Shown here piece by piece: positions 1 through 64,000 of a DNA stretch of 64,000 nucleotides (positions within the stretch are counted from its first letter, which is position 1; each line of letters starts with the position of its first letter). The translations under genes and the position numbers were made by a program. The DNA comes from Alphaproteobacteria bacterium (GTDB taxonomy: Bacteria > Pseudomonadota > Alphaproteobacteria > Rs-D84): positions 1,114 to 65,113 of the forward strand of contig JAFYUU010000019.1 of NCBI GenBank assembly GCA_017549445.1, in the 5' to 3' direction. Below the pieces are notes generated by a model. That model made no database searches. It had not been told where the DNA came from and worked only from the letters and a program-made list of their open reading frames with translations.

Positions 1-909
1 ACCACGAACCTTTTTATGTGTATCCAGTGCAGGTGTTGTGGCAACAATTTGCTTTGGTTCACGTGGAACCTTGGTCAAAACGTGCAATACACGGGCCAAG
101 GCATCGTGCAAATCACGGCGTTCCACAACCATATCAACCATACCGTGTTCATACAAATATTCAGCCGTCTGGAAATTAGAAGGCAATTTTTCACGGATAT
201 TTTGTTCGATTACACGGCGACCTGCAAATCCAATTCTGGCACCACGTTCGGCAATATGGATGTCCCCCAGCATTGCAAACGATGCCGTCACACCGCCGTA
301 TGTTGGGTCTGTTAAAATCACAATGTATGGAATCCCATTTGCGTGCAGTTTGTTCACCGCAACCGTTGTGCGGGCCATCTGCATCAGGGATAAAATATTT
401 TCCTGCATTCTGGCACCACCACTGGCCACGACCATCACAAATGGCCGTTTAGTTTCAATGGCATGTTCCATACTGGCAACAATCGCATCACCGGCGGCAC
501 GTCCCATAGACCCCATCATAAACAGCCCATTTAGAACACAGACCGTTGATGGAACACCGCCTATTTCGCCATCCGCCGTTGTGATTGCGTCATAAACACC
601 CGTTTCTGAACGCATTTCCGCCAGACGGTCTGCATAGGCGACCCGGTCAACAAACTGTAATGGGTCATCAGACACCGTTGGTGAGGTCAGACGTTCCCAA
701 TTCTTGTCGTCAAACAACAAATCAAAACGTTGTTTAGGGCTCATAATAAAAGCACGACCACAACGTGGGCAAATATACAGGTTATCTTTGTAATCCTTGT
801 AATAAACCAATCTGTCACAGGATTCGCATTTAATCCACATCAAGCGACGAACACGATCATAGCGTTCACGATTACGATTCTTGATACCGGATTTTTTTCC
901 AAATAACAT
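1..909 (-). CDS. accD: acetyl-CoA carboxylase carboxyltransferase beta subunit, C-terminus cut by window edge
   Basis: Absent from the ORF track because there is no stop inside the window. Reverse translation from ATG 909-907 gives MLFGKKSGIKNRNRERYDRVRRLMWIKCESCDRLVYYKDYKDNLYICPRCGRAF (CxxC...CxxC zinc ribbon), then ...GSMGRAAGDAIV...VVASGGARMQE...TDPTYGGVTASFAMLGDI... This is the classic AccD layout. The + strand ORFs 16..315 and 38..595 are antisense artefacts. Confidence 0.85.
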   Translation of the reverse strand, partial: MLFGKKSGIKNRNRERYDRVRRLMWIKCESCDRLVYYKDYKDNLYICPRCGRAFIMSPKQRFDLLFDDKNWERLTSPTVSDDPLQFVDRVAYADRLAEMRSETGVYDAITTADGEIGGVPSTVCVLNGLFMMGSMGRAAGDAIVASMEHAIETKRPFVMVVASGGARMQENILSLMQMARTTVAVNKLHANGIPYIVILTDPTYGGVTASFAMLGDIHIAERGARIGFAGRRVIEQNIREKLPSNFQTAEYLYEHGMVDMVVERRDLHDALARVLHVLTKVPREPKQIVATTPALDTHKKVRG

Positions 910-912
910 TTT

Positions 913-1191
913 TTATCCATTCATCTTTTTGGTTAGTTCACGACTGGGCTTGAATAATATGGTCGTGCTGGCCGGCAAGGGCATCGGTTGCCCCGTGCAG
1001 GGATTATACCCAATCTTGGTTGCACGGGCCCGTGGCTGAAAAGTGCCAAAACCACGAATTTCTATTCTGTCACCATTTGCAACCGATTCCATCATGTGAT
1101 CGGCAACCGTATCCAAAATCGCCCCCGCATCAGATGCACGCATGCGTTTAAACTGAACCTGGATAGAGCGAACTATATCTGAACGTTTCAT
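913..1191 (-). CDS. ihfB: integration host factor beta / HU-family DNA-binding protein
   Basis: Within ORF 913..1239. The internal Met (MKRSDIVRSIQ...) gives 92 aa. DRIEIRGFGTF and the NPCTGQPMPLPASTTILFKPSREL beta-arm are IHF/HU hallmarks. The stop lies 3 nt upstream of the accD ATG. Confidence 0.75.
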   Translation of the reverse strand: MKRSDIVRSIQVQFKRMRASDAGAILDTVADHMMESVANGDRIEIRGFGTFQPRARATKIGYNPCTGQPMPLPASTTILFKPSRELTKKMNG

Positions 1192-1348
1192 ATTTACATA
1201 TCCTTTATCTTGCACACTATTATGATTATCATAGCACAAATTATCAAGAGTAAAGTTTTTTATTTATTTTGTGAATACGTACCTGTGTGATTTTTAATCG
1301 CATGATGATAGTGTGTTTTATGAATAATTCACCAAGGGAGAAAAATTT

Positions 1349-2035
1349 ATGAATACACAGGACAAAGCAAATAATATGCCACTGATTGGGGACGTGGCCC
1401 CAGAATTTTTCGCAAATACAACAGATGGCGAAATGCATTTTCCAAATGACTATGCCGGATCGTGGGTTATTTTGTTTTCACACCCATCGGACTTTACCCC
1501 CGTATGCACGTCTGAATTTATGGCATTTCAGGCACTGTATGGGGATTTTAAACGACTGAACACAGAACTGGTCGCACTGTCGGTGGGCAGTATATCATCG
1601 CATCTGGCGTGGATTGAAGCGATTTCCAAACTGAATGACGGTGTGGGAATATCCTTTCCTATTATTGATGATGCAGGGGCAAATGTAGCACGGCAATACG
1701 GTATGATTCACGAAAATGCAGACAGCACACATACCGTGCGGGCCGTGTTCATCATAGATCCAGATGGAATAATTCGGGCCGTTTTGTATTATCCAGCAAC
1801 GTTGGGACGCAATCTGACCGAGATTATGAGAATGCTAGTCGGATTGCAGACCGCCGATAAATTTGGTGTTGCGACACCTGCGAACTGGATTCCCGGTGAT
1901 GATATTTTGATACCTTCGCCACAGAATACGTGGGGGTTGATGAAAACACTAGAAAAATCAAAAGACGAATCGTGGTTTATGCGATTTAAGCCACTGGGGG
2001 CAGATATAATCTATGATACACTGACCAAACATTAA
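1349..2035 (+). CDS. peroxiredoxin (1-Cys Prx6-like, AhpC/TSA family)
   Basis: 228 aa. The LFSHPSDFTPVCTSEF peroxidatic-Cys motif is present, and a GGGAG RBS lies upstream. Confidence 0.85.
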   Translation: MNTQDKANNMPLIGDVAPEFFANTTDGEMHFPNDYAGSWVILFSHPSDFTPVCTSEFMAFQALYGDFKRLNTELVALSVGSISSHLAWIEAISKLNDGVGISFPIIDDAGANVARQYGMIHENADSTHTVRAVFIIDPDGIIRAVLYYPATLGRNLTEIMRMLVGLQTADKFGVATPANWIPGDDILIPSPQNTWGLMKTLEKSKDESWFMRFKPLGADIIYDTLTKH

Positions 2036-2064
2036 ACAACGGGGCATTTTGCCCCGTTTGTATT
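2036..2064. terminator. bidirectional rho-independent terminator (prx / atl)
   Basis: CGGGGC-ATTTT-GCCCCG hairpin at 2040..2056, with A/T runs on both sides, between convergent genes. Confidence 0.65.
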
Positions 2065-2066
2065 TA

Positions 2067-2411
2067 TTAAAACACCAATGGAAAATCACGAATATCCAAT
2101 GGAACACCATCACGTTCAGGGTCCCACTGATACATTTCCATTATAACACGTTTATCATCGGTAAATTGAACACCTTCGGCACGCAGGGAACGATACTGTT
2201 CGGTGGCAAAACCAGAACACAAGGAACCGTCCTTGAATACAACACGGTGCCACGGCAGGTGCCAACTGTTTTTATTGTTTGACGCATATCCGACAAAGCG
2301 TGCCATACGTGGTCGGCCAATCATATTTGCAATTTGACCAAACGATGCAACACGACCCGATGGGATTCGTGCAACAACATCATAAACCTGATCATTAAAT
2401 CCTTTTGCCAT
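2067..2411 (-). CDS. alkyltransferase-like (ATL) MGMT-family DNA-binding protein lacking the acceptor cysteine
   Basis: Start taken at MAKGFNDQVYDVV (ATG 2411). The track ORF extends to 2552, where it would overlap the tRNA-Ser. The motif LPWHRVV replaces the PCHRV active site of O6-alkylguanine transferases. Confidence 0.7.
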   Translation of the reverse strand: MAKGFNDQVYDVVARIPSGRVASFGQIANMIGRPRMARFVGYASNNKNSWHLPWHRVVFKDGSLCSGFATEQYRSLRAEGVQFTDDKRVIMEMYQWDPERDGVPLDIRDFPLVF

Positions 2412-2497
2412 AGTGATTTGTATTTTATCAGGGCGAACAAAAAAGTCAAATATTTGCCCTTGCAAAATATTTACAGCACAGATATAATACCCAGCAC

Positions 2498-2587
2498 GGA
2501 GACGTGGCAGAGTGGTTGAATGCGCGCGACTCGAAATCGTGTATACGGGCAACCGTATCGGGGGTTCAAATCCCTTCGTCTCCGCCA
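2498..2587 (+). tRNA. tRNA-Ser(CGA), CCA encoded
   Basis: Acceptor stem GGAGACG/CGTCTCC. Anticodon stem CGCGA/TCGTG with loop CTCGAAA. Long variable arm and a TTCAAAT T-loop. Total length 90 nt. Confidence 0.9.
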
Positions 2588-2594
2588 GGATTGA

Positions 2595-2619
2595 AAAACC
2601 GCCGTTTTCAGGCGGTTTT
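2595..2619. terminator. bidirectional terminator (tRNA-Ser / amidase)
   Basis: AAAACCGCC-GTTTTCA-GGCGGTTTT hairpin. Confidence 0.7.
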
Positions 2620-2626
2620 AATTTTG

Positions 2627-3889
2627 TTAAACATCAAAGTTATAATTCTTGACCGATTTTACAATGGCGGACACCAATTTATCCTGATGCTTGGATGTTT
2701 TAAGTAATTTTTCTTCGGACGAATTGGACAGATGTCCCAATTCCAACAACGCCCCAGGAACAGTGGAACGCAAGACCGCAAATGGTGCGTGACGGACATC
2801 AGGGCCAGGTTGCTGTTCAATATCGGCACGCTTGAAATATTTTGCACAACCGTTAGCGTATTCTTCACTCATTTCCGCAACGGCATGCTGTTGCAATGAA
2901 GACAAGGCGATACGGATATTTTCCTCGAACTCTGTAAAGCCCTGAACGCCAATTTTATCGGCGGCATTTTCGGCCTCGGCCAGTTTTTTTGCCTCTTCGT
3001 CAGATGCTTTTTCAGACAGGGTGTATATCGAAAATCCCTTCATCTTGCGACTGGGGTTTGCGTTGGCGTGCAGGGATATAAACAAATCCGCCTTTTTACG
3101 TTCGGCAATTTCGGCACGTTGTGCCAATTTAAGATATGTGTCACCACTGCGTGTCAGGTGCGTCTGAAAACCATTCTTGTCCAGTTGGGTTTTCAATTTT
3201 TTCGCAACAGATAAAACCACGTCTTTTTCACGGGTGCCACCCTTGCCAATACAGCCGGGGTCTTTGCCACCATGACCCGCATCGATGACGATGATGTATT
3301 TCTTGGACTTAGTTTTTTGGGGTGCCGACACAGTTTCTGTTTTTTTCTGGGGCTGGGTCGGGGTGGTTTTTGTTTGTGCCACGGGAACGGGTTCTGCGAC
3401 TTCTTCGTATGTGCCATATTGACTGGCCACAGATGATGCGGTTGCCGATTTTGCAGGAACAGCCCCTGCCCCTGCGACAAAGTCCAAGACCAAACGATAG
3501 CCACTGTCACCATTGGGTTCCAAGACCATAATTGCAGATTTTTTTATTTCATCAATTGGTTTACGCAGGTTGGCAACGATTTGCAATTTGTCGCCATTTT
3601 GGACCTGGGCCAAAGTTTTGACCAATGTTCCGTCACCCAATTTAGGACTGAGCGTTGTGTTTGCCGTTGTGTTCGACAAAGACACAACCAATTGATTTGT
3701 CGGATAAGACAATGAATACGATGGACGGGCCGATGTTTCAATTACCAAACGGGTTTTGTTGCCGGGCTGGGCACCGGTTCGCAAACTGCGTAAAGAATTG
3801 CGTGACGCAAATGCAACACGTGGCAACAATGCCGTGGCAACAATCCCAAACCCTGTTATTTTTAATACATTACGTCGTGATAGTTTCAT
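2627..3889 (-). CDS. N-acetylmuramoyl-L-alanine amidase (AmiC-like, Tat signal + AMIN-like N-domain)
   Basis: Start at MKLSRRNVLKITGFGIVATALLPRVAFA, which has a twin-arginine signal. The C-terminal Amidase_3 pattern IVIDAGHGGKDPG...LFISLHANA...LLELGHLSN is present. Confidence 0.85.
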   Translation of the reverse strand: MKLSRRNVLKITGFGIVATALLPRVAFASRNSLRSLRTGAQPGNKTRLVIETSARPSYSLSYPTNQLVVSLSNTTANTTLSPKLGDGTLVKTLAQVQNGDKLQIVANLRKPIDEIKKSAIMVLEPNGDSGYRLVLDFVAGAGAVPAKSATASSVASQYGTYEEVAEPVPVAQTKTTPTQPQKKTETVSAPQKTKSKKYIIVIDAGHGGKDPGCIGKGGTREKDVVLSVAKKLKTQLDKNGFQTHLTRSGDTYLKLAQRAEIAERKKADLFISLHANANPSRKMKGFSIYTLSEKASDEEAKKLAEAENAADKIGVQGFTEFEENIRIALSSLQQHAVAEMSEEYANGCAKYFKRADIEQQPGPDVRHAPFAVLRSTVPGALLELGHLSNSSEEKLLKTSKHQDKLVSAIVKSVKNYNFDV

Positions 3890-3935
3890 GTGTGAAATTA
3901 TACCAGAAATCAAACAACCGTTCAAGCAACGATTA

Positions 3936-3961
3936 AAATTAAAAACCCGCCATTTGGCGGG
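3936..3961 (-). terminator. rho-independent terminator of the 416-aa gene
   Basis: CCCGCC-ATTT-GGCGGG hairpin at 3946..3961, followed on the minus strand by TTTTTAATTT. Confidence 0.6.
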
Positions 3962-3967
3962 CTTGTT

Positions 3968-5218
3968 TTATTTATTGACACAATTTGCAAAACTTTGTGC
4001 CACCAGATTTGTTTCAGCCGTTGTCATTTGTGCCACAGGGATTGTATAGCAACGGGCAGAATCACGAATAATAAACACCTTGGTTCCACGTTTGTATGCC
4101 GTTTGCATATCGGACATTTGGGCACTGGTTAAAAAAGCATTCTGGGTCAGTGCGTTGTTTGTCAAACCGGCCTGAACAACCTGATGTGCGGTGTTATAAT
4201 CCCACAGTTCGGAACGAGATGTGACCTCCATAAACAAAGACCAATCTTCGTATGGATTTTCTGGCATATTCTGAACCATTGGGAACGCAGTTCCAACAAC
4301 CAATGCACCAACGGCCTGTAATGATGACGGTTCGTTCGATGTTGGGTGCGAAACGGTATTCAACTGCAAATTATCACCACAGGCCAAATTCATACGATTC
4401 GTATAACCCGCCAACACTGCATCAACCGCCGCCTGCCAATCGGCACCCTTGTTATTCATTTCCAGGTTGATAATTTTTTCAGCCCAACCCCAGATACTGG
4501 CCCCGACATTGCCGGCATTGGCAAAGCGTGTGACCATTTCGGCACTGCCCCCTGGGACACCTGCACCACAGTAATCGGTCAACTGATTATTCAGCATACT
4601 GGACGTTTCATTGCCGTATGCCAATGCGACCGAGTGACATGCCATGGCGGCCTCTAATTCCTGGCGACGTTGCAGACACAGGTCAGAGTGAGAACGTGAC
4701 AACTGTTCCGCCATGTTGGCCATTGACATATAGGACATCAATTCTTGTTGCACATACGATGGACACAGACGGGCCGCCGTATTCATACCACCAGAACTGG
4801 TCCGGGTGTTGGTGTTGTATTGTGGCAACAAAACCTGGTTATCGTTTTGCAGGCACAGCAATGTGTAGTTATACAGTTCGCTTTCCGTTGCGTATTGACA
4901 TTTGGACATACGTTGTCCCGGAACGACGGTCACATCGCCACAATAATCGGTCAAGCATGCCATAATCTTTTCACGACAGGCCGTTGCAACGTCTGGCTGG
5001 GTAATCATGTAGTATGTATTGCGTTGGTTTGCCTTGTATGCGTTGGCCAATCCCTGGTTCCCACGGGCACCACTGGTCGTGGGGGTATAAATCGACACAC
5101 TGCGTTGATTAGATACAGCATTGGCAGAATTTGTCGTCCCTGCACCAACAGCATTTGCATTGCCTGCAAAACATATACCCATCAGGGCAAAAACCATAAA
5201 GAATTTCGTCATAAACAA
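3968..5218 (-). CDS. secreted Cys-rich hypothetical protein
   Basis: 416 aa. Signal peptide MTKFFMVFALMGICFAGNANA. Many Cys residues are spread through the mature part. I recognise no domain. Confidence 0.6.
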   Translation of the reverse strand: MFMTKFFMVFALMGICFAGNANAVGAGTTNSANAVSNQRSVSIYTPTTSGARGNQGLANAYKANQRNTYYMITQPDVATACREKIMACLTDYCGDVTVVPGQRMSKCQYATESELYNYTLLCLQNDNQVLLPQYNTNTRTSSGGMNTAARLCPSYVQQELMSYMSMANMAEQLSRSHSDLCLQRRQELEAAMACHSVALAYGNETSSMLNNQLTDYCGAGVPGGSAEMVTRFANAGNVGASIWGWAEKIINLEMNNKGADWQAAVDAVLAGYTNRMNLACGDNLQLNTVSHPTSNEPSSLQAVGALVVGTAFPMVQNMPENPYEDWSLFMEVTSRSELWDYNTAHQVVQAGLTNNALTQNAFLTSAQMSDMQTAYKRGTKVFIIRDSARCYTIPVAQMTTAETNLVAQSFANCVNK

Positions 5219-5330
5219 TCCCTCTCGTTAGTGCGATTTTATCATATTCCAACGCAAAACGCAATCACTGTTTTGTTTTTACCTTTATATTTTGATTGAT
5301 TTAGATGAAAAAATTGCTAATATCATAACC

Positions 5331-6402
5331 ATGATTATGGTCAATGAAGTTTTAACACAAATCGCAGACGACATTTATGCCGTCAGGGGGTTTCTTTGAC
5401 CCCGAAAAACTGAAATCTCAGATTGCAGAACTGGAAGAACAGACAAACAATCCCAACCTGTGGGACAATCCTGACAATGCCAGGGGTGTTTTACAAAAAA
5501 AATCGGGATTGGAAAAGACACTGAACGAACTGTTGGAATTGGAATCCGATTTTTCTACACTGAAAGAACTGTATGAAATCGCACCAGACGACAAGGACGT
5601 GGTTGAAGGTATAGAAAAGCTGCAAGAACGTGCACATCAGGCCAAGTTTATTACACTGTTCCGTGAACCTGCGGACAACAGTGGGGCATTCCTGTTTATT
5701 CAGGCAGGGGCCGGTGGAACCGAGGCACAGGACTGGGTCCAGATGTTAAGCCGTATGTATGCACGTTGGGCCGAACGACATGGTTTTTCATACGAAGTTA
5801 TCGAAGAACACCCAGGCGACACGGCCGGCATAAAAAATATCACGTATAGAATTTCCGGTGAACGGGTCTATGGTTGGCTGAAAAACGAAATCGGTGTGCA
5901 TCGGTTGGTGCGTATTTCACCATTTAATGCCAATGGCAAACGACAGACCAGTTTTGCGTCTGTTGACGTGTGGCCAGACGTAGATGACACGATTGAAATC
6001 GAAATAAACGAAAAAGATTTAAGAATTGATACATATCGGTCTTCGGGTGCGGGTGGCCAGCACGTCAACAAGACCGACAGTGCGGTGCGTATTACCCATA
6101 TTCCAACCAACACGGTCGTGACATGCCAAAATGAACGCAGCCAAATCCAAAATCGTGAAATGGCGATGAAAATGTTGCGAAGCAAGTTGTATGAATTGGA
6201 AATGCAAAAACGTGCAGAAGAAGAAAATGCCGTTCTGGCCCAGCAAAAGAAAATTGAATGGGGCAGTCAGATTCGCAACTATGTCTTGTATCCATATCAA
6301 CTGGTCAAAGATGTGCGGACGGGGGTGGAAAATACGGACTCGGGTGCGGTGTTGGACGGCGATTTGGACGAATTTATGTTGGCGTTATTGCAACGGGGAT
6401 AA
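5331..6402 (+). CDS. prfB: peptide chain release factor 2, programmed +1 frameshift (join 5331..5396,5398..6402)
   Basis: Frame 0 reads MIMVNEVLTQIADDIYAVRGFL and ends at TGA 5397-5399. The +1 frame continues DPEKLKSQIAELEEQ... through SPF and the GGQ motif (RSSGAGGQHVNKTDSAVR). Confidence 0.9.
5385..5399 (+). promoter_or_regulatory. RF2 autoregulatory +1 frameshift site
   Basis: AGGGGG TTT CTT TGA C: an internal SD-like AGGGGG lies 3 nt before the slippery CTT-TGA-C, as in E. coli prfB. Confidence 0.85.
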
Positions 6403-6445
6403 AGTGTTGCATTTTTTTCAAGAACAGATATAATAGGCGACAAAT

Positions 6446-6484
6446 GCACCCATAGCACAACTGGATAATGCGTCACCCTCCGAA
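6446..6484 (+). pseudogene. 5' half of disrupted chromosomal tRNA-Arg(CCG), attL junction
   Basis: GCACCCATAGCACAACTGGATAATGCGTCACC-CTCCGAA covers the acceptor 5' strand, the D arm, the anticodon-stem 5' strand and the loop. Non-tRNA sequence follows. Confidence 0.8.
6478..6484 (+). repeat. 7-bp crossover core CTCCGAA (attL copy)
   Basis: The identical heptamer recurs at 16536..16542 (attR), and at 16350..16356 inside the island-borne tRNA. Confidence 0.7.
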
Positions 6485-6606
6485 TTTCAAAACTCGTTGT
6501 TTTCTGTGGCTTTCATAAGATTTACAAAACTTTATATTTTTTCCTAGCATCAACGATTTACAGTTGTAAAATGTTTTACGTAGTAGGCGGGAGATTTATT
6601 AAATAA

Positions 6607-6658
6607 GTTAGCCATAGGTTAGCCACCATACGTTTCGGTTAGCCAGACTGGTTAGCCA
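6607..6658 (+). repeat. four direct (G)GTTAGCCA repeats, putative integrase arm-type sites
   Basis: Copies lie at 6607-6614, 6618-6625, 6638-6645 and 6651-6658, just upstream of int. The same motif recurs twice at 16432-16450. Confidence 0.6.
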
Positions 6659-6678
6659 ACCGCATAAGGAGAATCCCG

Positions 6679-7887
6679 ATGCCTGCACAATCAAATGATC
6701 GCAGATTTAATTTCACAGAAGCAACCGTTGCCGCATTACCACCTGCCCCACAGGGCAAACGAATTATGTATTATGATACAGCGGTTAAAAGTTTGGCTTT
6801 GCGAGTCAGTTCCACAACAAAAGTCTATTACCTTATCAAAAAAGTGAATAACCAGACTGTTTTTTCAAAAATCGGCGATGCAAATAACACCACTTTGAAA
6901 AACGCACGCAAACGGATGAATGAATTAATCGAACAGACAAATCGTGGTGAAAACCCAAATGACGAAAAACGTAAAATTCGTGATTCCGTAACCGTGCAGG
7001 AGTTTTTTGATGAATACTATTACCCGGACCACTCTGAATTGCGCAAACAAATATCCGCCCAGAAAATGGACCAAGTATCTATGCGACTGTATATACCATC
7101 GGACATCAAAAGCAGAAAAATGCTAACGCTGGCCCGCGCCGACATGGAACGCATGCATAACGCGATTTGGAGACGCACAAACAGCGTTTATTCTGCCAAC
7201 CGTGGCTTAAAACTAATGCGCCAGATGTTTAATAAGGCCATAGATTGGGGATTCCCCTGCACCAATCCCGCCGCACGCATAAAACTGTTCCCAGAAGTCC
7301 AACGCGACCGTTTCTTGCAACCCGAAGAATTAAGCATATTTTTCCAAGAGGTTGCCAATATACCGAATGCCACATCACGTAATTTTATATTGTTAAGCCT
7401 GTTCATGGGCCAACGCCGTCGCAACATCCAAGCCCTGCAATGGTCGGATATAAACCTGGAACGCAAGGTTGCTTATATCAAAAAGACCAAGAACGGCGAA
7501 CCCCAGGTTGTCCCACTATCCACACAAGCAATAGACCTGTTGCACGAAATGGAAACCTTTAAAACCAGCAATTGGTTATTCCCCAGCACACAATCGCGCA
7601 GCGGACACCTGGAAAACCCACAGGTCGCATGGCGCGCCATGAAAGAGCGTGCAGGACTGAAAGACCTGAGATTGCATGATTTACGACGTACATTTGCCAG
7701 CTATCAGGCAATCACAGGTTCTTCCAACGAAATTATTGGCAAAGCCCTGGGCGACAAATCGCCAGCGGTCATACCTATTTATGCACGTCTGACCGAGGAT
7801 CCGGTACGACAAAGCATCCAACGCGCAGCCGACCAGATGTTTGCCGCCGCTAAAATCAACCACAAAACCGAAGAGGCCACACAATGA
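6679..7887 (+). CDS. tyrosine integrase (P4-like, DUF4102 arm-binding N-domain)
   Basis: 402 aa with an AAGGAG RBS. The N-terminus reads FTEATVAALPPAPQGKRIMYYDTAVKSLALRV. The catalytic region contains GQRRRNI...HDLRRTFAS...IYARL. Confidence 0.9.
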   Translation: MPAQSNDRRFNFTEATVAALPPAPQGKRIMYYDTAVKSLALRVSSTTKVYYLIKKVNNQTVFSKIGDANNTTLKNARKRMNELIEQTNRGENPNDEKRKIRDSVTVQEFFDEYYYPDHSELRKQISAQKMDQVSMRLYIPSDIKSRKMLTLARADMERMHNAIWRRTNSVYSANRGLKLMRQMFNKAIDWGFPCTNPAARIKLFPEVQRDRFLQPEELSIFFQEVANIPNATSRNFILLSLFMGQRRRNIQALQWSDINLERKVAYIKKTKNGEPQVVPLSTQAIDLLHEMETFKTSNWLFPSTQSRSGHLENPQVAWRAMKERAGLKDLRLHDLRRTFASYQAITGSSNEIIGKALGDKSPAVIPIYARLTEDPVRQSIQRAADQMFAAAKINHKTEEATQ

Positions 7888-8444
7888 AACAGAAACACTA
7901 CACCCTGGCAGAGGCCGCCCATTGGATTGCATTTAGGAAAACCGATCTTTCGCTGGACTATATATACGCACATGCACAGGAAGTAAGTGACGCAAAGGAT
8001 ATTTTGTTTGATGCACTACTGAAGCAACAGATACGGATCACATCTGACGCAGGCCCAATTATATTCAGAGAATCTTACATGCTGGATTTTGAATTTAATA
8101 CAATAATACCCCCTTTTAGTTGTCCGTATGAACTAAGTGCTCCGCGAAATAACATAAAAATAAGCGCAGCAGATATGCACAGGGAATTTCCATTGGTAGT
8201 AACGGGCTCTAAAATTGAAACTGGTTATTCTGCTCCATACCTAGAAGTGGCGATCGCAGCCATCAATCGTTTAGGGATAACAAATGACAACCAACCATTA
8301 AAAAAGAATATAAACGATACCATTAAGGCAGAATTGGCGAGTCGTAATTTGCCATGTAGCGACCGCAAAGTAGAAGCGCTCGCAACTATGATTCGTTTAC
8401 CAGAAACGGAAAAAGGTGGCAATAGACGACTTAAAAACAACTAA
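7884..8444 (+). CDS. hypothetical protein (island)
   Basis: 186 aa. An ATGA overlap with the int stop suggests translational coupling. No domain recognised. Confidence 0.5.
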   Translation: MKQKHYTLAEAAHWIAFRKTDLSLDYIYAHAQEVSDAKDILFDALLKQQIRITSDAGPIIFRESYMLDFEFNTIIPPFSCPYELSAPRNNIKISAADMHREFPLVVTGSKIETGYSAPYLEVAIAAINRLGITNDNQPLKKNINDTIKAELASRNLPCSDRKVEALATMIRLPETEKGGNRRLKNN

Positions 8445-8512
8445 ACATCGACACTCGCCAACATGCTGGTTTTATTACTACTATAGGTAACCCTGACACC
8501 CTTTTTACACAC

Positions 8513-8542
8513 AACGCCGACACCGTATCGGCGTTGTTTTTT
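8513..8542 (+). terminator. rho-independent terminator
   Basis: AACGCCGA-CACCGTA-TCGGCGTT followed by GTTTTTT. Confidence 0.7.
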
Positions 8543-8659
8543 ATTACACAAACCCACAAAATAACATCAATCAAGGAAGTGCACATCGTTGAGAAATCAA
8601 ATCAAGAAATTCGATGCATCAGATTTCGAAGTTAATGATAAAAAATATGGAGAATAAAA

Positions 8660-8866
8660 ATGATCAGTTTTAATTTTCTAACGACGGCCGAAGTGGCCGA
8701 TTTATTAAGAATCAGAAAAAACACCATTGAACGGTGGCGGGTCAGTCGAACATGTCCAATACCATGGACAAAGATTGGCGGACGCGTTCTGTATCAGAAA
8801 CAAGACATCCTGAACTATCTGGACTGCCAAAAACGAACATCTAATCATCGCATATATGGAGACTAA
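8660..8866 (+). CDS. AlpA/excisionase-family helix-turn-helix protein
   Basis: 68 aa. LTTAEVADLLRIRKNTIERWRVS...GGRVLYQKQDILNYL is typical of the MerR-like Xis/AlpA HTH. Confidence 0.7.
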   Translation: MISFNFLTTAEVADLLRIRKNTIERWRVSRTCPIPWTKIGGRVLYQKQDILNYLDCQKRTSNHRIYGD

Positions 8867-8868
8867 TT

Positions 8869-10098
8869 ATGAGCGAAGAAAACAAGAAAGAAACACAAAA
8901 TCAATCCACAGGCGCTATGCTAAATATCCCTGTGCCCGCCCCATGGGACGAACCAGTGGATGGTAATAAACTTTTGGAGGATCTGTTGCGTGCCTATAAG
9001 AGTTATGTTGTTTTGCCTACCTATGGGGGACCTACCCTGGCGTTGTGGACATTATACACATACGGATTTCAGCATTTTGAATTTTCCCCACGCCTGGCGA
9101 TCACATCACCGGAAAAGCGATGCGGAAAAAGCACTCTGCTAATCATGTTGGAAATATTGACCCATAAAGCGTTAACCGCTTCTAACATTTCAACAGCATC
9201 AATATATCGCGTAATAGAATTGGAACAACCAACACTTTTGCTGGATGAAGCGGATACATTTCTGCGGCGCGAACCGGAAATGGCGGGCATCTTAAATGCA
9301 GGGCATCGTGTAGGCGGTCAAACAATTCGCACAGAATACCGCGGCAGACAAGCTGTCCCCACATGCTTTAAATGCTTTTCGCCATGTGCGATTGCTGCGA
9401 TTAACAAGAAATCGCTGCCCGAACCGCTGCTAGACCGCTCTATCTGTATCCAGATGCGCCGAAAGACGGTAGATGAACATGTCGAAAGGTTGCGAACTCG
9501 AGTGGCCGAGCAACAATTCTACGACCTGCGCCGTAAATGTGTTCGCTTTATGAGTGATTTTGGCGAAGAAATCGCGCGCCTAACACCAGAGATTCCAGAC
9601 GAGCTGTCCAGCCGTGCAGCAGACAACTGGGAACCTTTGCTAGCAATTGCAGATTTCGTAGGTGGAATATGGCCTAAAATTGCAAGAAACGCTGCGATTG
9701 GACTTATTGATAAAAGCGACCCAGACGACGAAAATCTGGGGACGCAATTATTGCTGGACATCCGTCAAATATTTGCGAACTATCCGAACGAAAATATAAA
9801 CTCAGCATTGCTGTGCGAAAAGCTGGCAGAAATCCCAGAAAGCCCATGGGCGGAATACGGATATCGGCACGAGCGCATAAACCCGCGCCAGGTCGCAAAG
9901 AGGCTACGCGAATACAATATACAGTCTGTCAACGTACGATTTGGACATCAGGTTGTCAAGGGTTACCGGATAGTGGATTTTCAAGAAGCCTTTGCTCGAT
10001 ACCTACCCAAAATTGACCGCGACACCGCTACAATCCCAGAAAATGAATCGGATCACGTAGCGGCAATAGAGGCCGCATTCGCTACAATAAACATATAG
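8869..10098 (+). CDS. DUF3631-like P-loop ATPase (replication/mobilisation-associated)
   Basis: 409 aa with Walker A KRCGKST and Walker B LLLDEAD. Proteins of this type are common next to AlpA in P4-like islands. Confidence 0.6.
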   Translation: MSEENKKETQNQSTGAMLNIPVPAPWDEPVDGNKLLEDLLRAYKSYVVLPTYGGPTLALWTLYTYGFQHFEFSPRLAITSPEKRCGKSTLLIMLEILTHKALTASNISTASIYRVIELEQPTLLLDEADTFLRREPEMAGILNAGHRVGGQTIRTEYRGRQAVPTCFKCFSPCAIAAINKKSLPEPLLDRSICIQMRRKTVDEHVERLRTRVAEQQFYDLRRKCVRFMSDFGEEIARLTPEIPDELSSRAADNWEPLLAIADFVGGIWPKIARNAAIGLIDKSDPDDENLGTQLLLDIRQIFANYPNENINSALLCEKLAEIPESPWAEYGYRHERINPRQVAKRLREYNIQSVNVRFGHQVVKGYRIVDFQEAFARYLPKIDRDTATIPENESDHVAAIEAAFATINI

Positions 10099-10312
10099 TA
10101 AATCAGGCATGTAGCGTTGTTGCGTATAAGAAGGGGCAGACGATCCAGTTTGCCCCAACAAAACAAAGCACCAAAAATTCCCCGCATGTGTCTTTTTTCA
10201 CAATTTTTGCCAACTAATACAATTCCTTCAAAAACTCATCCCAGGACACGTCGTTATCACATGACTTTCTGCACACTTGTTCTTTATTCTGTTCTATTTC
10301 TTGAACTGTTTT

Positions 10313-12847
10313 TTATGGCTGTTCGACAAGCTCTTTATAATCACAGCTAGTATAGTTGCCGGGTTTGTAATTACTACACCCATAAAAATCTTTGCCGTAT
10401 TGACTTTTATGATATATCAAATATCCAGAACACTTCGGGCATTTACGTATTTTACGCCCTGCACCAAACTTTTTTATATATTCTGACGTTGAAATTTCGT
10501 TCCAAAATAAACTCGGATTTTTTGCTGGCACAACCAAATAGCATATTTTCTGTGCACGTGTTAATGCAACGTAGAACAGTCGTCGCTCTTCTGCGTATGG
10601 ATATCTATCCAGCTTTACCAATAATTCAGACAGCAACTTATCATCCATTATTTGATTTGGAAAACCTAACGGTCCTGATTCCACGTTTAATATTATAACT
10701 ATATCGGCCTGCAATCCCTTGGCTTTGTGTACAGTCGATACTTCAAATTGCAATTCCGGATACCCTTTATGGCGCAAAAACGCGTCTTTCCCATCGTCTC
10801 CCTGTAATTCCCATTCAAGTTCCATGCTTTCCTTTCTAAAGATTTCCAGATCGGATTTGTTGCGTATCAACAGCATAATCTTTGGATTTTTCTTGAAGGT
10901 TTTTGGATCGGATTTGATTTGCTCTACAATATCATTTACAATATCTGTTAATCCAGTGCTATGACACCCATCAGTTGGACATATAAAGGCTTTAATTTGT
11001 GTTTGATAGTCTGAATGCGAATTTAATTTTTTGCGTTTTTGGTATGGATTTTTCTGCACAAAATCACCAGCTAGGTCAACTAAGTTCTGCCCACTCCGGA
11101 ATGTATCTTCTATAAAATATTCTTTATGATCTGGGAAATATTCTTCAAAGTTTACAAAGAAACGCAAATCCCCACCATTAAATCTATAGATTGACTGCCA
11201 GTCGTCCCCAACACAAAAACAATATGTGTCTGTTTGTTTTTGAATTGCGCGGATTAAATCGCATCTGTCCTTGGCAACATCCTGAAATTCATCAATTAAA
11301 ATATATTTATAATTGCTTAAATGCTCACCAGAAATGACTGCACCGGTTGCACTACGTATCATATCTGAAAAATCAATCAGATTATATTGAGATAAATATT
11401 CGTTATATTGTTTATAAAAAACTTTAAACAGATTAAAAAATACATCTATGCGTTTGCGGTCAAATTCGGACGATTGCTGTAATGTCCGGCCTTGCAATTC
11501 GTTTAAATCGCGTTCTGTCGCGTATCCGTTGGATTTAAACAGACTTAAGAAACGCCCCATTAAACTTGCTAAACTGGACATACCACGCTGTTGTATTAGT
11601 TGCTTAACAACGTCTCTCTTTTGTTCCTGTGTCAGGGGACGCAATTCAACCCCAAAGGCAATCAATTTTTGTTTTAGATTTGTGGCAAGGGCGTGTTGAT
11701 AAAACTCATACAAATGTAAATCTATGACCTTTGCGCCGTCCTTTTTATAATTCGCCTGTTTTATTTCTTTATCAGCAATATATTTGTATGCTTTGTTTCT
11801 GTCCTTTAACCACGGCACAGAATTGTTTTCCATTACCCCCCAATGCTCAATCCAAATATCATATTCTGGCAAATAAAAATCGGGGTTACAGACTGTATTA
11901 CCTGCCTTATCCTGATATGGGTGTTCATATATATACTCGATTCCATTTTCAAACAGCCAATTTGCGATCAAAACCTCGGGTTCACTTTTGAATTTCTCTG
12001 CCTTATTCATACCACGTTTGCGTTTGATTAACATGCTTTTGATACTCTCAAAAGACAAACTATCCAAATACGCAGCATAATCACCCTGATTTCCAAACTC
12101 TTCAAACGACAAGAAACTATCTTTATAGTAGGCGAACCAGCGATACAAATCATCCTGCACCCCTGTATCGTTTGTATTTAGAAAATCCATTATCAGGGCT
12201 TTTGTTTTTTGATCGTCTAACACCCCCACCCGTGAACCATTTATTTTTTCTAAAATTCCCTTTCCCAACTTATGAAATGTTTGGGCAATCTCTGGCATAT
12301 TGTGTGTTTTTAACTTTTGGTTTAAATCGTCGGCTGTATCGTTCGTAAAAGACAGTAATAAAATCTCATTTGCTGATGCCTTGCCCGATGCAAGCAAATA
12401 TGCAACCTTACCCAATATTGTGGTACTTTTTCCGCATCCCGCCCCAGCAACAACCAATGCGTTTTTTTCTTCGTTATATACGGCGTTTTGTTGCTGCTCA
12501 GTTAGTTTAGCTAACGCAGACAGGTGACCATATTTTGATTTTTGGCTATCTACAAACATCTCATTACGCTTTTCTACCAGAATAAAACTATGTCTTTTGG
12601 CTTCTTCTATTTTACTTTTATAAAATGTATACCATGATGATGTTGCAGCGGTATTATCACGAACATATTTTAATAAATTATCCCACTCGTTATGGAACTG
12701 TTTAATTTGTTTTGCTGGTATATATTCCAGGTCCTGTATGCTTTGTAGTATTATTTCTTTGGATTTTTCTAGCAGGTTGCCGAATGAAATAGATGGCACG
12801 GATTCAAACTCAAAACTTTTATCTGTATCGGACCAATAACCAGCCAT
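10313..12847 (-). CDS. SF1 UvrD/Rep/helicase IV-like helicase with internal PD-(D/E)xK-like insert and C-terminal zinc ribbon
   Basis: 844 aa. Walker A AGAGCGKST (aa 134-142). Motif II ILIDEFQD. Also VGDDWQSIYRF, TVHKAKGLQAD and RRLFYVALTRA. The insert EPEVLIANWLFENGIEY...NPDFYLPEYDIWIEHWG spans aa 289-336. The C-terminus reads CPKCSGYL...YGCSNY...SCDY. Confidence 0.8.
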   Translation of the reverse strand: MAGYWSDTDKSFEFESVPSISFGNLLEKSKEIILQSIQDLEYIPAKQIKQFHNEWDNLLKYVRDNTAATSSWYTFYKSKIEEAKRHSFILVEKRNEMFVDSQKSKYGHLSALAKLTEQQQNAVYNEEKNALVVAGAGCGKSTTILGKVAYLLASGKASANEILLLSFTNDTADDLNQKLKTHNMPEIAQTFHKLGKGILEKINGSRVGVLDDQKTKALIMDFLNTNDTGVQDDLYRWFAYYKDSFLSFEEFGNQGDYAAYLDSLSFESIKSMLIKRKRGMNKAEKFKSEPEVLIANWLFENGIEYIYEHPYQDKAGNTVCNPDFYLPEYDIWIEHWGVMENNSVPWLKDRNKAYKYIADKEIKQANYKKDGAKVIDLHLYEFYQHALATNLKQKLIAFGVELRPLTQEQKRDVVKQLIQQRGMSSLASLMGRFLSLFKSNGYATERDLNELQGRTLQQSSEFDRKRIDVFFNLFKVFYKQYNEYLSQYNLIDFSDMIRSATGAVISGEHLSNYKYILIDEFQDVAKDRCDLIRAIQKQTDTYCFCVGDDWQSIYRFNGGDLRFFVNFEEYFPDHKEYFIEDTFRSGQNLVDLAGDFVQKNPYQKRKKLNSHSDYQTQIKAFICPTDGCHSTGLTDIVNDIVEQIKSDPKTFKKNPKIMLLIRNKSDLEIFRKESMELEWELQGDDGKDAFLRHKGYPELQFEVSTVHKAKGLQADIVIILNVESGPLGFPNQIMDDKLLSELLVKLDRYPYAEERRLFYVALTRAQKICYLVVPAKNPSLFWNEISTSEYIKKFGAGRKIRKCPKCSGYLIYHKSQYGKDFYGCSNYKPGNYTSCDYKELVEQP

Positions 12848-12853
12848 AAATAA

Positions 12854-12981
12854 TCTCCCTTAGCAAAACAATAACCGCCATGGGAATTATGGCGGTCGGG
12901 AGAGTTCGTAAATCATATTTCGCAAATGATTCCGGCTGTCTTTGGAATAATCCTGTTATATAACAGACAGCTCCCCGACCG
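12854..12981 (-). promoter_or_regulatory. structured 5' leader of the helicase gene with SD / anti-SD / anti-anti-SD complementarities
   Basis: The SD GGGAGA is the reverse complement of 12854-12859. The anti-SD UCUCCC is the reverse complement of 12898-12903. An 8-bp hairpin lies at 12874-12896. The distal segment 12971-12981 is complementary to 12893-12902. Confidence 0.3.
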
Positions 12982-13212
12982 ATATAGTCAGGGTATAACG
13001 GCACAATTTGCACCATTAACGGAATAACGATGCAAAATCGCACCGTGCGAAATAAGGCTTACGACAGCCCCGAATCCAACTCCCATCGGATTCAATGTGA
13101 ATTATAGCAGATATCGATATAGAATGTCAACAAAATCTATAACATCTTGTTGTTTTTATTCCTTTTATTTGCTATATCATTTTTTAAATAGCAATTAATT
13201 ATAGGACCGACC

Positions 13213-14328
13213 ATGACATTCGTAAAAGACATCGAATTAAATTTGCTGGAAAACAATGCTGATTTACTGAACGGTAAACCATATGCAGAAGCATTAAAAA
13301 ATACAATTCTTCAGAACACACAAAGTAATGAATCTATGGTTGTTGGTTTGCTGGGCGAATGGGGAAGCGGGAAATCTACAATTATAAAAACCGCTGAAGA
13401 AATGATTAAAAAATCTAACAAAAATATTAAGTTTATTAAATACGATGCGTGGAAGTATAAAAAAGACGGTTTTCGTAGAACTTTTTTACTACAAATTCAA
13501 CAATCTCTAGGTCTAAACTCAAATAATTTAATTGATAAGCTGTATTCTAATGAATCACGAGACACTTCCATCAAACACAAAATCAGTTATGCTCGCGTTG
13601 GTTGGTTGGTTTTATTTCTAAGCGCATTATCATTCGTTATTTATTACCTTGCAGGAATAAATATTTTTTCTGCACTTGTCGCTTCATTTATTACGACTAC
13701 ACCTATAATCCCATTAGTAAACGCAAGCTTTAACTGTCTGGACGCATTCAAAACAAGCAAACAAACGCCATTATTGTTTTCTGCGGAGCAATTTGAAGAA
13801 TTTTTCGATGAAATGATAACAAAAGAAACAACTAAGAACCCAAAAATCGTTATTACAATTGATAACATTGATCGATGCGATGCAGAAACCGCTTATTCGC
13901 TACTAAGCGACATTAAAACATTTTTAATTAACAACCCCAAAGTTGTTTTTGTTATTCCTGTGGATGATAACGCCCTTTACCAACACCTGAATAAAGTTTT
14001 TAATTATCAACGTAAACACGCTGGGGAATTTTTGAGAAAAATATTTAATGTTGAAATTAAAATTAAACACTTCGAGGAAATAGAATTGTTTGATTTTGCT
14101 AGCAATTTAAACAAAAAATATAAATTAGGCCTATCTCCTGATGCAATCAGCATAATTTCTAGCGAGTATGCCTCGAACCCTCGTCGCATAATACAATTTT
14201 GCAACAATCTAGAATGTGAAATTTCCGTATTGCTATCAAACGGACTTTTGCCAGCAGAGATCGACAGTCTAAAAAAACATGATATGCAAATTATTGATTA
14301 TAAGGGAAGAATGGCCAGATTACTATAA
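13213..14328 (+). CDS. KAP-family P-loop NTPase, N-terminal part (reading frame broken at an A7 tract)
   Basis: Walker A GEWGSGKST. Two TM helices (GWLVLFLSALSFVIYYLAG / IFSALVASFITTTPIIPLV) are inserted before the Walker B IVITIDNIDRCD, which is the KAP hallmark. Confidence 0.8.
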   Translation: MTFVKDIELNLLENNADLLNGKPYAEALKNTILQNTQSNESMVVGLLGEWGSGKSTIIKTAEEMIKKSNKNIKFIKYDAWKYKKDGFRRTFLLQIQQSLGLNSNNLIDKLYSNESRDTSIKHKISYARVGWLVLFLSALSFVIYYLAGINIFSALVASFITTTPIIPLVNASFNCLDAFKTSKQTPLLFSAEQFEEFFDEMITKETTKNPKIVITIDNIDRCDAETAYSLLSDIKTFLINNPKVVFVIPVDDNALYQHLNKVFNYQRKHAGEFLRKIFNVEIKIKHFEEIELFDFASNLNKKYKLGLSPDAISIISSEYASNPRRIIQFCNNLECEISVLLSNGLLPAEIDSLKKHDMQIIDYKGRMARLL

Positions 14329-16153
14329 CTGTATTTCAAAAGATTATAGATTACTAAATACATATGAACCGAAAAAAATTGAAGAAACATATCCAAACGT
14401 AGAGAATAAAGCAGAACGACAAGGCTTAGACAATTTTTTGCAACGCACTAGTGTATTCGCGTATATAGACGATGAGCGACAACTGGAAAAAATCGTCTCA
14501 AACAATTCGGTCTTTAATTCTATTCCTCTCGAGATTAGGCACGCCGTCCTACATTACGATGAATCTCAAATAAAAAATTACATATCTTTAGATGAAAACA
14601 ACTCAACAATTTTATTGAACTTTATTATTGAACGCCTAAGAGTGGAAGCTCTGAGAAAAACGTGGAATACAGGTTTCCTAACACTATTTAAAACTATTCT
14701 GTACATAAATAACATATCACATATATCAACAACGTCCAACTCTGGGATACAGTTGGAACTCAGGGGAAAAATCCATAATATAATTGACGGATTATTTAAA
14801 CAGCCACAACATATCCTGGATAATTTTATTAAATATTTAAACGATCTATCAGATCAAAAAAAGGACTATTTGATTCGCGATATGATAAACAACTATTTCA
14901 CGCCAGAAATTCTCCACACAACACCTCCCAGTAAAATTGCTATGGATGCGTATAAGACAACCATAACAGGCATAAAAAACACAAGCTTTTTCTCATCATA
15001 TAAGAAATTGTTCAACTCTTGGTATACCAATTCAAAACTATTATTAAAGGATCTAAATATAGAAAATCTAGATGACTTTATTTCTCAAGAATCTCTTGAA
15101 AAGCTTATTGAAGAAATTTCTTTTAGCAATCTAGAAAGACTTCACGATTTTATATATGCAGTTCAAAACATGTCGCATATTCCCGAACAAACTTATGAAG
15201 TTTTTTTCAAAAAACTCTATTCAATAACGCCACAGTACAATGTTCCAAATCAACAAGCGGTTATAGAAAGTTTTAAAATAGCTGTAACTATTTTAAAAAC
15301 AATAAAAAGAGACGATTTGATAATTACTTCATTAGACTCGTATATTACAAATACTACAAAGGACGTCCGAGCATACTCCTACTCTAGCGTACCCCTATTA
15401 TGCATATCTAATAATACGTCTAAAGAAGAAGACAAACGTACCGTATTAGAGTTCCTATCCATAGCATATAAACACACATCAAAGATCGATCTTATCGTTA
15501 AACAACTAAAGGCATTTGTGGCAAAATATACAGACGATAAAGATCTCGTCCTTAATGCTTTGATGCATGCAAATATAAATAATGATTTATCTCCGCTAAT
15601 AGACATTATATTTGGTGGTGAAGCTTATTCAGATGCTTACATATACTGGATTAAGAAACTAACCTTATTAACAGAAGGAAACAAACCGTGTGTGGATGAC
15701 GAAGTTTTGACAAAAGAAATCAAACATATTTTATCATCAATTTTATACATACAAGATACAGACACAGTAGAATCTTTGAATAACCTGTTGGAATTTTTAG
15801 TAGAAAAACGAGGACTCACTTCATCTGCAGCAATTGTTAGCAAGGTTGAAAATGCAGGAAGCAATTTGATTATAAAGTTATCAAACGCTTTAAAAATACT
15901 GGTTTTAGATAAAATTTGCGAGAATATGACCTCCTATGAGCACAATAATGACATTTTAAAATTAATTGCTGTACACGGAAGTAAAACGCAAATTGCATCA
16001 CTTATGCAAGTCATTTTAAAAAAGATTGTTGATGAACGAGATGAAGCAATAGAGATATATAATCAAATTCCTGAAAAATTTATAACAGCACAACACAAAA
16101 AGAAAATTAGGCCATACTTGGAAGAAGATAATGACTCACAAGTAGAAAAGTAA
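14279..16153 (+). CDS. C-terminal part of the KAP-family NTPase (+1 frame relative to 13213..14328)
   Basis: 624 aa. It begins ...KLLIIREEWPDYYN, which continues the KAP core. It overlaps the upstream ORF by 50 nt. Removing one A from 14271-14277 fuses the two into about 980 aa. Confidence 0.65.
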   Translation: MICKLLIIREEWPDYYNCISKDYRLLNTYEPKKIEETYPNVENKAERQGLDNFLQRTSVFAYIDDERQLEKIVSNNSVFNSIPLEIRHAVLHYDESQIKNYISLDENNSTILLNFIIERLRVEALRKTWNTGFLTLFKTILYINNISHISTTSNSGIQLELRGKIHNIIDGLFKQPQHILDNFIKYLNDLSDQKKDYLIRDMINNYFTPEILHTTPPSKIAMDAYKTTITGIKNTSFFSSYKKLFNSWYTNSKLLLKDLNIENLDDFISQESLEKLIEEISFSNLERLHDFIYAVQNMSHIPEQTYEVFFKKLYSITPQYNVPNQQAVIESFKIAVTILKTIKRDDLIITSLDSYITNTTKDVRAYSYSSVPLLCISNNTSKEEDKRTVLEFLSIAYKHTSKIDLIVKQLKAFVAKYTDDKDLVLNALMHANINNDLSPLIDIIFGGEAYSDAYIYWIKKLTLLTEGNKPCVDDEVLTKEIKHILSSILYIQDTDTVESLNNLLEFLVEKRGLTSSAAIVSKVENAGSNLIIKLSNALKILVLDKICENMTSYEHNNDILKLIAVHGSKTQIASLMQVILKKIVDERDEAIEIYNQIPEKFITAQHKKKIRPYLEEDNDSQVEK

Positions 16154-16187
16154 CTTGGGGGACCTAGGGTAGCGGCTTACAAAACTG

Positions 16188-16238
16188 TAAATTTCCGTCG
16201 TTCGTAACCCGCTAACGCGGTGTCACGACGGAAATTTA
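16188..16238. repeat. 14-bp perfect inverted repeat (hairpin) after the KAP gene
   Basis: TAAATTTCCGTCGT (16188-16201) and ACGACGGAAATTTA (16225-16238), with a 23-nt loop. No T-run follows. Confidence 0.6.
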
Positions 16239-16317
16239 TGCTCTTAGCATCCAATCAAACAAACATGAAATTGGTGTTTGATTTTTGCTTAGCTTTATGT
16301 ATAATTACTAAGAAATT

Positions 16318-16394
16318 GCACCCATGGCCTAACTGGATATGGCGCGTCCCTCCGAAGGACGAGGTTACAGGTTCGAATCCTGTTGGGTGCGCCA
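16318..16394 (+). tRNA. tRNA-Arg(CCG), intact island-borne copy
   Basis: GCACCCA TG GCCT..TGGC G CGTCC CTCCGAA GGACG AGGTT ACAGG TTCGAAT CCTGT TGGGTGC G CCA. Total 77 nt. The acceptor stem matches the split tRNA, and the D, anticodon and T stems carry compensatory changes. Confidence 0.9.
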
Positions 16395-16431
16395 AAAACT
16401 TGCTAAAGTTTTATCTGACTTTATCTAAAAA

Positions 16432-16450
16432 GTTAGCCATAGGTTAGCCA
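16432..16450 (+). repeat. two direct GTTAGCCA repeats (second arm of the att region)
   Basis: GTTAGCCATAGGTTAGCCA is identical to 6607-6625. Confidence 0.55.
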
Positions 16451-16535
16451 GATAGTTTTAGCGACAAACAAGCACCCGCCATAACTTGCGGAAAACTGGG
16501 AATTTTATAAAGTGTAAGTGTTATAAGTCCTGAAA

Positions 16536-16580
16536 CTCCGAAGGTGAAGATTGTGGGTTCGAATCCCGCTGGGTGCGCCA
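16536..16580 (+). pseudogene. 3' half of disrupted chromosomal tRNA-Arg(CCG), attR junction
   Basis: CTCCGAA-GGTGA AGATT GTGGG TTCGAAT CCCGC TGGGTGC G CCA. GGTGA pairs with TCACC at 6473-6477. Joined to 6446..6484 it gives a 77-nt cloverleaf. Confidence 0.8.
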
Positions 16581-16611
16581 CTTGTTTTTCTGACCAAAAG
16601 GGGTCAAAAAT

Positions 16612-17064
16612 ATGCGTATTTTCCCGATTTTATTATCTGTTTCAATGCTGACGGCATGCAACAGTGTTTATATGCAACCCAATTCAATGGAACGAGAATC
16701 CGTTGTTTATTCAACCAAGGGCGGATATACACTGCGACCCGTGGTTAAAGAGATTATGGCACAGCGTGGATACACGGTTAAAATTGGCAAAATAAAAAAC
16801 ACTAATCAAATTGCAGAAACAATGGGTCAGGAATTTGAGGCAATAGAAAATCCGTCTGATGCAAAATATATTGTTCGTGTTGCAGAAAGTAGTGAAAAAT
16901 TCCGCCCAATTTGGTGTGCATTAAACGGATTTTGGTGGTGGCGATTTAATATGTCAATTGTTGACAATGAATCAGACCAAGAAATTCTGACGTGGTCGGG
17001 TCGGGGTTGTGCGTCCAGCACCGCCAGATTGTTCGAAAGAATATTAAATGAATTGGAAAAATAA
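16612..17064 (+). CDS. lipoprotein, function unknown
   Basis: 150 aa with the lipobox MRIFPILLSVSMLTAC. Confidence 0.6.
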   Translation: MRIFPILLSVSMLTACNSVYMQPNSMERESVVYSTKGGYTLRPVVKEIMAQRGYTVKIGKIKNTNQIAETMGQEFEAIENPSDAKYIVRVAESSEKFRPIWCALNGFWWWRFNMSIVDNESDQEILTWSGRGCASSTARLFERILNELEK

Positions 17065-17066
17065 AA

Positions 17067-17092
17067 ACCGCCCTAAATGGGGCGATTTTTTT
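17067..17092. terminator. bidirectional terminator
   Basis: CGCCC-TAAATG-GGGCG hairpin flanked by AAAAA and TTTTTTT, between convergent genes. Confidence 0.6.
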
Positions 17093-17095
17093 GAT

Positions 17096-20000
17096 TTAAT
17101 TGAATCCTAATCTTCTTGACACTATGGACGAGACCTGACCACCGACATGTCGGGCTTCAACCTCGATAACATTGTCAAAATACAATTTATAATTTTGCTG
17201 GGGTTGGACATAATACCTCTGTGCCCAATCTATAAATGGTCTTGGTATAGAAGATTTTGACAAACTTTGGAAAGCATGTGTGTTTTCATGAACAATTGTG
17301 TCCAACATCTTGGCAAAATTTGGTGCATCCACAGAGTAGGCAAATTGTCGTGGCCTCATAGACGTTGGATCCCAATGAACACCGTTTGCACCATTCAAGA
17401 CGTTTACATCGTCAATGATTATAACAGTGTTCCCTACGTGGTCACGACGCATTGTGGTCACCAATTCATGAACCTGGTCAACTAAGTATTTTCTTTGATT
17501 ACGTTCTAATTTTTTCCATTGTTTTGCCATGTCGACCAAATCGGTTCTGGTTGCAAATCGAGATACCAATTCATCCGCCAGGTCATTCGCCATGGCTGTG
17601 GCACGTGCCTCGTCAAAGGCATTTACCTGTTTCAACGCACGAACTGCATCTGCGTGGGTTGCAGAATTTTCATATACATATTTCAACTTGGATTCCAAAA
17701 CATAATCTGGCATATCATCATATATTCTGGAAAAAACACTGTCCACACCATCACGCAACCAGTTGGTTGGGGCGTTATCCCATGGACCAAAAATATTTTT
17801 ATCAGATATTGCCAAGAAATACTTGCCAGAGTTATCCATATTTGACGATACATAATACCCCTGTTTCTGCAATGCAGCAATAATGGCAGACACATCATCT
17901 TTGTTGGTGACAACAATTCTGTAATAATCATGCCCCAGTGAATTTTCAGATGCACGACGCAAAAACGCCTGTTTGTTAAATGGCTGCAAGATGTTGGCAA
18001 TTTTGCCCGATGTATCCATATGTCTGAAACGCATAACACGGGCACCGTTTTGTGTGGTCTCGAACAACTCGACATTATGTGCTGCTATTTCAGAATTTAA
18101 CAGATCCCAATCTTGTTTGCTTAAACGGTTTGCCGGCAAACCCACACTTTCCTGACCGCTTAAAAACGCCTTTAAGTATTCGTCAAAATTCTGGCTGGCA
18201 CGTTCACTTAAAGGAATCAACCAATTACCGGGGCTGTTTGCCCAGGATATAAATATATCTTTGTCCGATGCACCCAGGAAACGGCGACCGCCCTGCTCGG
18301 TTCCGGCAGATACGTAAAAGCCCCGTCGTTGCAGTTCATTGATTATATCTGCAACATTATCACCGTCATCAATATAAATACGATAATAATTGGCACCGTT
18401 TAATGACGAACTGCTTCGCAGGAATGCCGATTTGTTAAATCTGCTGACAACGGATACAATGTCATCAACATGAGTGCCCGTAGCACCAACGTGGCCCAAC
18501 CAATGGGTGAATTTGCCAAGTAATCTGGGGGCACTCTTGAACAAATCGTCAATTGCCTGTTCGGGTGCGACAAATATCGATGCCATCATGACGGCCGGGG
18601 TCGCAACCTTTAAGGCAATATCACGCTCGTTCAGGTGCGACGAACCAATCGCAGCCGAAAATTCTGCATCTGATAGCAAAGATGCCATTCTGTCCATTTC
18701 AGATGCAACAACCGACATTTCATCAGGTTCAAGTTTATCTACAATCTCGTTCAAGCGGGCAAAATGCTGGTTCACAATGCGATACGCACACAGATTCTCA
18801 TTGCAGTGCTGGGCCTCGCCCATAAAGGACAAGGCACGATGATGTGGATTTACCTCGTGCAGGCGTTCCAGACCAATAAACACACCGTCAACCGCAACAG
18901 AACCCACAACCGCAACCAAATAATAGGCACCCGTGACCCCTGCCCCGGCAGCGGACGCAATCCCCAGGGTGCCAATCGTCACAACTATACCCGTTGCAAT
19001 GGAAATGCCGTTTCGTATTGTCTGGGCCTGTTTTGCATCATTTAGAACACAGGCGTTTGCACCCTGGTCCCAATGGGTGCCACCAGGTATGGAATCGTTT
19101 GCCAATGCACATTGTTCACGATTTAATGAGCGACAATGTTTTCCATCGTATTTACCACCATGAATCATACAAGAAATACCTGCCATACTGCCGTCTTGTT
19201 CATAGGTTGCAGATTCAGACAAATCGTCAAAGACAAAGTCAACAGGGGATCCGTTCACATAACAGGTTAAAACATCATCTGTTCCAGCAAACGGTCCAAT
19301 CTCGGACAACATCAATGTCGGTGCATAATTACACGAAAACTCAATCAAGGGTTCGTTCTGGGCCGACATATGTGCAATAACATACTGCTTTATTTTTTCT
19401 ATCAACGCAGGGGTCATTTCAACCTGGATTGTATTGGCAAATACCATGTTATCAATACCATATGCGGTTCGCAGATTTGACATGGATGCACCTACAACAC
19501 TGCTAAATACACATGCCAATGCCCCCTTGCGATTGGTAATATTGACTTTTAGACCAAATGTTTGGGCATGCTTGTCAATCAAATCACATACAGTGGCATC
19601 TGTGGTGTCGCATGCACTGGGCCAACTTTCACCAGGGGCAACCATCGTGTCTGCCGACATCCCACTGGGCAAATACTCTAAATCATACAGGGTGCACAGT
19701 GCTTGTTCTGTCCCCTCGGCCAACCAAGCGTCTTTGCTTTCTTCTACATCATCAAATTCGAACTCATAGGCCTCGCCACCGGCACTGCAACGCAGGTAAT
19801 ACTGGCTGGAACGTGTCTGAAAATCGTTTTCACAGGTCAGCATCAAATCATTTTTCTGGCCCCAAATGTCAGCCAGACCAATCGCAGTCAATGGTTGGGT
19901 TTGGACATCTTGGAATACACGAACACATACACCCCATCCGTCACCACACGATGACGAAAATGCAAGGTGTTTGCCGTCTTTGCCCAGGCACAGTTCATGC

Positions 20001-20488
20001 CCCGTGCCATCGTCTTGCCAGGTCCCACCCAATTTTTTACAGGTGGCACGGTTTATTGGTTTGGCTTCCACTGTTTTTCCACGGTTTAGACGGCGGGCAT
20101 CTTTGATTATGCCCTGAATAAATTTAATGCATGTGTCGTGACCAATACTGGCAATTTCATAACCTTCTTGGGCACAGTGACTGGAATGTGGAAATTCCTG
20201 ACAATGGGTAATGTGACCTGCGACACAAACATTCAGCAGGTCCTCAAACGTTATTTTGCCCGTTTTCGAGTTCCAGTGTTTTTGGAACACGGTGGCGGCA
20301 TCCGCCTGGTATTCTGTTGGGATAAATTCGCGCATATTGTCCGCAAATGCAACATAAGGCACACCAACCAACGCAGATAAATTATTTGTGATAATCTGAC
20401 CCTGATCATATGCACCACTGGTAGATGGACCGGCAAAAGCAGAGGCACCAAACATCAAAAAAGGCAAGAAAATCAACATCTTTCTCAT
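17096..20488 (-). CDS. large secreted/membrane protein: Cys-rich N-terminal half, Gly/Ala-rich TM segment, duplicated ~76-aa module, C-terminal HExxH
   Basis: Start taken at MRKMLIFLPFLMFGASAFA (ATG 20488). TM region ISIATGIVVTIGTLGIASAAGAGVTGAYYLVAVVGSVAVDGVFIGL (18869..19006). Repeats at 18218..18445 and 17756..17986. HENTH at 17276..17290. Confidence 0.65.
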   Translation of the reverse strand: MRKMLIFLPFLMFGASAFAGPSTSGAYDQGQIITNNLSALVGVPYVAFADNMREFIPTEYQADAATVFQKHWNSKTGKITFEDLLNVCVAGHITHCQEFPHSSHCAQEGYEIASIGHDTCIKFIQGIIKDARRLNRGKTVEAKPINRATCKKLGGTWQDDGTGHELCLGKDGKHLAFSSSCGDGWGVCVRVFQDVQTQPLTAIGLADIWGQKNDLMLTCENDFQTRSSQYYLRCSAGGEAYEFEFDDVEESKDAWLAEGTEQALCTLYDLEYLPSGMSADTMVAPGESWPSACDTTDATVCDLIDKHAQTFGLKVNITNRKGALACVFSSVVGASMSNLRTAYGIDNMVFANTIQVEMTPALIEKIKQYVIAHMSAQNEPLIEFSCNYAPTLMLSEIGPFAGTDDVLTCYVNGSPVDFVFDDLSESATYEQDGSMAGISCMIHGGKYDGKHCRSLNREQCALANDSIPGGTHWDQGANACVLNDAKQAQTIRNGISIATGIVVTIGTLGIASAAGAGVTGAYYLVAVVGSVAVDGVFIGLERLHEVNPHHRALSFMGEAQHCNENLCAYRIVNQHFARLNEIVDKLEPDEMSVVASEMDRMASLLSDAEFSAAIGSSHLNERDIALKVATPAVMMASIFVAPEQAIDDLFKSAPRLLGKFTHWLGHVGATGTHVDDIVSVVSRFNKSAFLRSSSSLNGANYYRIYIDDGDNVADIINELQRRGFYVSAGTEQGGRRFLGASDKDIFISWANSPGNWLIPLSERASQNFDEYLKAFLSGQESVGLPANRLSKQDWDLLNSEIAAHNVELFETTQNGARVMRFRHMDTSGKIANILQPFNKQAFLRRASENSLGHDYYRIVVTNKDDVSAIIAALQKQGYYVSSNMDNSGKYFLAISDKNIFGPWDNAPTNWLRDGVDSVFSRIYDDMPDYVLESKLKYVYENSATHADAVRALKQVNAFDEARATAMANDLADELVSRFATRTDLVDMAKQWKKLERNQRKYLVDQVHELVTTMRRDHVGNTVIIIDDVNVLNGANGVHWDPTSMRPRQFAYSVDAPNFAKMLDTIVHENTHAFQSLSKSSIPRPFIDWAQRYYVQPQQNYKLYFDNVIEVEARHVGGQVSSIVSRRLGFN

Positions 20489-21441
20489 CTTAATACCCCC
20501 GTGCATTTTTCGGCAACAGATGCCACACGTTTAATCGCAGAAATCTGGGACGCATTAAATACAGTAGCGGTCGTTGCTGCAACCGTCGTCCCAGCAGACA
20601 AAATATTTGCTGTTGTATTCAGATTCTGTTCACGTTTGCGACCCGCATCCGTATTGTCAGCACGTGTTGCGTTCGTATTCGCAACCGCAGAAACGATTGT
20701 TCCAATTGCACCTGTGCCGGCACCAACACCAGACGATACAAGTGCACCAGTCGCACGTGTATCTATCTTGGACAAATCCACATATTCATAATCATCACAC
20801 GCATCTACAATGGTTTGGGCCTCGGATATATCAACACCAGACATACGGGCAGATAACATTGCATTTTTCAACGCATTTACCGATTTAATACAATCTGCAA
20901 CCTGGGTATGCAAGTCCGCATCAACACGATTCGTGCCGGCAATCACAGCACCTGCTACGTTGGTTGCGGTCGCACCCGCCAACAATCCTGTTCGCCAATT
21001 TCCCAGTTTCTTGGATTGATTTTCCAGTTCTTGAATCTGGGCCAAGGTTTTGCTTTTAATTTGGACAACATTATTTTCCAACCCCAACAAAATATCATCC
21101 ATTACCTGGTATTCCCGTTCCAGTTCGGACATCTGAACGTCTGTCAGGGTCTTTTGACGGGCATCTTCGGCCATCTGCAATTCTTTCAATATTTTTTCCA
21201 GTTGTGCCTGCTTGGCATCTTTGTTCGCCTTGGCCAGGCCAGTTGCAGTGGCACCAGCACCGGCAACAGTTCCAACCGCAGTCACCGCTGTATTTATCCC
21301 CGCCAAACGTTTCATATCTGACAACTGGTCATCAATACCAATGCATGCCGTATAAGTTGCACGCAGGGCGTCGTCCAAATCAGCCGAATTTGCATGTGAA
21401 AAAGACGGCAAAAAAGCCAATAAAACAAGCAAATAACGCAT
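20485..21441 (-). CDS. secreted coiled-coil / glycine-zipper-like protein
   Basis: 318 aa. Signal peptide MRYLLVLLAFLPSFSHA. Four Gly/Ala/Thr-rich hydrophobic segments and a central coiled coil. An ATGA overlap links it to the downstream 1130-aa gene. Confidence 0.6.
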   Translation of the reverse strand: MRYLLVLLAFLPSFSHANSADLDDALRATYTACIGIDDQLSDMKRLAGINTAVTAVGTVAGAGATATGLAKANKDAKQAQLEKILKELQMAEDARQKTLTDVQMSELEREYQVMDDILLGLENNVVQIKSKTLAQIQELENQSKKLGNWRTGLLAGATATNVAGAVIAGTNRVDADLHTQVADCIKSVNALKNAMLSARMSGVDISEAQTIVDACDDYEYVDLSKIDTRATGALVSSGVGAGTGAIGTIVSAVANTNATRADNTDAGRKREQNLNTTANILSAGTTVAATTATVFNASQISAIKRVASVAEKCTGVLR

Positions 21442-21505
21442 AAACCTTTCCCCTTACAATAGATATCTGCTGATAATGATAGAAAAATCAAAGCCAGTTG
21501 GTCAA

Positions 21506-21530
21506 TAAAAAAACGCCCCGTTTGGGGCGT
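21506..21530 (-). terminator. terminator of rubrerythrin gene
   Basis: ACGCCCC-GTTT-GGGGCGT hairpin with a T-run on the minus strand. Confidence 0.65.
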
Positions 21531-21535
21531 ATGGT

Positions 21536-22156
21536 TTAATCCAAAACCGAGTATTCACAGAATCCTTCGTTCGTGTCACAACGTGATGTTGTGCCTTCGC
21601 TGATAAAGTATCCCTGGTCGTGCAAGCATGCAGGACATACGGATGGGGCCTCGGTTCCAATATGCCACATACCGCAGTTTGTGCAACGCCACATTACAAT
21701 ATGGTCTTGTTTAAACAATGTGCCGTTTTCAATCGCATCAATCAATGCACGGAAACGAGATTCGTGATAACGTTCGGCATAACCAATGTTCTTTAAGATA
21801 TCTGCAATTGCAGGAAAACCTTCTTGGGCGGCAATTTGTGCGAATTTTGGATACATTTCGGTATTTTCTTCGTGTTCACCGTATGCGGCGGCCTGCAAAT
21901 TTTCCAATGTAGTGCCGATTTTGCCCGCTGGGAATGATGCTGTGATTTCTAAATCGCCCCCTTCCAAAAATTTGAACAAACGAGATGCGTGTTCCTTTTC
22001 CTGGTCCGCTGTTTCCAAAAAGATTTTAGAAATTGCCTGAAAACCTTCTTTTTTTGCCTGAGATGCAAAAAATGTATAGCGATTACGTGCCTGAGATTCG
22101 CCAGCAAATGCAATCAACAGGTTTTTTTCTGTTTGTGTTCCCTTTAATGATACCAT
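21536..22156 (-). CDS. rubrerythrin
   Basis: 206 aa. Ferritin-like diiron motifs (EKEHASRL, YGEHEENTEMY). C-terminal rubredoxin-like CTNCGMWH...CPAC. Confidence 0.85.
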   Translation of the reverse strand: MVSLKGTQTEKNLLIAFAGESQARNRYTFFASQAKKEGFQAISKIFLETADQEKEHASRLFKFLEGGDLEITASFPAGKIGTTLENLQAAAYGEHEENTEMYPKFAQIAAQEGFPAIADILKNIGYAERYHESRFRALIDAIENGTLFKQDHIVMWRCTNCGMWHIGTEAPSVCPACLHDQGYFISEGTTSRCDTNEGFCEYSVLD

Positions 22157-22195
22157 TGTGAACTTCTCCTTTATGTGTTAGTGTTTCTGATGCAG

Positions 22196-22224
22196 ATTTT
22201 AACAGAGAAGATTCATAAAATCAA
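22196..22224 (-). promoter_or_regulatory. sigma70-like promoter of rubrerythrin (TTGATT-N17-TAAAAT)
   Basis: -35 is the reverse complement of 22219-22224 and -10 is the reverse complement of 22196-22201. It shares the 14-mer TTGATTTTATGAAT with the Nudix-operon promoter. Confidence 0.45.
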
Positions 22225-22228
22225 AAAT

Positions 22229-23735
<1,507 letters not shown>

Positions 23736-23769
23736 TTATGCCTCTTGTGTAATATTATAACTTAAAAAC

Positions 23770-23798
23770 TTGCAATTTCCAGTGCAAAAGATTATAAT
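23770..23798 (+). promoter_or_regulatory. sigma70 promoter of ssrA (TTGCAA-N17-TATAAT)
   Basis: -35 at 23770-23775 and -10 at 23793-23798, with a 17-nt spacer. Confidence 0.6.
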
Positions 23799-23804
23799 CC
23801 AATG

Positions 23805-24146
23805 GTCGCAGTTGCGATGATGATTCTGAAGCCGTTGTGCAATAGTCATTTTGGACTGGGGGGCGGTACCCCACAGCTCCACCATCTGATGCGATGAAGA
23901 GTCGTATCTGATTATGGGGCTGACATAGTTTCGACAGGTGATGAAAGACAAATTGGTTGAATCCGACATGGCGTCGTTAAAAGCCGACTAAAAACTGAAT
24001 GGCGATAGAATCGCTGCGAACGACAATGTTCGCCTTGCAATGGCTGCCTAAGATGGCGTTGAGTGTGGTTGGCGATTGTTGACCAAACTCGTTTGAGCAA
24101 TTGCGGGGTCGGTCGGGGACCTGGCACCAGAAATCCCGACATTTTG
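23805..24146 (+). ncRNA. ssrA: circularly permuted two-piece tmRNA gene (acceptor piece, ~31-nt intervening segment, coding piece)
   Basis: The acceptor piece ends ...TGGGGGGCGGTACCCCACAGCTCCACCA at 23884. The coding piece starts GGGGCTGACATAGTTTCGACAGG at 23916. GGGGCTG pairs with CAGCTCC and includes a G3-U wobble. The tag ORF GCG AAC GAC AAT GTT CGC CTT GCA ATG GCT GCC TAA (24016..24051) encodes ANDNVRLAMAA. A 9-bp helix forms between 23807-23815 and 24097-24105. A terminator hairpin lies at 24112-24140. The outer ends are approximate. Confidence 0.8.
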
Positions 24147-24179
24147 TATTGATTGATTAAAAACAAAAAATAGAAGGAT

Positions 24180-24416
24180 ATGAAAATGTTTGGAAAAGTT
24201 AAAAAAGTGTTCTTTACAGGTGTGTTCGGTGTGCTTTACATCTCGTTTATCGCACAGTTAGTTTATGTTCTGGGTTTCATGGCCACATTTGAACAGACAC
24301 TGATGGGGTTGGCAGGATTGTCACTGGAATGGTTGGTTTTGATTGCAGCACGCTATTTATCAAAACGTTCCAGCAACAGTGCACAATATAACAACTTTAA
24401 CAACCGTCGTCGTTAA
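24180..24416 (+). CDS. small membrane protein
   Basis: 78 aa with two predicted TM helices (FFTGVFGVLYISFIAQLVYVLGF; GLAGLSLEWLVLIAARYL). A GAAGGA RBS is present. Confidence 0.5.
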   Translation: MKMFGKVKKVFFTGVFGVLYISFIAQLVYVLGFMATFEQTLMGLAGLSLEWLVLIAARYLSKRSSNSAQYNNFNNRRR

Positions 24417-24425
24417 AGAAATTCG

Positions 24426-24447
24426 CCCGCCAAATGGCGGGTTTTTT
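24426..24447 (+). terminator. rho-independent terminator
   Basis: CCCGCC-AAAT-GGCGGG followed by TTTTTT. Confidence 0.7.
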
Positions 24448-24513
24448 AATACGAATTTTTACCAGTTTTATATCCTTGAAAAGTTGTTAAAATGTATTAT
24501 ATTTATCTGTGCT

Positions 24514-26271
24514 ATGAAACAATATATTTTACCTTTTCGGGATTTTGTGGTGCACCCGGGCCTGACGGTTCCTGTGTACATTGATAATAAGACATCTATT
24601 GCATGTATCGAATCCGCCGGCAAAACAGGCCAGCGGTTGGTTTTGGTCGCACAACGCAGTTGGAATTATCCTTCTTCGCCAAAAGATATTTATACAACCG
24701 GAACAATCGGGGACATTGTTCAGATTCTGCGTATGCCAGACGGTTCTGTGCATGCAATCATCAGAACAACTGATGCGGTAAAATTAGACGACATTGTTAT
24801 GGAAGACGGTTTGTTCGTTGGTGTGGCAACACCTATTGTTGTGCAGGACGACACCAATCACGAACAGACAATCGCACTGCGTGACAGAATTGCGGATAAT
24901 ATGCAACTGATTGCCAGCAGCAAACGAATTAAAATGGATAAACTGCGGACGATTATAAATGACTATCCCCTGCCCGCCTTTATCGATGCCGTTGTCCAAA
25001 GTGCAGAAATTGACACAGAACCAGCACTAAAAATTTTAGAAGCAACTTCGTGGCGGGAAAAACTGATTATCCTGCTGGAACAGGTGAACTTGATTGCAGA
25101 AACAGTTAAAATTGAAGAAGCAATCAACAAACGTATTCATCAGCAGATGGAAAATGGCAGACGTGAAGCAATCTTGCAGGAAAAAATGCGTGCCATACAA
25201 AAGGAAATGGGCGAAGATGATTTAGAAGCCGACACCGCAAACATTCGCAAACGGATTGAAAAATCACATATGCCTGCATCTGCCAAAGAAAAGGCAATGG
25301 GTGAATGGAAACGTATGCGGTCTATGTCGCCTATGTCAAACGAAGGTGGTTTGTTAAAGACGTATTTAGACGAACTGTTATCTATGCCGTGGAACAAGGC
25401 GGATAAACATCAAATTGATTTGAACGTGGCACGTGGGGTATTGGATTCGGAACACTCGGGCATGCAGGGGGTCAAGGAACGAATACTGGAACACATCGCA
25501 GTGATGAAAAAGACAAAATCTAACCAGGGCAGTATCTTGTGCTTTGTCGGGGCACCTGGGGTTGGAAAAACATCACTGGGAAAATCAATTGCAACCGCAC
25601 TGGGACGCAAATATCAGCGTATATCGCTGGGGGGAATTTCAGACGAGGCACATTTCCGTGGACATCGCAAAACATATATCGGTGCCCAAACAGGACGCAT
25701 TATGGACGCATTAAAGCGTTGCAAAACAAATAACCCTGTTATCGTGTTAGACGAAATTGATAAAATGGGACGTGATTGGAGGGGAGATCCAGAATCCGCC
25801 CTGTTGGAAATTCTGGACCCAGAACAAAACAAGGCATTTCGTGATCACTATTTGGAAGTGGACTTTGACCTGTCCAATGTGATGTTTATCGCAACGGCAA
25901 ACAGTTTAAATCTGTCAAACGCATTAAAAGACCGTATGGAGATTATAGAAATCCCAGGGTATTCCATGGACGAAAAGGTGCGTATTGCACGGGAACACTT
26001 GATTGAACGGTCTGCACGTGATACCGGTTGGGATATGGAAAACATCGTAATCAGTGATGATGCAATCAGACACTTGATTCAGAACTACACTTCCGAACAA
26101 GGTGTCAGACAGTTGCAACGTGAAATTACCGCAATATTACGCCGGTCTTTGTTGGAAAACAATGCAGAAGACGTTAGAACAGAATTTACACCAGAAAAAA
26201 TTGATGAATTGTTGGCAGTCAGACAAACCGCTGGATTTGCCAAGAAAATCGGATTTGGGGTGCGTGTATGA
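24514..26271 (+). CDS. Lon-like AAA+ ATPase (Lon N-domain + AAA+ module) lacking the S16 protease domain
   Basis: Start at MKQYILPFRDFVVHPGLTVPVYI (Lon substrate-binding N-domain). Walker A GAPGVGKTSLGKSIA and Walker B VIVLDEIDK. It ends ...AVRQTAGFAKKIGFGVRV at aa 585, where the protease domain of Lon would begin. Confidence 0.75.
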   Translation: MKQYILPFRDFVVHPGLTVPVYIDNKTSIACIESAGKTGQRLVLVAQRSWNYPSSPKDIYTTGTIGDIVQILRMPDGSVHAIIRTTDAVKLDDIVMEDGLFVGVATPIVVQDDTNHEQTIALRDRIADNMQLIASSKRIKMDKLRTIINDYPLPAFIDAVVQSAEIDTEPALKILEATSWREKLIILLEQVNLIAETVKIEEAINKRIHQQMENGRREAILQEKMRAIQKEMGEDDLEADTANIRKRIEKSHMPASAKEKAMGEWKRMRSMSPMSNEGGLLKTYLDELLSMPWNKADKHQIDLNVARGVLDSEHSGMQGVKERILEHIAVMKKTKSNQGSILCFVGAPGVGKTSLGKSIATALGRKYQRISLGGISDEAHFRGHRKTYIGAQTGRIMDALKRCKTNNPVIVLDEIDKMGRDWRGDPESALLEILDPEQNKAFRDHYLEVDFDLSNVMFIATANSLNLSNALKDRMEIIEIPGYSMDEKVRIAREHLIERSARDTGWDMENIVISDDAIRHLIQNYTSEQGVRQLQREITAILRRSLLENNAEDVRTEFTPEKIDELLAVRQTAGFAKKIGFGVRV

Positions 26272-26636
26272 AAACAAATACAATTATTCTGAATGGAAAA
26301 CCCGTTGATGCCGTGGTGTTTGGTGACGGGCAACAACAAATTGATTTCTTTAACACGCTGGCAGAATATGCAAACGGGCATAATTTTCAGTTCATGTCTC
26401 GTTTGCAGAACTCGCAATGGCCAGGTATGGTTGATACCATCGTTTTGGCATCCAGCGACAAATACGACATTCGTGTCACAGAAACAAAAATCCCAGGGGC
26501 AAGACCACCGTTTGACCATGCAAGATATCGTTTCTATGTCATAGACAAGGAAGCGAACCAAACCCAGTCCGGATACGGAACGATTTCACATTATATCTGG
26601 GATTTAATGCAAGAGGTAAGGAACAAGCAAAAATGA
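26268..26636 (+). CDS. hypothetical protein
   Basis: 122 aa. ATGA overlap with the Lon-like gene. No Ser-Lys protease motif. Confidence 0.5.
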   Translation: MKTNTIILNGKPVDAVVFGDGQQQIDFFNTLAEYANGHNFQFMSRLQNSQWPGMVDTIVLASSDKYDIRVTETKIPGARPPFDHARYRFYVIDKEANQTQSGYGTISHYIWDLMQEVRNKQK

Positions 26637-27175
26637 TTCTGATTATAAATACATCTGGCAACAATTTAGAGTTTGTTCTGAATGAAAATCACAAATCTGT
26701 GGTTGTGGAAAAGCAATCTGTTGCCCTGCCGATTGAGACCGAAAGATTTATCAATGAATGTGGGGCTAAATGGTCTGATTTAACCGCCGTAGGTGTGGTT
26801 GTAGGGCCAGGCAGTTTTACAGGCATTCGTTTGGGCATAGCATATGCCAAGGGATTGGCAATGGGATTGAAAATACCTGTGGTTGGAATAAACTTGTTTG
26901 ATTTATATCTGGCACAGACACCTGATGCATTTGTTGCGATTGAATCAGGACGTGGTGATTTCTTTGTTGGGGCAAAAAATTTAGAACCACAAGTTATGGA
27001 AATTGATGAATTAGAGACAAAACAAATGGAGTGGCCAAGAACCGTTGGACACAAACCTTTTGATTTGAGGTTGGGGGTAAAAATTGTGCAGGACAAAATA
27101 CAAAGTGGAAACACCGATGCGGTGGTGCCAATGTATCTGCGTCCCAGTTATGCTGAACAACCAAAAAGGAAATAG
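26633..27175 (+). CDS. tsaB: tRNA threonylcarbamoyladenosine biosynthesis protein TsaB
   Basis: 180 aa with the motif GPGSFTGIRLGIAYAKGLA. The gene is short, and rimI lies in the same operon. Confidence 0.75.
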   Translation: MILIINTSGNNLEFVLNENHKSVVVEKQSVALPIETERFINECGAKWSDLTAVGVVVGPGSFTGIRLGIAYAKGLAMGLKIPVVGINLFDLYLAQTPDAFVAIESGRGDFFVGAKNLEPQVMEIDELETKQMEWPRTVGHKPFDLRLGVKIVQDKIQSGNTDAVVPMYLRPSYAEQPKRK

Positions 27176-27176
27176 T

Positions 27177-27551
27177 ATGGCAAATATTTTTCAGAAATTT
27201 TTTCGCCCAGAATATCAATGGCGTTTGTTGGACATTGTTGAACAATATGAGATTACAGAATCTTTTCATAAATATGACACACAACATATGACACCATGTG
27301 GACATCCTGTTTTTGGAACTGGGTCTGAACGGAAATATTCAATTACGACCGGTGATACATTTATAATAGCAACACGTAAATACGATTCCACATACAGACA
27401 CCCAATATCAGTTCGTTTATACGTTCAACGCAAACGCACAGACGGCGACAAACGTATGTCTGAACACAGCGAAGAAAACACGGCCTTTGCATATAAAATC
27501 TATGGTCTGATGCGGGACAAATACATCGGCGAACGTCAATTCACATGGTAA
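27177..27551 (+). CDS. hypothetical protein, paralog A of a tandem pair
   Basis: Start at MANIFQKFFRPEYQWRLLDIVEQYEIT. The track ORF 27084.. carries an unlikely N-terminal extension that overlaps tsaB. Confidence 0.5.
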   Translation: MANIFQKFFRPEYQWRLLDIVEQYEITESFHKYDTQHMTPCGHPVFGTGSERKYSITTGDTFIIATRKYDSTYRHPISVRLYVQRKRTDGDKRMSEHSEENTAFAYKIYGLMRDKYIGERQFTW

Positions 27552-27568
27552 ACAAAGGAAATACAATA

Positions 27569-27964
27569 ATGGCAAATTTTCTGCGAAAGATGTTTTTGTC
27601 TGAACCAAAATGGAAGACACTGGACATTATAGAAAACTATCAAATGCTGACACACACATATACCAAGTGGACCGAGCCAGGCAATCACCACTCGATGTGC
27701 AGATACAATCGGGCCGTTCGGGAATTTACTGCACGCAGGGGGAATAATCTGGTGGTGGCACGTCACGACTATGACGAGAAAAAAGAAAGACCATCCAGTC
27801 CACAGGAAATTGTGCAATATCCACTGACCATTTCTGTGACCGTTTTCAACACAAAAGATGACCGTGAAGTTCCTGTGTATTGCGAAGTTGATGGTGCTTT
27901 TGCATCCAGGGTTTATTATAAAATGAAAGACATTTACGAAAAGCAAAACGGACGCATAAAGTAA
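27569..27964 (+). CDS. hypothetical protein, paralog B of a tandem pair
   Basis: Start at MANFLRKMFLSEPKWKTLDIIENYQMLT, clearly similar to the paralog A N-terminus. Confidence 0.5.
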   Translation: MANFLRKMFLSEPKWKTLDIIENYQMLTHTYTKWTEPGNHHSMCRYNRAVREFTARRGNNLVVARHDYDEKKERPSSPQEIVQYPLTISVTVFNTKDDREVPVYCEVDGAFASRVYYKMKDIYEKQNGRIK

Positions 27965-27982
27965 AAACCAAGGAAGCAATAA

Positions 27983-28369
27983 ATGCTGGGCGAACTGGAA
28001 AATTTACATAAACTTTGTTTTCCTCACAAACCGTGGACGGCACAGGATTTTGCCGACCTGAAAAAATCGGGTTGTGACATAATCGCCAGTCAAAATGGTT
28101 TTATTGTTTATCGTGTTGTTTGTGACGAAGCAGAAATTATCACAATTGGGGTGAACCCTGATGCACGCAGAACTGGTATCGCAAATGCAATGCTGGGGAT
28201 TGTGTTTGGTGACTTGAAAAAACGGGGTGTAAAACATATATTTTTAGAGGTTGCGGTGGACAATAAACCTGCAATCGCATTGTATGAACAAAATGGGTTT
28301 GTTCGTGTTGGTGTGCGTCCAAAATACTATGACGGCATCGATGCAATTATGATGGAGAAAAATATATGA
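27983..28369 (+). CDS. rimI: ribosomal-protein-alanine N-acetyltransferase (GNAT)
   Basis: 128 aa. The GNAT core reads IITIGVNPDARRTGIANAML...FLEVAVDNKPAIALYEQNGF. The tsaB context supports the call. Confidence 0.7.
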   Translation: MLGELENLHKLCFPHKPWTAQDFADLKKSGCDIIASQNGFIVYRVVCDEAEIITIGVNPDARRTGIANAMLGIVFGDLKKRGVKHIFLEVAVDNKPAIALYEQNGFVRVGVRPKYYDGIDAIMMEKNI

Positions 28370-29376
28370 AACAATATGTGTGCAGTAATTCTTGGTTGAT
28401 AAAAGAAGCACCAAAGAACGCACAAATGTTGCAGAAATTTCAATACGCATCTGATGTGCCAATTGACCAGTTGGCGGTCGTAATTCTGGGGGGGGCATTG
28501 ACGACAAACGACCGGGCAGGATATGGATACATTCAGCATATCGCACCCGTTGTTGCACAAGGCGGTGGGGCAAATGTATTTTGTGCAATTTACGATTTCC
28601 AATCGCTGGACCCAATGCTGGTCAAGGCAAATGTATTTCGTAAAAACGGGAAAAGATACACACTGGACGAAGACAAGTCCACAGCAAATCGCAAAGAAGA
28701 AGAACTGAAACAAATTTATGCAAATGAGCCCATTCCTGGATATATCCTGGACCTATACGACACTTTGTTTGACACCAGAATTGTGCCAGACAATCCACAA
28801 CAAACAATTGCTAATTTTCGTAATTTAATTTTCTATACTCATTGTCATGGTGGGGTGGCGTTGTGCCAACTGTCTGATTTGTTGGAACAAGGATTAAAAG
28901 ATGCAGGTTTTTCAGAAAATCATATCCAGACAATTATGAAAAATATTGTCGCAATTCAGCATAATCCAACCGGCCCACTGCATGGAACAAAATTTACAAC
29001 TGTGAATTTTGCATCTGCATCAGACGACACACTGAACTGGCACGATGATATTTCTAAACAAATACTGAAACAAGATACTTTGGTGCCAACATACGTGGAC
29101 AAAGTGAAACTGTTTGTGGCAGGTAAATTGAAAATCAAAAATGGTGCAGAACATGGTTTTAGTGATGGATATAAAACCGAACCTGGTGAAAAACGTCTGA
29201 CCGACAATGGCAAGATTATTTTTGGTGCGGAACAAAATGCGTTGAAAAATGCTGTGCGTGCGGTGCATAATCATCAACCTGTGCCAAGTCCGGAAATTCT
29301 GGTTTCTGGGGATAAAATCACATTTAGTGAATCCTTTAATCATTCACAAAATCCAAAACCCGACTATCAAAGATAA
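28366..29376 (+). CDS. hypothetical protein
   Basis: 336 aa. ATGA overlap with rimI. No domain recognised. Confidence 0.5.
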   Translation: MKQYVCSNSWLIKEAPKNAQMLQKFQYASDVPIDQLAVVILGGALTTNDRAGYGYIQHIAPVVAQGGGANVFCAIYDFQSLDPMLVKANVFRKNGKRYTLDEDKSTANRKEEELKQIYANEPIPGYILDLYDTLFDTRIVPDNPQQTIANFRNLIFYTHCHGGVALCQLSDLLEQGLKDAGFSENHIQTIMKNIVAIQHNPTGPLHGTKFTTVNFASASDDTLNWHDDISKQILKQDTLVPTYVDKVKLFVAGKLKIKNGAEHGFSDGYKTEPGEKRLTDNGKIIFGAEQNALKNAVRAVHNHQPVPSPEILVSGDKITFSESFNHSQNPKPDYQR

Positions 29377-30616
29377 CATCGTGAACACGTATCGGTGATG
29401 CAACGTGCATATCGCCCGCAGAACGTGTGCGAGACAAGGCAACATATGCCTGGCCGTGGGCAAATGCACCACGGGACATATCAACGACAACCGCATCTAA
29501 TGTTTTTCCCTGGGCCTTGTGTATGGTCATGGCATAGCCCAGATTTAGTGGAAACTGTTTGTAATTGCCAACTTCGTTTTCAACAACACGATCGTTTTCG
29601 TCACGACTGTATTCTATCTTTTCCCATTTTTCAGGTCTGACCGTCACAATTTCGTGATTGTCTGACAGCAACTGAACCGTTATAGAACGGGCGGTTAAAT
29701 CACGCACAATGCCCATCGACCCGTTATGCCATTTGTCGCCGTTCTTTACAAAAACAACCAAGGCACCGACCTTTAACGTCAGGTTCAGGGGTGCAGGCAC
29801 ATCACGTTCGGAAAATGTTCCCGACAGGGTTCCGGTGTACATTACCTGGGGCGATGAAATCTGGGCCAAGCGTGACGAGTTTATGCGTTCGGCAACCGCA
29901 CGAAACGGTGTAATCAAAACCGCATTTGCACGACGTTCTTCGTCCGTAATTTTGCATGAATTGAAAAATGACAGTGATGCAGTATCTTGATTACGCAGGC
30001 GTTGCAGATTTTCCAACAATGGCATATCGTTCTGGCGATATACCATATCAAAATTAAACCGAATAAAGTCCGCACGTTTATAGACATTGCTGTCAAAGAA
30101 ATATGCGTTGGGGTGTTCGTATGCAGTTGCATAATATTCCGTAGATGCGTTTGTAATAACGGGTGGCAACTGGAACAAATCGCCAATGGCAACAACCTGG
30201 ATACCGCCAAAGGGGGCATTGTTGCGACGGGCCGAACGTGCCAATATATCAATCGCATCCAGCAAATCGGGGGCAACCATGGAAATTTCATCTATTATCA
30301 AAACATCGGTTGCGTTCAATATGTTGCGTGGTTTGGCCTTTAACTTTAACAATTCTGGCAGGATAAAATCACGGGGCTGAATCTGAAACAGCGAGTGTAT
30401 TGTCTGGCCCCCGATGTTTAATGCAGATACCGCCGTGGGACACGCACATACAATTCGCTTGTTCAAGGCGGATTTTAGATAATTTACAAATGTTGACTTG
30501 CCCGTGCCCGCCTGGCCCAGAATCAAAATGTTGGAATTTGTGTTCTGTATCGCATTAAAGGCGGATATTTGTGTGTCGTTCAAAATCGGTGCAATCAATG
30601 TCATAGTCAATATCAT
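29336..30616 (-). CDS. PIF1/RecD-like SF1B DNA helicase
   Basis: 426 aa. Walker A GQAGTGKST and Walker B VLIIDEISMV. Also GDLFQLPPV and TIHKAQGKTLD. Confidence 0.8.
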   Translation of the reverse strand: MILTMTLIAPILNDTQISAFNAIQNTNSNILILGQAGTGKSTFVNYLKSALNKRIVCACPTAVSALNIGGQTIHSLFQIQPRDFILPELLKLKAKPRNILNATDVLIIDEISMVAPDLLDAIDILARSARRNNAPFGGIQVVAIGDLFQLPPVITNASTEYYATAYEHPNAYFFDSNVYKRADFIRFNFDMVYRQNDMPLLENLQRLRNQDTASLSFFNSCKITDEERRANAVLITPFRAVAERINSSRLAQISSPQVMYTGTLSGTFSERDVPAPLNLTLKVGALVVFVKNGDKWHNGSMGIVRDLTARSITVQLLSDNHEIVTVRPEKWEKIEYSRDENDRVVENEVGNYKQFPLNLGYAMTIHKAQGKTLDAVVVDMSRGAFAHGQAYVALSRTRSAGDMHVASPIRVHDVIFDSRVLDFVND

Positions 30617-30689
30617 TACATAAAACTTTTACAAATATAATAAAAATTTATCTTGCAACAAAAATGAAAATAAATATAATAGGCGACGT

Positions 30690-30765
30690 GGGTTAGTAGC
30701 TCAGTGGTTAGAGCGGAGCGCTCATAACGCTTTGGTCGTGGGTTCAAGTCCTACCTAACCCACCA
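30690..30765 (+). tRNA. tRNA with CAU anticodon (elongator tRNA-Met or tRNA-Ile2/lysidine)
   Basis: GGGTTAG TA GCTC AGTGGTTA GAGC G GAGCG CTCATAA CGCTT TGGTC GTGGG TTCAAGT CCTAC CTAACCC A CCA. The G1-C72 pair argues against an initiator tRNA. Confidence 0.85.
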
Positions 30766-30773
30766 AGTTCAAG

Positions 30774-30798
30774 TCCGTCCAATGTGACGGATTTTTTT
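30774..30798 (+). terminator. rho-independent terminator after tRNA
   Basis: TCCGTC-CAATGT-GACGGA followed by TTTTTTT. Confidence 0.7.
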
Positions 30799-30860
30799 AT
30801 TTTTTTACTTGTGCGGGCGGGGCAAAATTTACTACCATTAAACACAAAAGAGAGGAAGTT

Positions 30861-33800
30861 ATGGGAAAATTACGCCGTTTTCTGGGACTTTTTGTATGTT
30901 TTATGACACTGATTTTTGCGTCAAATTCGTTTGCTGCGGGTTATACGTGCCCCGACTTGAAGAAGTATATTTCATGTAATACAAACAAACATTTGACCAG
31001 CACCGAGGTCGGAAACAGTTGCGTAGATTGCCCAGACAACAGTGTATCAGACGGAACAACCACATATTGCACATGCAATACGGGATATGAAAACCCAGAC
31101 GGTATTGAACAGGGTCAGGTTGTAAATGGCGAAAAATGCACAATCAAGTCCGCACCTTCAACGATGTATTATCTGACACTGGAAGCAAATGGTGGTGCGA
31201 TAGATATCAGTGGTTTTGACAACTGCTCGGCAACGGATACGGGGGCAAAATGTTCGTGCACAAATGGTGTTTGTAATTTGCCAGCCACATCGGCCATGAC
31301 ACGTGATGGATATCAGGCACTGGGGTGGGCAAAATCCAGCAGTGCAACCAGTGCAGAATACACAACCGAAATAACAATATTGGCCGATACAACACTGTAT
31401 GCGGTGTGGGATGGTTCCTGTGAAGAAGTTGCCGTTTATTATGAAGAAGGTAATCAAGGTAATAATCCAGACAAACTGTATATGAAAAACGAATTGACCA
31501 AGGTGACGTTCTATTCTGATGCATCCTGTTCAACACAGTTCACAAAATTCCCAAGCGACCCAACACCCACGGGATATGATTTCTATGGATTTTATACCGC
31601 CAGTAATGTCCTGGGGACAAAGCACTTTGATACTGACCTGACGTGGGTTGAATCAGCAGGCGGTCATGCCATCAATGATAGCAAGGCACTGTATGCAGTA
31701 TTTTTGGAATGTAAATATACTGTGGAATTTAATGCAAATGGCGGTTCAGGCACCAAAACAAGTGAAGAATGGACATACGGCATAACACATGACATACCTG
31801 AAAACCCATTTACAAGGGACGGATACACGTTCAAGGGTTGGTCCAATGAACCAGACGGTGAAATTTATACAATAACCATTCCTTCGTTGGCCACAACGTG
31901 CGGCGATACGGTCACGTTGTATGCAATTTGGGAAGAAAACGAAGATGATAAAATTACCATCACATTCAGTTGTGGCGAAGGTCAGGAATTGCAGACATTG
32001 CCAGAAAGTTTCAAGGTGGATTTTGACGAAGAATTTACAATTGATCTGGACCCCGCCGATTACTGCAAACGTGATGGATATCATTTACAGACCCAAGAAG
32101 AAGACAATGGAACATATGCACGCACATGGAATTTGACCACAAACACAGGAAAATCACGAACGCTGACGCTTTCGAACAATTCGGAATCATATAATTCACT
32201 GTCAAATCCAGGTCTTACGTCAGTGACGGTCACGCCATATTATGAACCAAATTTTATTTATATGAAATATACTGTAAACAATAAGGATCGTCTGATTTTA
32301 TCTCATCTGGGCGAAGATTTTGAGCTGGGCGATGTGATCCCATCGTGCATATATGGCAAAACATTTACATTTGCTGAATTAAGTAGTGATGCATACGAAT
32401 CATATGGACCATGGGTTCGTAACGAAAATGGGAAAGCATACCAACAGGGACAGACCATCAACTGCACATACGAAGAATTGGGGGTCTATGGTGGGTTTAT
32501 GTCACAGTCCTTTTATGATGGCAGAAACTCTAAATGGATAATGAACGATGGAACGCTTATAGATTCGGCAGATGGAAACTATGCTGACAGATATGAAGCG
32601 ACATTTAACGCAACGGCGGTTCCAAGAAAATTCAATATTACGTATGAGTTAAACGGTGGAACAAATAATTCTGAAAACCCAAATACATACGATGTTGAAA
32701 CGGTTGTCAAGTTCAAAACCCCAACACGGGCAAACAGTGATTTTGTTGGTTGGTATAAAGAAAGCACATTTGCAACAGATATCGCCAATACATCAGCAGT
32801 AATGGGGGATTTGACACTGTATGCAAAGTGGACGTGCAAGGATGGATATAATGCAAATGCCGACAACACGGCGTGTGTATCAAACGCAGTCACGGTGAAA
32901 TATGCAGTGTCAGATACAAGACACTGGAACAATTGGGTTGCCCCCAGTTCCCCAACAGAATGTCCAGTTGGTGGGGCATGCACAATTCCAGAACCTGTAT
33001 CCGAAACAGCCAGCGGTTATGCGTTCAAGGAATGGAGATGCACACTGACCAACGGGGCAGATTGCGGAACGTTCCGACCAGGTGATACACTGACCGCAAG
33101 TGCGGACTGGGTCGCCGCAAGCCAGGAAATTACACTGACTGCATATACTCGTAGCACAACGTATGTTGTCCAGGTGTATGGTGGTGCAGGAACATACAAA
33201 GCATTTAATTGCACATATGGTGTGGATTGCAATCTGAATTCATTAGTATCACAGGTCGGTGCCGACAGTTCTAAATTGATTGGACTGGTGTGCCAGAATA
33301 CAGTCAATCAGATACCTGATGTTTGTGAAACGGGTATGTCTATTCCATTGGGAACCGTTTGGAACCTGCCCCATTCGGTCAAAGGAGACGATGATACGAT
33401 TAAACTGAATCTGAACGTTGGATTGGTTTATCAATGCAGTCGTGGGCAATATCTGGTTGCACCAAGTTCTACCAGTGCTATGTCCTGTGCGGCGTGTCCG
33501 AAAAACTCATACTGCGGTGGGCAAGATGGTAATGGAACCGACACAGAAGCAAATTATCAATTCGCATATATGAATTCTGATAAGTATAAGACATCATGTG
33601 CAACTGCGACCAACAATGTATATTCCTATACCGAAGGAACCGACAGTTATTCGGTAAATCAATGCTATCGCAACTGCACAAGTGATGACGTCCCGACTGG
33701 GCAAAAACTGACGGGGGGGACACTGTTCGCAGATGGTTCGGGAACATGTGAATACGAATGCGTGGATGGTTATTACTGTCCGCCTGATGCAGATCCAGTA

Positions 33801-36800
33801 GAATGTCCAGAAGATGACAAGGGACGCTCGGTTCGTTCACCTGCAAACGCAACAAGTGCGGCGGACTGCTTTGTTGAGTGCGAAGACCTGGACGGGGTGT
33901 CGGCAGACAAGGTGATTATCAATTATGAGAATGATTCTTATCCTGCGTGTGAATACAGTGGAATTGATTGCCCAGATGGTCAGCATCTGAATGATGCCAA
34001 GGACGGGTGCGTGGCAAATACCTTTACCGTTCAATTCGACAATGGCGATGGTGCGACAGGGACGATGAATAGCGTTCTCGTGACATATAACGATGGGACA
34101 GTGGCACCAAAACATGGATTTACCGTGCCACAGCCCGCCGGCAGCCAGGAATTTGTGCAATGGTCATGTGCATCAAAATACGGTTCTTGTGGCACAGTGA
34201 TGCCGGGCGAAAACATCAGCACAATTACCGATGTTCACGACGATGTAATTACGCTGACCGCCATTTGGGAGGCCGTGACATTCACAATCACATACGATAA
34301 AAATGCAAGTGACGCAACGGCAGGCGAACCCGCAACCGCCCAGGTTAAATACGGAGATATGTTTCCAGAACTGGACTTGCGTCCGACACGTGCAGGATAT
34401 TCGTTCGGCGGATATTATCCATCGACTTCTTGTTCAAATGGGTTGCCGGGGGCATATCTGGCAAACGGACAACCAAATGCCCAATTCTTGGAAACGAAAG
34501 ATATAACATTGTATGCATGTTGGATTGCATGTGCACCGGGGTCTTTCTGTGGGCCAGACACACCAGACGAACAGGGATGCCCATCAGATGATGAAGGACG
34601 TAAGGTTTCTTCGCCAGCAGGGGCGACACAAAGTTCGGACTGCTTTGTCCAGTGCTTTGATGGCACAGTTGACAATGGTTCATACTCGCCCGTGGCTGAT
34701 GAAATTCATTATGCAAATGGTAAATACGCATCGTGCGAATACAATGTATCGTGTAATGGTGGGTATCACGCAAATGGTTTGGCATGTGATGCAAATGTGT
34801 TCAATGTGAAATACAGTGCAGGTTCTGGCACAGGCACAGGACCGGCCAGCCCATTGCAGTGCACGTATGGTCAGAACTGCCCTGCCCCGTCAAACACATA
34901 TACCTATCCTGGGTTCGTGTTCACGAATTGGGCATGCACATTGGCCGATGGGTCTTCTTGTGGCAATGTAGAAGCCGGTGATGATATCAGCACAAAAACA
35001 CAGGTTGAAAACGCAACAATTACACTGACCGCACAGTGGCAGGCAATGGGCGATGGGGTATGCTATGCCGGAATGTATTTTGACGGCAGTGCAATGGTCA
35101 CATGTCCACAGGGCAGTTTCTGTGACGGCAGTGGGACATATCCAAACTGTCATATTGAAACATGTGATTCTGGATACAATACAGATGGCACAGGTGCCAA
35201 GGGCGAAAGCAGTTGTAAAAAGCAATCCGTAGCATCGTGCGTGTTGCCTGCGTCCTGTCCAGATGGGGTGGCAAAGTGCGAATTTGACACAGATGATACC
35301 TATGAATGCACAATGGTTCAGGGAACAGCAGGTTGCACACCAAACGCAGGTGTTGATACGGCATGCCCACTGATTGTGCCAGAAAATCCAGACCCAACAG
35401 ACCCAGAAATTACATGTTCCGCAGGTTATTACTTTGACCCAAGCGATAAGGAATCGCCATGTAAGAAATGCTCTGAACTGGGTGGTGGATTCACACTGTC
35501 TGCAAATGGGAACTTTGCGGGACCTGGTGTGTGCTATAAGGTTTGTTCCGAGGACTGTCCAGAATGCCCACAGAACCAAGTGTGCAACAGTGGAAACTGG
35601 GGCAATACTTTGTCAGGGAAACAATACTATAACACAACCAGATGTGTGTTGGATAATGGCGAGCAATGTGGCAATGGCAGTGGTGATGTAGCATGCAACC
35701 CAGGATTCTATCCAGTGAACGGCGTGTGTGTTGAGTGTGAAGAAGGCGATTACTGTGATGGAAATGAATCCGAGCCGTGTCCATCGTCTCATCCAAATTC
35801 TGATGCACAGAACAGTGATAAAAACATGTGCTATGCGGATTGCACGACAAATGATGTCACAAATTCCACAAGTGTGTCGGGTATTAAATACTATGGTGGT
35901 GATAACACGTGCCAGGCAACAATGTGCAAAGCAGGTTTCTATCTGGAAAAAGGCAAGTGTGTGTCCTGTCCAGAGAACGAAGTTTGCGATGGCGAAACAC
36001 GCAAGACATGTTCGGAACTGACCGGTGGAGAATTCCCATTGGGCACCGCAAACAATGGCGATAAAAATAAATGCTATCGTGAATGTTCGACAAGCGACCT
36101 GCCCGATGCAGATCCAGATGCAATAACAGGTAATGTGTATGCAGACGGGACAAAGACCTGTTCGGCAAGCGGGTGTCAGCCAGGACATTACCCAGACGGC
36201 AATGGTGGATGCACCGATTGTGAACCAGGCGATTACTGTGATGGAAATGAATCCGTGTCGTGTCCGCCAGATTATCCGAAATCTGATGCGAATGCAGAAA
36301 GCGTCAATGATTGCTATGCAGATTGCACAACGACAGATATTGCAAATTCTGCAACAGTATCGGGAATTAAATACTATAATCAGCCAAAACAATGCAAACT
36401 GGGGCGGTGCCAATCGGGATATAAACCTGTGAACAACACATGTGAAAAATGTGGCGAAGGCGAGATTTGCGATGGTGGCGAAGACACCACCTGTCAGCCA
36501 GGATATTATCCAAACGGCAATGGAGGATGCGTGGAATGTGAGCCAGGCAACGTCTGTGATGGCAAAGGGAAAACTGCATGTCCTTCGTCCCATCCGAATT
36601 CGGCCGCAAAAAATAGCGACAAGAACAAGTGCTATACAAACTGCACATCGGCCGATATTCCAAACGCAGGAACGGTAAGCGGTATCAAATACTATGATGG
36701 CACAAATACCTGTTCGGCAAGTGGTTGTCAATCAGGATACTATCCAAAAGGTGGTGAATGCCTGCCATGCGAGCCGGGGAATGTCTGTGACGGGAAAGGA

Positions 36801-38147
36801 AAGGTTTCGTGTCCATCGTCACACCCAAGTTCTGATGCACAGAACAGCGATAAAAACAAGTGCTATACCAGTTGTAAAACCAGTGCCGTGGCAAATTCGG
36901 TCACCGTGTCGGGACGTGATTACTTTGGTATTGCGGACACTTGTCAGGCAACAAAGTGCGAGGCAGGATATTATCTGCAAGACGGGAAATGTGTGTCCTG
37001 TCCAGAAGGCGAAGTTTGCGATGGAAAAACACGCAAGACGTGTTCGGAATTGACAAACGGCAAATACACATTGAGTGACGGTATGGCCAGCAGTGCAGAT
37101 GACTGCTATGCGGTTTGCACAACAAGTGATATTGCACATTCTTCTTCGGTCAGCGGACGCAAGACCTTGAAGAATCCAAATGCATGTGTGCTGAACAAAT
37201 GCGTGCCGGGTTATCAAAAGGTTGGAAACGTGTGCGAACAGTGTTCAGAAGGAAACTGGTGCCCAGGGGACGAAACTGAAAATTCTTGTCCTGATTCTCA
37301 TCCGCTGTCCAATGCGGGGGCCAGTGCGGAATCACAGTGCTTTAAGGAATGTGAATCATATATGGAATATGGTTGCACCGCAATTCCAAAGAACGAAACC
37401 GAATATCATCCAAATGAATGTTCGTATCGATATGAATCCGAAACAGGCAATCCAAGTGTCATCAAAAATGGCAAGTGTGTAGAAACTGCATGCAAACCAA
37501 ACTATGAAATGATAAATGGAAAGTGCCAGTTGTGTAATCGTGAAAATGCGTTGACGTATTTGCCAGAAGGAAACTGTCGCATTGAAACATGCATGTCTGG
37601 CTATCATCCAAATGGTGAACGTTGCGATTCAGACGTGGCCGAATGTCGGGCACCCAAGGCAACGGTTGCGTTGCAATCATGGGATTACACATTAAAGGCA
37701 TACGGTGTTTGTGTTATCTATGCATGCGAAGACGGATATCATATCGCATCAAACACATGCGTGGCGGATGTGCAAGAATGTTCTGTGGAAAATGGTGTTG
37801 GGGTTAAAGAGTGGAACTGGGCCACGGGTGGCTGGGGCGAATGCGAAGCCACACATTGCAACCCAGGATTTACAAACGACCCTGCCCTGACCAATGAAAG
37901 AACCAAGCAGTGCGGACACTGTAAAAACAAATTCAGTGTCAAAGGCGAAATCGCAGTCAGCAGTTATGTCGAAGAATGTGAAATCGCATCGTGCATGTAT
38001 CAGGGCGAAATGTATAATCTGGATAACAACGAATGTCATCCAATATGTGACGTGAATGGATACGAAGACGAAACGGGTTATATGAAATGGAACCCATCAC
38101 GCAGAAAGTGTGAACGCACCTGCAAAGAAGGGTATTCAATGTGGTAA
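30861..38147 (+). CDS. giant secreted surface protein: Listeria/Bacteroides-type (Flg_new-like) repeats plus Cys-rich furin/VSP/GCC2_GCC3-like tandem repeats
   Basis: 2428 aa. Signal peptide MGKLRRFLGLFVCFMTLIFASNSFA. At least six units of the type YTVEFNANGGSG...RDGYTFKGWS...TLYAIWE lie at about 31167..35045. About 1000 aa of CxxC-rich repeats follow (CVECEEGDYCDGNESEPCPSSHPNSDAQNSDKNMCYADCTT...). Confidence 0.8.
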   Translation: MGKLRRFLGLFVCFMTLIFASNSFAAGYTCPDLKKYISCNTNKHLTSTEVGNSCVDCPDNSVSDGTTTYCTCNTGYENPDGIEQGQVVNGEKCTIKSAPSTMYYLTLEANGGAIDISGFDNCSATDTGAKCSCTNGVCNLPATSAMTRDGYQALGWAKSSSATSAEYTTEITILADTTLYAVWDGSCEEVAVYYEEGNQGNNPDKLYMKNELTKVTFYSDASCSTQFTKFPSDPTPTGYDFYGFYTASNVLGTKHFDTDLTWVESAGGHAINDSKALYAVFLECKYTVEFNANGGSGTKTSEEWTYGITHDIPENPFTRDGYTFKGWSNEPDGEIYTITIPSLATTCGDTVTLYAIWEENEDDKITITFSCGEGQELQTLPESFKVDFDEEFTIDLDPADYCKRDGYHLQTQEEDNGTYARTWNLTTNTGKSRTLTLSNNSESYNSLSNPGLTSVTVTPYYEPNFIYMKYTVNNKDRLILSHLGEDFELGDVIPSCIYGKTFTFAELSSDAYESYGPWVRNENGKAYQQGQTINCTYEELGVYGGFMSQSFYDGRNSKWIMNDGTLIDSADGNYADRYEATFNATAVPRKFNITYELNGGTNNSENPNTYDVETVVKFKTPTRANSDFVGWYKESTFATDIANTSAVMGDLTLYAKWTCKDGYNANADNTACVSNAVTVKYAVSDTRHWNNWVAPSSPTECPVGGACTIPEPVSETASGYAFKEWRCTLTNGADCGTFRPGDTLTASADWVAASQEITLTAYTRSTTYVVQVYGGAGTYKAFNCTYGVDCNLNSLVSQVGADSSKLIGLVCQNTVNQIPDVCETGMSIPLGTVWNLPHSVKGDDDTIKLNLNVGLVYQCSRGQYLVAPSSTSAMSCAACPKNSYCGGQDGNGTDTEANYQFAYMNSDKYKTSCATATNNVYSYTEGTDSYSVNQCYRNCTSDDVPTGQKLTGGTLFADGSGTCEYECVDGYYCPPDADPVECPEDDKGRSVRSPANATSAADCFVECEDLDGVSADKVIINYENDSYPACEYSGIDCPDGQHLNDAKDGCVANTFTVQFDNGDGATGTMNSVLVTYNDGTVAPKHGFTVPQPAGSQEFVQWSCASKYGSCGTVMPGENISTITDVHDDVITLTAIWEAVTFTITYDKNASDATAGEPATAQVKYGDMFPELDLRPTRAGYSFGGYYPSTSCSNGLPGAYLANGQPNAQFLETKDITLYACWIACAPGSFCGPDTPDEQGCPSDDEGRKVSSPAGATQSSDCFVQCFDGTVDNGSYSPVADEIHYANGKYASCEYNVSCNGGYHANGLACDANVFNVKYSAGSGTGTGPASPLQCTYGQNCPAPSNTYTYPGFVFTNWACTLADGSSCGNVEAGDDISTKTQVENATITLTAQWQAMGDGVCYAGMYFDGSAMVTCPQGSFCDGSGTYPNCHIETCDSGYNTDGTGAKGESSCKKQSVASCVLPASCPDGVAKCEFDTDDTYECTMVQGTAGCTPNAGVDTACPLIVPENPDPTDPEITCSAGYYFDPSDKESPCKKCSELGGGFTLSANGNFAGPGVCYKVCSEDCPECPQNQVCNSGNWGNTLSGKQYYNTTRCVLDNGEQCGNGSGDVACNPGFYPVNGVCVECEEGDYCDGNESEPCPSSHPNSDAQNSDKNMCYADCTTNDVTNSTSVSGIKYYGGDNTCQATMCKAGFYLEKGKCVSCPENEVCDGETRKTCSELTGGEFPLGTANNGDKNKCYRECSTSDLPDADPDAITGNVYADGTKTCSASGCQPGHYPDGNGGCTDCEPGDYCDGNESVSCPPDYPKSDANAESVNDCYADCTTTDIANSATVSGIKYYNQPKQCKLGRCQSGYKPVNNTCEKCGEGEICDGGEDTTCQPGYYPNGNGGCVECEPGNVCDGKGKTACPSSHPNSAAKNSDKNKCYTNCTSADIPNAGTVSGIKYYDGTNTCSASGCQSGYYPKGGECLPCEPGNVCDGKGKVSCPSSHPSSDAQNSDKNKCYTSCKTSAVANSVTVSGRDYFGIADTCQATKCEAGYYLQDGKCVSCPEGEVCDGKTRKTCSELTNGKYTLSDGMASSADDCYAVCTTSDIAHSSSVSGRKTLKNPNACVLNKCVPGYQKVGNVCEQCSEGNWCPGDETENSCPDSHPLSNAGASAESQCFKECESYMEYGCTAIPKNETEYHPNECSYRYESETGNPSVIKNGKCVETACKPNYEMINGKCQLCNRENALTYLPEGNCRIETCMSGYHPNGERCDSDVAECRAPKATVALQSWDYTLKAYGVCVIYACEDGYHIASNTCVADVQECSVENGVGVKEWNWATGGWGECEATHCNPGFTNDPALTNERTKQCGHCKNKFSVKGEIAVSSYVEECEIASCMYQGEMYNLDNNECHPICDVNGYEDETGYMKWNPSRRKCERTCKEGYSMW
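35727..37300 (+). repeat. DNA-level tandem/interspersed repeats inside the giant gene
   Basis: The 28-mer GGCGATTACTGTGATGGAAATGAATCCG is identical at 35745-35772 and 36228-36255. Near-identical stretches of about 65 nt start near 35958 and 36990. Repeat units start at 35727, 36210, about 36529 and about 36760. Confidence 0.75.
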
Positions 38148-38152
38148 GAATA

Positions 38153-38177
38153 AATCCCCCGAATGTGGGGGATTTTT
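38153..38177 (+). terminator. rho-independent terminator of giant gene
   Basis: AATCCCCC-GAATGT-GGGGGATT followed by TTT. Confidence 0.75.
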
Positions 38178-38367
38178 ATATTGAATTTCCAAATTGTCGG
38201 TTTTATAATATCGGTATGTTTATTAAATTTGTTATCTTTTCGGAAAATCGTTGCTGGCGTATCTGAACGCCAAGGTATTTTATATTCCCAATCGCCCATG
38301 GGAAAAATTTGGGCTTTCATTTCAGTAAAAAAATCATTAAAATTGAGAACAAGAAAAGGTAATTCTT

Positions 38368-39360
38368 ATGTCAGAAAAAGTTGTTTTAACGGGCATTAAA
38401 CCAACAGGTATGCCACACTTGGGAAATTATATCGGTGCATTAAAGCCACTGATTGAACAGTCACATACGCAAAAAACATTTATGTTTATTGCGGATTTGC
38501 ATGCGTTGAATACCATACACGATGCAAAACAGATTAAACAGCACACATATGAAATCGCCGGAATGTTGGTGGCATTGGGGCTGAATCTGGATAATGCGGT
38601 TCTGTTCCGGCAAAGCGATATTGACGAGATTTATAAATTAAATACTTTCTTGATGAATGTCACACCAAAGGGACTGATGAACCGGGCACATTCTTATAAG
38701 GCATCGGTGGACAGAAACGTCGCAAATGGTCTGGACGTGGATGCAGGGGTCAATATGGGATTGTTCACGTATCCTATACTGATGAGTGCGGATATTCTGC
38801 TGTATAACGCAGACATTGTTCCAGTTGGGGCCGATCAAAAGCAACACGTGGAATTTGCACGTGATATCGCTGGATACTTTAATAACATCTATGGCGACAC
38901 GTTCAAGATGCCAGAGCCAGTTATCGGCGAAGAAACAGGACTTATCCCCGGGTTGGATGGTCGCAAGATGAGCAAATCGTATGACAACACAATTGCACTG
39001 TTCGCACCAGAAAAAGAATTAAAGAAAAAGATTATGCGTATCATCACGGATTCTAAAACACCAGAAGAAGCAAAAAATCCTGATGAATCCACAATCTTTC
39101 AGTTGTATAAACACTTTGCAACAGATGCGGAAATTGCAGAATTTGCCCAGATGTTCCGTGCAGGTGGTATGGGATACGGAACCGCAAAAACAATCCTGTT
39201 TGACAAGGTGAATTCAGTGCTGGCCGGGCCACGGGCGGAATATGAACGCCTGATGGCAAACACAGACGAGATTGAAAAAATCTTGGCCGATGGTGCGTGC
39301 AAGGCACGGGTTGTCGCCCAGGAAACACTTGGTCGGGTTAAACGGGCTATGCTGGGGTAA
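38368..39360 (+). CDS. trpS: tryptophan--tRNA ligase
   Basis: 330 aa. The KPTGMPHLGNYIGAL region is HIGH-like, and KMSKS is present. Confidence 0.9.
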   Translation: MSEKVVLTGIKPTGMPHLGNYIGALKPLIEQSHTQKTFMFIADLHALNTIHDAKQIKQHTYEIAGMLVALGLNLDNAVLFRQSDIDEIYKLNTFLMNVTPKGLMNRAHSYKASVDRNVANGLDVDAGVNMGLFTYPILMSADILLYNADIVPVGADQKQHVEFARDIAGYFNNIYGDTFKMPEPVIGEETGLIPGLDGRKMSKSYDNTIALFAPEKELKKKIMRIITDSKTPEEAKNPDESTIFQLYKHFATDAEIAEFAQMFRAGGMGYGTAKTILFDKVNSVLAGPRAEYERLMANTDEIEKILADGACKARVVAQETLGRVKRAMLG

Positions 39361-39391
39361 TCAAATACAAAAAACACAAGGGAGAGAAGAA

Positions 39392-40132
39392 ATGAAAAAA
39401 GCGTTGATTTGGATTGGAACCGTTATTGGGGCGGGTGCGGTTTTGGCACTGGTTATCGGGGCGTTGGAAAATCGGGAAATGCCACGCACGATTACCGTGA
39501 ACGGGGAATGTCTGACAACCGTTAAAAAAGACAAGGTGGCAATTACGTTGCGTGTGACAACGGTGGCACCAACGTCTGCGGAATCTATGCGGTTGGCAAC
39601 CGCACAGGTGGCCGAGATTACCAAGCGGTTGGAAAATCAGCCAGTGGAAATGCAAACAATCCAGTTCAATTCTTATGAAAAGACAGAATGGAATCGGGAA
39701 GAACAAAAATCCGTCACCCTGGGGATTGAGACAACCATCGCCGTCGAGGTGTCCGCAAACGATATTGAACAAATTGAAAATGTGCTGAACGAATTTGCAG
39801 GTATGCCAAATGTGTTCTCGGAAAATTTGCGTATGTTCACCAGTCCTGCCGTTATGAAACCTGTGTTGGAAGAATGTCTGGGGGTGGCGACACAAAATGC
39901 ACGTGAACGGGCACATGCGTTGGCCAGCGGCGATGGAAAAAAGGCCGGAAAAATGCTGTCGGTGGCGTATGGTCGCAGTATAAATGATTCTGTTTATTCA
40001 ACAACTAATTTAATGCGGGGGGCAAAAATGGCCGTGATGGAGGCCGCCAGTGCCATGGATACAGGCGGAACAATTGTTGCCAAGGATACAGAAGTGTCCG
40101 TCACAGTTTCCGCAGTGTTCGAAATAAAATAA
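39392..40132 (+). CDS. SIMPL/DUF541-family periplasmic protein
   Basis: Start at MKKALIWIGTVIGAGAVLALV, after a GGGAGAG RBS. The track ORF 39272.. overlaps trpS. The overall pattern is like 26-kDa periplasmic immunogenic proteins. Confidence 0.55.
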   Translation: MKKALIWIGTVIGAGAVLALVIGALENREMPRTITVNGECLTTVKKDKVAITLRVTTVAPTSAESMRLATAQVAEITKRLENQPVEMQTIQFNSYEKTEWNREEQKSVTLGIETTIAVEVSANDIEQIENVLNEFAGMPNVFSENLRMFTSPAVMKPVLEECLGVATQNARERAHALASGDGKKAGKMLSVAYGRSINDSVYSTTNLMRGAKMAVMEAASAMDTGGTIVAKDTEVSVTVSAVFEIK

Positions 40133-40139
40133 CAGTCAA

Positions 40140-41054
40140 ATGAAAAACGCCATCGCCGATTTTATAACATACCTAACTGATGTCAGGAACTATTCCCAAC
40201 ATACGGCGGTGGCGTATGAAAATGATATTTGGGACTTTGTAGCGTTCTATAAAAAATTTACCAGCAACGATGTATTGCCGGACGATTTGGCACGGGTGGA
40301 CACACTGTGTCTGCGGTCGTTTTTGGCAGACAGACAGCGACGGGGGTTGGCACACAAATCAACCGCACGGACTTTGTCTTCGTTGCGTGGGTTTTATAAA
40401 TTCTTGGCCAAAACACGTGGGATTAAAAATGATGCAATTGGGCTGATTTCTTCGCCAAAGGTGCCACGCAAACTGTCCAAGGCAATTTCCCCGATTGATG
40501 TTGAAAATATGCATGATGCAATCCGTGAAATTGATTCAAAAAATCCATGGATTGCCAAACGAGATTGGGCATTGGTAATGTTGCTGTTTGGGTGCGGTCT
40601 GCGTATTTCCGAGGCGTTATCACTGAAAAATTCAGATGTTTCAGGGCGGGTTGATGTCCTGCGGATTGTGGGAAAAGGTAAAAAAGAACGCCTGGTGCCG
40701 GTGTTGCCTGCGGTGTGGTCGGCAATAGAAGAATATATCAATGTGCGACCGTTTGGTAATGCACCAGATGACGAACTGTTCCGCAGTGTGCGTGGTCTGC
40801 CGATGTCGGCACGTATGGCGGAAAAAGTGGTGGAACAACTGCGATGCTATCTGCAATTACCGGATTATGTGACACCGCACGCACTGCGACATACTTTTGC
40901 GACGGCCCTGTTGTCGGGTGGGGCGGATTTACGCAGTTTACAGGAATTATTAGGCCATTCTTCGCTGTCCACGACACAGTTATACACACGGGTCAATATG
41001 GCCGAGATATCAAATATCTATGCCAGTGCCCACCCCCGTGCAAAACGGGATTGA
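40140..41054 (+). CDS. XerC/XerD-family tyrosine recombinase
   Basis: 304 aa. Contains ARTLSSLRGFYKFL, GLRISEAL and HALRHTFATALLSGGADLRSLQELLGHSSLSTTQLYTRV. Confidence 0.85.
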   Translation: MKNAIADFITYLTDVRNYSQHTAVAYENDIWDFVAFYKKFTSNDVLPDDLARVDTLCLRSFLADRQRRGLAHKSTARTLSSLRGFYKFLAKTRGIKNDAIGLISSPKVPRKLSKAISPIDVENMHDAIREIDSKNPWIAKRDWALVMLLFGCGLRISEALSLKNSDVSGRVDVLRIVGKGKKERLVPVLPAVWSAIEEYINVRPFGNAPDDELFRSVRGLPMSARMAEKVVEQLRCYLQLPDYVTPHALRHTFATALLSGGADLRSLQELLGHSSLSTTQLYTRVNMAEISNIYASAHPRAKRD

Positions 41055-41070
41055 ATGTTATTATGACAAA

Positions 41071-41107
41071 AGACCCTGCGTAATGCAGGGTCTTTTGCCT
41101 TTTTTTC
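41071..41107. terminator. bidirectional terminator (xer / rpsD)
   Basis: AGACCCTGC-GTAAT-GCAGGGTCT followed by TTTGCCTTTTTTT. Confidence 0.7.
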
Positions 41108-41122
41108 CCACCTCGTCCTGAT

Positions 41123-41755
41123 TTAACGAGAATAGAATTCGACGACCAATTCCGGGAACATCTGAACCGGATATGGAACGTCTGCGAACGCAGGAACACG
41201 AACATATGTCGCAGTGAAGTTCGCACTGTCAACATTTACATAGTCCGCAAAGTTGCGTTCCGCAGATTCCAATGCCAATACGACCAATGGCATCTGTTTG
41301 GCTTTTTCACTGACCGTGATAACGTCGCCTGGTTTCACCTGATATGATGCAACCTTGACACGTTTGCCATTTACATTGATGTGGCCGTGGCTTATCAACT
41401 GGCGTGAAGAGAATACAGTTGGTGCCAATTTAGCACGATATACAACCGCATCCAAACGACGTTCCAATAAACCAATCAGGTTTTCTGGGGTGTCGCCCTT
41501 CATATTGGTCGCTTCGATGTAGTATTTACGGAACTTCTTTTCACCGATGTTGCCATAATAACCCTTTAAGGTTTGTTTTGCACGCATCTGTTTTGCATAG
41601 TCCGAATTATTACCACCACGTGATGTTGGTCCATGCTGGCCAGGTTTGTATTTACGTTTGTTGAACGGAGATTTCGCCTGACCCCACAGGTTCACACCCA
41701 GTGAGCGTCCGATTTTCAATTTGCGCGTGTTACGTTTTGCGCCTGCTCTTGCCAT
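41123..41755 (-). CDS. rpsD: 30S ribosomal protein S4
   Basis: Start at [25 protein letters not shown]. An S4 RNA-binding domain is present ([34 protein letters not shown]). Confidence 0.9.
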
Positions 41756-41873
41756 AGTTTGTTTCCTTTGTTTTGGTTTTACGGTGCCGGGTGTTGATAA
41801 CAGAATCCTTATCACAAACGGGACAAAACAGCACCGTTGTTTAGTCAGTTCTGATTACCCAGCGGGGATTACT

Positions 41874-42752
41874 TTACATCTTTCTTCCACGAAAATCAAG
41901 TATTTTCTGCAATGAAGCAAAGTTGCTTATACCACAATTTTGGGTCATGATGTATGCATCGTCCATGCAACAGCCCAATTGATCAACATGATGGGCATCA
42001 TCGCTGAAAAACATGGGGACGTGATACAGTTTCGCTAATTCTAAAATTTTGGGGCCAGGATATGGTTCGCCCGTGCCAATTTTATAGCCACTGGTGTTGA
42101 TTTCAATGGGGGTTCTGGATTCGGCAATGGCGACAATGGTGTCTTCCCATTCGCCTGCCCATTTCTTTTTCAGGCCCAGTCCCTTTTTCTTGGGTAAATC
42201 AATGTGGGCCAAGAAATTAAACATCCCTGCCCCAGCCAGACGGCGAACGTTTGACCAATAAATCTTTAACATTTCGTCCTGGGTCTTGTCGTCCAGAATC
42301 GCCATGTCGTGAACGTTGCAAACAGTGCCGGCATATTCTACAAAGTGAGCCGAGCCGATTAGATAGTCGGGCTTTAATATCTCGCACGCACGGGCAAAGC
42401 CGTCCGCCCATTGTGGGGTTGGGAAATAGTCCACCTCTAGCCCACGCAGGATTTGCATATCCGGGTTCTTGTCACGCAACTGTTCCAATTCGGCATAGTG
42501 TGGGATAAACTTGGCCAGGGCTTCGTCAAAATCAGACGAATACATTGATGAATAGCCACCCGCAACAGACGCACCGTATAACTTGGTCCGTTTAATCATG
42601 GGGTGAACAATAAAGTGGTTCGATATACCAATAGTGCGAAACCCCACCGCACGGGCACGGTCAATCATTTCAGCAGATGAATTGCGACCGTCAAATTCGT
42701 GCGTGTGGGTGTGTATGGTAAAATCTTGTTGATTCAAAAACTTGATAGACAT
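41874..42752 (-). CDS. PHP-domain histidinol-phosphatase-family hydrolase
   Basis: 292 aa. IHTHTHEFDGRNS and ...SDDAHH are PHP metal-ligand motifs. Confidence 0.7.
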   Translation of the reverse strand: MSIKFLNQQDFTIHTHTHEFDGRNSSAEMIDRARAVGFRTIGISNHFIVHPMIKRTKLYGASVAGGYSSMYSSDFDEALAKFIPHYAELEQLRDKNPDMQILRGLEVDYFPTPQWADGFARACEILKPDYLIGSAHFVEYAGTVCNVHDMAILDDKTQDEMLKIYWSNVRRLAGAGMFNFLAHIDLPKKKGLGLKKKWAGEWEDTIVAIAESRTPIEINTSGYKIGTGEPYPGPKILELAKLYHVPMFFSDDAHHVDQLGCCMDDAYIMTQNCGISNFASLQKILDFRGRKM

Positions 42753-42755
42753 TTG

Positions 42756-43295
42756 TTAAAACTTTACCTGGGGTGCGGTGCGTTCGCTGTCCGCAATTTC
42801 GAACATCTTTTCTGGCAAAACACCAAACATACGGGCAATCAGATTCGATGGGAACTGTTCAATTTGCGTGTTCAGACCCATGACGACCGTATTATAAAAC
42901 TGGCGGGTGGCCTGAATCTTGTCTTCGGTGTCGGTGATTTCACGTTGTAATTCTACGAAATTTTGGTTTGCCTTTAAATCAGGATAACTTTCGGCAACGG
43001 CAAATAAACTTTTTAACGTCTGGGTCAGACGGTTTTCTGCATCGGCCTTGGACGGGCCAGACATCGTCATTGCAGAGTTGCGGGCCGTTATTACTGCATC
43101 CAACGTTTCACGTTCATGCTGGGCAGAACCACGGACGGTTTCAACCAAATTTGGAATTAAATCATAGCGACGCTTTAATTGTGTGTCGATGGTGGCCCAG
43201 GCCTCACGCACTTGGTTTCGACGGGCAACCAGACCGTTATACACAGCAATAATATACAATAAAACAATAGCAGTAATCGCAATCGCAGTCCACAT
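42756..43295 (-). CDS. LemA family protein
   Basis: 179 aa. An N-terminal TM helix is followed by YNGLVARRNQVREAWATIDTQLKRRYDLIPNLVETV. Confidence 0.85.
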   Translation of the reverse strand: MWTAIAITAIVLLYIIAVYNGLVARRNQVREAWATIDTQLKRRYDLIPNLVETVRGSAQHERETLDAVITARNSAMTMSGPSKADAENRLTQTLKSLFAVAESYPDLKANQNFVELQREITDTEDKIQATRQFYNTVVMGLNTQIEQFPSNLIARMFGVLPEKMFEIADSERTAPQVKF

Positions 43296-43396
43296 TTTCT
43301 ATCCTTTTGGTTTTTGACACGTCTATTGTAATGCGGTTTTTGCATTTTTCAACGTTTATCTTGGCATATTGAATTTTTTGATATACTATTAAAGTC

Positions 43397-44554
43397 ATGA
43401 AAAAATATGATGTGATTATTATTGGTGCCGGGGCATCTGGCCTGACCGTGGGGGCGAATGCGTCAAAACGTGGTCGCAAGACAGCGATACTGGAAATGGG
43501 CGGTCAACCCGCACGCAAGGTTGCACTGTCTGGCGGTGGGCGGTGCAATATTACAAATATGGCCGTGGGGGTTGACAGATACTTTGGCAATAATCCACAG
43601 TTTGTGCGTGGTGCACTGAGCCGTGTTCGACCCACTGATGTTTTGCAGTGGATGAAACAGCACAATCTGGGGACGGTTGAAAAAGCCCCGGGACAATACT
43701 TTTGTGCAGATGGGGCAGATGCGGTGGTAGACGCACTGGTGCAAGATGCACAAGGGGCCGACATATTTTATAACACAGACATTAAATCCGTGCAGAAAAC
43801 AGACGGTCTTTTTATTGTGCAGACCAACAAAGATGTATTTACGTCACAATCACTGGTGGTGGCCAGTGGGGGAATATCTTTTCCCGTTGCAGGGGTAAGC
43901 GACATAGGATACAAAATCGCAAAACAATTTGGACACAGGGTTGAACCAATTCGCCCTGCCCTGTGTGCGATGAAGGTGGACTGTTTCGGCAGTGAATTGG
44001 CAGGCGTGTCAATAGACGTTGAAGTAAAAGTTGGCAAGCAAGTTATTTCCGATACATTGTTATTCACACACTTTGGCATTGGGGGGCCGGCCATTTATCG
44101 GGCCAGTGTGCGTGATTTTTCAGATGGAATTACGATAAACTTTTGCCCCAAAATTGATTTAGCAGTGGAAATTCGCAAAGCAAAACATATAAATGGTAAA
44201 AAATCTATGTCAGGGTGGTTAAGTCAATATATCCCTGCACGAATTGCCAAGTTTTTCACAGGTAAAAATGATAAAAATATCGCCGATTGGAACAATAAAG
44301 AAATAAATTTTCTGGTTAAACAGTTATCACAATTTGTAATTGGTGCAGACAAAATAAAACTGCACAACCTGCAAAGTGCCGAGATTGTTCGGGGTGGCGT
44401 TGATGTGGCCGATATATCGTCCAAGACAATGGAATCAAAACTGTGTCCAGGGTTGTTCTGGGTTGGCGAAGTTATGGATATATCGGGCGATTTGGGCGGA
44501 TTTAATCTGCACTGGGCATGGGCCAGTGGGGTGGTTGCAGGACAAAATGCATAA
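43397..44554 (+). CDS. NAD(P)/FAD-dependent oxidoreductase, HI0933/BaiN family
   Basis: 385 aa. Contains YDVIIIGAGASGL and GGGRCNITN, and ends ...GGFNLHWAWASG. Confidence 0.8.
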   Translation: MKKYDVIIIGAGASGLTVGANASKRGRKTAILEMGGQPARKVALSGGGRCNITNMAVGVDRYFGNNPQFVRGALSRVRPTDVLQWMKQHNLGTVEKAPGQYFCADGADAVVDALVQDAQGADIFYNTDIKSVQKTDGLFIVQTNKDVFTSQSLVVASGGISFPVAGVSDIGYKIAKQFGHRVEPIRPALCAMKVDCFGSELAGVSIDVEVKVGKQVISDTLLFTHFGIGGPAIYRASVRDFSDGITINFCPKIDLAVEIRKAKHINGKKSMSGWLSQYIPARIAKFFTGKNDKNIADWNNKEINFLVKQLSQFVIGADKIKLHNLQSAEIVRGGVDVADISSKTMESKLCPGLFWVGEVMDISGDLGGFNLHWAWASGVVAGQNA

Positions 44555-44560
44555 AAAATT

Positions 44561-44581
44561 AGTCCGAATATTATTCGGACT
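44561..44581. terminator. bidirectional hairpin between convergent genes
   Basis: AGTCCGAA-TATTA-TTCGGACT. It overlaps the stop of the minus-strand lipoprotein gene. Confidence 0.5.
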
Positions 44582-44963
44582 GTAAAATAAAGGCATTTGT
44601 GTCTTCGATGATTAAATCTGGTTCATCATCAAATGTTTTGTCACCCGTCCAGACGTAATAATTGTATCTCTTTTCTGGGGCACCGACAACGTGCAGTAAT
44701 GTCCGCTGGGTTTCCAGGGCCAAATCGTTGTCATTTGGTGTGTCGTATGCGATTTTTGTTCCACCAACACGATTGGCAGGGATATAACGACCGCTGGACA
44801 AATAGCGTGGTGCAAATTCATCTGTATCGCCCATGCAAATCATTACATTATCAACAACACGACAACCCGTGGCATCTGGATCCAGATAGCCCATTTCTTG
44901 GTCCGAGCCAGACGTACATCCGGCCAAAGACAGCAATAAAATTGCGAATAAACTTTTTCTCAT
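44571..44963 (-). CDS. lipoprotein, function unknown
   Basis: 130 aa with the lipobox MRKSLFAILLLSLAGC. Confidence 0.6.
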   Translation of the reverse strand: MRKSLFAILLLSLAGCTSGSDQEMGYLDPDATGCRVVDNVMICMGDTDEFAPRYLSSGRYIPANRVGGTKIAYDTPNDNDLALETQRTLLHVVGAPEKRYNYYVWTGDKTFDDEPDLIIEDTNAFILQSE

Positions 44964-45007
44964 ACGTCTATTATATCACATTTTTGATAATAAAAAAATC
45001 CTTTTTA

Positions 45008-45036
45008 ATAAAAAAGTCCGCCCAATTGGACGGACT
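45008..45036 (-). terminator. terminator of DUF2130 gene
   Basis: AGTCCG...CGGACT hairpin with a T-run on the minus strand. Confidence 0.55.
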
Positions 45037-45042
45037 TGTGAT

Positions 45043-46278
45043 TTATTCATCGGATGCGCGTTCTGCTTCATCGGTCGGGGCAGTTGCCACACGGGCAAAG
45101 GCATCCGCCATTGTTTTATTACCACGGGTCAGACGCTTGATTGTTAAATCCTGGGCCTTGTTATTGGCCAAACGCAGGTTGTTTTCAGAACCCAACAATG
45201 CATCTTTGGTCTTTTGCAGATGATCAATCGTTTTGTCGATTTCTTCGATTGCCTTGTGGAACTTTTCAGATGCAATGCGATAGTTCTTGCCAAACTTGTC
45301 CTTGAAATCGTTCATTTCGGCCTCGAAATTAGAAACATCGATATGTGTTTGCTGATATTCGGCAATTTGATGACGATATTGGACACTGTTTAATGCGGCA
45401 TTACGCAACAGTGTTATCATTGCTATAAAGCACTGGGGACGGATAACATACATTTTTGGATACTTATGTGATACGTCAACAATCCCAGAATTGTAAAGTT
45501 CATTTTCGGATTCAAGTGTCGAGACCAAAACGGCATATTCGCAATTCTTGGCACGGCGGTCTTTGTCCAATTCCTTGAAAAAGTCCTCGTTCTTGTGCTT
45601 GGTGGCGGTTTCGTCACTTTCGTTCTTCATTTCGAACATAATCGAGATGTATTCTGTGCCGTTGTCATAGTCACGGAAGATATAGTCGCCCTTGCTGCCA
45701 TTTACGACCTCGTTATCTTTCTCGAAGTATGCGGATTGAAATCCGGTGTGACGCAATCTGTTAAATTCAATTTCGCAATGCTGTTCCAGGGTCTCACCAA
45801 CCATCTTGGTTGACATTTTGGAACGCAAATCACGTTGACGGGCAATTTCGTCATCCTTATCCTTTAACAGAATATCATATTTGTTCTTTAATTCTTGTTG
45901 TTTCAGTTGGTTGTCTTTATCAATGGAAGCCAACTGGGACTGCAATTCCATAATCCGTTTATCTTTATCGTTCAGGGCATCTTTGTTTTTATCCATAACC
46001 GCATTGATTGCGATGGTTTTGGCCTGTTCAGATTGTGCAATCGTGGATTTTAATTGCTGAATCTGCTGGTTCAATTCGTTGATTGTTTCCTGAGATGCCA
46101 TTTTTGTCTGGTTTTCAATCAATTTTTTGTCAGTCTCATGCTTGGCCGTTTCCGCCACAAGGCGTGCCTGGACCGCACGATTAAATTCTGCATCACGAAT
46201 TTGTGCAACAACAGATGCACATGCGGTTTCATCTACGGTAAATGCCTGGCCACAATGTGGGCACTTGATTTCATACAT
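45043..46278 (-). CDS. DUF2130-like coiled-coil protein with N-terminal zinc ribbon
   Basis: 411 aa. MYEIKCPHCGQAFTVDE, then a long coiled coil, then a C-terminal globular region (GDYIFRDYD...YISIMFEMKNE). Confidence 0.6.
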   Translation of the reverse strand: MYEIKCPHCGQAFTVDETACASVVAQIRDAEFNRAVQARLVAETAKHETDKKLIENQTKMASQETINELNQQIQQLKSTIAQSEQAKTIAINAVMDKNKDALNDKDKRIMELQSQLASIDKDNQLKQQELKNKYDILLKDKDDEIARQRDLRSKMSTKMVGETLEQHCEIEFNRLRHTGFQSAYFEKDNEVVNGSKGDYIFRDYDNGTEYISIMFEMKNESDETATKHKNEDFFKELDKDRRAKNCEYAVLVSTLESENELYNSGIVDVSHKYPKMYVIRPQCFIAMITLLRNAALNSVQYRHQIAEYQQTHIDVSNFEAEMNDFKDKFGKNYRIASEKFHKAIEEIDKTIDHLQKTKDALLGSENNLRLANNKAQDLTIKRLTRGNKTMADAFARVATAPTDEAERASDE

Positions 46279-46436
46279 ATTTTATCCTTTGGTTATAAAT
46301 ATTGTTTTACACAAATATTTATAGCACCGTCAAGCGTCAATTTTGGACGTATATCTTTTTGCCCCTATGGACAAATTTTATATCACATGCTATTATACGG
46401 ACTGATTATGAAACAAGATTTCAAGGAATAATATTT

Positions 46437-46757
46437 ATGCAAATTTGTATCAGACGTGGTGCAAAACAAATCGGTGGCACCGCAGTAGAATTTATTGCCA
46501 GCACTGGCGAACGAATGATTGTTGATATTGGGCAACCACTGGACTGCGATTGTCCCAGCCCAGAATTATTACCGGACATCATGGGTCTAACACAGAAATC
46601 GGACGATATAAACCTGATGCAAGAACGTGGGGTCAAGGTGGTTGACATTCATACATCTGGACACGCAGACATTGCGAGTTTGCAAAAGTTTGCACGGGTG
46701 ATTAAAGCAAAAAAAAATTGTTCCAATACATACGTTTTATCCGGAACGATTTGTTGA
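46437..46757 (+). pseudogene. internally deleted metallo-beta-lactamase-fold remnant
   Basis: 106 aa. MQICIRRGAKQIGGTAVEF..IVDIG resembles an MBL N-terminus. It is joined directly to VVDIHTSGHADIASLQKF, which resembles an MBL C-terminal His motif. The HxHxDH core is missing. Confidence 0.4.
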
Positions 46758-46811
46758 ATTGTTTGACGGGGTTGAAATACACGATGACAACAGCACATTT
46801 CAAGTAAATTG

Positions 46812-46840
46812 AAAACGCCCCGTTTGGGGCGTTTGTTTTA
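46812..46840. terminator. bidirectional terminator (dnaK side)
   Basis: AACGCCCC-GTTT-GGGGCGTT flanked by A and T runs. Confidence 0.7.
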
Positions 46841-46843
46841 TCT

Positions 46844-48736
46844 TTATTTTTCCGAGAAGTCCGCATCAACGGTTCCGTCTTCGTTTTTCTGGTTGGCGGA
46901 ATCATTTGGTTGGGCCTGTTCGGATTGAGATGCTTTATACACGGCCTCGCCCAGTTTCATGGCACGTTCGGCCAGGGCATCGGTCTTTTCTTTCAAGGAT
47001 GTGGCCGTGGCATCGGCACGTGCCAATTCATCAGCCAGTTCTTTTTTAGCATCTTCGATTTTTTGTTTTTCTTCGGCACTGATTTTGTCGCCATGTTCTT
47101 TTAACGACTTTTCAATGCTGAATATTGCTGTTTCGGCGGTATTTTTTGCCTCGGCCAGTTCACGTTTCAATTTGTCTGCTTCGGCGTTGGCGGCGGCTTC
47201 ATCAACCATACGTTTAATTTCGTCTTCGGACAGGCCACCGTCGGATTTAATGGAAATTGCCTGTTCTTTGCCTGTGCCTTTGTCCTTGGCAGATACGTGG
47301 ACGATGCCGTTTGCGTCAATGTCAAATGACACTTCGATTTGTGGCATACCACGTGGGGCCGGTGCAATACCTTCTAGATTAAACTGACCCAGTAATTTGT
47401 TATCAGCGGCCATATCACGTTCGCCCTGGAATACACGGATGGTGACGGCGGACTGATTGTCTTCGGCGGTGCTGAACACCTGGGATTTCTTGGTTGGGAT
47501 TGTTGTGTTGCGATCGATCAAACGTGTGAATACACCGCCCAATGTTTCAATACCCAATGACAATGGTGTGACATCCAACAACAGAACGTCTTTGACATCG
47601 CCCTTTAACACACCACCCTGAATTGCAGCACCCATACCAACAACTTCGTCTGGGTTCACACCCTTGTGTGGTTCACGACCAAAGAATTCTTTAACCGTTT
47701 CGGCAACCTTGGGCATACGGGTTTGACCACCAACCAAGATTACTTCGTTGATTTGAGATTTTTCCAGTCCCGCATCCTTTAATGCTTTTTTACAAGGTTC
47801 GATTGTGCGTTCAATCAGGTCGGACACCAATGATTCCAATTTGGCACGGGTCAAGGTTGTATTAAAATGCTTGGGCCCAGATGCGTCTGCCGTCAAGAAA
47901 GGCAGGTTGATGTCTGTTGATGTCTTGGACGACAGTTCGATTTTCGCCTTTTCGGCGGCCTCTTTCAAACGTTGCAGGGCCAATTTGTCACCAGACAAAT
48001 CGATACCTGTTTGGGCCTTGAATTCGGCAATCAGGTGTTCCAAGATGCGTGCGTCAAAGTCCGAACCACCCAATGCTGTATCACCGTTGGTTGATTTTAC
48101 TTCGAACACACCGTCAATAATTTCCAAAATTGATACGTCAAATGTTCCACCACCCAAGTCATAGACAGCAATAACACCGTCTTTGTTTTTATCCAGACCA
48201 TATGCCAATGCGGCGGCGGTTGGTTCATTGACGATACGCAGAACGTTCAAGCCCGCAATGCGACCTGCGTCTTTGGTGGCCTGACGTTGAGAATCGTTAA
48301 AGTATGCAGGAACAGTGATAACCGCATCGGTCACCGTTTCGCCCAGATAACTTTCGGCATCTTTTTTCAATTTTGCCAAAATCATAGCCGAGATTTGAGA
48401 TGGGGCATATTTCTTGCCGTCCATTTCAACCCATGCGTCCCCATTGTCACCAGCGACAATTTTATATGGAACACGGGCAGCAATTTCACGCACCGCAGGA
48501 CTGTCAAAACGCAGACCCATCAGACGTTTGATTTCATAAATTGTATTTTCTGGATTTGTGACGGCCTGGTTCTTGGCAGTGATGCCAACCAACTGTTCAC
48601 CGTTCGAGGTCAAGGCAACAACAGATGGTGTTGTTCGCTGACCTTCGGAATTTTCGATAATTTTAGGTTCTGTTCCGTCCATAAAAGCCATGGCGGAATT
48701 TGTTGTTCCCAAGTCAATACCGATTACTTTTCCCAT
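46844..48736 (-). CDS. dnaK: molecular chaperone DnaK
   Basis: Start at [18 protein letters not shown], after an AAGGAG RBS. The full NBD and SBD are present ([13 protein letters not shown]...). The track ORF carries a 34-aa N-terminal extension. Confidence 0.95.
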
Positions 48737-48771
48737 ATTTTCACTCCTTAAAATTTTTTTTGCTAAACACG

Positions 48772-48799
48772 ATATAGTTATGCAAAAAAAAGTTTCAAG
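48772..48799 (-). promoter_or_regulatory. candidate dnaK promoter (CTTGAAA / TTGAAA-N16-TATATC)
   Basis: -35 is the reverse complement of 48793-48799 and -10 is the reverse complement of 48771-48777. The CTTGAA -35 resembles RpoH-type promoters, but the -10 matches only partly. Confidence 0.4.
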
Positions 48800-48873
48800 T
48801 GGCAACGGGCATCTTTTCTTAAAAAAAATATGCCCCAAAGTGGGACATATTTTTCAAGATGTAATTTGCCAGA

Positions 48874-49482
48874 TTATTTTTTGGCTGCTGCCATTGCCTT
48901 GGCCTTGTCATCTTCTTCGGCAGGCATTTTACCACCAATGGTCGCAAAAGCCAATTCTGCCTGGTGCAAACCCAATTCAACGCCTGCTGGCAATACCAAA
49001 TCAGTTCCGTGAACCACGTCACCAATTGTCAGGTTCGCCAAATCAATTGTGATTTTTTCTGGTATAACATCAACCAAACCACGCAAAGCAACCTTACGAA
49101 CGGCAAAGTTTAATGTTCCACCCAGTTTCAGCCCCTTGGATGTTTCTGCGTTGATAACTTCGACAGGAACAACAACGTTTACAGGGCTCTTGACATCAAT
49201 ACGTTTGAAGTCGGCATGGATAACCGCATCAGACACAGGATGATATTGAATATCCATCAACATTGCGTCTTCGGTGCCATTGCCAGTTTCAATCTGGAAC
49301 AATTTTGTCCGCAAACCTGGTGTTTTTACCAGCATTTCAAATTCACGACCGTTCAGTTCGATTGCAACAGGGGCTTTCTTTTCGCCATAGATAACAGCCG
49401 GAATATTTTTGTTATTGCGGATGCTACGTGCGGCCCCCTTGCCTGCGACGTTGCGAATATCTGCTTTGATTGTAATTGCCAT
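48874..49482 (-). CDS. rplY: 50S ribosomal protein L25 / general stress protein Ctc
   Basis: 202 aa. MAITIKADIRNVAGKGAARSIRNNKNIPAVIYG. Confidence 0.85.
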   Translation of the reverse strand: MAITIKADIRNVAGKGAARSIRNNKNIPAVIYGEKKAPVAIELNGREFEMLVKTPGLRTKLFQIETGNGTEDAMLMDIQYHPVSDAVIHADFKRIDVKSPVNVVVPVEVINAETSKGLKLGGTLNFAVRKVALRGLVDVIPEKITIDLANLTIGDVVHGTDLVLPAGVELGLHQAELAFATIGGKMPAEEDDKAKAMAAAKK

Positions 49483-49582
49483 TTTTTATCCTTTTGGTTC
49501 AGCAATTTTTTGTTTATACACGACCTCCAAGGGTGCCGTGCGGGGCATATTATGAACTAAACTTATGAAAAAAGCAAGGTTT

Positions 49583-50395
49583 TTATTCACCAATACTTGT
49601 GTCCTTGTTAGACATCCAATTGTGGAATTTATCCACCAATGCCAATAGTTCGGACGGGACATAGGAACGGGCCATGTCTTGTAATTGTTGTGGCACGCCA
49701 TAGTATGCACCTGCGACCGCACCGGCAATGGCACCGATTGTGTCAGAATCACCGCCGATTGATATTGCATTACGCAGGGTGTCTTCGAATGATGTGGACT
49801 CGAAAAAACACTGCAAGGCCTGGGGAACAGTGCCTTGGCACGAAACATCCCAGTCATAGGTGTCACGTAATTCGTCCACCGATGGACAAGACGGGTAATA
49901 ATTTTCGTGGATATAATTGGTAATCGCTTCTTTGCTGTGGCCAGTGCGTGCCAAGAACACGGCAACAGATGTGGCCTCGGCACCTTTGATACCTTCGATA
50001 TGGTTGTGGGTGACAGATGTCACCATATAAGACAAATGTTTCACCTGATTCAGGTCTTGACCAACCCAACCCACCGCAGATACACGCATCGCTGATCCGT
50101 TGCCCCAGCTGTTGTATGGTTCGGGGACAGCAGATTCCAGCCAATGTCTGAACCCAAAGCCATAGCCCATATCAGGAAACCTGCGACCAATCAAACGCAT
50201 AGAACGAATTGTTGCATCCTGGACATCTGATTTACGGATTGTTGCATGCAACAAGGCATTTGCAACCGCAATCGTCATACAACTATCGTCTGTAATATGA
50301 TTGCGATCGGTCATAAGTTGAAAATTTTTAGTCCGAATATTAGAAAATTCATATACAGACCCTACAATATCACCAATAATTGCACCCCATAACAT
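49583..50395 (-). CDS. ADP-ribosylglycohydrolase family protein
   Basis: 270 aa. MLWGAIIGDIVGSVYEF...TDDSCMTIAVA...GGDSDTIGAIAGAVAGAYYG. Confidence 0.8.
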   Translation of the reverse strand: MLWGAIIGDIVGSVYEFSNIRTKNFQLMTDRNHITDDSCMTIAVANALLHATIRKSDVQDATIRSMRLIGRRFPDMGYGFGFRHWLESAVPEPYNSWGNGSAMRVSAVGWVGQDLNQVKHLSYMVTSVTHNHIEGIKGAEATSVAVFLARTGHSKEAITNYIHENYYPSCPSVDELRDTYDWDVSCQGTVPQALQCFFESTSFEDTLRNAISIGGDSDTIGAIAGAVAGAYYGVPQQLQDMARSYVPSELLALVDKFHNWMSNKDTSIGE

Positions 50396-50427
50396 ATCTG
50401 ATTCCCCCTGTTGATGTTTCCGATGTT

Positions 50428-50847
50428 TTATTCTGCGTATTCTGAAAAACTGTGCCGTCTGGTCGTGATATTACGGCGAACATTGCGGCGATTTTGATAC
50501 AAAATCAGTTTATCCAGTTCCGCCTGGGCGGTTTTCTTAATCCAAGAATTGCTGGCATCTGGGTGGATAAAACGTAATTGCTGGGTCCGAAGTTCCATAA
50601 ATTCTGCCTGACTGGAACGCTTGTTCAGGTTGGCACGGGACATTAAACGTTCTACACGCAGGTCAAATTCATCACGACTGATTTCATTATAGACCAGGGC
50701 ATCGCACATACCATTTAACTGGCTACGCAGGTCTGGACGATTACGAAAAAATGAATCGTAGCAATCATATGCCGTATAGTTGTGTCGGGTTGACGCAATA
50801 CTGCGAACCGCAGATGTTAAAACCGAAGATGTATTTAATGTGTTCAT
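50428..50847 (-). CDS. hypothetical protein
   Basis: 139 aa. No domain recognised. Confidence 0.4.
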   Translation of the reverse strand: MNTLNTSSVLTSAVRSIASTRHNYTAYDCYDSFFRNRPDLRSQLNGMCDALVYNEISRDEFDLRVERLMSRANLNKRSSQAEFMELRTQQLRFIHPDASNSWIKKTAQAELDKLILYQNRRNVRRNITTRRHSFSEYAE

Positions 50848-51059
50848 GTTTATCCTTTTGGTTGTCTATGAACACATTATGAAACCGTCACACGTCAAAA
50901 TTGGTCTGGTATAAAATATTTGACAGAGTTCTCTTTTTAGTTTAGCATCTTGTCACATTGTTTTTTGCCCTGTAAAGGAACGGGGCGATTTTACACATAT
51001 ATTTTCACACTTTTTATAATCAGAACAATAATAAACAATAAAAAACAAAGGATTTAGAC

Positions 51060-51344
51060 ATGGCATATGCCGTATTGATAAACGCAATAAATCAACCAGA
51101 TTGGTTAAGTAAATTGGGAATTTTAGCATTCTGGCAACCCGGATTCGAATCCACCCACCGACCGTCTGGGCCGATTGAATACCGCAGACCCGCATCAGGT
51201 GGGAATGGTGGTGGTAATAAACCAAACAAACCCAAAAAGGATAATCCAAACGACAAACTGGAAAAAATCTGGAATCAGGTAAAACAGTTGTCTAAACAGC
51301 AAATAGAAGAACTGAAAAACAGAATCAACATCAGATTCTATTAA
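51060..51344 (+). CDS. hypothetical small protein
   Basis: 94 aa with a low-complexity GGNGGGNKPNKPKKDNPN region. Confidence 0.35.
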   Translation: MAYAVLINAINQPDWLSKLGILAFWQPGFESTHRPSGPIEYRRPASGGNGGGNKPNKPKKDNPNDKLEKIWNQVKQLSKQQIEELKNRINIRFY

Positions 51345-51349
51345 ACAAA

Positions 51350-51374
51350 AACGCCCCAGACGGGGTGTTTTATT
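51350..51374. terminator. bidirectional terminator
   Basis: ACGCCCC-AGAC-GGGGTGT flanked by A and T runs. Confidence 0.55.
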
Positions 51375-52302
51375 TGCGATATGCATCCAGTACGGTTTGG
51401 TTACGTTGGTATTCTTGTTTATATTTTTCGCCAAATATCCTATACCGCAGGTAGGACCAAAACATCCGCCAGCGAGATGGTTTTTTGTAAAATAAGGTTT
51501 CTTTGGCATAGTGCCAAAAATAAGAATCAAACCAACAACTTTTATTCCAGGGCTTGTCCATACCATCATAATGAATCAATTTGCAACTATAAACCAGATA
51601 TTTGTCTGTTTCGACATCAATGGAAAGTTGCCAAATCTCACGTCCCCAATCCAGTTCCAGCGGTTTATAATTATTTTTATCAAACATAATGTTAAAAACA
51701 TCTTGGTCGGCATAAAACAGTAAATCGCTTTTCTCTTGGGTCAGTTTTATCAAACGATTTGTCATATCTTGGACCCGCCATTTGTCCAGGTCAAGCAACA
51801 TAATCCCCGAACAAAAATAAATGTGTTCCGAAGACAGGTTCAATGCCTTATATCTTTCCTGAATATATGGTTTTTTGGCGACCGTTTCTTCGCCCACAGC
51901 ACCCACAGAATATCCGTCTAAATCCGTAGAGAATAAATCGTAAATGTCATATTTTATGATTGTGTCCACGTCCAGATAAATGCATTTGCCTAAGTTTGGA
52001 CACAATTCCGGCAGAAAATATCTGAGATAATTAGATACAGTAAAATGACCGTGCACAGGAAATTTTTTGACAACACCACCCGCATCAACTGGTATAAACG
52101 TCAGGGTAAAGTTATTAAACACCCCCAATGATTTACGCATCTTTTTCTTGGTTGATGAACGTATCTGATTTTCCAGGATGTAAAAGTCTATGTGATGGGA
52201 CGTATTTGCCAGAACACTGAACATAGAAACCGTAAGTGGTTTGGCATAGTTCTCGTCTGAGACATAACATACTGGGATATGAATTGTTTTCTGTAGCGAC
52301 AT
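51370..52302 (-). CDS. glycosyltransferase family 8 (LPS/LOS glycosyltransferase-like)
   Basis: IHIPVCYVSDENYAKPLTVSMFSVLANT and the DxD-type YLDVDTII motif are present. The track start (52335) is TTG. ATG 52302 has an AAGGGA SD 5 nt upstream, so the start remains uncertain. Confidence 0.75.
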   Translation of the reverse strand: MSLQKTIHIPVCYVSDENYAKPLTVSMFSVLANTSHHIDFYILENQIRSSTKKKMRKSLGVFNNFTLTFIPVDAGGVVKKFPVHGHFTVSNYLRYFLPELCPNLGKCIYLDVDTIIKYDIYDLFSTDLDGYSVGAVGEETVAKKPYIQERYKALNLSSEHIYFCSGIMLLDLDKWRVQDMTNRLIKLTQEKSDLLFYADQDVFNIMFDKNNYKPLELDWGREIWQLSIDVETDKYLVYSCKLIHYDGMDKPWNKSCWFDSYFWHYAKETLFYKKPSRWRMFWSYLRYRIFGEKYKQEYQRNQTVLDAYRK

Positions 52303-52391
52303 TATCATCCCTTGATTTTCTGCTCTTTCTAGCAAATTATCGTCTATTATTCAAGGTATATTTATAGTATTACGTTTTCAAGTTATAAAAA

Positions 52392-52401
52392 TCTGGCGGA
52401 G
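52392..52401. repeat. 10-bp copy of the tRNA-Ser(GGA) 3' end (TCTGGCGGAG)
   Basis: Identical to 58731-58740, which comprises the tRNA 3'-terminal 8 nt plus 2 nt. It may be a remnant att repeat. Confidence 0.35.
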
Positions 52402-52464
52402 TATGATTTTATCACGACCAACCACATACAAATTCCAATTTTACAGGGAATTTACAGGGATTTT

Positions 52465-53748
52465 TTATTTCGTATGTTGTGGTTCGGCAAATCGACGCAT
52501 TGCATCATATGCCAAGCCAAGGCCCACACTGGCCATTTTGTTTGCTGATGACAATTCTGCATTTGGGAAATAAGACTGCATAACACGACTTACATATGGA
52601 ATTTCGGTCGAACCACCCGTTAAAATGACTAATTCTATGTCTGTATTTTTTATGCCTGCTTGGGCGATGCACTCTTGAACAGACTTTTCAATTTTGGCCA
52701 TATCGGACTTGATAGAATCTTCAAAAACGGAACGATTAGTTTTGACCATCGGAGCATCTGCTAAAAAGTCTAAAACTATTTCATAGTCCTGCTGTGAAGA
52801 TAGTGCCATTTTAGCATTTTCAACATAATCTAGGTTTTTATGCCCCAGACGATTTTCTATTATTTCATATAGACGTTTTGTTTTTGCCGGTTCCAGCCCC
52901 CAAACGGTATAACCGCGAACCATATTCAGTGTTTTATAATTATAAACTTCGTTTACAGACGACCATGTGGAAAGACTAATATACGGACTGGTTGGGATTG
53001 TGATGTTTTTATCATGCGATTTATATTCTGTCCCCAATCCAAAACATGGCATAAATGATTTCATTGATAGTGCCTTGTCAAAATCATTTCCGCCAATACG
53101 AACACCCGTATTAGCCAATACATCTTCGGTTCTATCCAACTTGAACTTGCGTTCTGGCGATAGTCTGATAATGGTAAAGTCAGATGTTCCGCCACCAATA
53201 TCAACAACAAAAGCAAGCTTTTCCGATGTTAAATTCTGTTCGTGTGCAAAGGCCGCCGCAATTGGCTCATACTGAAATGCGACATGTTTAAATCCGGCTG
53301 CAAGTGCGATTTTTTCCAATTCTGCCTGGGCTTGGGCATCACCAGCCGGGTCATTATCCCGGAAATGCACAGGACGCCCCATAACAACATATTCAACCTT
53401 GGTGCCTGCTGCCTTGTCAATTTTCTGTTTCAGGTGTTTCACAAAATATTCAATAATTGTATCAAAGCGGGTCATTTTTCCATTTACGACCGTCCCGCCA
53501 CGCATTGTTTGTGACCCCAAAATACGCTTCATGCTGCGCATAAAACGCCCAGAACCATCGCCATTTGTATATTTGTTTTGTGCATCACGGCCATAGTGAA
53601 CACAGTTGGTTTTCTCCGCAAAAAAAAGTGCCGTTGGGATCGTGTCTTTGCCGCCTTCTACATCCACCATACGCGGTGTCGCCCCATCAGAAATCGCAGC
53701 AGCAGAATTAGTTGTCCCAAAATCAATCCCTGCAACATATTTAACCAT
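52465..53748 (-). CDS. Hsp70-family actin-like ATPase (YegD-like, NBD only)
   Basis: 427 aa. Contains AGIDFGTTNSAAA, VVDIGGGTSDFTII, RIGGNDFD and LTGGSTEIP. There is no substrate-binding domain. Confidence 0.8.
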   Translation of the reverse strand: MVKYVAGIDFGTTNSAAAISDGATPRMVDVEGGKDTIPTALFFAEKTNCVHYGRDAQNKYTNGDGSGRFMRSMKRILGSQTMRGGTVVNGKMTRFDTIIEYFVKHLKQKIDKAAGTKVEYVVMGRPVHFRDNDPAGDAQAQAELEKIALAAGFKHVAFQYEPIAAAFAHEQNLTSEKLAFVVDIGGGTSDFTIIRLSPERKFKLDRTEDVLANTGVRIGGNDFDKALSMKSFMPCFGLGTEYKSHDKNITIPTSPYISLSTWSSVNEVYNYKTLNMVRGYTVWGLEPAKTKRLYEIIENRLGHKNLDYVENAKMALSSQQDYEIVLDFLADAPMVKTNRSVFEDSIKSDMAKIEKSVQECIAQAGIKNTDIELVILTGGSTEIPYVSRVMQSYFPNAELSSANKMASVGLGLAYDAMRRFAEPQHTK

Positions 53749-53815
53749 AAAAGCACCTCTTTTTACTTGAAAAGTTTATAACAAACTGCTTAAATGTCAA
53801 GCATAAGGTTATACT

Positions 53816-54427
53816 ATGTTTATTGTAATCGAGGGTGGTGATGCCGCTGGCAAAACCACATTGATAAACGGACTTAAACAAACAATCCAACAAAATGGAC
53901 TGGGGGGATTGTCGCCACAAAACACTCATTTTCTCAAATCACCAACCGCCCCATTTGCCCCCGTATGGAAGGATTTAATCAAAACATCCAGCCCACTAAC
54001 TCGATTTTATTTATTCCGTTCTATTGCACAAAATGATGTTGATGTTGCAAAAAAACTTTTAGAAAACGGACAGCACGTTATTCTTGAACGGTATTTTTTA
54101 TCCAGCGAAGCGTTTAATTGGGCATTAGATGAGAAAAACAATGTTACAGATCCAAATATACGTTCCGAAAACCACGTTAATTATTCTGGATTGCTAAAGC
54201 CCGACTTAGGCTTCTTTTTGGATACATCTGACAAAAAACGCGAACAAAGATTACAACAAAAAGAAAAACGATCGGATTGGGAAAATCGCGATTTTCAGAC
54301 CATATTCAACCAAAAGCTTAGAGAACTGGCCCAGTGCGACAATTGGATTTTTGTAGATACAGATAAAATGAATATCACAGAGGTATTACAATTTGTATCA
54401 GCCAGGATTATACAATATCAACGCTGA
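53816..54427 (+). CDS. thymidylate-kinase-family nucleotide kinase (divergent)
   Basis: 203 aa. P-loop FIVIEGGDAAGKTT. ILERYFLSSEAF replaces the DRY/H..S..AYQ motif. A LID-like KKREQRLQQKEKR is present. Confidence 0.7.
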   Translation: MFIVIEGGDAAGKTTLINGLKQTIQQNGLGGLSPQNTHFLKSPTAPFAPVWKDLIKTSSPLTRFYLFRSIAQNDVDVAKKLLENGQHVILERYFLSSEAFNWALDEKNNVTDPNIRSENHVNYSGLLKPDLGFFLDTSDKKREQRLQQKEKRSDWENRDFQTIFNQKLRELAQCDNWIFVDTDKMNITEVLQFVSARIIQYQR

Positions 54428-55374
54428 CGCCAATTATTGAAAAACAATGGATCATCACGATTAATTGTATATTCAACCCCGCATTTTTTTAACACATCTA
54501 ATCTATTACTATCAATACGTTTGACGGGCGTTAACAGCACATTCGATTCAGGGCATAGATCAAACCTGGTATGCCCCGAAAATAGTTTTAATATCTTTTG
54601 CCTTGTGTCATTTGACCATAAATATGTTCCATGACCAATATTATCCAGTTGCAATTTTGATAAATTAACAAAATATTCATCATAAAGTTCGTCTTGCGTA
54701 GTTCCTGTAATTATTTCACCCGCATGCAATCCGACAGTCGTTTTTAAGCCAAAGGCCTTACTTGCTTCTATTATTTCAGACAAAACACACAAATTGGATT
54801 CTAGTATGTTTTTATCAGGGTATTCATATCCAGAAATATCAAAACCAACGCAACGCGATTTAAATGGTTCTTGTTGTAATAATTTGCAAATATCAGACAA
54901 CAATTTATACGAATAATTTTTTAATTCTCCAGATTGCGTACGAATAAAGGTTATACAAATTTTACCTTTTGCGGCTTTATGCAACTTTTCTACGTCTTCA
55001 AAACCGTGAATCATCCCTATGTAACGCTTATATGTATTGTCTATGGTTATGTCAGGACCTGCAATAATTGTGTATTCTGATATTCCCAAATGCACCAAAT
55101 TAAGAGCTAACTCACGTGTTGCCAGACGGTATGTTTGATATATTTCATTTGTATTTTTTGGTTTTGTAACAGATTGCACCAGCGAATACATTTCGTTAAA
55201 CTTTTGTTGATTTAATTTATAATCGTTGCCAAACATACTAACAAAAGTATAGGACAAACCATCAGGCGACAGAATAGAATACTTATCTAAAAACGCCTGA
55301 TTTGACTCTTGTAATTTTCTATACACGTATGTAGGCGATAAAGAACCTGTAAAATGTAAATGTTTGTCTATCAT
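54418..55374 (-). CDS. adenosine/AMP-deaminase-fold metal-dependent hydrolase
   Basis: 318 aa. HLHFTGSL, IGHGTYL, HAGE and INRDDPLFF follow the order of ADA-family metal and catalytic motifs. Confidence 0.65.
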   Translation of the reverse strand: MIDKHLHFTGSLSPTYVYRKLQESNQAFLDKYSILSPDGLSYTFVSMFGNDYKLNQQKFNEMYSLVQSVTKPKNTNEIYQTYRLATRELALNLVHLGISEYTIIAGPDITIDNTYKRYIGMIHGFEDVEKLHKAAKGKICITFIRTQSGELKNYSYKLLSDICKLLQQEPFKSRCVGFDISGYEYPDKNILESNLCVLSEIIEASKAFGLKTTVGLHAGEIITGTTQDELYDEYFVNLSKLQLDNIGHGTYLWSNDTRQKILKLFSGHTRFDLCPESNVLLTPVKRIDSNRLDVLKKCGVEYTINRDDPLFFNNWRQR

Positions 55375-56561
55375 TTAACTTTACCAATCCAAGTACACAG
55401 ATAGTCCATATGAACCAATCTTTGTGTGTTTACCATATTTTGTTCTTGCGGGAATTCATGCTGATAGTCCTTGGGACAATATGGATCCTTGCACAAAAAT
55501 GACTTATCGCCTGTTTGCACTGCATTAAACAGATAAGATCTGGCCGCACATCCACCACCACACACATCTACTTTTTCACACCCCGCACATCCACGTAACA
55601 TTTCTGGATTTGCATTTCGTTGCCTAAACACCTTAAATTCATCTGAATTTATAATGTCTGATAATTCGTGTGTTAACAGGTCTTGTGAAGATTTATAATC
55701 ATGCATATAAACACACGGCGAAACAAAAATTTTCCCGTCTGGCGTAATAGAGTGAATCCTGAAACTTGATATTCCACATGGACAACGTTTTGAATTTTTT
55801 TGTCCTGTCACTGTTCTCAACACACTTTCACCATTTTCTACATTATCACAGTGTTGCATCAAATACTGAAACCCATCATAAAACTGTTTAATAGACATAA
55901 CGTATTTCATTTGTAGCGAATTTAAGGGTTTCATCGTATTGATACGAATAAAAGCATCGTATTTCTTGCATAATTCTATTAGCGCTGACAAGTGTCTTTC
56001 TGTAAAATTCCAATTCATGCCAGCCATAATGACACTGTGCGCTTTTCCAGTTTGCTTGCAAATATCTAAACATTGAATGGCATCATCATATAAGTCATCG
56101 CCACGATTGGCATTATGTTCTTCTTTGAATGGCGAATCCAAACTTATATCAAAATCATTTATTTTTTCATAAATATCAGGGCGATATTTATACAGATACA
56201 ATAATGTATCACCACTGGTGGTAATTCCCGCCGATAACCCATACGAATCCAAACGTTCTATTATATATGGCAACAGAGAATCTTTAACATTTGGGCCGTT
56301 CGTAAAGATTGGCTCGTTTCCACCAAGATTTATTGTTTCAACATTGTTCTTGGCCAATTGTTCTACTATTCTATCTACAATTTCAGGCGTCATATTAGCA
56401 CCAAGACGGCGGGCAGACATAGAATAACAATGCTTGCACTTATGCGGACAATAATTTCCCAGTGTCCAACCAACATTTTTTATTACCGATGGGGTCTCTG
56501 GGGCGTTACCAAATTCGGTAACAGGACCACGTACCTTGTAATGTTCAGTTGAGTTATACAT
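55371..56561 (-). CDS. radical SAM protein with C-terminal SPASM-type auxiliary cluster domain
   Basis: 396 aa. CPHKCKHC is a CxxxCxxC motif. GGNEP is present. The C-terminus reads CPCG...SPC...CAGCEKVDVCGGGCAARS. Confidence 0.8.
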   Translation of the reverse strand: MYNSTEHYKVRGPVTEFGNAPETPSVIKNVGWTLGNYCPHKCKHCYSMSARRLGANMTPEIVDRIVEQLAKNNVETINLGGNEPIFTNGPNVKDSLLPYIIERLDSYGLSAGITTSGDTLLYLYKYRPDIYEKINDFDISLDSPFKEEHNANRGDDLYDDAIQCLDICKQTGKAHSVIMAGMNWNFTERHLSALIELCKKYDAFIRINTMKPLNSLQMKYVMSIKQFYDGFQYLMQHCDNVENGESVLRTVTGQKNSKRCPCGISSFRIHSITPDGKIFVSPCVYMHDYKSSQDLLTHELSDIINSDEFKVFRQRNANPEMLRGCAGCEKVDVCGGGCAARSYLFNAVQTGDKSFLCKDPYCPKDYQHEFPQEQNMVNTQRLVHMDYLCTWIGKVK

Positions 56562-56562
56562 A

Positions 56563-58146
56563 TCATTTCACCTTTATAAATGGGTTTACTGCCGCCTTGT
56601 ATTGTAATCGTGCTTTGCGATATAATTCGTCTGTTTTTGACTCTTGTTTATAAAAGAATCCTCTGTTGTTTTCTATTGATTTTTCTACAAAACTTGCAAC
56701 CGTTGTGGCACTTGCATTACTGTCAACCAAATCTAATATTTTGCACATAATATCTAAATCCAGTTGTCGTATTTTTAAGTATTCAACATAAAAATCTGAC
56801 ATTTCTGATTTTGTAAGTGCCTTTGGCGATGTAAGCGGGTCTATTGCCTTGTCATAAAAAGCCATATGCACTGTGTGCCAACGCTTCAGGGCATCATACG
56901 CTATTTTGGCCCTATCGTCTAATATTCTATAATTGTAATTCCCCAACACTGGATTTTCACTGGTCACAATATTATTTCTGGAAACTTTCTGTTGAAACGC
57001 CGTACCAGTTGCTGCAAACATTTCTGTAAAAATACCCTTGCTTATAATCCAATCATATTTCTGCATATATTCATAGTTCTCTTGCAACTCAACCAGTGTG
57101 GTATAAGGATCAAATAATATCTGGCCTGCTTGGACATAAAAGTCATGTTTCTTAAACAAATCTAATGCCATGCAATTTTGTTCAACCGATGCACCCTTGG
57201 CCATTCGTTTCAACGCAGTTGTGGAAAAATTTTCTATTCCGCATGAGAATGAGAAAAAACCAGCACGTTTTAATTCTGCGAGCACTTCATCTGTTACCCT
57301 GTCGGCACGTATTGAGCCACGTAAATCAAAGACAAGACCATATTCTTGCATTTTGTTTGCAAAATCGCGACACCATTGTGCTTCCCTGTCACCATCAACA
57401 AAGGAATCGTCAATAACTTTGATATGTTGCACACCTAAACTTTTCAAATACCGCATTTCAGATATAATATTATCTATGCTACGCCCACGCCATTTTGGGG
57501 ACTTTGACAGTATAAAAAAAGAATTTATACTACAAAAAGAGCAATAACCCGTACAACCACGTGCCGTCAACAGGTGTATGGGTGTACGTTTATCTATTGC
57601 GATTTTTACCGTATCACGAACTGGGATTGGCAGGTCGTCCAGCGGGCTTAATAACTTTACAATGGGATTATGCGTATTTTTGGTATTTTCTTTATAACTT
57701 AGATTCTTAATACCTGAAACAGGGGTTTTATCTTGTAACGCTTGTGCTAAATCACAAATCGCCTGCTCGCCCTCGCCACGAATTACGAAATCAAATCCGC
57801 TGTCTAAAAATAAGTCTGGACTAAAAGTGGGGCCAAAACCACCTGCAACAAAGGTAATGTTTTTTTGTTGCTTTACAGCATCCAATGTCTTTAACGCCTG
57901 ATCTATATTGGATTGATACGCAGAAACACCAATGAACAAAGGATCTTTGTCTTGTAAAATCTTATTTGCCAATTCGTCTGACGTCCAGCCATTTAGCCAA
58001 GCATCTAAAATTTTTACCTCAAATCCATTTTTTTGTAAAACTGCAGACAAATACCCCAGCCCCAGATTTTCTTCTGCAGTTCTATGACTGATGGGTGCTG
58101 GGGTTGCTAAGATAATAAAATTATTTTTGTTCTGCGTATTTTGCAA
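56563..58146 (-). CDS. B12-binding-domain radical SAM protein (class B)
   Basis: 527 aa. The N-terminal Rossmann-like region reads FIILATPAP...LGLGYLSAVL...FIGVSA...VAGG. RGCTGYCSFCS is a CxxxCxxC motif. Confidence 0.8.
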   Translation of the reverse strand: MQNTQNKNNFIILATPAPISHRTAEENLGLGYLSAVLQKNGFEVKILDAWLNGWTSDELANKILQDKDPLFIGVSAYQSNIDQALKTLDAVKQQKNITFVAGGFGPTFSPDLFLDSGFDFVIRGEGEQAICDLAQALQDKTPVSGIKNLSYKENTKNTHNPIVKLLSPLDDLPIPVRDTVKIAIDKRTPIHLLTARGCTGYCSFCSINSFFILSKSPKWRGRSIDNIISEMRYLKSLGVQHIKVIDDSFVDGDREAQWCRDFANKMQEYGLVFDLRGSIRADRVTDEVLAELKRAGFFSFSCGIENFSTTALKRMAKGASVEQNCMALDLFKKHDFYVQAGQILFDPYTTLVELQENYEYMQKYDWIISKGIFTEMFAATGTAFQQKVSRNNIVTSENPVLGNYNYRILDDRAKIAYDALKRWHTVHMAFYDKAIDPLTSPKALTKSEMSDFYVEYLKIRQLDLDIMCKILDLVDSNASATTVASFVEKSIENNRGFFYKQESKTDELYRKARLQYKAAVNPFIKVK

Positions 58147-58528
58147 TTTCGGCCTTTAAGCTGGGGTCTGCGGACATATCTGCAAATTCTGCAGGATCTA
58201 TCCACTTATATTCTGTATGTTCGCTTGACAGTTTTACTTCTCCCCCCAGATATTTTGCCAACAGCGTAATACCAACAGTCTGTCTTTCTTTTGCTGGCGT
58301 CATAAATGACCACAATGACCACGGTCTAAATTCGATTTCTACATCAAGCCCCGTTTCTTCAAAAACTTCGCGTTTAATACCATCTGTTGTTTTTTCGCCA
58401 TACTCTATTTTCCCGCCTGGGATATCCCATAATTCGGCATAAACATCTTCTTCGCAACTGCGCTTCAGAACTAAAATCTTATCGTCTTTATGTATAATTG
58501 CCTTCAACGCAACCTTAAATTCCGCCAT
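58121..58528 (-). CDS. Nudix hydrolase
   Basis: 135 aa with the exact Nudix box GGKIEYGEKTTDGIKREVFEETGL. An AGGGAG RBS is present. Confidence 0.85.
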   Translation of the reverse strand: MAEFKVALKAIIHKDDKILVLKRSCEEDVYAELWDIPGGKIEYGEKTTDGIKREVFEETGLDVEIEFRPWSLWSFMTPAKERQTVGITLLAKYLGGEVKLSSEHTEYKWIDPAEFADMSADPSLKAEIAKYAEQK

Positions 58529-58550
58529 TTGTCACTCCCTGTATGCGAGC

Positions 58551-58578
58551 ATAGTACCGCATAAATTCATAAAATCAA
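58551..58578 (-). promoter_or_regulatory. sigma70-like promoter of the Nudix-rSAM operon (TTGATT-N16-TACTAT)
   Basis: -35 is the reverse complement of 58573-58578 and -10 is the reverse complement of 58551-58556. The 14-mer TTGATTTTATGAAT is identical to the one in the rubrerythrin promoter. Confidence 0.45.
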
Positions 58579-58689
58579 GTTTTATTGACTGACAATTTGT
58601 ATTCCATTACCACTCAACTCATTTGAAAAAAATTCCAAAATTTGCTACTAATAGTATGGGCGGTGGAATTATGGCGAAGTGTCCGGCTA

Positions 58690-58723
58690 AAAACAAACCC
58701 TCGACTAATATTGTCGAGGGTTT
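58690..58723 (-). terminator. terminator of tRNA-Ser(GGA)
   Basis: AAACCCTCGAC-TAATATT-GTCGAGGGTTT with GTTTTT on the minus strand. Confidence 0.7.
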
Positions 58724-58730
58724 AATTATT

Positions 58731-58740
58731 TCTGGCGGAG
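58731..58740. repeat. TCTGGCGGAG at the tRNA-Ser(GGA) 3' end, partner of 52392-52401
   Basis: Exact 10-bp direct repeat. Confidence 0.35.
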
Positions 58741-58824
58741 ACGAAGGGATTCGAACCCTTGATACCCCTTGCGAGTATACTACATTTCCAATGTAGCGCA
58801 CTAGACCAACTATGCGACGTCTCC
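58733..58824 (-). tRNA. tRNA-Ser(GGA), CCA encoded
   Basis: Reverse complement: GGAGACG TC GCATAGTTGGTCTAGTGCG CTACA TTGGAAA TGTAG, a long variable arm, AAGGG TTCGAAT CCCTT CGTCTCC G CCA. Total 92 nt. Confidence 0.9.
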
Positions 58825-58831
58825 GGATTGA

Positions 58832-59215
58832 TTATTCTGCGTCTGGGGTTTCTTCGGACGTTTCTTCTGATTCAACAGCTACTTCGCCCATGTCGTCCGC
58901 AGTCAATGTGTTCGCCAATTCTGCGTCAATTTCACGCAATAATGGATCTTCGGTGCCAACCTCTAACGATGCATCACCATCTTCAACAGATGGGGTTTCC
59001 TTGTAGGACTGGACAAATTCGTGACGAATTGCATTTACATCTAATTTGCCACTGGCAATTTCACGCAGGGCAACAACCGTCAATTTATCGTCACAACGTT
59101 CAACCACAGGATCCGCACCACCGTCCAAATCACGGACACGTTGTGAGGCCAACATCCCCAGTTCATAACGGCTTTCTACGTATGGTAATGTATCAGAATT
59201 TGTTGTGCGAGCCAT
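58832..59215 (-). CDS. rpoZ: DNA-directed RNA polymerase omega subunit
   Basis: Start at MARTTNSDTLPYVESRYELGMLASQRVRDL. An acidic C-terminal tail follows. The track ORF adds 41 unlikely residues. Confidence 0.8.
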   Translation of the reverse strand: MARTTNSDTLPYVESRYELGMLASQRVRDLDGGADPVVERCDDKLTVVALREIASGKLDVNAIRHEFVQSYKETPSVEDGDASLEVGTEDPLLREIDAELANTLTADDMGEVAVESEETSEETPDAE

Positions 59216-59295
59216 CTTAAATCCTTTGTTGAAATCGTTTTTAGCGTGGTTATAATGCATTATAGTTAGCAAAAAAGCAAGCAGAAAATATAAAA

Positions 59296-60531
59296 ATGAG
59301 TATAAAAACACTTTCTTTTGGTTGTCGCCTGAACGCATTAGAGGCGGAAAAGATTAAAAATATGCTGGCACCGGCAATAGATACAGCCGTGGTGGTCAAT
59401 ACTTGTGCCGTCACAGCCGAGGCCGAACGGCAATCCGGTCAGGCCGTCAGACGCATCGCACGAGAAAATCCAAACGCACCTATTTTCGTCACGGGTTGTG
59501 CGGTGACACGTAATCCGGCACTGTTTCAGGATATTGAAAACACACTGATTGTAGATAATTTTAACAAGCGGAATCCAAACGCATACATTGAACAATACGC
59601 ACGTGGGGCGTGCCACATCAAAAACCCCAGCATTGATAATTTTCACCAAGAAAATGCACAGCTGTCCAAGCAATTTATTCAGATACAAAACGGTTGCAAT
59701 CACGACTGCACATACTGTGTGACACGGCTGTTGCGGGGACGTGGGGTTTCATTTGATTATCAAGAGATTCTGGCCGATGCACAAAATGCCGTAAAAAATG
59801 GGTTTGGCGAAATTGTTCTGACGGGGGTTGATTTGGCTTCATACGTTCGGGTGTATGACGGCAAGCCGTTCTTGATTTCGGATTTGTGCAAAAAACTGTT
59901 GCAGGACGTGCCAGAAATCAAACGCCTGCGTTTATCGTCTGTTGATCCGGCGGTGCCAGATGTGTCAAATATAATTGAACTGATTAAACAAGACAGACGT
60001 ATGATGCCACATCTGCATTTCTCGATGCAATCTGGGTCGGACACCATTCTGAAATTGATGCGAAGACGGCACACAGCACAACGAGTGCGGGATTTAGTCA
60101 ACCAAGCAGACGGACAGATAACGTTCAGTTGGGATATTATTTGTGGATTCCCAGGGGAAACAGAAGAACTGTTTAACGAAACGGTGCAGTTGGCCCGTGA
60201 AACACGTCCAATCAAGATTCATGCGTTTCCTTTTTCCCCACGGCCGGGGACGGTGGCGGAATCAATGCCAATGCAGATAAATCGTAATATTTCCAAGCAA
60301 CGTGTGCGGATTATAACAGACATTGCAAATGCCAACAGACGTGAGTTTATGCGGGCAAAAATGAGGCAACCTGTTCAAGTATTGGTTGAAGAAAACAACA
60401 TTGCCCGTTGTCCACACGACATTTCTGTAAAAATTGATGGACCTGCCATGCTGGCACGGACAATTTGCGATGTTGAATTAGTGGACATTGTTGGAGATGT
60501 TTATATGGGGAAAATTCTTGCAAAACAGTGA
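59296..60531 (+). CDS. mtaB: MiaB/RimO-family methylthiotransferase, MtaB-like
   Basis: 411 aa. The UPF0004 N-domain reads TLSFGCRLNALEAE...NTCAVT...TGC. The radical SAM motif is GCNHDCTYC. A C-terminal TRAM-like region follows. Confidence 0.75.
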   Translation: MSIKTLSFGCRLNALEAEKIKNMLAPAIDTAVVVNTCAVTAEAERQSGQAVRRIARENPNAPIFVTGCAVTRNPALFQDIENTLIVDNFNKRNPNAYIEQYARGACHIKNPSIDNFHQENAQLSKQFIQIQNGCNHDCTYCVTRLLRGRGVSFDYQEILADAQNAVKNGFGEIVLTGVDLASYVRVYDGKPFLISDLCKKLLQDVPEIKRLRLSSVDPAVPDVSNIIELIKQDRRMMPHLHFSMQSGSDTILKLMRRRHTAQRVRDLVNQADGQITFSWDIICGFPGETEELFNETVQLARETRPIKIHAFPFSPRPGTVAESMPMQINRNISKQRVRIITDIANANRREFMRAKMRQPVQVLVEENNIARCPHDISVKIDGPAMLARTICDVELVDIVGDVYMGKILAKQ

Positions 60532-60558
60532 ACGATATACTATATGTGAAAAAGAGGT

Positions 60559-61002
60559 ATGATTATGAAAAAACAAAAAGAATCATTTCGGAACGTAGTT
60601 CCATTTTGCGGTGTATTATTGTTTTTGGGTGTTGGGTTGGCCATTGCCGCTAATACCTATCAGCCGGGCGAAAGCATTAAAAGAAATGAACGCAAGGCAG
60701 TAGATGCACTGTATGATTCCACCCTAAATGCTAGATTGGTGACGTATTATGACCTGCATCGTGACCTTATGTGTGCAAAAAATCGTGGGACAATAGCTAT
60801 ACACACACCAAAAAAATTGCGTCCATTACATCCACAGTATCACACCAGAATCAAACGGGTGTATCCAGAAATTGACAGGAACACACCATTAACACTGATT
60901 ACATACAAAGAACATCTGGACGCATATGCACGTGACAGTGTCGAGACAAGGTATCAATACCTGCGTGATATGATAAACAAACAGAATACACGGCAAAAAT
61001 AA
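60559..61002 (+). CDS. membrane-anchored hypothetical protein
   Basis: 147 aa with an N-terminal TM helix (VVPFCGVLLFLGVGLAIAA). Confidence 0.45.
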   Translation: MIMKKQKESFRNVVPFCGVLLFLGVGLAIAANTYQPGESIKRNERKAVDALYDSTLNARLVTYYDLHRDLMCAKNRGTIAIHTPKKLRPLHPQYHTRIKRVYPEIDRNTPLTLITYKEHLDAYARDSVETRYQYLRDMINKQNTRQK

Positions 61003-61003
61003 C

Positions 61004-61030
61004 CAACCCGCATTGTGCGGGTTGTTTTTT
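61004..61030 (+). terminator. rho-independent terminator
   Basis: CAACCCGCA-TTG-TGCGGGTTG followed by TTTTTT. Confidence 0.7.
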
Positions 61031-61078
61031 ATAAATTTTATAATTGAAATACACGATAATACTGCTATTATTTCCCAC

Positions 61079-62260
61079 ATGAGAAAAAGTTTATTTGCAC
61101 TGATTTTAAGTATGATTGTCTGTGTGGCAAATGCCGATACAGAATTCAAGACCAAGGCCAAATCTGCACTGCTGATTGACTATGATTCCGGGGCAGAGAT
61201 TTTCGCCAAAGATGCCGATGTTTTAATGCCACCTTCGTCTATGATTAAACTGATGACGTTGGCGGTGCTGTTTGATGAATTAAAGGCCGGAACCATCACA
61301 ATGGATACACGATTTACAGTCAGCGAAAATGCCGACTATGAAAATCCGCTGTGGTATCCAGCCAGTAAAATTTGTCTGGTCAAAGGTCAGACAATTACCG
61401 TGCGTGATTTGATTTTGGGGCTGATTGTGTTGTCGGGGGGCGATGCGTCCGTGGTGATTGCAGAACATCTGGCCGGGACAGAAAGTGCCTTCACCGCCAA
61501 AATGACCGAAAAAGCACGCAGTATTGGTATGCCGTTATCTTCGTTCGGTAATGCAAGTGGTCTGCCGAATCCAAATAATTTGATGACCAGTCGGGAACTG
61601 GCCACGTTGGCGGTGCATTTAATTGGGGACTATCCAGAACTGTATCCAATGTTTGCAACAAAACGGTTCGAATTTGACGAGCATAAAACAGAATGGTGCC
61701 AAGAATGGGGACGGACACACACGGTGAACTATAACAAATTGCTGTTTAATATGCCGGGGGCAGATGGTCTGAAAACGGGCCACACGTCTGATGGCGGATA
61801 CGGTATGGTTGCCAGTGCCAAGGTTGGCGGACGGCGGTTGGTCGGTGTGATAAACGGATTCAACGGCAAAGGACACGATGCGTTGGCAAACGAAATGAAA
61901 AAGTTATTAAACCATGGTTTTGCAACAACGATGAACAAGACGTTTTTCCAACCTGGGGATACGGTTGCCCAAATCCCCGTATGGTATGGCAAGCAAGACA
62001 CCGTTGATGCAACCGTTGTCAAGCCGTTTGCAGTGACACTGGGCAAGAACAAAGGACTGGCGGGGGTGCGGGTGCTGGCACGGTTTAACGAGCCACTGAA
62101 CGCCCCGATAAATGCAGGCGATGAAATCGGGCAACTGATTGCGGAACAAGACGGGGTTGTGGTGGCACAAATGCCACTGGTCGCCAAAGACAGGGTTCGC
62201 AAAATTCAATTCTTGGGACGTGTGATTAAAAACATTATGGTAATGTGTGGGGGACAATAA
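61079..62260 (+). CDS. D-alanyl-D-alanine carboxypeptidase (PBP5/6-like, S11)
   Basis: Start at MRKSLFALILSMIVCVANA. SxxK motif (PPSSMIKLMT), LSGGDAS and KTGHT are present. Confidence 0.85.
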   Translation: MRKSLFALILSMIVCVANADTEFKTKAKSALLIDYDSGAEIFAKDADVLMPPSSMIKLMTLAVLFDELKAGTITMDTRFTVSENADYENPLWYPASKICLVKGQTITVRDLILGLIVLSGGDASVVIAEHLAGTESAFTAKMTEKARSIGMPLSSFGNASGLPNPNNLMTSRELATLAVHLIGDYPELYPMFATKRFEFDEHKTEWCQEWGRTHTVNYNKLLFNMPGADGLKTGHTSDGGYGMVASAKVGGRRLVGVINGFNGKGHDALANEMKKLLNHGFATTMNKTFFQPGDTVAQIPVWYGKQDTVDATVVKPFAVTLGKNKGLAGVRVLARFNEPLNAPINAGDEIGQLIAEQDGVVVAQMPLVAKDRVRKIQFLGRVIKNIMVMCGGQ

Positions 62261-62263
62261 AAT

Positions 62264-63169
62264 ATGGCACCACGTAAAAAGAAAACTGTGGAATTTAACT
62301 TTCCCCATCCGATGGACAATGATGTCTTGGTCGGACACGGCGATACATTGCAATCCTTTATGGATGCGTGGAACAATCGGGAAACACACCCTATTCATCC
62401 GGTGTGGATGCTGACTGGGCCACGTGGCATCGGCAAGGCAACACTGGCATACAAAATCGCAAAGATGGTGTATGGTAATGTTGGGGACTTTTTCATCATA
62501 GATTTAGACAGAAATCTGGACAAAGATGGCAAATTGAAACCAGACGGAAAATCAATTTCTGTATTCACGGTGCGGGCGATGATTGAACGTATGCAGATGT
62601 CGTCTATGTCGGGACAATGGCGGGTGATTCTGATTGATGCCGTGGATGAGTTGAATACCGCTTCGTCAAATGCAATTCTGAAATTATTGGAAGAACCGCC
62701 GGCAAAAACACTGTTCCTGTTGGTGGTGCACCAGTTGTCAAACGTCCTGCCAACGGTGCGATCACGGGCCAGAGTTGAAAAAATGAGACCTTTGAGCATT
62801 TCGCAACTGCGTGAACTGTGTATAAAATTCTTGCCGGAAGAAGATGTCAGCACCGAGACACTGAAACTGGCCAACGGCAGTTTTGGAAAAATCGCAAATC
62901 TGAAAATGTCGGGTGGAGATGAAATTTATGATGCGTTATTAGAACTGCTGAATAATAAATACGCAGACCCTGATGACGTGATGAATATGGCAAAGAAAAT
63001 TGCGGTGGCACCTGAACTGTATCCGATTGTACTGGATGCGGTGGCTTATTTTGGGTTGGCGGATTTGTATCCACAGATTACACACGCAATCGCAAATATG
63101 GTGCGACTGAATCTGGAACCAGAAACCGCAATCTTTAAGATGATTATGGAAATTAAAAAATGTTTATAG
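62264..63169 (+). CDS. holB: DNA polymerase III subunit delta prime
   Basis: 301 aa. Contains HPVWMLTGPRGIGKATLAYKIAK and NAILKLLEEPP, plus an SRxxxxxxR sensor region. Confidence 0.8.
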   Translation: MAPRKKKTVEFNFPHPMDNDVLVGHGDTLQSFMDAWNNRETHPIHPVWMLTGPRGIGKATLAYKIAKMVYGNVGDFFIIDLDRNLDKDGKLKPDGKSISVFTVRAMIERMQMSSMSGQWRVILIDAVDELNTASSNAILKLLEEPPAKTLFLLVVHQLSNVLPTVRSRARVEKMRPLSISQLRELCIKFLPEEDVSTETLKLANGSFGKIANLKMSGGDEIYDALLELLNNKYADPDDVMNMAKKIAVAPELYPIVLDAVAYFGLADLYPQITHAIANMVRLNLEPETAIFKMIMEIKKCL

Positions 63170-63918
63170 ATACTCATTGTCATTTGACCGACAGACACTG
63201 TGCAGATGGGGATGCTGATCACGCCATCGATGAAGCAAAAAGTGCCGGTGTTGGGGTTATCGTTTGCCCAACGGCAGATCCTGCCGATATTGTCAGTGCG
63301 TTGCATATCGCACATATGCATGACAATGTGTTCTGCACCATTGGGATTCACCCAGAATACGCAGGCGTAAATCCACTGGATTTTCTGACCGATGACATTT
63401 TGCAGGACGAACGTGTTATCGGAATTGGCGAAATTGGTTTGGACTATCACTGGGGCGATGACAATAAAAAAGCCCAAATCGCACTGTTCGAACAACAGTT
63501 GGACATCGCACGCAGGCACAAAATGCCCGTTGCAATTCATACACGAGATGCCGAAGAAGATACCGCCAAAATCTTGTCGGGGGACGTGTGTGGGGTTATG
63601 CACTGCTTTACCAGTTCGTGGGATTTGGCGAAAAAGATGCTGGATCGTGGGTTTATGTTTTCTGCCAGTGGAATTTTAACCTTTAAGAACGCAGGGGATA
63701 TTCGGGACACGTTTGCAAAGATTCCAAATGACCGGATTGTAATTGAAACCGACAGCCCATACTGTGCACCGGTGCCGTATCGTGGACAGCACTGTCGCCC
63801 AGCAATGGTGATTGAGACCGCACGGGTATTGGCTGATGTCAAGGGTATAAGTATGGCCGAAATTGAACATATTTTAGAAGAAAACACAAAAAGGTTATAC
63901 CCAAAGATGCATTTGTAA
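63160..63918 (+). CDS. tatD: TatD-family metal-dependent hydrolase
   Basis: 252 aa. Contains MFIDTHCHL, IGEIGLDYHW, VAIHTRDA and ETDSPY. Confidence 0.9.
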   Translation: MFIDTHCHLTDRHCADGDADHAIDEAKSAGVGVIVCPTADPADIVSALHIAHMHDNVFCTIGIHPEYAGVNPLDFLTDDILQDERVIGIGEIGLDYHWGDDNKKAQIALFEQQLDIARRHKMPVAIHTRDAEEDTAKILSGDVCGVMHCFTSSWDLAKKMLDRGFMFSASGILTFKNAGDIRDTFAKIPNDRIVIETDSPYCAPVPYRGQHCRPAMVIETARVLADVKGISMAEIEHILEENTKRLYPKMHL

Positions 63919-63920
63919 AA

Positions 63921-63944
63921 AATCCCCCGGTTGGGGGATTTTTA
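63921..63944. terminator. bidirectional terminator
   Basis: AATCCCCC-GGTT-GGGGGATT flanked by AAAAA and TTTT. Confidence 0.7.
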
Positions 63945-64000
63945 TTGGTTAATGTTGGCGATGGTTGCGGGCCACGTTGAATATAGTTGGCGTCAGCATA

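Follow-up and report, generated by a model that had tools for sequence, protein, structure and literature searches.

Results

Features of the locus

Within the window (the whole stretch of DNA that was analysed, 64 kb in length), a host tRNA-Arg(CCG) gene is interrupted in its anticodon loop by an island that carries a tyrosine integrase, cargo genes and a complete tRNA-Arg(CCG) of its own. The features are listed below, where L094 is a metagenome contig that represents the empty site.

6407..6434, + strand: probable promoter of the host tRNA-Arg(CCG) (TTGCAT, 16 nt, TATAAT), read from the sequence and kept in the empty site L094
6446..6484, + strand: 5' half of the host tRNA-Arg(CCG), forming the attL junction; identical to positions 1-39 of the intact L094 gene
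6478..6484, + strand: left copy of the 7-bp common core (overlap) CTCCGAA, which is the anticodon loop and the sole identity between attL and attR
6485..16535, no strand: integrated island of 10,051 bp, missing from the empty site L094
6607..6658, + strand: P' arm, GTTAGCCA x4 (arm-type repeats), at a distance of 123-174 bp from the core and shortly before int; kept in relatives
6679..7887, + strand: tyrosine integrase (int) of 402 aa, Arm-DNA-bind_3 (PF13356) and Phage_integrase (PF00589); phrog_1, integrase
7884..8444, + strand: 186-aa ORF of unknown function, overlapping the stop codon of int
8660..8866, + strand: small HTH_17 DNA-binding protein of AlpA/excisionase type (Pfam PF12728; phrog_66, "excisionase and transcriptional regulator")
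8869..10098, + strand: DUF3631 protein adjoining the HTH_17 gene
10313..12847, - strand: cargo, GajB-like UvrD-type helicase with a C-terminal Zn ribbon, matching GajB models
13213..16153, + strand: cargo, KAP-family P-loop NTPase (QatA/PifA/PDC-S20-like; 13213-14328) and an overlapping 624-aa ORF (14279-16153)
16278..16305, + strand: promoter-like site (TTGATT, 16 nt, TATAAT), 10/12 matches; motif conserved in relatives
16318..16394, + strand: complete island-borne tRNA-Arg(CCG), the replacement gene (ARAGORN; Rfam tRNA, 64 bits)
16432..16450, + strand: P arm, GTTAGCCA x2 (arm-type repeats), at a distance of 86-104 bp from the core; kept in relatives
16536..16580, + strand: 3' half of the host tRNA-Arg(CCG), forming the attR junction; identical to positions 33-77 of the intact L094 gene

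The split host tRNA and its empty site

The 5' half comprises the 5' strand of the acceptor stem, the D arm, the 5' strand of the anticodon stem and the loop CTCCGAA, and the 3' half begins with the right core copy (its first 7 bp, again the loop CTCCGAA) and continues with the 3' strand of the anticodon stem, the variable loop, the T arm, the 3' strand of the acceptor stem and CCA. As a preliminary description of this DNA had proposed, the joined halves form a 77-nt tRNA, which ARAGORN calls tRNA-Arg(CCG), and neither junction remakes one, ARAGORN finding no tRNA in attL, attR or the reconstructed attP. Likewise, the separate halves gave no Rfam tRNA match at E<=1, and in the 3' half the T arm drew a weak match to the tmRNA model (Rfam, E<=1). 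The -10 element of the probable host promoter ends 11 nt upstream of the gene, and the site was not picked up by the promoter scan. This promoter is now aimed through the 5' half toward int.

A search with a DNA pattern that covers the anticodon stem-loop across the join retrieved L094, a contig of the same species whose uninterrupted tRNA is base-for-base identical to the joined halves and whose flanks are 97.5% and 99.6% identical to those of the window, so that the anticipated empty site in a relative was indeed found. In related species (L090-L093), prfB, tRNA-Arg(CCG) and the lipoprotein gene also follow one another without interruption. Comparison of L094 with attL and attR places the crossover in the 7-nt anticodon loop, with exact cleavage positions that we infer. 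Moreover, an exact-protein look-up of the downstream lipoprotein allele showed the island in all the contigs that carry this allele (7/7), which suggests that excision may be rare.

These data bear on two other accounts of the locus. In the first, it would be a conventional tRNA-restoring island, with 16318-16394 as the regenerated target and the halves as relics of earlier events or of tandem ones. In its favour, the more distant integrases of the family belong to conventional islands, and tandem islands are known (L104); however, the halves join exactly into the L094 gene between the same flanks, the island tRNA moves with the island into hosts of different tRNA sequence, and arm repeats separate the island tRNA from the 3' half, which puts that tRNA inside the element. 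We give this account practically no credence, and a conventional island with leftover fragments is ruled out by L094 together with the position of the arm repeats.

The second account is an assembly chimera, foreseen in the preliminary description as what could undo the finding, or else a giant intron or a split tRNA gene mended at the RNA level. Group I introns occur in the anticodon loops of some alphaproteobacterial tRNAs. Nevertheless, both junctions are common to at least seven independent metagenome assemblies, which argues against a chimera; no intron or other RNA family explaining the insert was found across the region at E<=1 (Rfam), and the insert is a typical integrase island between attL and attR. 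We therefore assign a negligible probability to a chimera or an RNA-level repair. Besides the island tRNA, the Rfam matches left at E<=1 were a sub-threshold helicase-embedded sRNA model and a reverse-strand match of the ycf2 model on the island tRNA.

Attachment site and arm-type repeats

The reconstructed attP reads ...GTCCTGAAA-CTCCGAA-TTTCAAAAC... and shares only CTCCGAA with the tRNA; the deduced circle junction is ...AAGTCCTGAAACTCCGAATTTCAAAACTCG... and the deduced restored attB is ...GCGTCACCCTCCGAAGGTGAAGA.... The circular attP junction had no match in IMG/VR. Arm-type repeats flank the core as previously reported, GTTAGCCA occurring six times in the 64-kb window, always in one of the two arms, a count that 0/100 shuffles reached. 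The perfect 5-bp inverted repeat described around the core stands for this island, but the right arm varies in close relatives (TTTTA, TTAAA, TTTCG). The G+C content of the island is 38.4%, against 43-45% in the flanks.

The island-borne tRNA

The island tRNA is structurally sound, and its earlier designation as an intact tRNA-Arg(CCG) agrees with the ARAGORN call and with an Rfam tRNA score well over the gathering score (64 vs. 29 bits). It matches the joined host tRNA at 60/77 positions; as had been noticed, the two share the same acceptor stem, with compensatory changes in the D, anticodon and T stems. When 11 tRNA-Arg(CCG) sequences from hosts and islands are compared, all 220 cells (100%) are paired, with compensatory changes in 12 of the 20 pairs. 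The promoter-like site ends 12 nt upstream of the gene, which is presumably expressed and charged. Furthermore, the 7-nt loop of the core recurs in the island tRNA, directly oriented and at a distance of 186 bp. In the host ORFs of the window, 5.9 of every 1000 codons are CGG.

Integrase, accessory genes and cargo

The integrase gene is intact and full length, and the residues R246, K271, H333, R336 and Y368 are invariant in 24 homologues. An arm-binding domain had been attributed to this protein, and PF13356 was detected along with PF00589; PF13356, now Arm-DNA-bind_3, is what we take to be the DUF4102 named earlier. At the position of the 186-aa ORF, most relatives examined carry a gene of variable length (126-206 aa), a positional match only, which is absent in L104. 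The HTH_17 gene is present in all related islands, and its product is a probable recombination directionality factor, as judged from sequence. Directly 3' of it, related islands encode a Toprim_3+AAA_25 primase-like protein, an AAA_25-only protein or (faintly) a DUF3987 protein, and L104 and L105 have unannotated ORFs.

With regard to the cargo, no island protein matches GajA, so that the Gabija pairing of GajB with the GajA ATPase-nuclease is lacking. The KAP NTPase ORF and the overlapping 624-aa ORF may be one frameshifted gene; L104 carries a KAP NTPase of 777 aa. No phage structural or lysis genes were detected in the island with PHROGs, where the only matches were to the integrase, the excisionase-type HTH protein, the helicase and one family of unknown function. 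A search of IMG/VR for relatives of the integrase recovered no more than two distant matches (32% and 24% identity). Since structural and lysis genes are missing and the integrase clade is essentially absent from IMG/VR, the island acts like the phage system of tRNA-dependent lysogeny yet is not a prophage.

The split design across the integrase clade

In 14/14 resolvable loci of the integrase clade, a split host tRNA is accompanied by an island tRNA of the same anticodon, which may be Arg-CCG, Arg-TCT or Leu-TAA. Complete examples (n = 10) are the window, L010, L011, L095, L097 and L105 (Arg-CCG), L014, L100 and L107 (Arg-TCT) and L027 (Leu-TAA), and partial ones (n = 4) are L013, L099, L104 and L106. 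The clade is separated from conventional relatives with a neighbour-joining bootstrap of 98/100, and its hosts are Candidatus Enterousia and other Alphaproteobacteria MAGs. These islands measure 6-10 kb, the common core 7-13 bp, and the end of the island tRNA lies 130-144 bp from the core wherever both ends are visible. Integration orientation relative to int varies within the clade. A rule by which the island tRNA and the host gene are always oriented alike is true for the window type and L027 but is broken by L107. Tandem islands occur (L104).

Relatives whose integrase is at most 45% identical show conventional target restoration and no extra tRNA; the distant conventional relatives of the integrase sit at tRNA-Met, Asn and Thr. 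L012, L015 and L016 fall in the split clade but were left unclassified as short contigs, L012 having no tRNA piece within 420 bp of int. A join-and-ARAGORN scan gave 7-mer matches in L033, L034, L064 and L074, which were single matches of 7-9 bp and were left out of the counts; L034, a locus without an intact tRNA, and L074 could be further split-type cases.

The anticodon match is relevant to a further explanation, namely that the island tRNA is not mainly a replacement: another host tRNA would read CGG, the broken target would be tolerated, and the island gene would serve codon supply or protection against anticodon nucleases. Counter-defence roles of phage tRNAs have been raised (Guerrero-Bustamante and Hatfull, 2024; PMC10865867), and the island bears defence-like cargo. 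However, all 14 resolvable loci match the anticodon of the disrupted gene, across three anticodons, which fits complementation rather than generic tRNA cargo; in addition, the target-restoring conventional relatives have no extra tRNA, and Enterousia genomes are below about 1 Mb (0.75-1.0 Mb; PMC12306168). We consider a principal role other than replacement very unlikely.

The int/attP module is 96% identical in two Enterousia species, with a backbone identity of 88.6%, different cargo and identical island tRNAs, whereas identity in the flanks is no more than 69-81% and the two hosts have different tRNA-Arg(CCG) sequences. The pair L011/L105 presents the same pattern. As judged from these comparisons, the island evidently spreads horizontally between species, and the 96% identical module in another species with such divergent flanks implies recent transfer.

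This transfer also weighs on the view that the island entered by splitting the tRNA and is now a fixed, immobile remnant, with a foreign tRNA-Arg(CCG) swapped in and int and attP dead. Such a view would accommodate the occupancy of every contig with the exact lipoprotein allele, the circular junction without a match in IMG/VR and the possible frameshift in the KAP NTPase cargo. Nonetheless, int is full length with all its catalytic residues conserved, the two tRNA halves show no decay and match the empty-site gene exactly, L094 provides an empty site from the same species, and the nearly identical module is found among divergent flanks. We judge an immobile remnant to be unlikely.

Discussion

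Taken as a whole, it is highly probable that the island is a small, non-phage, site-specific integrative element of Candidatus Enterousia that uses tRNA-dependent lysogeny. In its circular form, a cassette would run from the promoter through tRNA-Arg(CCG), 141 bp with two arm sites, the core CTCCGAA and 194 bp with four arm sites to int. The tyrosine integrase would grip the arm sites via its N-terminal domain, and strand exchange would take place inside the 7-bp overlap, the anticodon loop of the chromosomal tRNA-Arg(CCG). Because attP shares only 7 bp with the tRNA, integration would leave two dead halves, and the island tRNA-Arg(CCG), from its own promoter, would take over CGG decoding. Excision, probably aided by the HTH_17 protein, would restore the host gene exactly. 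The host gene is presumably single-copy and needed.

The initial suggestion that the target is destroyed and complemented in trans thus appears well founded, given the empty site L094, the junctions without a tRNA, the complete cognate island tRNA and the recurrence of the arrangement in every resolvable relative. It had also been presented as a departure from the norm for such integrases; distant relatives do restore their target, but the strategy of splitting and supplying a tRNA has already been described and experimentally tested (PMC10865867). As for the proposed addiction-like arrangement, harm is to be expected only when the island tRNA disappears with the island still in place, or when a deletion is imprecise; "addiction" is an overstatement, since a crossover within the 7-bp loop lets precise excision rebuild the host gene, and the empty site L094 holds an intact one.

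Indeed, tRNA-dependent lysogeny is known from mycobacteriophages and other actinobacteriophages, including Fionnbharth (K4), Cluster L, Cain (K6), Gaia (X) and the Gordonia phages of CQ2 and DL (Guerrero-Bustamante and Hatfull, mBio 2024; PMC10865867). These phages and the island share a lambda-like tyrosine integrase that has an arm-binding domain, arm sites on either side of the attP core, an attB that overlaps a host tRNA gene, a core too short for a tRNA to be rebuilt (8-17 bp in the phages, 7-13 bp in the island clade) and a promoter-equipped tRNA with the matching anticodon supplied by the element. In both, one integrase family uses several tRNA targets, and close integrase relatives of the phages, as here, use a conventional core, of 43-52 bp (PMC10865867). 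On the other hand, the island is not a temperate phage: islands of its kind span 6-10 kb and have no structural genes, and IMG/VR contains practically no member of their integrase clade. The host, a gut alphaproteobacterium with a reduced genome, differs as well. Moreover, every complete example in the island clade has its tRNA 130-144 bp from the core, with tRNA, attP and int together in a single cassette; in Fionnbharth, the tRNA is encoded at another place and overlaps gene 37. The need of the tRNA for viability was demonstrated in actinobacteriophages (PMC10865867), whereas we only infer it for the island.

Prophage-like elements of Lactobacillus and Sinorhizobium, the latter, like the island, in an alphaproteobacterial host, have also been described from sequence as inactivating a tRNA gene on integration and bringing the same isoacceptor. 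As far as the accessible parts of those accounts go, these elements are prophages or phage-related, unlike the island, and a conserved tRNA-attP cassette, a clade-wide pattern and target switching are features of the island clade that are not described for them.

Conventional tRNA-targeting islands (sublocation classes of Williams, 2002; Islander database, PMC4383910) resemble the island in having an arm-binding tyrosine integrase beside the att site (int lies about 190 bp from the junction), an anticodon-loop crossover and arm-type repeats. Their attP, however, carries the 3' portion of the tRNA (45-57 nt) and regenerates the gene, leaving an intact copy and a displaced 3' fragment, whereas in the island attP holds the 7-nt loop only and the whole tRNA gene is separate. 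A literature search for islands whose target tRNA stays "not restored" found nothing relevant.

Consequently, the mechanism itself is known; the novelty lies in its use by a non-phage island, in the host group and in the compact tRNA-attP-int cassette. Our findings indicate that tRNA-dependent integration reaches beyond actinobacteriophages: small non-phage islands that form an entire clade in uncultured gut Alphaproteobacteria with reduced genomes use it, and across this clade the cognate tRNA is hard-wired beside attP. Island finders that seek a restored tRNA and a displaced fragment would miss such elements or misplace their boundaries, and an annotated host "tRNA-Arg(CCG)" in such genomes would be a foreign gene. 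For the study of how integrases change target, the clade provides a natural series that leads from conventional to split and covers three targets and both orientations, and the tRNA-attP-int cassette is a possible integration tool for organisms with minimal tRNA sets.

More tentatively, and with somewhat less than even confidence in the reading as a whole, breaking a tRNA and bringing one's own may have become obligatory in one non-phage integrase lineage of reduced-genome gut Alphaproteobacteria, by means of a portable cassette of ~1.7 kb. Freed from rebuilding its target, this lineage would have changed target among three or more tRNA species and adopted both orientations. For the integrase, the 7-nt anticodon loop would suffice, perhaps together with the shape of the stem-loop but not the sequence of the stem, and the same island could therefore enter species with differing tRNA stems. 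In the same reading, the difference in the anticodon stem may keep the integrase off the element's own tRNA; between island and host tRNAs this stem always differs, and in L107 it is the only part that does.

Results

Insertion site and split host tRNA

A DNA pattern across the joined anticodon stem-loop, searched against JGI metagenomes, retrieved five contigs. L094 comes from the same species and has the site empty: its tRNA-Arg(CCG) (285-361) agrees base for base with the joined halves of the window's host gene, and the flanks match the window with 97.5% identity over 244 bp (left) and 99.6% over 1,964 bp (right); in L090 to L093, from related species, the tRNA-Arg(CCG) is uninterrupted and, where the contigs extend, is neighbored by prfB and/or a lipoprotein homologue. 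Therefore, the 10,051 bp between the CTCCGAA copies were inserted into the anticodon loop of tRNA-Arg(CCG), with an attP/attB overlap limited to 7 bp (CTCCGAA). An assembly chimera was excluded: the integrase and the lipoprotein downstream were looked up by exact protein identity, and every contig so retrieved, drawn from seven or more independent metagenome assemblies, has the window's attL and/or attR.

The split gene proposed in the preliminary description was borne out by direct reading and by ARAGORN, which called the joined 77-mer as tRNA-Arg(CCG). As had also been claimed, neither junction regenerates a tRNA: none was called by ARAGORN in attL, attR or the reconstructed attP, and neither half matched the Rfam tRNA model at E<=1. 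The single tRNA-Arg(CCG) called in the whole window was the intact island copy, likewise anticipated, scoring 64 bits with the Rfam model (gathering score 29). It is identical to the joined host tRNA at 60 of 77 positions, with the same acceptor stem and compensatory differences in the remaining three stems, and a promoter-like TTGATT-16-TATAAT lies 12 nt upstream.

Main features of the insertion (window coordinates)
6446-6484: host tRNA 5' half, GCACCCATAGCACAACTGGATAATGCGTCACC-CTCCGAA, followed by AT-rich non-tRNA sequence (read from sequence)
6607-6658 and 16432-16450: arms, holding all copies of the repeat GTTAGCCA
6679-7887: integrase (int), Arm-DNA-bind_3 (PF13356) and Phage_integrase domains
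16318-16394: island tRNA-Arg(CCG)
16536-16580: host tRNA 3' half, CTCCGAA-GGTGAAGATTGTGGGTTCGAATCCCGCTGGGTGCGCCA (read from sequence)

The arm-type repeats described as flanking the core were confirmed as six copies in the 64-kb window (six copies in 0/100 shuffles), and the DUF4102 arm-binding domain ascribed to the integrase was found as Arm-DNA-bind_3, which we take to be the same domain.

Taking 11 host and island tRNA-Arg(CCG) sequences together, each of the 220 cells in the 20 cloverleaf pairs held a standard pair, and 12 of the 20 pairs carried compensatory changes; sliding the structure by one to three columns as a control left only 35-49% paired. This pattern shows that island tRNAs evolve as tRNAs and that the split host halves have not decayed.

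Island content and host group

The island encodes, in order, int, a 186-aa ORF, an HTH_17 excisionase-type protein, a DUF3631 protein, a GajB-like UvrD helicase, a KAP NTPase (QatA/PifA-resembling), a 624-aa ORF and the tRNA. No GajA partner for the helicase and no phage structural or lysis genes were found in the island, and IMG/VR essentially lacks the integrase clade. Its G+C content is 38.4%, against 43-45% in the flanks. The KAP NTPase ORF (13213-14328) and the 624-aa ORF (14279-16153) overlap by 50 nt and, given a 777-aa KAP NTPase in the related locus L104, may be a single gene broken by a frameshift; this cargo is entirely missing from the related island L010. At 10521-10616 (-), a sub-threshold Rfam match to n00280 (37.6 bits, gathering score 65.2, E 0.0028), a Clostridioides difficile sRNA within a helicase gene, probably reflects conserved coding sequence, since it lies inside the UvrD-type helicase ORF.

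A scan of a genome collection using aligned integrase homologues placed the host group in Candidatus Enterousia (Alphaproteobacteria, order Rs-D84), whose published MAGs span 0.75-1.0 Mb (PMC12306168).

A property of the integrase lineage

At every locus, each 7-mer upstream of int was joined to every identical downstream 7-mer and ARAGORN was run across the joint; each intact tRNA was also aligned against the remainder of its locus.

Loci with a split host tRNA and a cognate island tRNA
Arg-CCG: complete in the window, L010, L011, L095/96, L097/98 and L105; partial in L099
Arg-TCT: complete in L014, L100/101 and L107; partial in L013, L104 and L106
Leu-TAA: complete in L027; no partial loci

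In the complete examples, 130-144 bp separate the island tRNA end from the core, with an arm-repeat pair within that gap, and the core lies 170-221 bp from the int start (430 bp in L014); aligned reconstructed attP sites keep the order promoter, tRNA, arm pair, core, arm sites. Distant relatives (integrases <=45% identical) are conventional: their far end holds an intact tRNA-Met, Asn or Thr, and a displaced 3' fragment of 45-57 nt lies upstream of int, at a distance of about 190 bp for the majority of loci and of roughly 0.9-1.6 kb for some. In a neighbor-joining tree, a clade taking in all split-type loci and three unresolved loci separated from the conventional ones in 98 of 100 bootstrap replicates. 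The split-tRNA design is thus a property of the integrase lineage.

L012 (4459-4879) has an integrase within this clade, yet coding sequence extends to its start, and no tRNA piece was found within 420 bp of int. At L104 (6880-7130 and 7904-9121), two islands are arrayed in tandem at a single tRNA: directly after the split-type Arg-TCT island comes a different integrase island on the other strand.

Mobility and site specificity

L010 belongs to a different Enterousia species, its flanks being 69-81% identical to those of the window; the two islands nevertheless share an identical tRNA and an int/attP module at 96% identity, and the host tRNA-Arg(CCG) occupied in L010 differs in sequence. A second island lineage (L011/L105) shows the same pattern. 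Host anticodon stems at Arg-CCG targets read TCACC, TCGCC, TCGGC and CCGCC and attP flanks are A/T-rich, attB and attP sharing only the 7-nt loop; the perfect 5-bp inverted repeat reported around the core holds for the window island and is perfect in no other. In every one of the 10 complete host/island pairs, the two anticodon stems are distinguished by one base pair or more, which may stop the island tRNA from serving as attB for its own integrase.

Orientation relative to int varies within the split-type clade, the host 5' half adjoining int in the window type and the 3' half in L027 and L107. In L107 (7706-7757, 12659-12735, 12887-12922) the island tRNA-Arg(TCT) lies on the strand opposite the host gene and departs from the split host tRNA at one anticodon-stem base pair only, where the change is compensatory (ACAGA/TCTGT against ATAGA/TCTAT).

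Discussion

In the mechanism that we propose, the arm-binding integrase would recombine attP with the anticodon loop across the 7-bp overlap, cutting the host tRNA gene in two, and the island tRNA would substitute for it; excision, probably helped by the HTH_17 protein, would rebuild the host gene. CGG occurs at 5.9 per 1000 codons in the host ORFs of the window, so a decoder is needed. Judged from sequence, the arrangement would enforce tRNA retention in the integrated island. By analogy with phage Fionnbharth, for which experiments showed that the element without its tRNA fails to establish (PMC10865867), a tRNA-less island would be unable to establish.

With the intact gene of L094 identical to the joined halves, the earlier interpretation is supported save in two respects. 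The addiction-like reading is weakened, since precise excision regenerates the host gene, and the implied novelty was overstated, the strategy having been described as tRNA-dependent lysogeny (PMC10865867). There, a short common core lies in a host tRNA that is not reconstructed, the cognate phage tRNA is required for lysogeny, several tRNAs are targeted and close relatives are conventional (PMC10865867). The authors also cite prophage Lj965 of Lactobacillus johnsonii, and two Sinorhizobium papers describe the same tRNA substitution for phage-related sequences. The island matches this mechanism; however, it is a small non-phage element in another host group, its clade keeps the tRNA tightly linked to attP, and the pattern is clade-wide with target and orientation switching. 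Because the mechanism matches, and the island is neither a temperate phage nor, unlike conventional islands, restores its target, we place it within the known tRNA-dependent integration strategy rather than in a new kind.

The probable promoter of the host tRNA (TTGCAT-16-TATAAT, read by eye) and the 5' half are intact (6407-6484) and face int; no terminator-like site lies on int's strand in the 195 bp before its start. Once the island is circular, its own tRNA promoter would take the same position relative to int, so a tRNA promoter may read into int whether the island is integrated or circular.

Neighboring features

5377-6402 (+): prfB ORF, starting at an internal-looking ATG (MPSGGFFDPEKL...)
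17096-20506 (-): 1,136-aa ORF just downstream of the island
23791-24142 (+): permuted two-piece tmRNA (ARAGORN "tmRNA*"), tag peptide AANDNVRLAMAA

A programmed +1 frameshift is expected in RF2, and the N-terminal part of prfB presumably lies upstream in another frame. The 1,136-aa ORF, with no Pfam match on record in homologous contigs, stands beside the lipoprotein gene and is conserved in all assemblies of the window species. The same permuted tmRNA type was called by ARAGORN in the relatives L010 (20317-20672) and L090 (5968-6323), and fits an alphaproteobacterial origin.

Follow-up and report, generated by a model that had tools for sequence, protein, structure and literature searches.

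A small tRNA-splitting integrative element with a fixed helicase-nuclease and a separately acquired KAP NTPase gene

Two large AT-rich genes, one for a helicase with a nuclease-like insert and one for a KAP-family NTPase, stand back to back in a 64,000-nucleotide stretch of contig JAFYUU010000019.1 (the window), and the locus raises the question of whether they form one defence module or came together by separate routes. A preliminary description had regarded them as the two-gene cargo of an island, leaving undecided whether they are one system or two independent single-gene systems; the first of these fails in our comparisons and the second stands. The helicase and the KAP NTPase are not a paired defence system, and the KAP gene was acquired separately. 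The pair matches no named defence system, as had been proposed, and the recurrence of the two families in other islands, by which the proposed module was to be judged, is not seen: neither KAP nor DUF3631 lies within 10 kb of insert-bearing helicase relatives (0 of 15 loci), and no nuclease-insert helicase stands beside the KAP relatives (0 of 86 loci), a single one of which has a UvrD-like neighbour of any kind.

Both genes lie within an integrative element of about 10.05 kb (about 6485-16535 of the window), whose ends and other backbone features are the following.

6446-6484 (+): attL, 5' half of the split host tRNA-Arg(CCG) gene, with the 7-bp crossover core CTCCGAA as its last bases (6478-6484)
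6607-6658 (+): four GTTAGCCA repeats upstream of the integrase gene, presumed arm-type integrase-binding sites
6679-7887 (+): tyrosine integrase, 402 aa (Phage_integrase, 1.9e-20; Arm-DNA-bind_3, 5.5e-9; phrog_1 integrase, 7.6e-52)
7884-8444 (+): small ORF, 186 aa, within the variable segment 7934-8593
8660-8866 (+): HTH_17 (AlpA/excisionase-type) protein, 68 aa (HTH_17, 5.9e-11; phrog_66 'excisionase and transcriptional regulator', 2.9e-7)
8869-10098 (+): DUF3631 (RepAM-like) P-loop protein, 409 aa (DUF3631, 7.7e-50)
16318-16394 (+): complete element-borne tRNA-Arg(CCG) (ARAGORN; Rfam tRNA, 64 bits)
16536-16580 (+): attR, 3' half of the split host tRNA-Arg(CCG) gene, with CTCCGAA as its first bases (16536-16542)

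This is a small mobile element with a fixed helicase-nuclease, and it splits a tRNA gene. When the two orphan halves are joined in silico, ARAGORN recognises a tRNA-Arg(CCG), and the anticodon-stem strand TCACC of the attL half pairs with GGTGA of the 3' half at 16536-16580. The element entered the host tRNA-Arg(CCG) gene within its anticodon loop, by crossover in CTCCGAA, and the host gene is rebuilt at neither junction. The complete gene 141 bp inside the right end is a replacement copy for the split one, and it recurs in each unit of L010, a relative that consists of two minimal 7-kb units in tandem, each with the helicase and without KAP. The attP junction can be read in this tandem, at the point where window positions 16542 and 6478 meet and overlap by 7 bp. 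Two further copies of the GTTAGCCA repeat lie in the right arm (16432-16450). Neither the split host gene nor its element-borne copy appears in the preliminary description.

The backbone runs in the order tyrosine integrase, small variable ORF, AlpA-type HTH protein, RepAM-like DUF3631 P-loop protein, helicase-nuclease with a structured leader and the element's own tRNA-Arg(CCG). The order integrase, DUF3631, helicase is kept throughout L001-L011 and L186, relatives whose nucleotide identity stands at 96%, 86% or 65-72%. The 186-aa ORF matched no family in profile searches, and the relatives hold non-homologous ORFs of 188, 205 or 126 aa in the same variable segment. DUF3631 is used to mark RepAM, which initiates replication of pMEA300 (PMC3218068), and the DUF3631 protein is likely the replication initiator of the element.

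The notion of an AT-rich two-gene cargo is correct for composition and for one of the two genes. GC stands at 46-47.5% in the integrase and DUF3631 genes and 42.8% in the window, against 36.7% in the helicase and 31.7% in the KAP cassette, and the earlier spot count of 19/60 at 13441-13500 is reproduced. The helicase is a backbone gene of the element and not cargo, because it is present in every relative (L001-L011, L186, down to 65% nucleotide identity), with or without KAP. The KAP gene does occupy a variable hotspot.

13111-16155 (+): KAP cassette of 3,045 bp, inserted at the cargo hotspot (boundaries 13110/16156)
13213-16153 (+): gene for a KAP-family NTPase (979 aa in the intact form), frameshifted by one additional A in the run 14271-14277

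The cassette is missing from L001-L004 and L007-L011, where 13110 meets 16156 via a filler of about 64 bp; it is present in L005 and L006 at 99.4% identity, and in L186 its place is held by a HamB-like (Hachiman-type) helicase gene (4e-56). KAP is an independent cassette; its hotspot stands empty in the majority of the relatives and in the others bears KAP or a HamB-like gene. In the window the gene reads as two ORFs, 13213-14328 and 14279-16153 (+), split at the A7 run as the preliminary description had recognised for a protein of some 980 aa; removal of one A restores 979 aa that match P0121, an intact protein of equal length, at 99% identity, and the alleles of L005 and L006 have A6 and are intact. 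Judged from these alleles, the window gene has probably lost its function through the gain of one base, from A6 to A7; the A7 run could also be an assembly error. The product matches KAP_NTPase (4e-35) and has GEWGSGKST and DNIDRCD, and the two transmembrane helices earlier placed before DNIDRCD are seen by hydropathy and AlphaFold as a hairpin at about aa 126-174 (about 13588-13734), ahead of Walker B. The C-terminal region of about 630 aa is all alpha-helical in the AlphaFold model, and fold comparison places the model next to RdrA, SAMD9 and Orc1/Cdc6 plus solenoids. The neighbours of KAP relatives include R-M specificity subunits and an IetA-like protein.

The helicase is composed as follows.

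10313-12847 (-): SF1A (UvrD/helicase-IV-like) backbone helicase, 844 aa, with nested nuclease and C-terminal zinc ribbon (ORF and profile matches)
12544-12847 (-): variable N-terminal module, aa 1 to ~100 (swaps and raised dN/dS)
11648-12010 (-): PD-(D/E)xK/Vsr-like nuclease domain within helicase domain 1B, aa ~280-400
10340-10447 (-): topoisomerase-I-type C4 zinc ribbon, aa ~801-836 (Zn_ribbon_Top1, 4.5e-7)

This architecture had been read from the open reading frame, and motifs and Pfam agree with it: UvrD-helicase (7.6e-40) and UvrD_C (5e-18) are matched, AGAGCGKST, ILIDEFQD, VALTRA, NPDFYLPEYDIWIEHWG and a C-terminal CPKC...GCSNY...C are present, and motifs I-VI are invariant among the homologues aligned. 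The nuclease assignment of the insert, for which a check of the acidic residues had been recommended, is borne out, with S288, E291, E308, P322, D323, E334, H335 and K363 invariant in 40 homologues, by profile matches (PADLOC PDC-S69, 3.8e-12; HEAT_CxxC_PDDEXK, 1.4e-9; Pfam Vsr, 0.012) and by an AlphaFold model (pLDDT 91.7) of alpha-beta-beta-beta-alpha-beta order, whose Foldseek neighbours, the RAP, R2 RLE, NGO0050, TnsA and PA endonucleases, are weak (best E 0.037). PcrA residues ~104-158 give way in the helicase to profile positions ~220-489. The zinc-ribbon match scores 30 bits, slightly below the 32-bit cut-off, and C803, C806 and C824 are conserved among homologues. The N-terminal module is replaced by a non-homologous one of about 300 aa in L002-L005 and is missing in L007. 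The helicase is under purifying selection (dN/dS against L010 of 0.10 overall, 0.31 in the N-terminus and 0.07-0.09 in the core), and its protein diverges 2-3 times faster than its companions (dN 0.30, against 0.11 for the integrase and 0.175 for DUF3631).

The helicase is a member of a widespread, unnamed helicase-IV-like family. Orthology with helicase IV itself, which would have told against the preliminary description, is ruled out by a score of 300.8 bits against a cut-off of 543. As a whole the protein matched no defence family, its PADLOC matches being generic UvrD cores (GajB, RTasHel). The family is sporadic, with 115 plasmids and virtually no genuine phage genome carrying it. On plasmids its neighbours are a Lit family protein together with IS elements and a toxin-antitoxin pair, or else two DUF262 genes and a GIY-YIG nuclease, and one plasmid copy lies inside a T4SS cluster. 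Many chromosomal homologues sit amid housekeeping genes; among 141 proteins scanned around 15 chromosomal loci, three are N6 methyltransferases and one is McrBC.

The spacer between the divergent genes (12848-13212) has the 365 bp and the structure earlier ascribed to it, folding beyond shuffles on the minus (z = -7.3) and plus (z = -4.6) strands. It holds a promoter-to-terminator leader upstream of the helicase, which is absent from the preliminary description.

13101-13130 (-): sigma-70-type promoter of leader and helicase (TTGACA, 18 nt, TG-n-TATAAT; 12/12 matches)
12862-13094 (-): structured leader RNA, ~233 nt, conserved, ending in an intrinsic terminator

A terminator scan predicts the terminator at 12873-12897 with a U tract, and the leader is followed by the RBS AAGGGAG and the helicase ATG at 12847. 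The L007 homologue has the same architecture (z = -6.5, and -7.3 for the window leader) and keeps the candidate antiterminator pairing of GGUCGGGGAG with CUCUCCCGACC (-20.5 kcal/mol, and -20.8 in the window); covariation support comes from only about three lineages. In L010/L011 the leader is 98.2% identical, against 87.6% for the helicase core, a near-identity that could partly reflect recent recombination and not constraint, because the element is mosaic (the L010 integrase gene is 94.5% identical, against 85.9% for DUF3631). A search of Rfam with the leader gave nothing at E <= 1. The TGnTATAAT box is common to all relatives, and homology with them stops just upstream of this box.

We propose, as a probable though by no means secure reading of the whole, a backbone helicase-nuclease with a conflict function beside an independent, broken KAP cargo gene. 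In this model the helicase would be a 3'-5' SF1A translocase and, given the place of the nuclease in domain 1B, would probably nick or degrade whatever DNA it unwinds. The zinc ribbon would hold the DNA, the swappable N-terminal module may set target or trigger specificity, and the terminator/antiterminator leader would gate expression. We take conflict with phage or rival mobile DNA to be the most likely role. For the intact KAP protein we envisage single-gene defence by a STAND-like NTPase switch that would sense through its alpha-solenoid and has a hairpin in the membrane; phage defence by single-gene KAP NTPases with uncharacterised C-terminal regions has experimental support (PMC12632615). 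A defence role is what we infer for either protein. Counted against the conflict function are the lack of a whole-protein defence-family match for the helicase, its strict co-inheritance with the integrase and replication genes, which fits a life-cycle gene over a payload, and the housekeeping neighbours of chromosomal homologues together with the plasmid copy in a T4SS cluster.

Rather unlikely, but the best surviving of the other explanations, is that the helicase-nuclease serves the life cycle of the element, contributing alongside the RepAM-like protein to replication, or to transfer or packaging by a helper: after excision the Vsr-like domain would nick the element at an origin and the SF1A motor would unwind from the nick. 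The helicase always lies beside DUF3631, in constant order in all lineages, and RepAM elements frequently take up a further replication protein, a Prim-Pol for example (PMC3218068); yet the family stands alone in chromosomes and plasmids, and the 0 of 15 loci with DUF3631 imply an activity not dependent on RepAM. Purifying selection on the only large non-recombination gene of the minimal 7-kb unit, in an element where a profile search found no other helicase or primase, would suit such a role, as would the homologue within the T4SS cluster, but the exchange of the N-terminus between near-identical elements and evolution faster than that of the integrase and replication genes are both unusual for a replication core, and GC is 36.7% against their 46-47.5%. 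Less probable again is a repair or housekeeping accessory, a helicase IV paralogue merely carried, with a non-defence membrane role for KAP. Helicase IV is the best curated match and homologues carry the name 'DNA helicase-4' in several sources, but the score falls far under the cut-off and the nested nuclease and zinc ribbon make a different architecture; the housekeeping neighbours of many chromosomal homologues are set against a patchy, plasmid-rich distribution, a KAP hotspot that also hosts a HamB-like gene, and single-gene defence by other KAP members (PMC12632615). That helicase and KAP are one two-component defence system is very improbable and already contradicted by the present data, for although the genes are adjacent, divergent and both AT-rich, and L005 carries the same pair, the L005 element is this one over again at 94-99% identity and so no independent occurrence, L001-L004, L007-L011 and L186 have the helicase but no KAP, pairing elsewhere is limited to 0/15 helicase and 1/86 KAP loci, and KAP is a discrete 3,045-bp insertion, frameshifted in the window while the helicase is intact.

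Among known systems, Gabija GajB (with GajA), Hhe (HheA), Nhi and Hna likewise join an SF1 helicase to nuclease activity, and helicase-nuclease defence proteins are likewise carried on mobile elements. The UvrD core of the window helicase matches GajB profiles (6e-43) and structures, but a GajA partner is absent and the nuclease is nested in domain 1B, not a separate subunit or terminal domain. The HheA and Nhi motors are Upf1/Dna2-like SF1B, whereas the window helicase is UvrD/PcrA-like SF1A, and neither profile is among the PADLOC matches listed for it. The best curated family match is E. coli DNA helicase IV (HelD; NF008276, 2.2e-89) and the closest solved structures are PcrA, Rep and UvrD, with all SF1A motifs present; from these the window helicase differs by about 215 extra residues, including the nuclease in domain 1B, by the C-terminal Top1-type zinc ribbon and by the variable N-terminal module. 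The KAP protein shares with PifA, QatA, TmnA, PDC-S20 and EF_KAP a KAP P-loop, transmembrane helices and a long uncharacterised C-terminal region, and with KAP defence proteins a single-gene layout in a mobile hotspot. Its NTPase domain matches the PADLOC candidate PDC-S20 (9e-19 with the 371-aa N-terminal ORF, 1e-16 with the intact protein), QatA (1.8e-18 with the intact protein; score 73.9 against a cut-off of 600) and PifA (4e-17 with the N-terminal ORF), and TmnA gave no match at E <= 10. It differs in its 979 aa with an alpha-solenoid of about 630 aa without a family match, in standing without QatBCD, in its frameshift, and in a hairpin inserted within the P-loop domain, where EF_KAP has N-terminal helices (PMC12632615). 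Finally, the element, which had been called P4-like, resembles P4-like satellites and AICE RepAM replicons in its integrase, AlpA-type HTH, replication protein and tRNA-gene integration, and small integrative elements in one hotspot with alternative cargo, with DUF3631 as the RepAM in common with AICEs (PMC3218068). Taken strictly, the label is not confirmed. P4's alpha-type primase-helicase and capsid-remodelling genes are absent, as is the FtsK/Tra gene of AICEs. Here the host is an uncultured alphaproteobacterium, and the target tRNA gene is replaced by an element-borne one instead of being rebuilt at the junction.

Blast comparison of window positions 5001-17500 with eleven metagenomic relatives (L001-L011) resolves the integrative element into a mosaic of variable and conserved blocks, listed here with the tRNA sequences inside it and, read directly, at its ends.

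6407-7933: tyrosine integrase (int), conserved block
6446-6484: 5′ half of the host tRNA-Arg(CCG), left element end
7934-8593: small ORF, variable block
8594-12543: HTH_17 (AlpA/excisionase-type protein), DUF3631 (RepAM-like P-loop protein) and ~90% of the helicase, conserved block
12544-12863: helicase N-terminus, variable block
12864-13110: most of the spacer, conserved block
13111-16155: KAP-family NTPase gene (KAP), present in the window, L005 and L006 only
16156-16580: tRNA region, conserved block
16318-16394: complete, diverged tRNA-Arg(CCG), within the element, 141 bp short of the right end
16536-16580: 3′ half of the host tRNA-Arg(CCG), right element end

The insertion point lies in the anticodon loop of the host tRNA-Arg(CCG) gene, at a 7-bp core, CTCCGAA, and this loop alone is common to the two halves, whose anticodon-stem strands (TCACC/GGTGA) are complementary and which, when joined, are recognised by ARAGORN as tRNA-Arg(CCG). 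Two complete minimal elements, each with int, a 188-aa ORF, DUF3631, helicase and tRNA, lie in direct tandem in L010 (1-14155), where window position 16542 meets 6478 via the 7-bp core to form the attP junction TGAAA-CTCCGAA-TTTCA; GTTAGCCA repeats occur on both arms, either side of the core. The tRNA-Arg(CCG) is not rebuilt at either element junction and a complete element-borne copy is found in every element unit. With its own gene split and a replacement supplied by the element, the host may need the element to read CGG codons, and splitting of a tRNA gene with a supplied replacement is an unusual integration strategy. An empty attB was not found in the related genome L182, since gene order upstream of the Lon-like gene differs there; the Lon-like AAA protein of the window is 85-86% identical to proteins from uncultured-alphaproteobacterium MAGs. 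RepAM, which initiates replication of the actinomycete element pMEA300, has DUF3631 as its marker (PMC3218068), and a scan of viral contigs returned no close DUF3631 relatives.

Relatives that lack KAP join 13110 to 16156 through ~64 bp. No cargo is present at this position in L001-L004, L010 and L011; the window, L005 and L006 have KAP there, and the further relative L186 has a HamB-like gene. In every case homology ends immediately upstream of the -10 box in the promoter of the helicase. A single position with varying cargo between conserved flanks identifies a small integrative element with a defence-cargo hotspot, of which KAP is the cargo. More defence genes can be sought at this one exact position in uncultured gut-type Alphaproteobacteria. 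In L186 (2-2957) a gene for a HamB-like DEAD-box helicase (PADLOC 4.1e-56) occupies the exact KAP position and would form a Hachiman-like pair with an upstream ORF, in which HamA is unconfirmed: this ORF is truncated by the contig end and gives no DUF1837/HamA match. A perfect 14-bp inverted repeat (TAAATTTCCGTCGT / ACGACGGAAATTTA, 16188-16238) lies just 3′ of the KAP stop codon, in a block kept even in relatives without KAP.

An A7 run (14271-14277) divides KAP in the window into two ORFs, 13213-14328 and 14279-16153, the frameshift reported in the preliminary description; the intact alleles of L005 and L006 carry A6, and removal of one A yields a 979-aa KAP that is 99% identical to the intact protein P0121. 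The protein is a KAP P-loop NTPase by profile (PF07693, 121.9 bits vs a cut-off of 20), with a hydrophobic hairpin (aa ~126-174) between Walker A (aa 48-55) and Walker B (aa ~216-222), and its model (pLDDT 83) has a P-loop domain that bears a transmembrane hairpin and, after this domain, an alpha-solenoid of ~630 aa. SAMD9, RADAR RdrA, Orc1/Cdc6 and karyopherin-like repeats are its fold neighbours, and its NTPase domain resembles PDC-S20, QatA and PifA. The family comprises 398 matches from several phyla, mostly of ~980-1030 aa, with only 6 distant matches in a scan of viral contigs, and the neighbours of its members include an IetA-like ATPase and type I R-M specificity subunits. A 2025 preprint describes single KAP NTPases with uncharacterised C-terminal regions that defend against phage in a Walker B-dependent manner (PMC12632615). 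Distant KAP homologues (33-37% identity) occur beside tyrosine integrases related to the window int in three loci (L096 12987-14162, L097 and L092; phmmer 1e-91 for the L096 integrase), with DUF3631 and the helicase absent beside them, which suggests that KAP genes recur as cargo of related integrases.

The preliminary description had taken both divergent genes as cargo, a reading that stands for KAP as a discrete hotspot cassette and falls for the helicase, which is a backbone gene of the element and adjoins DUF3631 in every relative examined. In the minimal 7-kb unit it is the sole large gene beyond int and the DUF3631 gene. Its ORF (10313-12847, minus strand) encodes 844 aa with AGAGCGKST, ILIDEFQD, VALTRA, NPDFYLPEYDIWIEHWG and a C-terminal CPKC...GCSNY...C, and matches the Pfam families UvrD-helicase (7.6e-40), UvrD_C and Zn_ribbon_Top1 (4.5e-7; 30 bits vs a cut-off of 32). 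Identity across the locus is ~96% in L001-L005, 90% in L186, 86% in L010/L011 and 65% in L007-L009. Purifying selection acts on the helicase, with a dN/dS against L010 of 0.10 over its full length and 0.089 within the nuclease insert, and is relaxed over the first 100 residues (0.31), which are replaced by an unrelated ~300-aa module in L002-L005 and are absent from L007; these N-terminal modules match no family. Against L007 the helicase has diverged 2-3 times faster at the protein level (dN 0.30) than int (0.11) and DUF3631 (0.175), and its GC content is 36.7%, compared with 31.7% for the KAP cassette and 46-47.5% for int and DUF3631. Calls of 877 and 928 aa for the helicase in relatives start too far upstream and run through the leader; the RBS and ATG are conserved there.

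The sequence features listed in the preliminary description are all present in the window, and its spot GC count of 19/60 is correct; one of its two options, a single helicase-KAP module, failed the co-occurrence test. The insert is present in 15 of 80 relatives of the helicase from GTDB genomes, and none of these 15 loci has KAP or DUF3631 within 10 kb. Conversely, among 86 KAP loci (80 metagenomic and 6 viral) a UvrD-like gene lies nearby in one, without the nuclease insert, DUF3631 in none and a related integrase in three. A two-component system is rejected on these counts and the pairing is coincidental, a caution for defence-island mining, in which two large AT-rich ATPase genes placed back to back on an island may mimic a two-component system and yet be unrelated.

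The helicase family numbers 965 database proteins at E <= 1e-5, and almost all of the best 120 of these carry the Top1 zinc ribbon. Of the curated models, helicase IV (NF008276 equivalog) fits best; it aligns in two stretches and leaves the insert unaligned, and its score of 300.8 bits against a cut-off of 543, together with the architecture, rules out a helicase IV orthologue. PcrA, Rep and UvrD are the closest solved structures, and residues ~104-158 of PcrA (domain 1B) are replaced in the helicase by ~270 profile positions. The catalytic residues of both parts are conserved: across 40 homologues of 33-90% identity, S288, E291, E308, P322, D323, E334, H335 and K363 of the insert are invariant, as are helicase motifs I-VI, so that the conserved acidic residues expected of the nuclease-like insert are present (E291, D323, E334). 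In an AlphaFold model of the insert (pLDDT 91.7) the elements run alpha-beta-beta-beta-alpha-beta, as in PD-(D/E)xK enzymes, and this core order with the conserved E...PD...E(H)...K places the insert in the PD-(D/E)xK/Vsr-like fold. Searched alone, the insert matches PDC-S69 (3.8e-12) and HEAT_CxxC_PDDEXK (1.4e-9) in PADLOC, a phage 'Holliday junction resolvase' family at 4e-7 and Pfam Vsr below its cut-off (E 0.012; 15.8 bits vs 27). Its Foldseek neighbours, which are weak (best E 0.037), are RAP domains, the R2 restriction-like endonuclease, DUF559-like NGO0050, TnsA and PA endonuclease. The Vsr-like nuclease nested in helicase domain 1B is well defined; our literature search found no paper describing this architecture, and among solved structures a sequence search found neither the helicase nor the KAP family represented beyond generic cores. 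Plasmids that carry a member of the helicase family number 115, and essentially no true phage genome has one; a scan of genome contigs returned distant relatives only. Among the neighbours of family members on plasmids are a Lit family protein, together with IS elements and a toxin-antitoxin pair, a couple of DUF262 genes accompanied by a GIY-YIG nuclease and, once, a T4SS cluster; the surroundings of the insert-bearing loci vary, with housekeeping genes and some R-M and McrBC genes. Large, unnamed and present on plasmids of Acinetobacter, Vibrio, Rhizobium and E. coli, the family is a target for experiment.

The 365-bp spacer is structured, as previously described, with a minus-strand folding z of -7.3 against shuffled controls, and contains the following features 5′ of the helicase.

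13130-13101 (minus): helicase-strand extended promoter, TTGACA, 18 nt, TG-n-TATAAT, 12/12
12862-13130 (minus): structured leader RNA of ~233 nt, promoter to terminator region
12897-12873 (minus): intrinsic terminator and U tract, after the leader and before the RBS AAGGGAG and ATG

Nearly invariant among relatives, the leader shares 98.2% identity with that of L010/L011, against 87.6% for the helicase core and 85.9% for DUF3631; as the element is mosaic, part of this identity may reflect recent recombination. The diverged leader of L007 keeps the same architecture (z = -6.5). A conserved alternative pairing, GGUCGGGGAG : CUCUCCCGACC, scores -20.8 kcal/mol here and -20.5 kcal/mol for L007; it would tie up the terminator's 5′ strand and is a possible antiterminator. 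A promoter, structure, a terminator and this pairing are the attenuator-like components present, about three lineages being available for covariation, and we infer that the leader may act as a terminator/antiterminator. It is a candidate cis-regulatory RNA without an Rfam family, as no family matched the spacer or leader at E <= 1, and its motif returned nothing in a scan of viral contigs. A 74-aa ORF in the spacer (12819-13043, minus strand) is not credited, since the indels in L007 are non-triplet (233 vs 207 nt) and this stretch forms an RNA structure. Within the helicase gene, the sole sub-threshold match in the vicinity, to RF03531, the C. difficile 'sRNA included into helicase gene', covers the motif V/VI coding region (10521-10616, minus strand; 37.6 bits vs a cut-off of 65.2) and most likely reflects protein-coding conservation.

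Elsewhere in the window lie a tmRNA gene (23791-24142; predicted tag peptide AANDNVRLAMAA) and very large ORFs of 1136 aa (17096-20506, minus strand) and 2428 aa (30861-38147, plus strand). The 1136-aa ORF is positionally equivalent to a 1402-aa product of L005 without Pfam matches, and the length of this locus therefore varies. In L002 a Gabija-looking pair (1028-4123), a 554-aa AAA_15/AAA_21 protein with a 476-aa UvrD-like protein, lies outside the related element, ~5 kb past its right end.

We propose a model in which the leader would keep the helicase off until a signal is received. Once made, the helicase would act as a 3′-5′ SF1A motor that nicks or cuts DNA threaded past domain 1B, with the zinc ribbon holding the DNA and the N-terminal module setting specificity. 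KAP may be a STAND-like switch: its solenoid would sense a phage component, and its membrane hairpin or oligomer would carry out the response. It is probably inactive in the window. For the helicase we tentatively favour a role in conflict, to which we give a little under an even chance. That it instead acts in replication of the element, beside the DUF3631 replication gene, is rather unlikely, and a function in repair is very unlikely. Taken further, the conflict role would make the helicase-nuclease and its ~233-nt leader a new single-protein conflict/immunity module carried constitutively by tRNA-splitting elements, in which the leader would be a sensor that opens the antiterminator upon infection or element excision, the swappable N-terminal domain would pick the target and the nuclease nested in domain 1B would cut DNA as the SF1A motor threads it, an architecture that would be unrepresented among named defence systems. 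This joint reading is speculative and unlikely to hold in full.

The element differs from P4-like satellites, as its replication gene is DUF3631 where a P4 alpha-type primase/helicase is expected, and no element ORF matches a morphogenesis-related family; lacking that primase/helicase and genes for capsid-size or helper manipulation, it is not placed among them. The helicase matches PADLOC GajB of Gabija at 6.1e-43, with its best stretch (aa 476-676) in the generic helicase core; its neighbours are DUF3631 and KAP, neither of which matches GajA (OLD-type ATPase with Toprim nuclease), and Gabija is ruled out. Hhe consists of a single gene, HheA, that combines a helicase with a Vsr nuclease, and no HheA profile is among the 5 PADLOC matches of the insert (E <= 10) or the best 25 of 47 for the whole protein. 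For KAP, Qat (QatABCD) is ruled out by the QatA score (73.9 bits vs a cut-off of 600) and by missing QatB/C/D neighbours, no QueC- or TatD-like genes being present in the element, and Tmn is ruled out as the intact 979-aa protein matches only QatA, PDC-S20, PifA and LeoBC at E <= 10, and not TmnA. KAP is a new member of an already known kind, and the helicase-nuclease represents a known kind with a new architecture.

Follow-up and report, generated by a model that had tools for sequence, protein, structure and literature searches.

We identified a mobile gene cassette of about 6 kb that belongs to a widespread, uncharacterised family of cross-phylum gene clusters and that, with a probability we put at roughly one in two, makes a remodelled nucleotide or nucleoside. 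The core of the family combines a cobalamin-dependent radical SAM enzyme resembling OxsB (Cbl-rSAM, here B12-rSAM), a SPASM-domain radical SAM enzyme (SPASM-rSAM) and a pyrophosphohydrolase. The cassette lies in an alphaproteobacterial stretch of 64,000 nucleotides, the window of this analysis, and its features are listed in the table.

Features of the cassette and its surroundings (positions in the window)
Feature	Position	Strand	Details and evidence
MutT/NudG-like Nudix hydrolase	58121-58528	-	135 aa; Pfam NUDIX 2.6e-17
Cobalamin-binding radical SAM (B12-rSAM)	56563-58146	-	527 aa, TTG start; B12-binding 2e-20, Radical_SAM 3e-15
SPASM-domain radical SAM	55371-56561	-	396 aa; Pfam Radical_SAM 7e-13, SPASM 5e-6
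ADA-fold metallo-deaminase	54418-55374	-	318 aa; Pfam A_deaminase 7e-14
Tmk-family P-loop nucleotide kinase	53816-54427	+	203 aa; Pfam Thymidylate_kin 1.7e-18
YegD-like Hsp70/actin-fold ATPase	52465-53748	-	427 aa; HSP70 5e-31, PRK11678 258 bits
Whole transferred cassette, six genes and upstream promoter-like element	52443-58583	-	blastn block, GC
Weak sigma-70-like element TTGATT-N16-TACTAT	58549-58576 (about)	-	direct reading; AGGGAG and the Nudix start codon ATG come next
Promoter-like TTGACA-N16-TAAACT	53773-53800	-	10/12 matches, consensus match only
tRNA-Ser(GGA)	58733-58824	-	ARAGORN; landmark beside the insertion point, outside the cassette
tRNA-Ser(GGA) terminator	58694-58724		terminator scan

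The four minus-strand genes and the convergent Tmk-like kinase gene lie exactly where a sequence-only reading of this DNA had placed them, and the tRNA-Ser that it noted is present beside them. Every motif quoted in that reading was found in the translations, and the domains assigned to the five proteins all gave significant Pfam matches (from 2e-20 for B12-binding to 5e-6 for SPASM). By their ORF coordinates, the Nudix and B12-rSAM genes overlap by 26 nt, a 1-nt gap separates the B12-rSAM stop from the SPASM-rSAM ATG, the SPASM-rSAM and ADA-fold genes overlap by 4 nt (ATGA) and the ADA-fold gene overlaps the convergent kinase gene by 10 nt. The 26-nt overlap hinges on the TTG start of the B12-rSAM gene; its homologues were likewise called at 527 aa, and the corresponding overlap in locus L003 is 32 nt. 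The promoter-like element proposed upstream of the Nudix gene is present, just within the cassette boundary at 58583, but matches only 8/12 consensus positions and was therefore below the threshold of the promoter scan, which found no excess of such matches across the region over shuffled sequence. A second promoter-like match lies in the 67-bp divergent intergenic region between the kinase and Hsp70-like genes. The extent of the gene set had been drawn one gene short, as the conserved block reaches about 52443 and takes in the Hsp70-like gene, which had been left out of the unit.

The cassette is a discrete, recently transferred, low-GC unit among gut alphaproteobacteria, because blastn showed 92-96% identity over the block to other Candidatus Enterousia genomes (L008, L009, L010, L013, L017 and L018), whereas its flanks are only ~71% identical in L008 and L013, which share the tRNA-Ser(GGA) flank, and unalignable in L009 and L010. 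Its composition is anomalous as well, with 37.9% GC against 43.4% in the rest of the window and a GC3 of 27-35% against 44-50% in the flanking housekeeping genes. Horizontal acquisition, as first proposed, is thus borne out; the drop in GC is genuine, though smaller than the original spot counts of single lines suggested. The dN/dS ratios of all six genes (0.07-0.11) indicate purifying selection, in agreement with a co-inherited unit. The Hsp70-like gene is mosaic in L009 (76% amino acid identity vs 97% for the other five genes) and close homologues also exist without the rSAM pair; it adjoins the B12-rSAM gene in Daviesbacteria, Magnetococcales and Woesearchaeota, and is probably part of the unit as an accessory or anchor gene. 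Its product falls below the cut-off of PRK11678 (331 bits) and has no substrate-binding domain.

Homologous clusters were counted in 44 dereplicated groups spanning Alphaproteobacteria, Bacillota, Actinomycetota, Bacteroidota, one Daviesbacteria candidate-phylum bacterium and one Woesearchaeota archaeon. The genes co-localise across phyla even where their order is rearranged, as in the Daviesbacteria genome. The two radical SAM enzymes are the invariant core components, encoded adjacently in 41/44 groups. A pyrophosphatase, either small and PPase-like or a Nudix hydrolase, is present in 40/44, and a P-loop kinase-like protein in 36/44. In 33 of the groups there is one, and only one, of three further enzymes: an MTAP-like phosphorylase (PNP), an MtaD/DadD-like amidohydrolase resembling 5'-deoxyadenosine/MTA/aminofutalosine deaminases, or the ADA-fold protein of the cassette; no group has two of them. 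Of the gene set first described, only the rSAM pair with a pyrophosphatase is near-universal; Nudix, ADA and Tmk are the Enterousia-type fillers of roles that fall elsewhere to the small PPase-like protein, to the MTAP-like or the MtaD/DadD-like enzyme and to a P-loop protein resembling HprK. A Rickettsiales MAG keeps the same gene set with the PPase-like protein replacing Nudix, one version, on an Enterococcus plasmid, includes an MFS transporter, and some Bradyrhizobium members have the rSAM pair alone. HelD (score 428 vs the NCBIfam cut-off of 419) is linked in 20/44 groups, in Bacilli, Clostridia and Bacteroidota, and a ribosome-protection-like ABC-F protein in nine; neither is encoded in the window itself. 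Further neighbours are nucleotide enzymes, namely nucleoside deoxyribosyltransferase-like (NDT-like, 16/44 groups) and thymidylate synthase-like (ThyA-like) proteins, guanylate kinase, APH-type kinases and histidine phosphatase. No curated family, PADLOC defence model or published paper describing the cluster was found, which agrees with its original designation as an undescribed system.

By profile and predicted fold, the closest solved relative of the B12-rSAM is clearly OxsB of oxetanocin biosynthesis, the best match of the family profile (8.9e-33 vs 1.6e-18 for the next) and of the AF2 model (pLDDT 87.8; TMq 0.73 vs at most 0.63 for others). Solved B12-rSAM structures are few, so that "closest solved" is a weak guide; identity to OxsB is only ~25%, the N-terminal domain of OxsB and AlsB (roughly 130 aa) is missing, and the BchE, PhpK and MCR-methylase models of NCBIfam score at a similar level. 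The SPASM-rSAM is 54-58% identical across phyla and has 13 invariant Cys. Its rSAM core begins at about residue 29, and no N-terminal RRE domain was found. Structure comparison yielded no close or informative relative (TMq at most 0.60), and its nearest NCBIfam matches, all weak, are MftC, NirJ and AhbC/D.

Among the other proteins, the Nudix hydrolase, which among NCBIfam models comes closest to NudG and MutT, in every case under cut-off, fills the pyrophosphohydrolase role that a small PPase-like protein has in most other lineages. The ADA-fold protein, with Plasmodium ADAs as best PDB matches, retains HxH, HAGE, GHG and the D of NRDDP in all cassette homologues, has Thr instead of Asp after HxH and would fill the "adenine-handling" role. 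The three-way, never-overlapping substitution suggests that its substrate is a 5'-substituted adenosine, either a radical-SAM by-product or an adenosyl intermediate, and that deamination is not the step installing the defining modification. The kinase scores 75.9 bits with TIGR00041 (cut-off 83.25), and its gene is convergently placed in the same way throughout the Enterousia and Rickettsiales-type loci.

The closest known logic is that of the two known oxetane-nucleoside pathways, one pairing a Cbl-rSAM with a phosphohydrolase and the other with a second rSAM. OxsB and OxsA act on dATP, while AlsB and the second rSAM enzyme AlsA suffice for albucidin formation from dAMP (PMC13331322, PMC7074753), the pair being necessary and sufficient for the conversion of dAMP to the oxetane nucleoside (PMC13331322). 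The oxetanocin A pathway, on a Bacillus megaterium plasmid, shares with the cassette a class-1 Cbl-binding Rossmann domain, the rSAM core and C-terminal helical bundle, the pairing of the rSAM enzyme with a nucleotide phosphohydrolase (translationally coupled in the cassette) and a location on mobile DNA. OxsA is, however, an HD-domain enzyme and not a Nudix or small PPase-like protein, and the cassette adds the SPASM-rSAM, a kinase and a deaminase. The sequence-only reading was right that this is not the oxetanocin pathway, but set that pathway aside even though OxsB is the nearest solved relative of the B12-rSAM. In the albucidin pathway of Streptomyces albus subsp. chlorinus (AlsB/AlbB with AlsA/AlbA), the genes for the Cbl-rSAM and the second rSAM are likewise adjacent. 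A thymidylate kinase gene lies close by within the albucidin cluster and AlbA is described as biotin-synthase-like (PMC7074753); compared by description, the second rSAM of the cassette is instead a full SPASM protein. Gene order also differs, the cassette has no ribonucleotide reductase gene, and the alb cluster was not among the 80 loci nearest to the cassette.

Prokaryotic viperins with nucleotide kinases (pVip) resemble the cassette in combining an rSAM enzyme with a linked Tmk-like kinase within islands of mobile or defence type, and by analogy the product expected would be a modified NTP blocking polymerases. The cassette differs in its two rSAM enzymes, cobalamin requirement, pyrophosphatase and deaminase, and neither rSAM enzyme is a viperin (NF038283, 27 bits vs a cut-off of 180). 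The PADLOC entry PDC-M51, itself a computational candidate, combines the same domain types, a B12-type rSAM (A) and a Tmk-like kinase (B); matches are weak in every family member tested (1e-6 to 1e-22), so it is at most a distant relative. The 4'-thiothymidine cluster of Photorhabdus (thmABC) has a comparable logic of rSAM, nucleoside or nucleotide kinase and nucleoside triphosphatase; its NTPase has been shown to give self-resistance (PMC12691670). By description, its rSAM type is unrelated, with no cobalamin and no SPASM pair.

Several observations were counted against a nucleotide product: the distance to OxsB, the Bradyrhizobium loci, the Hsp70-like homologues outside the family, the isolated position of the SPASM-rSAM and the absence of HelD and ABC-F from the window. 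In addition, the genes that handle phosphate and adenine could without exception be helpers for by-products or housekeeping. They would be so if the product were, for instance, a cofactor, lipid or phosphonate altered by methylation or cyclisation and the Nudix/PPase, kinase and ADA/MTAP/MtaD proteins only cleared and recycled 5'-deoxyadenosine, SAH, MTA and PPi. We regard this as rather unlikely. The mutually exclusive enzymes are of just the types known to clear 5'-deoxyadenosine and MTA, the weak scores of the B12-rSAM to BchE, PhpK, HpnR and MCR-methylase are comparable, the SPASM-rSAM comes closest, weakly, to MftC, NirJ and AhbC/D, and the rSAM pair stands alone in some loci; but the accessories are overwhelmingly nucleotide enzymes (Tmk-like, guanylate-kinase-like, NDT-like, ThyA-like, MutT-like Nudix) and not generic salvage, the neighbourhoods hold no recurrent scaffold-building genes for lipids, tetrapyrroles or phosphonates, and the nearest solved relative is OxsB. 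Maturation of a ribosomal peptide by the SPASM enzyme and a B12-rSAM C-methyltransferase is very improbable: SPASM enzymes are often peptide maturases, weak top matches include MftC, CbpB and StsB, and B12-rSAM RiPP methyltransferases exist (TIGR03975, 9e-20), but all matches are far under family cut-offs. As first noted, there is no precursor ORF; the operon has no intergenic room and the small ORFs are spurious, overlapping the tRNA and terminator. The SPASM-rSAM lacks an RRE, across the 44 groups neither a PqqD-like partner nor a peptidase nor a conserved small ORF is recurrent, and the conserved partners are small-molecule nucleotide enzymes.

The nucleotide-directed enzymes, and the NDT-like base-exchange/glycosidase protein of 16 groups, would also suit the installation of a modified base in host DNA or RNA. 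We give this little credence, as the neighbourhoods have no recurring transglycosylase, polymerase, transferase that binds DNA or RNA, or paired restriction component, and viral contigs are practically devoid of the family (a single match, weak and frameshifted, in 2.9 million). An anti-phage system, making a chain-terminating or poisonous nucleotide upon infection like viperin with its partner kinase, would be a special case of the nucleotide reading as to purpose, with the kinase supplying substrate and Nudix as a safety valve. The low-GC mobile cassette adjoins a tRNA, its L003 counterpart lies beside an integrase and AbiEii, and the Hsp70-like anchor gene occurs amid Cas1/2, type I R-M and HipA genes in related genomes. 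The kinase matches PADLOC VakA, weakly (4e-9), and PDC-M51B (8e-17) and the B12-rSAM PDC-M51A (1e-14), and HelD could free host RNA polymerase stalled by a terminator. We nevertheless consider this purpose doubtful: the PADLOC matches are weak family-wide, the viperin score is far below its cut-off and no sensor or effector module is evident. Moreover, the cluster in many versions includes LysR regulators, an MFS exporter and AMP-binding enzymes or resides on secondary-metabolite-rich Streptomyces plasmids, which is more typical of biosynthetic clusters.

For the remodelled-nucleotide pathway we infer the following substrate, chemistry, accessory roles and purpose. The two radical enzymes would work one after the other on a phosphorylated nucleoside, for which an adenine (deoxy)nucleotide is the likeliest candidate, and may remodel its sugar or add carbon, by analogy with OxsB-OxsA and AlsB-AlsA. 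The translationally coupled MutT-like Nudix would set or remove the phosphate state, or hydrolyse the triphosphate form to protect the producer, and the Tmk-like kinase would convert substrate or product between the NMP and NDP states. The ADA-fold enzyme would remove a 5'-substituted adenosine, be it a by-product of 5'-deoxyadenosine, MTA or SAH type or an adenosylated intermediate, a task that MTAP-like or MtaD/DadD-like enzymes would take over in other lineages, with the YegD-like ATPase as an accessory. The product probably poisons gene expression, and the frequent linkage of HelD and ribosome-protection-type ABC-F proteins in other lineages would then make sense. Such a product may be an antimetabolite directed at competitors or an antiviral nucleotide.

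The genes for the B12-binding radical SAM enzyme (B12-rSAM) and the SPASM radical SAM enzyme adjoin each other, and the pair recurs across several phyla. Full-length B12-rSAM homologues of ~45% identity occur in very distant lineages and the SPASM enzyme is more conserved still (54-58% identity across lineages; ~55% between Alphaproteobacteria, Actinomycetota and a candidate-phylum (CPR) bacterium), its family comprising 109 entries at E<=1e-30 among 1.84 billion 50%-identity representatives. For the neighbourhood counts, 80 genome loci and others were dereplicated at 85% B12-rSAM identity to 44 groups, all six-frame ORFs within ~7-8 kb were clustered, Pfam and NCBIfam served to annotate representatives, and the counts were redone with HMMs. 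A SPASM enzyme was encoded beside the B12-rSAM in 41 of the 44 groups, and either a small (~125 aa) pyrophosphatase-like (PPase-like) protein (PF00719; 33 groups) or a Nudix protein (12 groups) in 40, or in 27 of the 29 groups where the context was full. P-loop kinase-like proteins were found in 36 groups (HprK-like only in 28, Tmk-like only in 7, both in 1), and exactly one of an MTAP-like phosphorylase (PNP_UDP_1), an ADA-fold protein and an amidohydrolase (Amidohydro_1) in 33 (19, 7 and 7, respectively, and never two together). Other neighbours were HelD (20/44; NCBIfam 428 bits, cut-off 419), nucleoside deoxyribosyltransferase-like (NDT-like) proteins (16/44), LysR regulators (13/44), ribosome-protection-like ABC-F proteins (9/44; 371.5 bits, cut-off 380), Hsp70-like proteins (6/44) and an actinomycete block of thymidylate synthase-like (ThyA-like), ThiD and DAO genes (5/44). 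The set present in the window (Nudix, ADA, Tmk, Hsp70-like) represents the Enterousia-type variant of the cluster. Co-localisation of the homologues in other genomes, the test that the sequence-only reading had set itself, was thus borne out, among others by a Rickettsiales MAG in which the PPase-like protein replaces Nudix and by a Daviesbacteria genome encoding the same six functions in changed order and orientation.

The gene coordinates proposed from the sequence were all reproduced by a mechanical ORF list of the window, every motif quoted was found in the translations and each domain assignment was confirmed by Pfam. The claimed junctions (26-nt overlap, 1-nt gap, 4-nt ATGA overlap and 10-nt overlap) are set by the ORF coordinates and agree with them. 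The low GC content is likewise real, at 37.9% in the cassette against 43.4% in the rest of the window, with GC3 of 27-35% against 44-50% in the neighbouring miaB-like, dac, holB and tatD genes. The proposed element TTGATT-N16-TACTAT exists, but it matches 8 of 12 consensus positions only and, since such matches are no more frequent in the cassette region than in shuffled sequence, it is a plausible rather than a demonstrated promoter. None of the six cassette proteins scored above the cut-off of any NCBIfam model.

Features of the window, with positions, strand and the basis of assignment or setting.
Feature	Position	Strand	Basis or setting
Second low-GC island	10313-16153
tRNA-Arg	16318-16394		beside the second island
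Permuted tmRNA	23791-24142
Stretch between cassette and dnaK-dnaJ	49583-52335
Tandem duplication	52440-52460		immediately past the Hsp70-like stop codon
YegD-like Hsp70/actin-fold ATPase (Hsp70-like), 427 aa, without substrate-binding domain	52465-53748	-	next gene, within the block
Tmk-like, convergent	53816-54427	+	ORF list and Pfam
ADA-fold	54418-55374	-	ORF list and Pfam
SPASM rSAM	55371-56561	-	ORF list; Pfam SPASM 5e-6
B12-binding rSAM, 527 aa	56563-58146	-	Pfam B12-binding 2e-20 (residues 26-133) and Radical_SAM 3e-15 (194-355)
Nudix	58121-58528	-	ORF list and Pfam
tRNA-Ser(GGA)	58733-58824		beside the cassette
D-Ala-D-Ala carboxypeptidase gene and holB	61013-63169

The genomes nearest to the window are MAGs from the gut assigned to Candidatus Enterousia, a genus that is unplaced within the Alphaproteobacteria. 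In blastn comparisons window positions 52443-58583 were 92-96% identical to six Candidatus Enterousia contigs, whereas the adjoining housekeeping DNA was ~71% identical in two of these relatives (L008 and L013), at the same site beside tRNA-Ser, and the flanks in two others (L009 and L010) did not align to it. These figures mark the cassette as a discrete ~6.1-kb block with a recent history of movement between diverged species. One edge of the block lies just upstream of the promoter-like element and the other just past the Hsp70-like stop codon, and purifying selection acts on each of the six genes (dN/dS 0.07-0.11, against a 73%-identical version). In the comparison with L009, protein identity drops from ~97% for five genes to 76% for the Hsp70-like one, hence a recombination breakpoint lies between the Tmk and Hsp70-like genes.

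Several observations concern the remainder of the window. The tandem duplication TCCCTGTAAA(T) TCCCTGTAAA(A) coincides with the point where identity to L008 stops and may be a scar or site of recombination. The stretch from the cassette to dnaK-dnaJ, encoding a GT8 glycosyltransferase of low GC (37.9%), a 139-aa ORF without family and an ADP-ribosylglycohydrolase, is also variable, since it has no alignable counterparts in L008. In the second low-GC island (31-39% GC) lie genes for an 844-aa UvrD-like helicase whose C terminus bears a topoisomerase-type zinc ribbon, for a 371-aa KAP-family P-loop NTPase and for a 624-aa protein without Pfam match; the island looks like another acquired module, possibly defence-related. 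The two-piece tmRNA, with tag peptide AANDNVRLAMAA, is consistent with alphaproteobacterial origin.

The B12-rSAM combines an N-terminal cobalamin-binding Rossmann domain with a radical SAM core carrying the CX3CX2C signature (motif CTGYCSFC). Among solved cobalamin-dependent radical SAM enzymes the family profile scored 117 bits with OxsB (E-value 8.9e-33; next match 1.6e-18), 70 with MgmA, 55 with TokK and 51 with CysS, and the AF2 model (pLDDT 87.8) gave in Foldseek a TMq of 0.73 for OxsB and at most 0.63 for TsrM, MgmA, CysS and TokK. Judged by profile and predicted fold, OxsB is clearly the nearest relative among solved structures. Identity to OxsB is ~25% over 343 residues (E 6e-17), below orthologue level, for which the 44% similarity between AlsB and OxsB served as the yardstick. 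The B12-rSAM has 527 residues against 744 in OxsB, and the alignment begins at query residue 26 and OxsB residue 136. OxsB and AlsB have a four-domain architecture that includes an N-terminal domain of ~130 aa (PMC13331322), whereas the B12-rSAM is without this domain. It scores at a similar order against the NCBIfam models for BchE, PhpK and MCR methylase. Given the low identity, the missing N-terminal domain and these comparable scores, the distant relationship to OxsB can serve as a lead but does not make the enzyme a member of that family.

OxsB acts on dAMP, dADP or dATP by contracting the sugar ring and requires the phosphohydrolase OxsA nearby, while its homologue AlsB uses dAMP and requires a second radical SAM enzyme, AlsA, the two being sufficient for albucidin (PMC13331322; PMC7074753). 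Whereas these pathways each have one partner type, the present family has a second radical SAM enzyme and a pyrophosphohydrolase together, and in the window the pyrophosphohydrolase (Nudix) gene is translationally coupled to that of the B12 enzyme. The other genes near the pair in the various lineages encode nucleotide enzymes (Tmk-like, guanylate-kinase-like and APH-type kinases, histidine phosphatase, HAD hydrolase, NDT-like and ThyA-like proteins), for which reason a phosphorylated nucleoside is favoured as the putative substrate of the core. The Tmk-like protein itself narrowly misses the equivalog cut-off of the dTMP kinase model TIGR00041 (75.9 against 83.25 bits), with the P-loop present and ERY where DRY is usual. 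In Alphaproteobacteria tmk often lies between the D-Ala-D-Ala carboxypeptidase gene and holB; in the window these two follow each other directly, with no tmk between, and no second Tmk homologue was found within the 64 kb.

Thirteen cysteines of the SPASM enzyme are invariant, among them residues 260, 262, 283, 325, 328, 334, 338, 362 and 389, and its SPASM domain carries the auxiliary-cluster cysteines as in SPASM RiPP maturases. A RiPP system was ruled out by the missing RRE domain and precursor ORF: the SPASM model contains no RRE/PqqD-type domain, the radical SAM core beginning at about residue 29, the 44 neighbourhoods show no recurrent PqqD-like family, and at the cassette, where genes overlap or abut, no precursor-peptide gene was found, only spurious ORFs over the tRNA and terminator. 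Sequence and fold searches returned generic SPASM/twitch relatives only (PqqE, CteB, BlsE, SuiB, MoaA, anSME), all uninformative on substrate, the structural ones at TMq of at most 0.60. Three family members (P0361, 578 aa; P0365, 709 aa; P0461, 684 aa) have large N- or C-terminal extensions; these are possible fusions with partner domains and might point to functional partners.

The ADA-fold protein had been proposed to help install the modification; the substitution pattern favours a different role. HxH, HAGE, GHG and the Asp of NRDDP are kept in all 7 cassette groups with this protein, so that zinc ligands and catalytic Glu and His are retained in all homologues, and the Asp after HxH is replaced by Thr in all of them. 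In canonical adenosine deaminases, E. coli Add being the reference, this Asp contacts the 5'-OH. The score with the Add model TIGR01430 is 50 bits, against an equivalog cut-off of 216, and the best PDB matches are Plasmodium adenosine deaminases, which accept 5'-methylthioadenosine too. The cluster phosphorylase is nearest to MTA phosphorylase and the amidohydrolase to the 5'-deoxyadenosine / MTA-SAH / aminofutalosine deaminase group, both below cut-off. Since the three types are mutually exclusive although the products of phosphorolysis and deamination differ chemically, the simplest reading is that they would share one task on a 5'-substituted adenosine. This task could be the clearance of inhibitory radical SAM by-products (5'-dA, SAH, MTA) or, alternatively, the processing of an adenosylated intermediate, as performed by HpnG and MqnB/MTAN in the hopanoid and futalosine pathways. 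Likeness to the futalosine pathway is confined to this adenine-removal logic, MqnA, MqnC, MqnD and MqnE being absent from the Pfam and NCBIfam matches of the cassette and from the recurrent neighbours.

Two lineage variants were observed beside the Enterousia type. In Clostridia loci (cluster c53; L089 10700-11359) a conserved ~220-aa protein without Pfam or NCBIfam match starts with an E-x-E-x-K-like motif (ERELKYLIKK) and may be a CYTH-type triphosphatase, which would give the Clostridial variant a further phosphate-handling part. In Nocardia and Streptomyces (L088 9873-15989; also L034, L039, L040 and L073-L076) the radical SAM pair is followed by PPase-like, HprK-like, MTAP-like, thymidylate-synthase-like, NDT-like, ThiD-like, glycine-oxidase-like and TenA-like genes, the TenA gene adjoining the ThyA-like/ThiD/DAO block in the Nocardia locus. 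Such a gene set is reminiscent of bacimethrin-type (thiamin antivitamin) pyrimidine chemistry, an idea raised by the ThyA-like, NDT-like, ThiD, ThiO and TenA genes and set aside because these genes occur in 5 of 44 groups only and none in the window.

The Hsp70-like gene is probably an accessory or anchor gene rather than part of the core, because reverse searches gave thousands of homologues, among them copies at 63-75% identity that occur without the radical SAM pair. Those copies are again divergent to Nudix-containing operons, with Cas1/2, type I R-M and HipA in the region. The Hsp70-like gene directly adjoins the B12-rSAM gene in the Daviesbacteria genome, a Magnetococcales MAG and a Woesearchaeota MAG; for YegD no functional data were found in the literature. 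Close homologues in related genomes (L096/L097 4477-9266 and L094 4933-9287) are divergently paired with other Nudix operons, one of Peptidase_S66 (MccF-like), NUDIX, ASCH, APH-type kinase and Peptidase_S51 and the other of NUDIX and three unknown proteins, amid Cas1/2, type I R-M, HipA, NOV_C and ABC-F genes, which suggests a recurrent hotspot of YegD-like ATPase plus Nudix operon.

HelD is an RNA-polymerase recycling motor, relatives of which confer rifamycin resistance. Its linkage in three architectures (Bacilli, Clostridia and Bacteroidota), together with that of antibiotic-resistance (ARE-type) ABC-F genes in at least four lineages, suggests that the product would poison gene expression and that the cluster would encode immunity to it. 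Such a product might be secreted as an antimetabolite or serve in defence. The former is supported by an MFS transporter and a large AMP-binding enzyme in the version on an Enterococcus conjugative plasmid, by the location of the Streptomyces clavuligerus plasmid version among secondary-metabolism genes and by the common LysR regulators; in favour of the latter are the mobility of the cassette, its defence-island neighbours in Enterousia and weak PADLOC matches to a B12-rSAM/Tmk candidate pair and a viperin-associated kinase. Window proteins matched PDC-M51A and PDC-M51B at 1e-14 and 8e-17 and other family members ranged from 1e-6 to 1e-22, in a resource without stated cut-offs; after this re-testing, the family is probably not PDC-M51A. 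The viperin model NF038283 scored 27.2 bits against a cut-off of 180, and the PADLOC pVip match (7e-11) spans the generic radical SAM core only. A phage-borne origin was dropped too, the viral-contig scan having given one weak, IS-flanked, frameshifted match.

The curated models, defence catalogue and literature searched hold no description of the cluster, and database names of its proteins are all generic ("radical SAM protein"). We classify it with the radical-SAM nucleoside/nucleotide-analogue pathways. The idea of a horizontally acquired pathway for a modified nucleotide was in part supported and gained precision from four results, namely the core shared across phyla, the pattern of substitution, the boundaries of the cassette and the relationship to OxsB. 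The system, with its two unexplored radical enzymes, is real, conserved, mobile and amenable to experiment, while its chemistry and biological role are inferred. Taken jointly, the data could describe a third branch of the oxetanocin/albucidin type with a far wider distribution, a tentative reading to which we give about one chance in four. An OxsB-like cobalamin radical SAM enzyme and a dedicated SPASM partner, checked by the coupled pyrophosphohydrolase, would turn an ordinary adenine nucleotide into a ring-remodelled analogue stalling RNA polymerase or the ribosome, with HelD and ABC-F as immunity. Used as a weapon against competitors or phages, the cluster would have passed horizontally among gut bacteria of humans and animals, candidate-phylum bacteria and DPANN archaea.

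Oxetanocin, albucidin, ddhCTP and 4'-thiothymidine exemplify the natural nucleoside and nucleotide analogues that serve as drug leads and antiviral effectors; to our knowledge few radical-SAM routes to such compounds are known. Here the enzyme pair is unusually conserved in a compact cluster family, and the comparative pattern makes testable the make-up of the minimal gene set, the need for a pyrophosphohydrolase, the action of the deaminase or phosphorylase on 5'-substituted adenosines, and HelD and ABC-F as immunity genes. Members are frequent in gut Bacillota; cultured representatives of Streptomyces, Nocardia, Bradyrhizobium, Agrobacterium and Phaeobacter carry the family too and provide the material for such tests.
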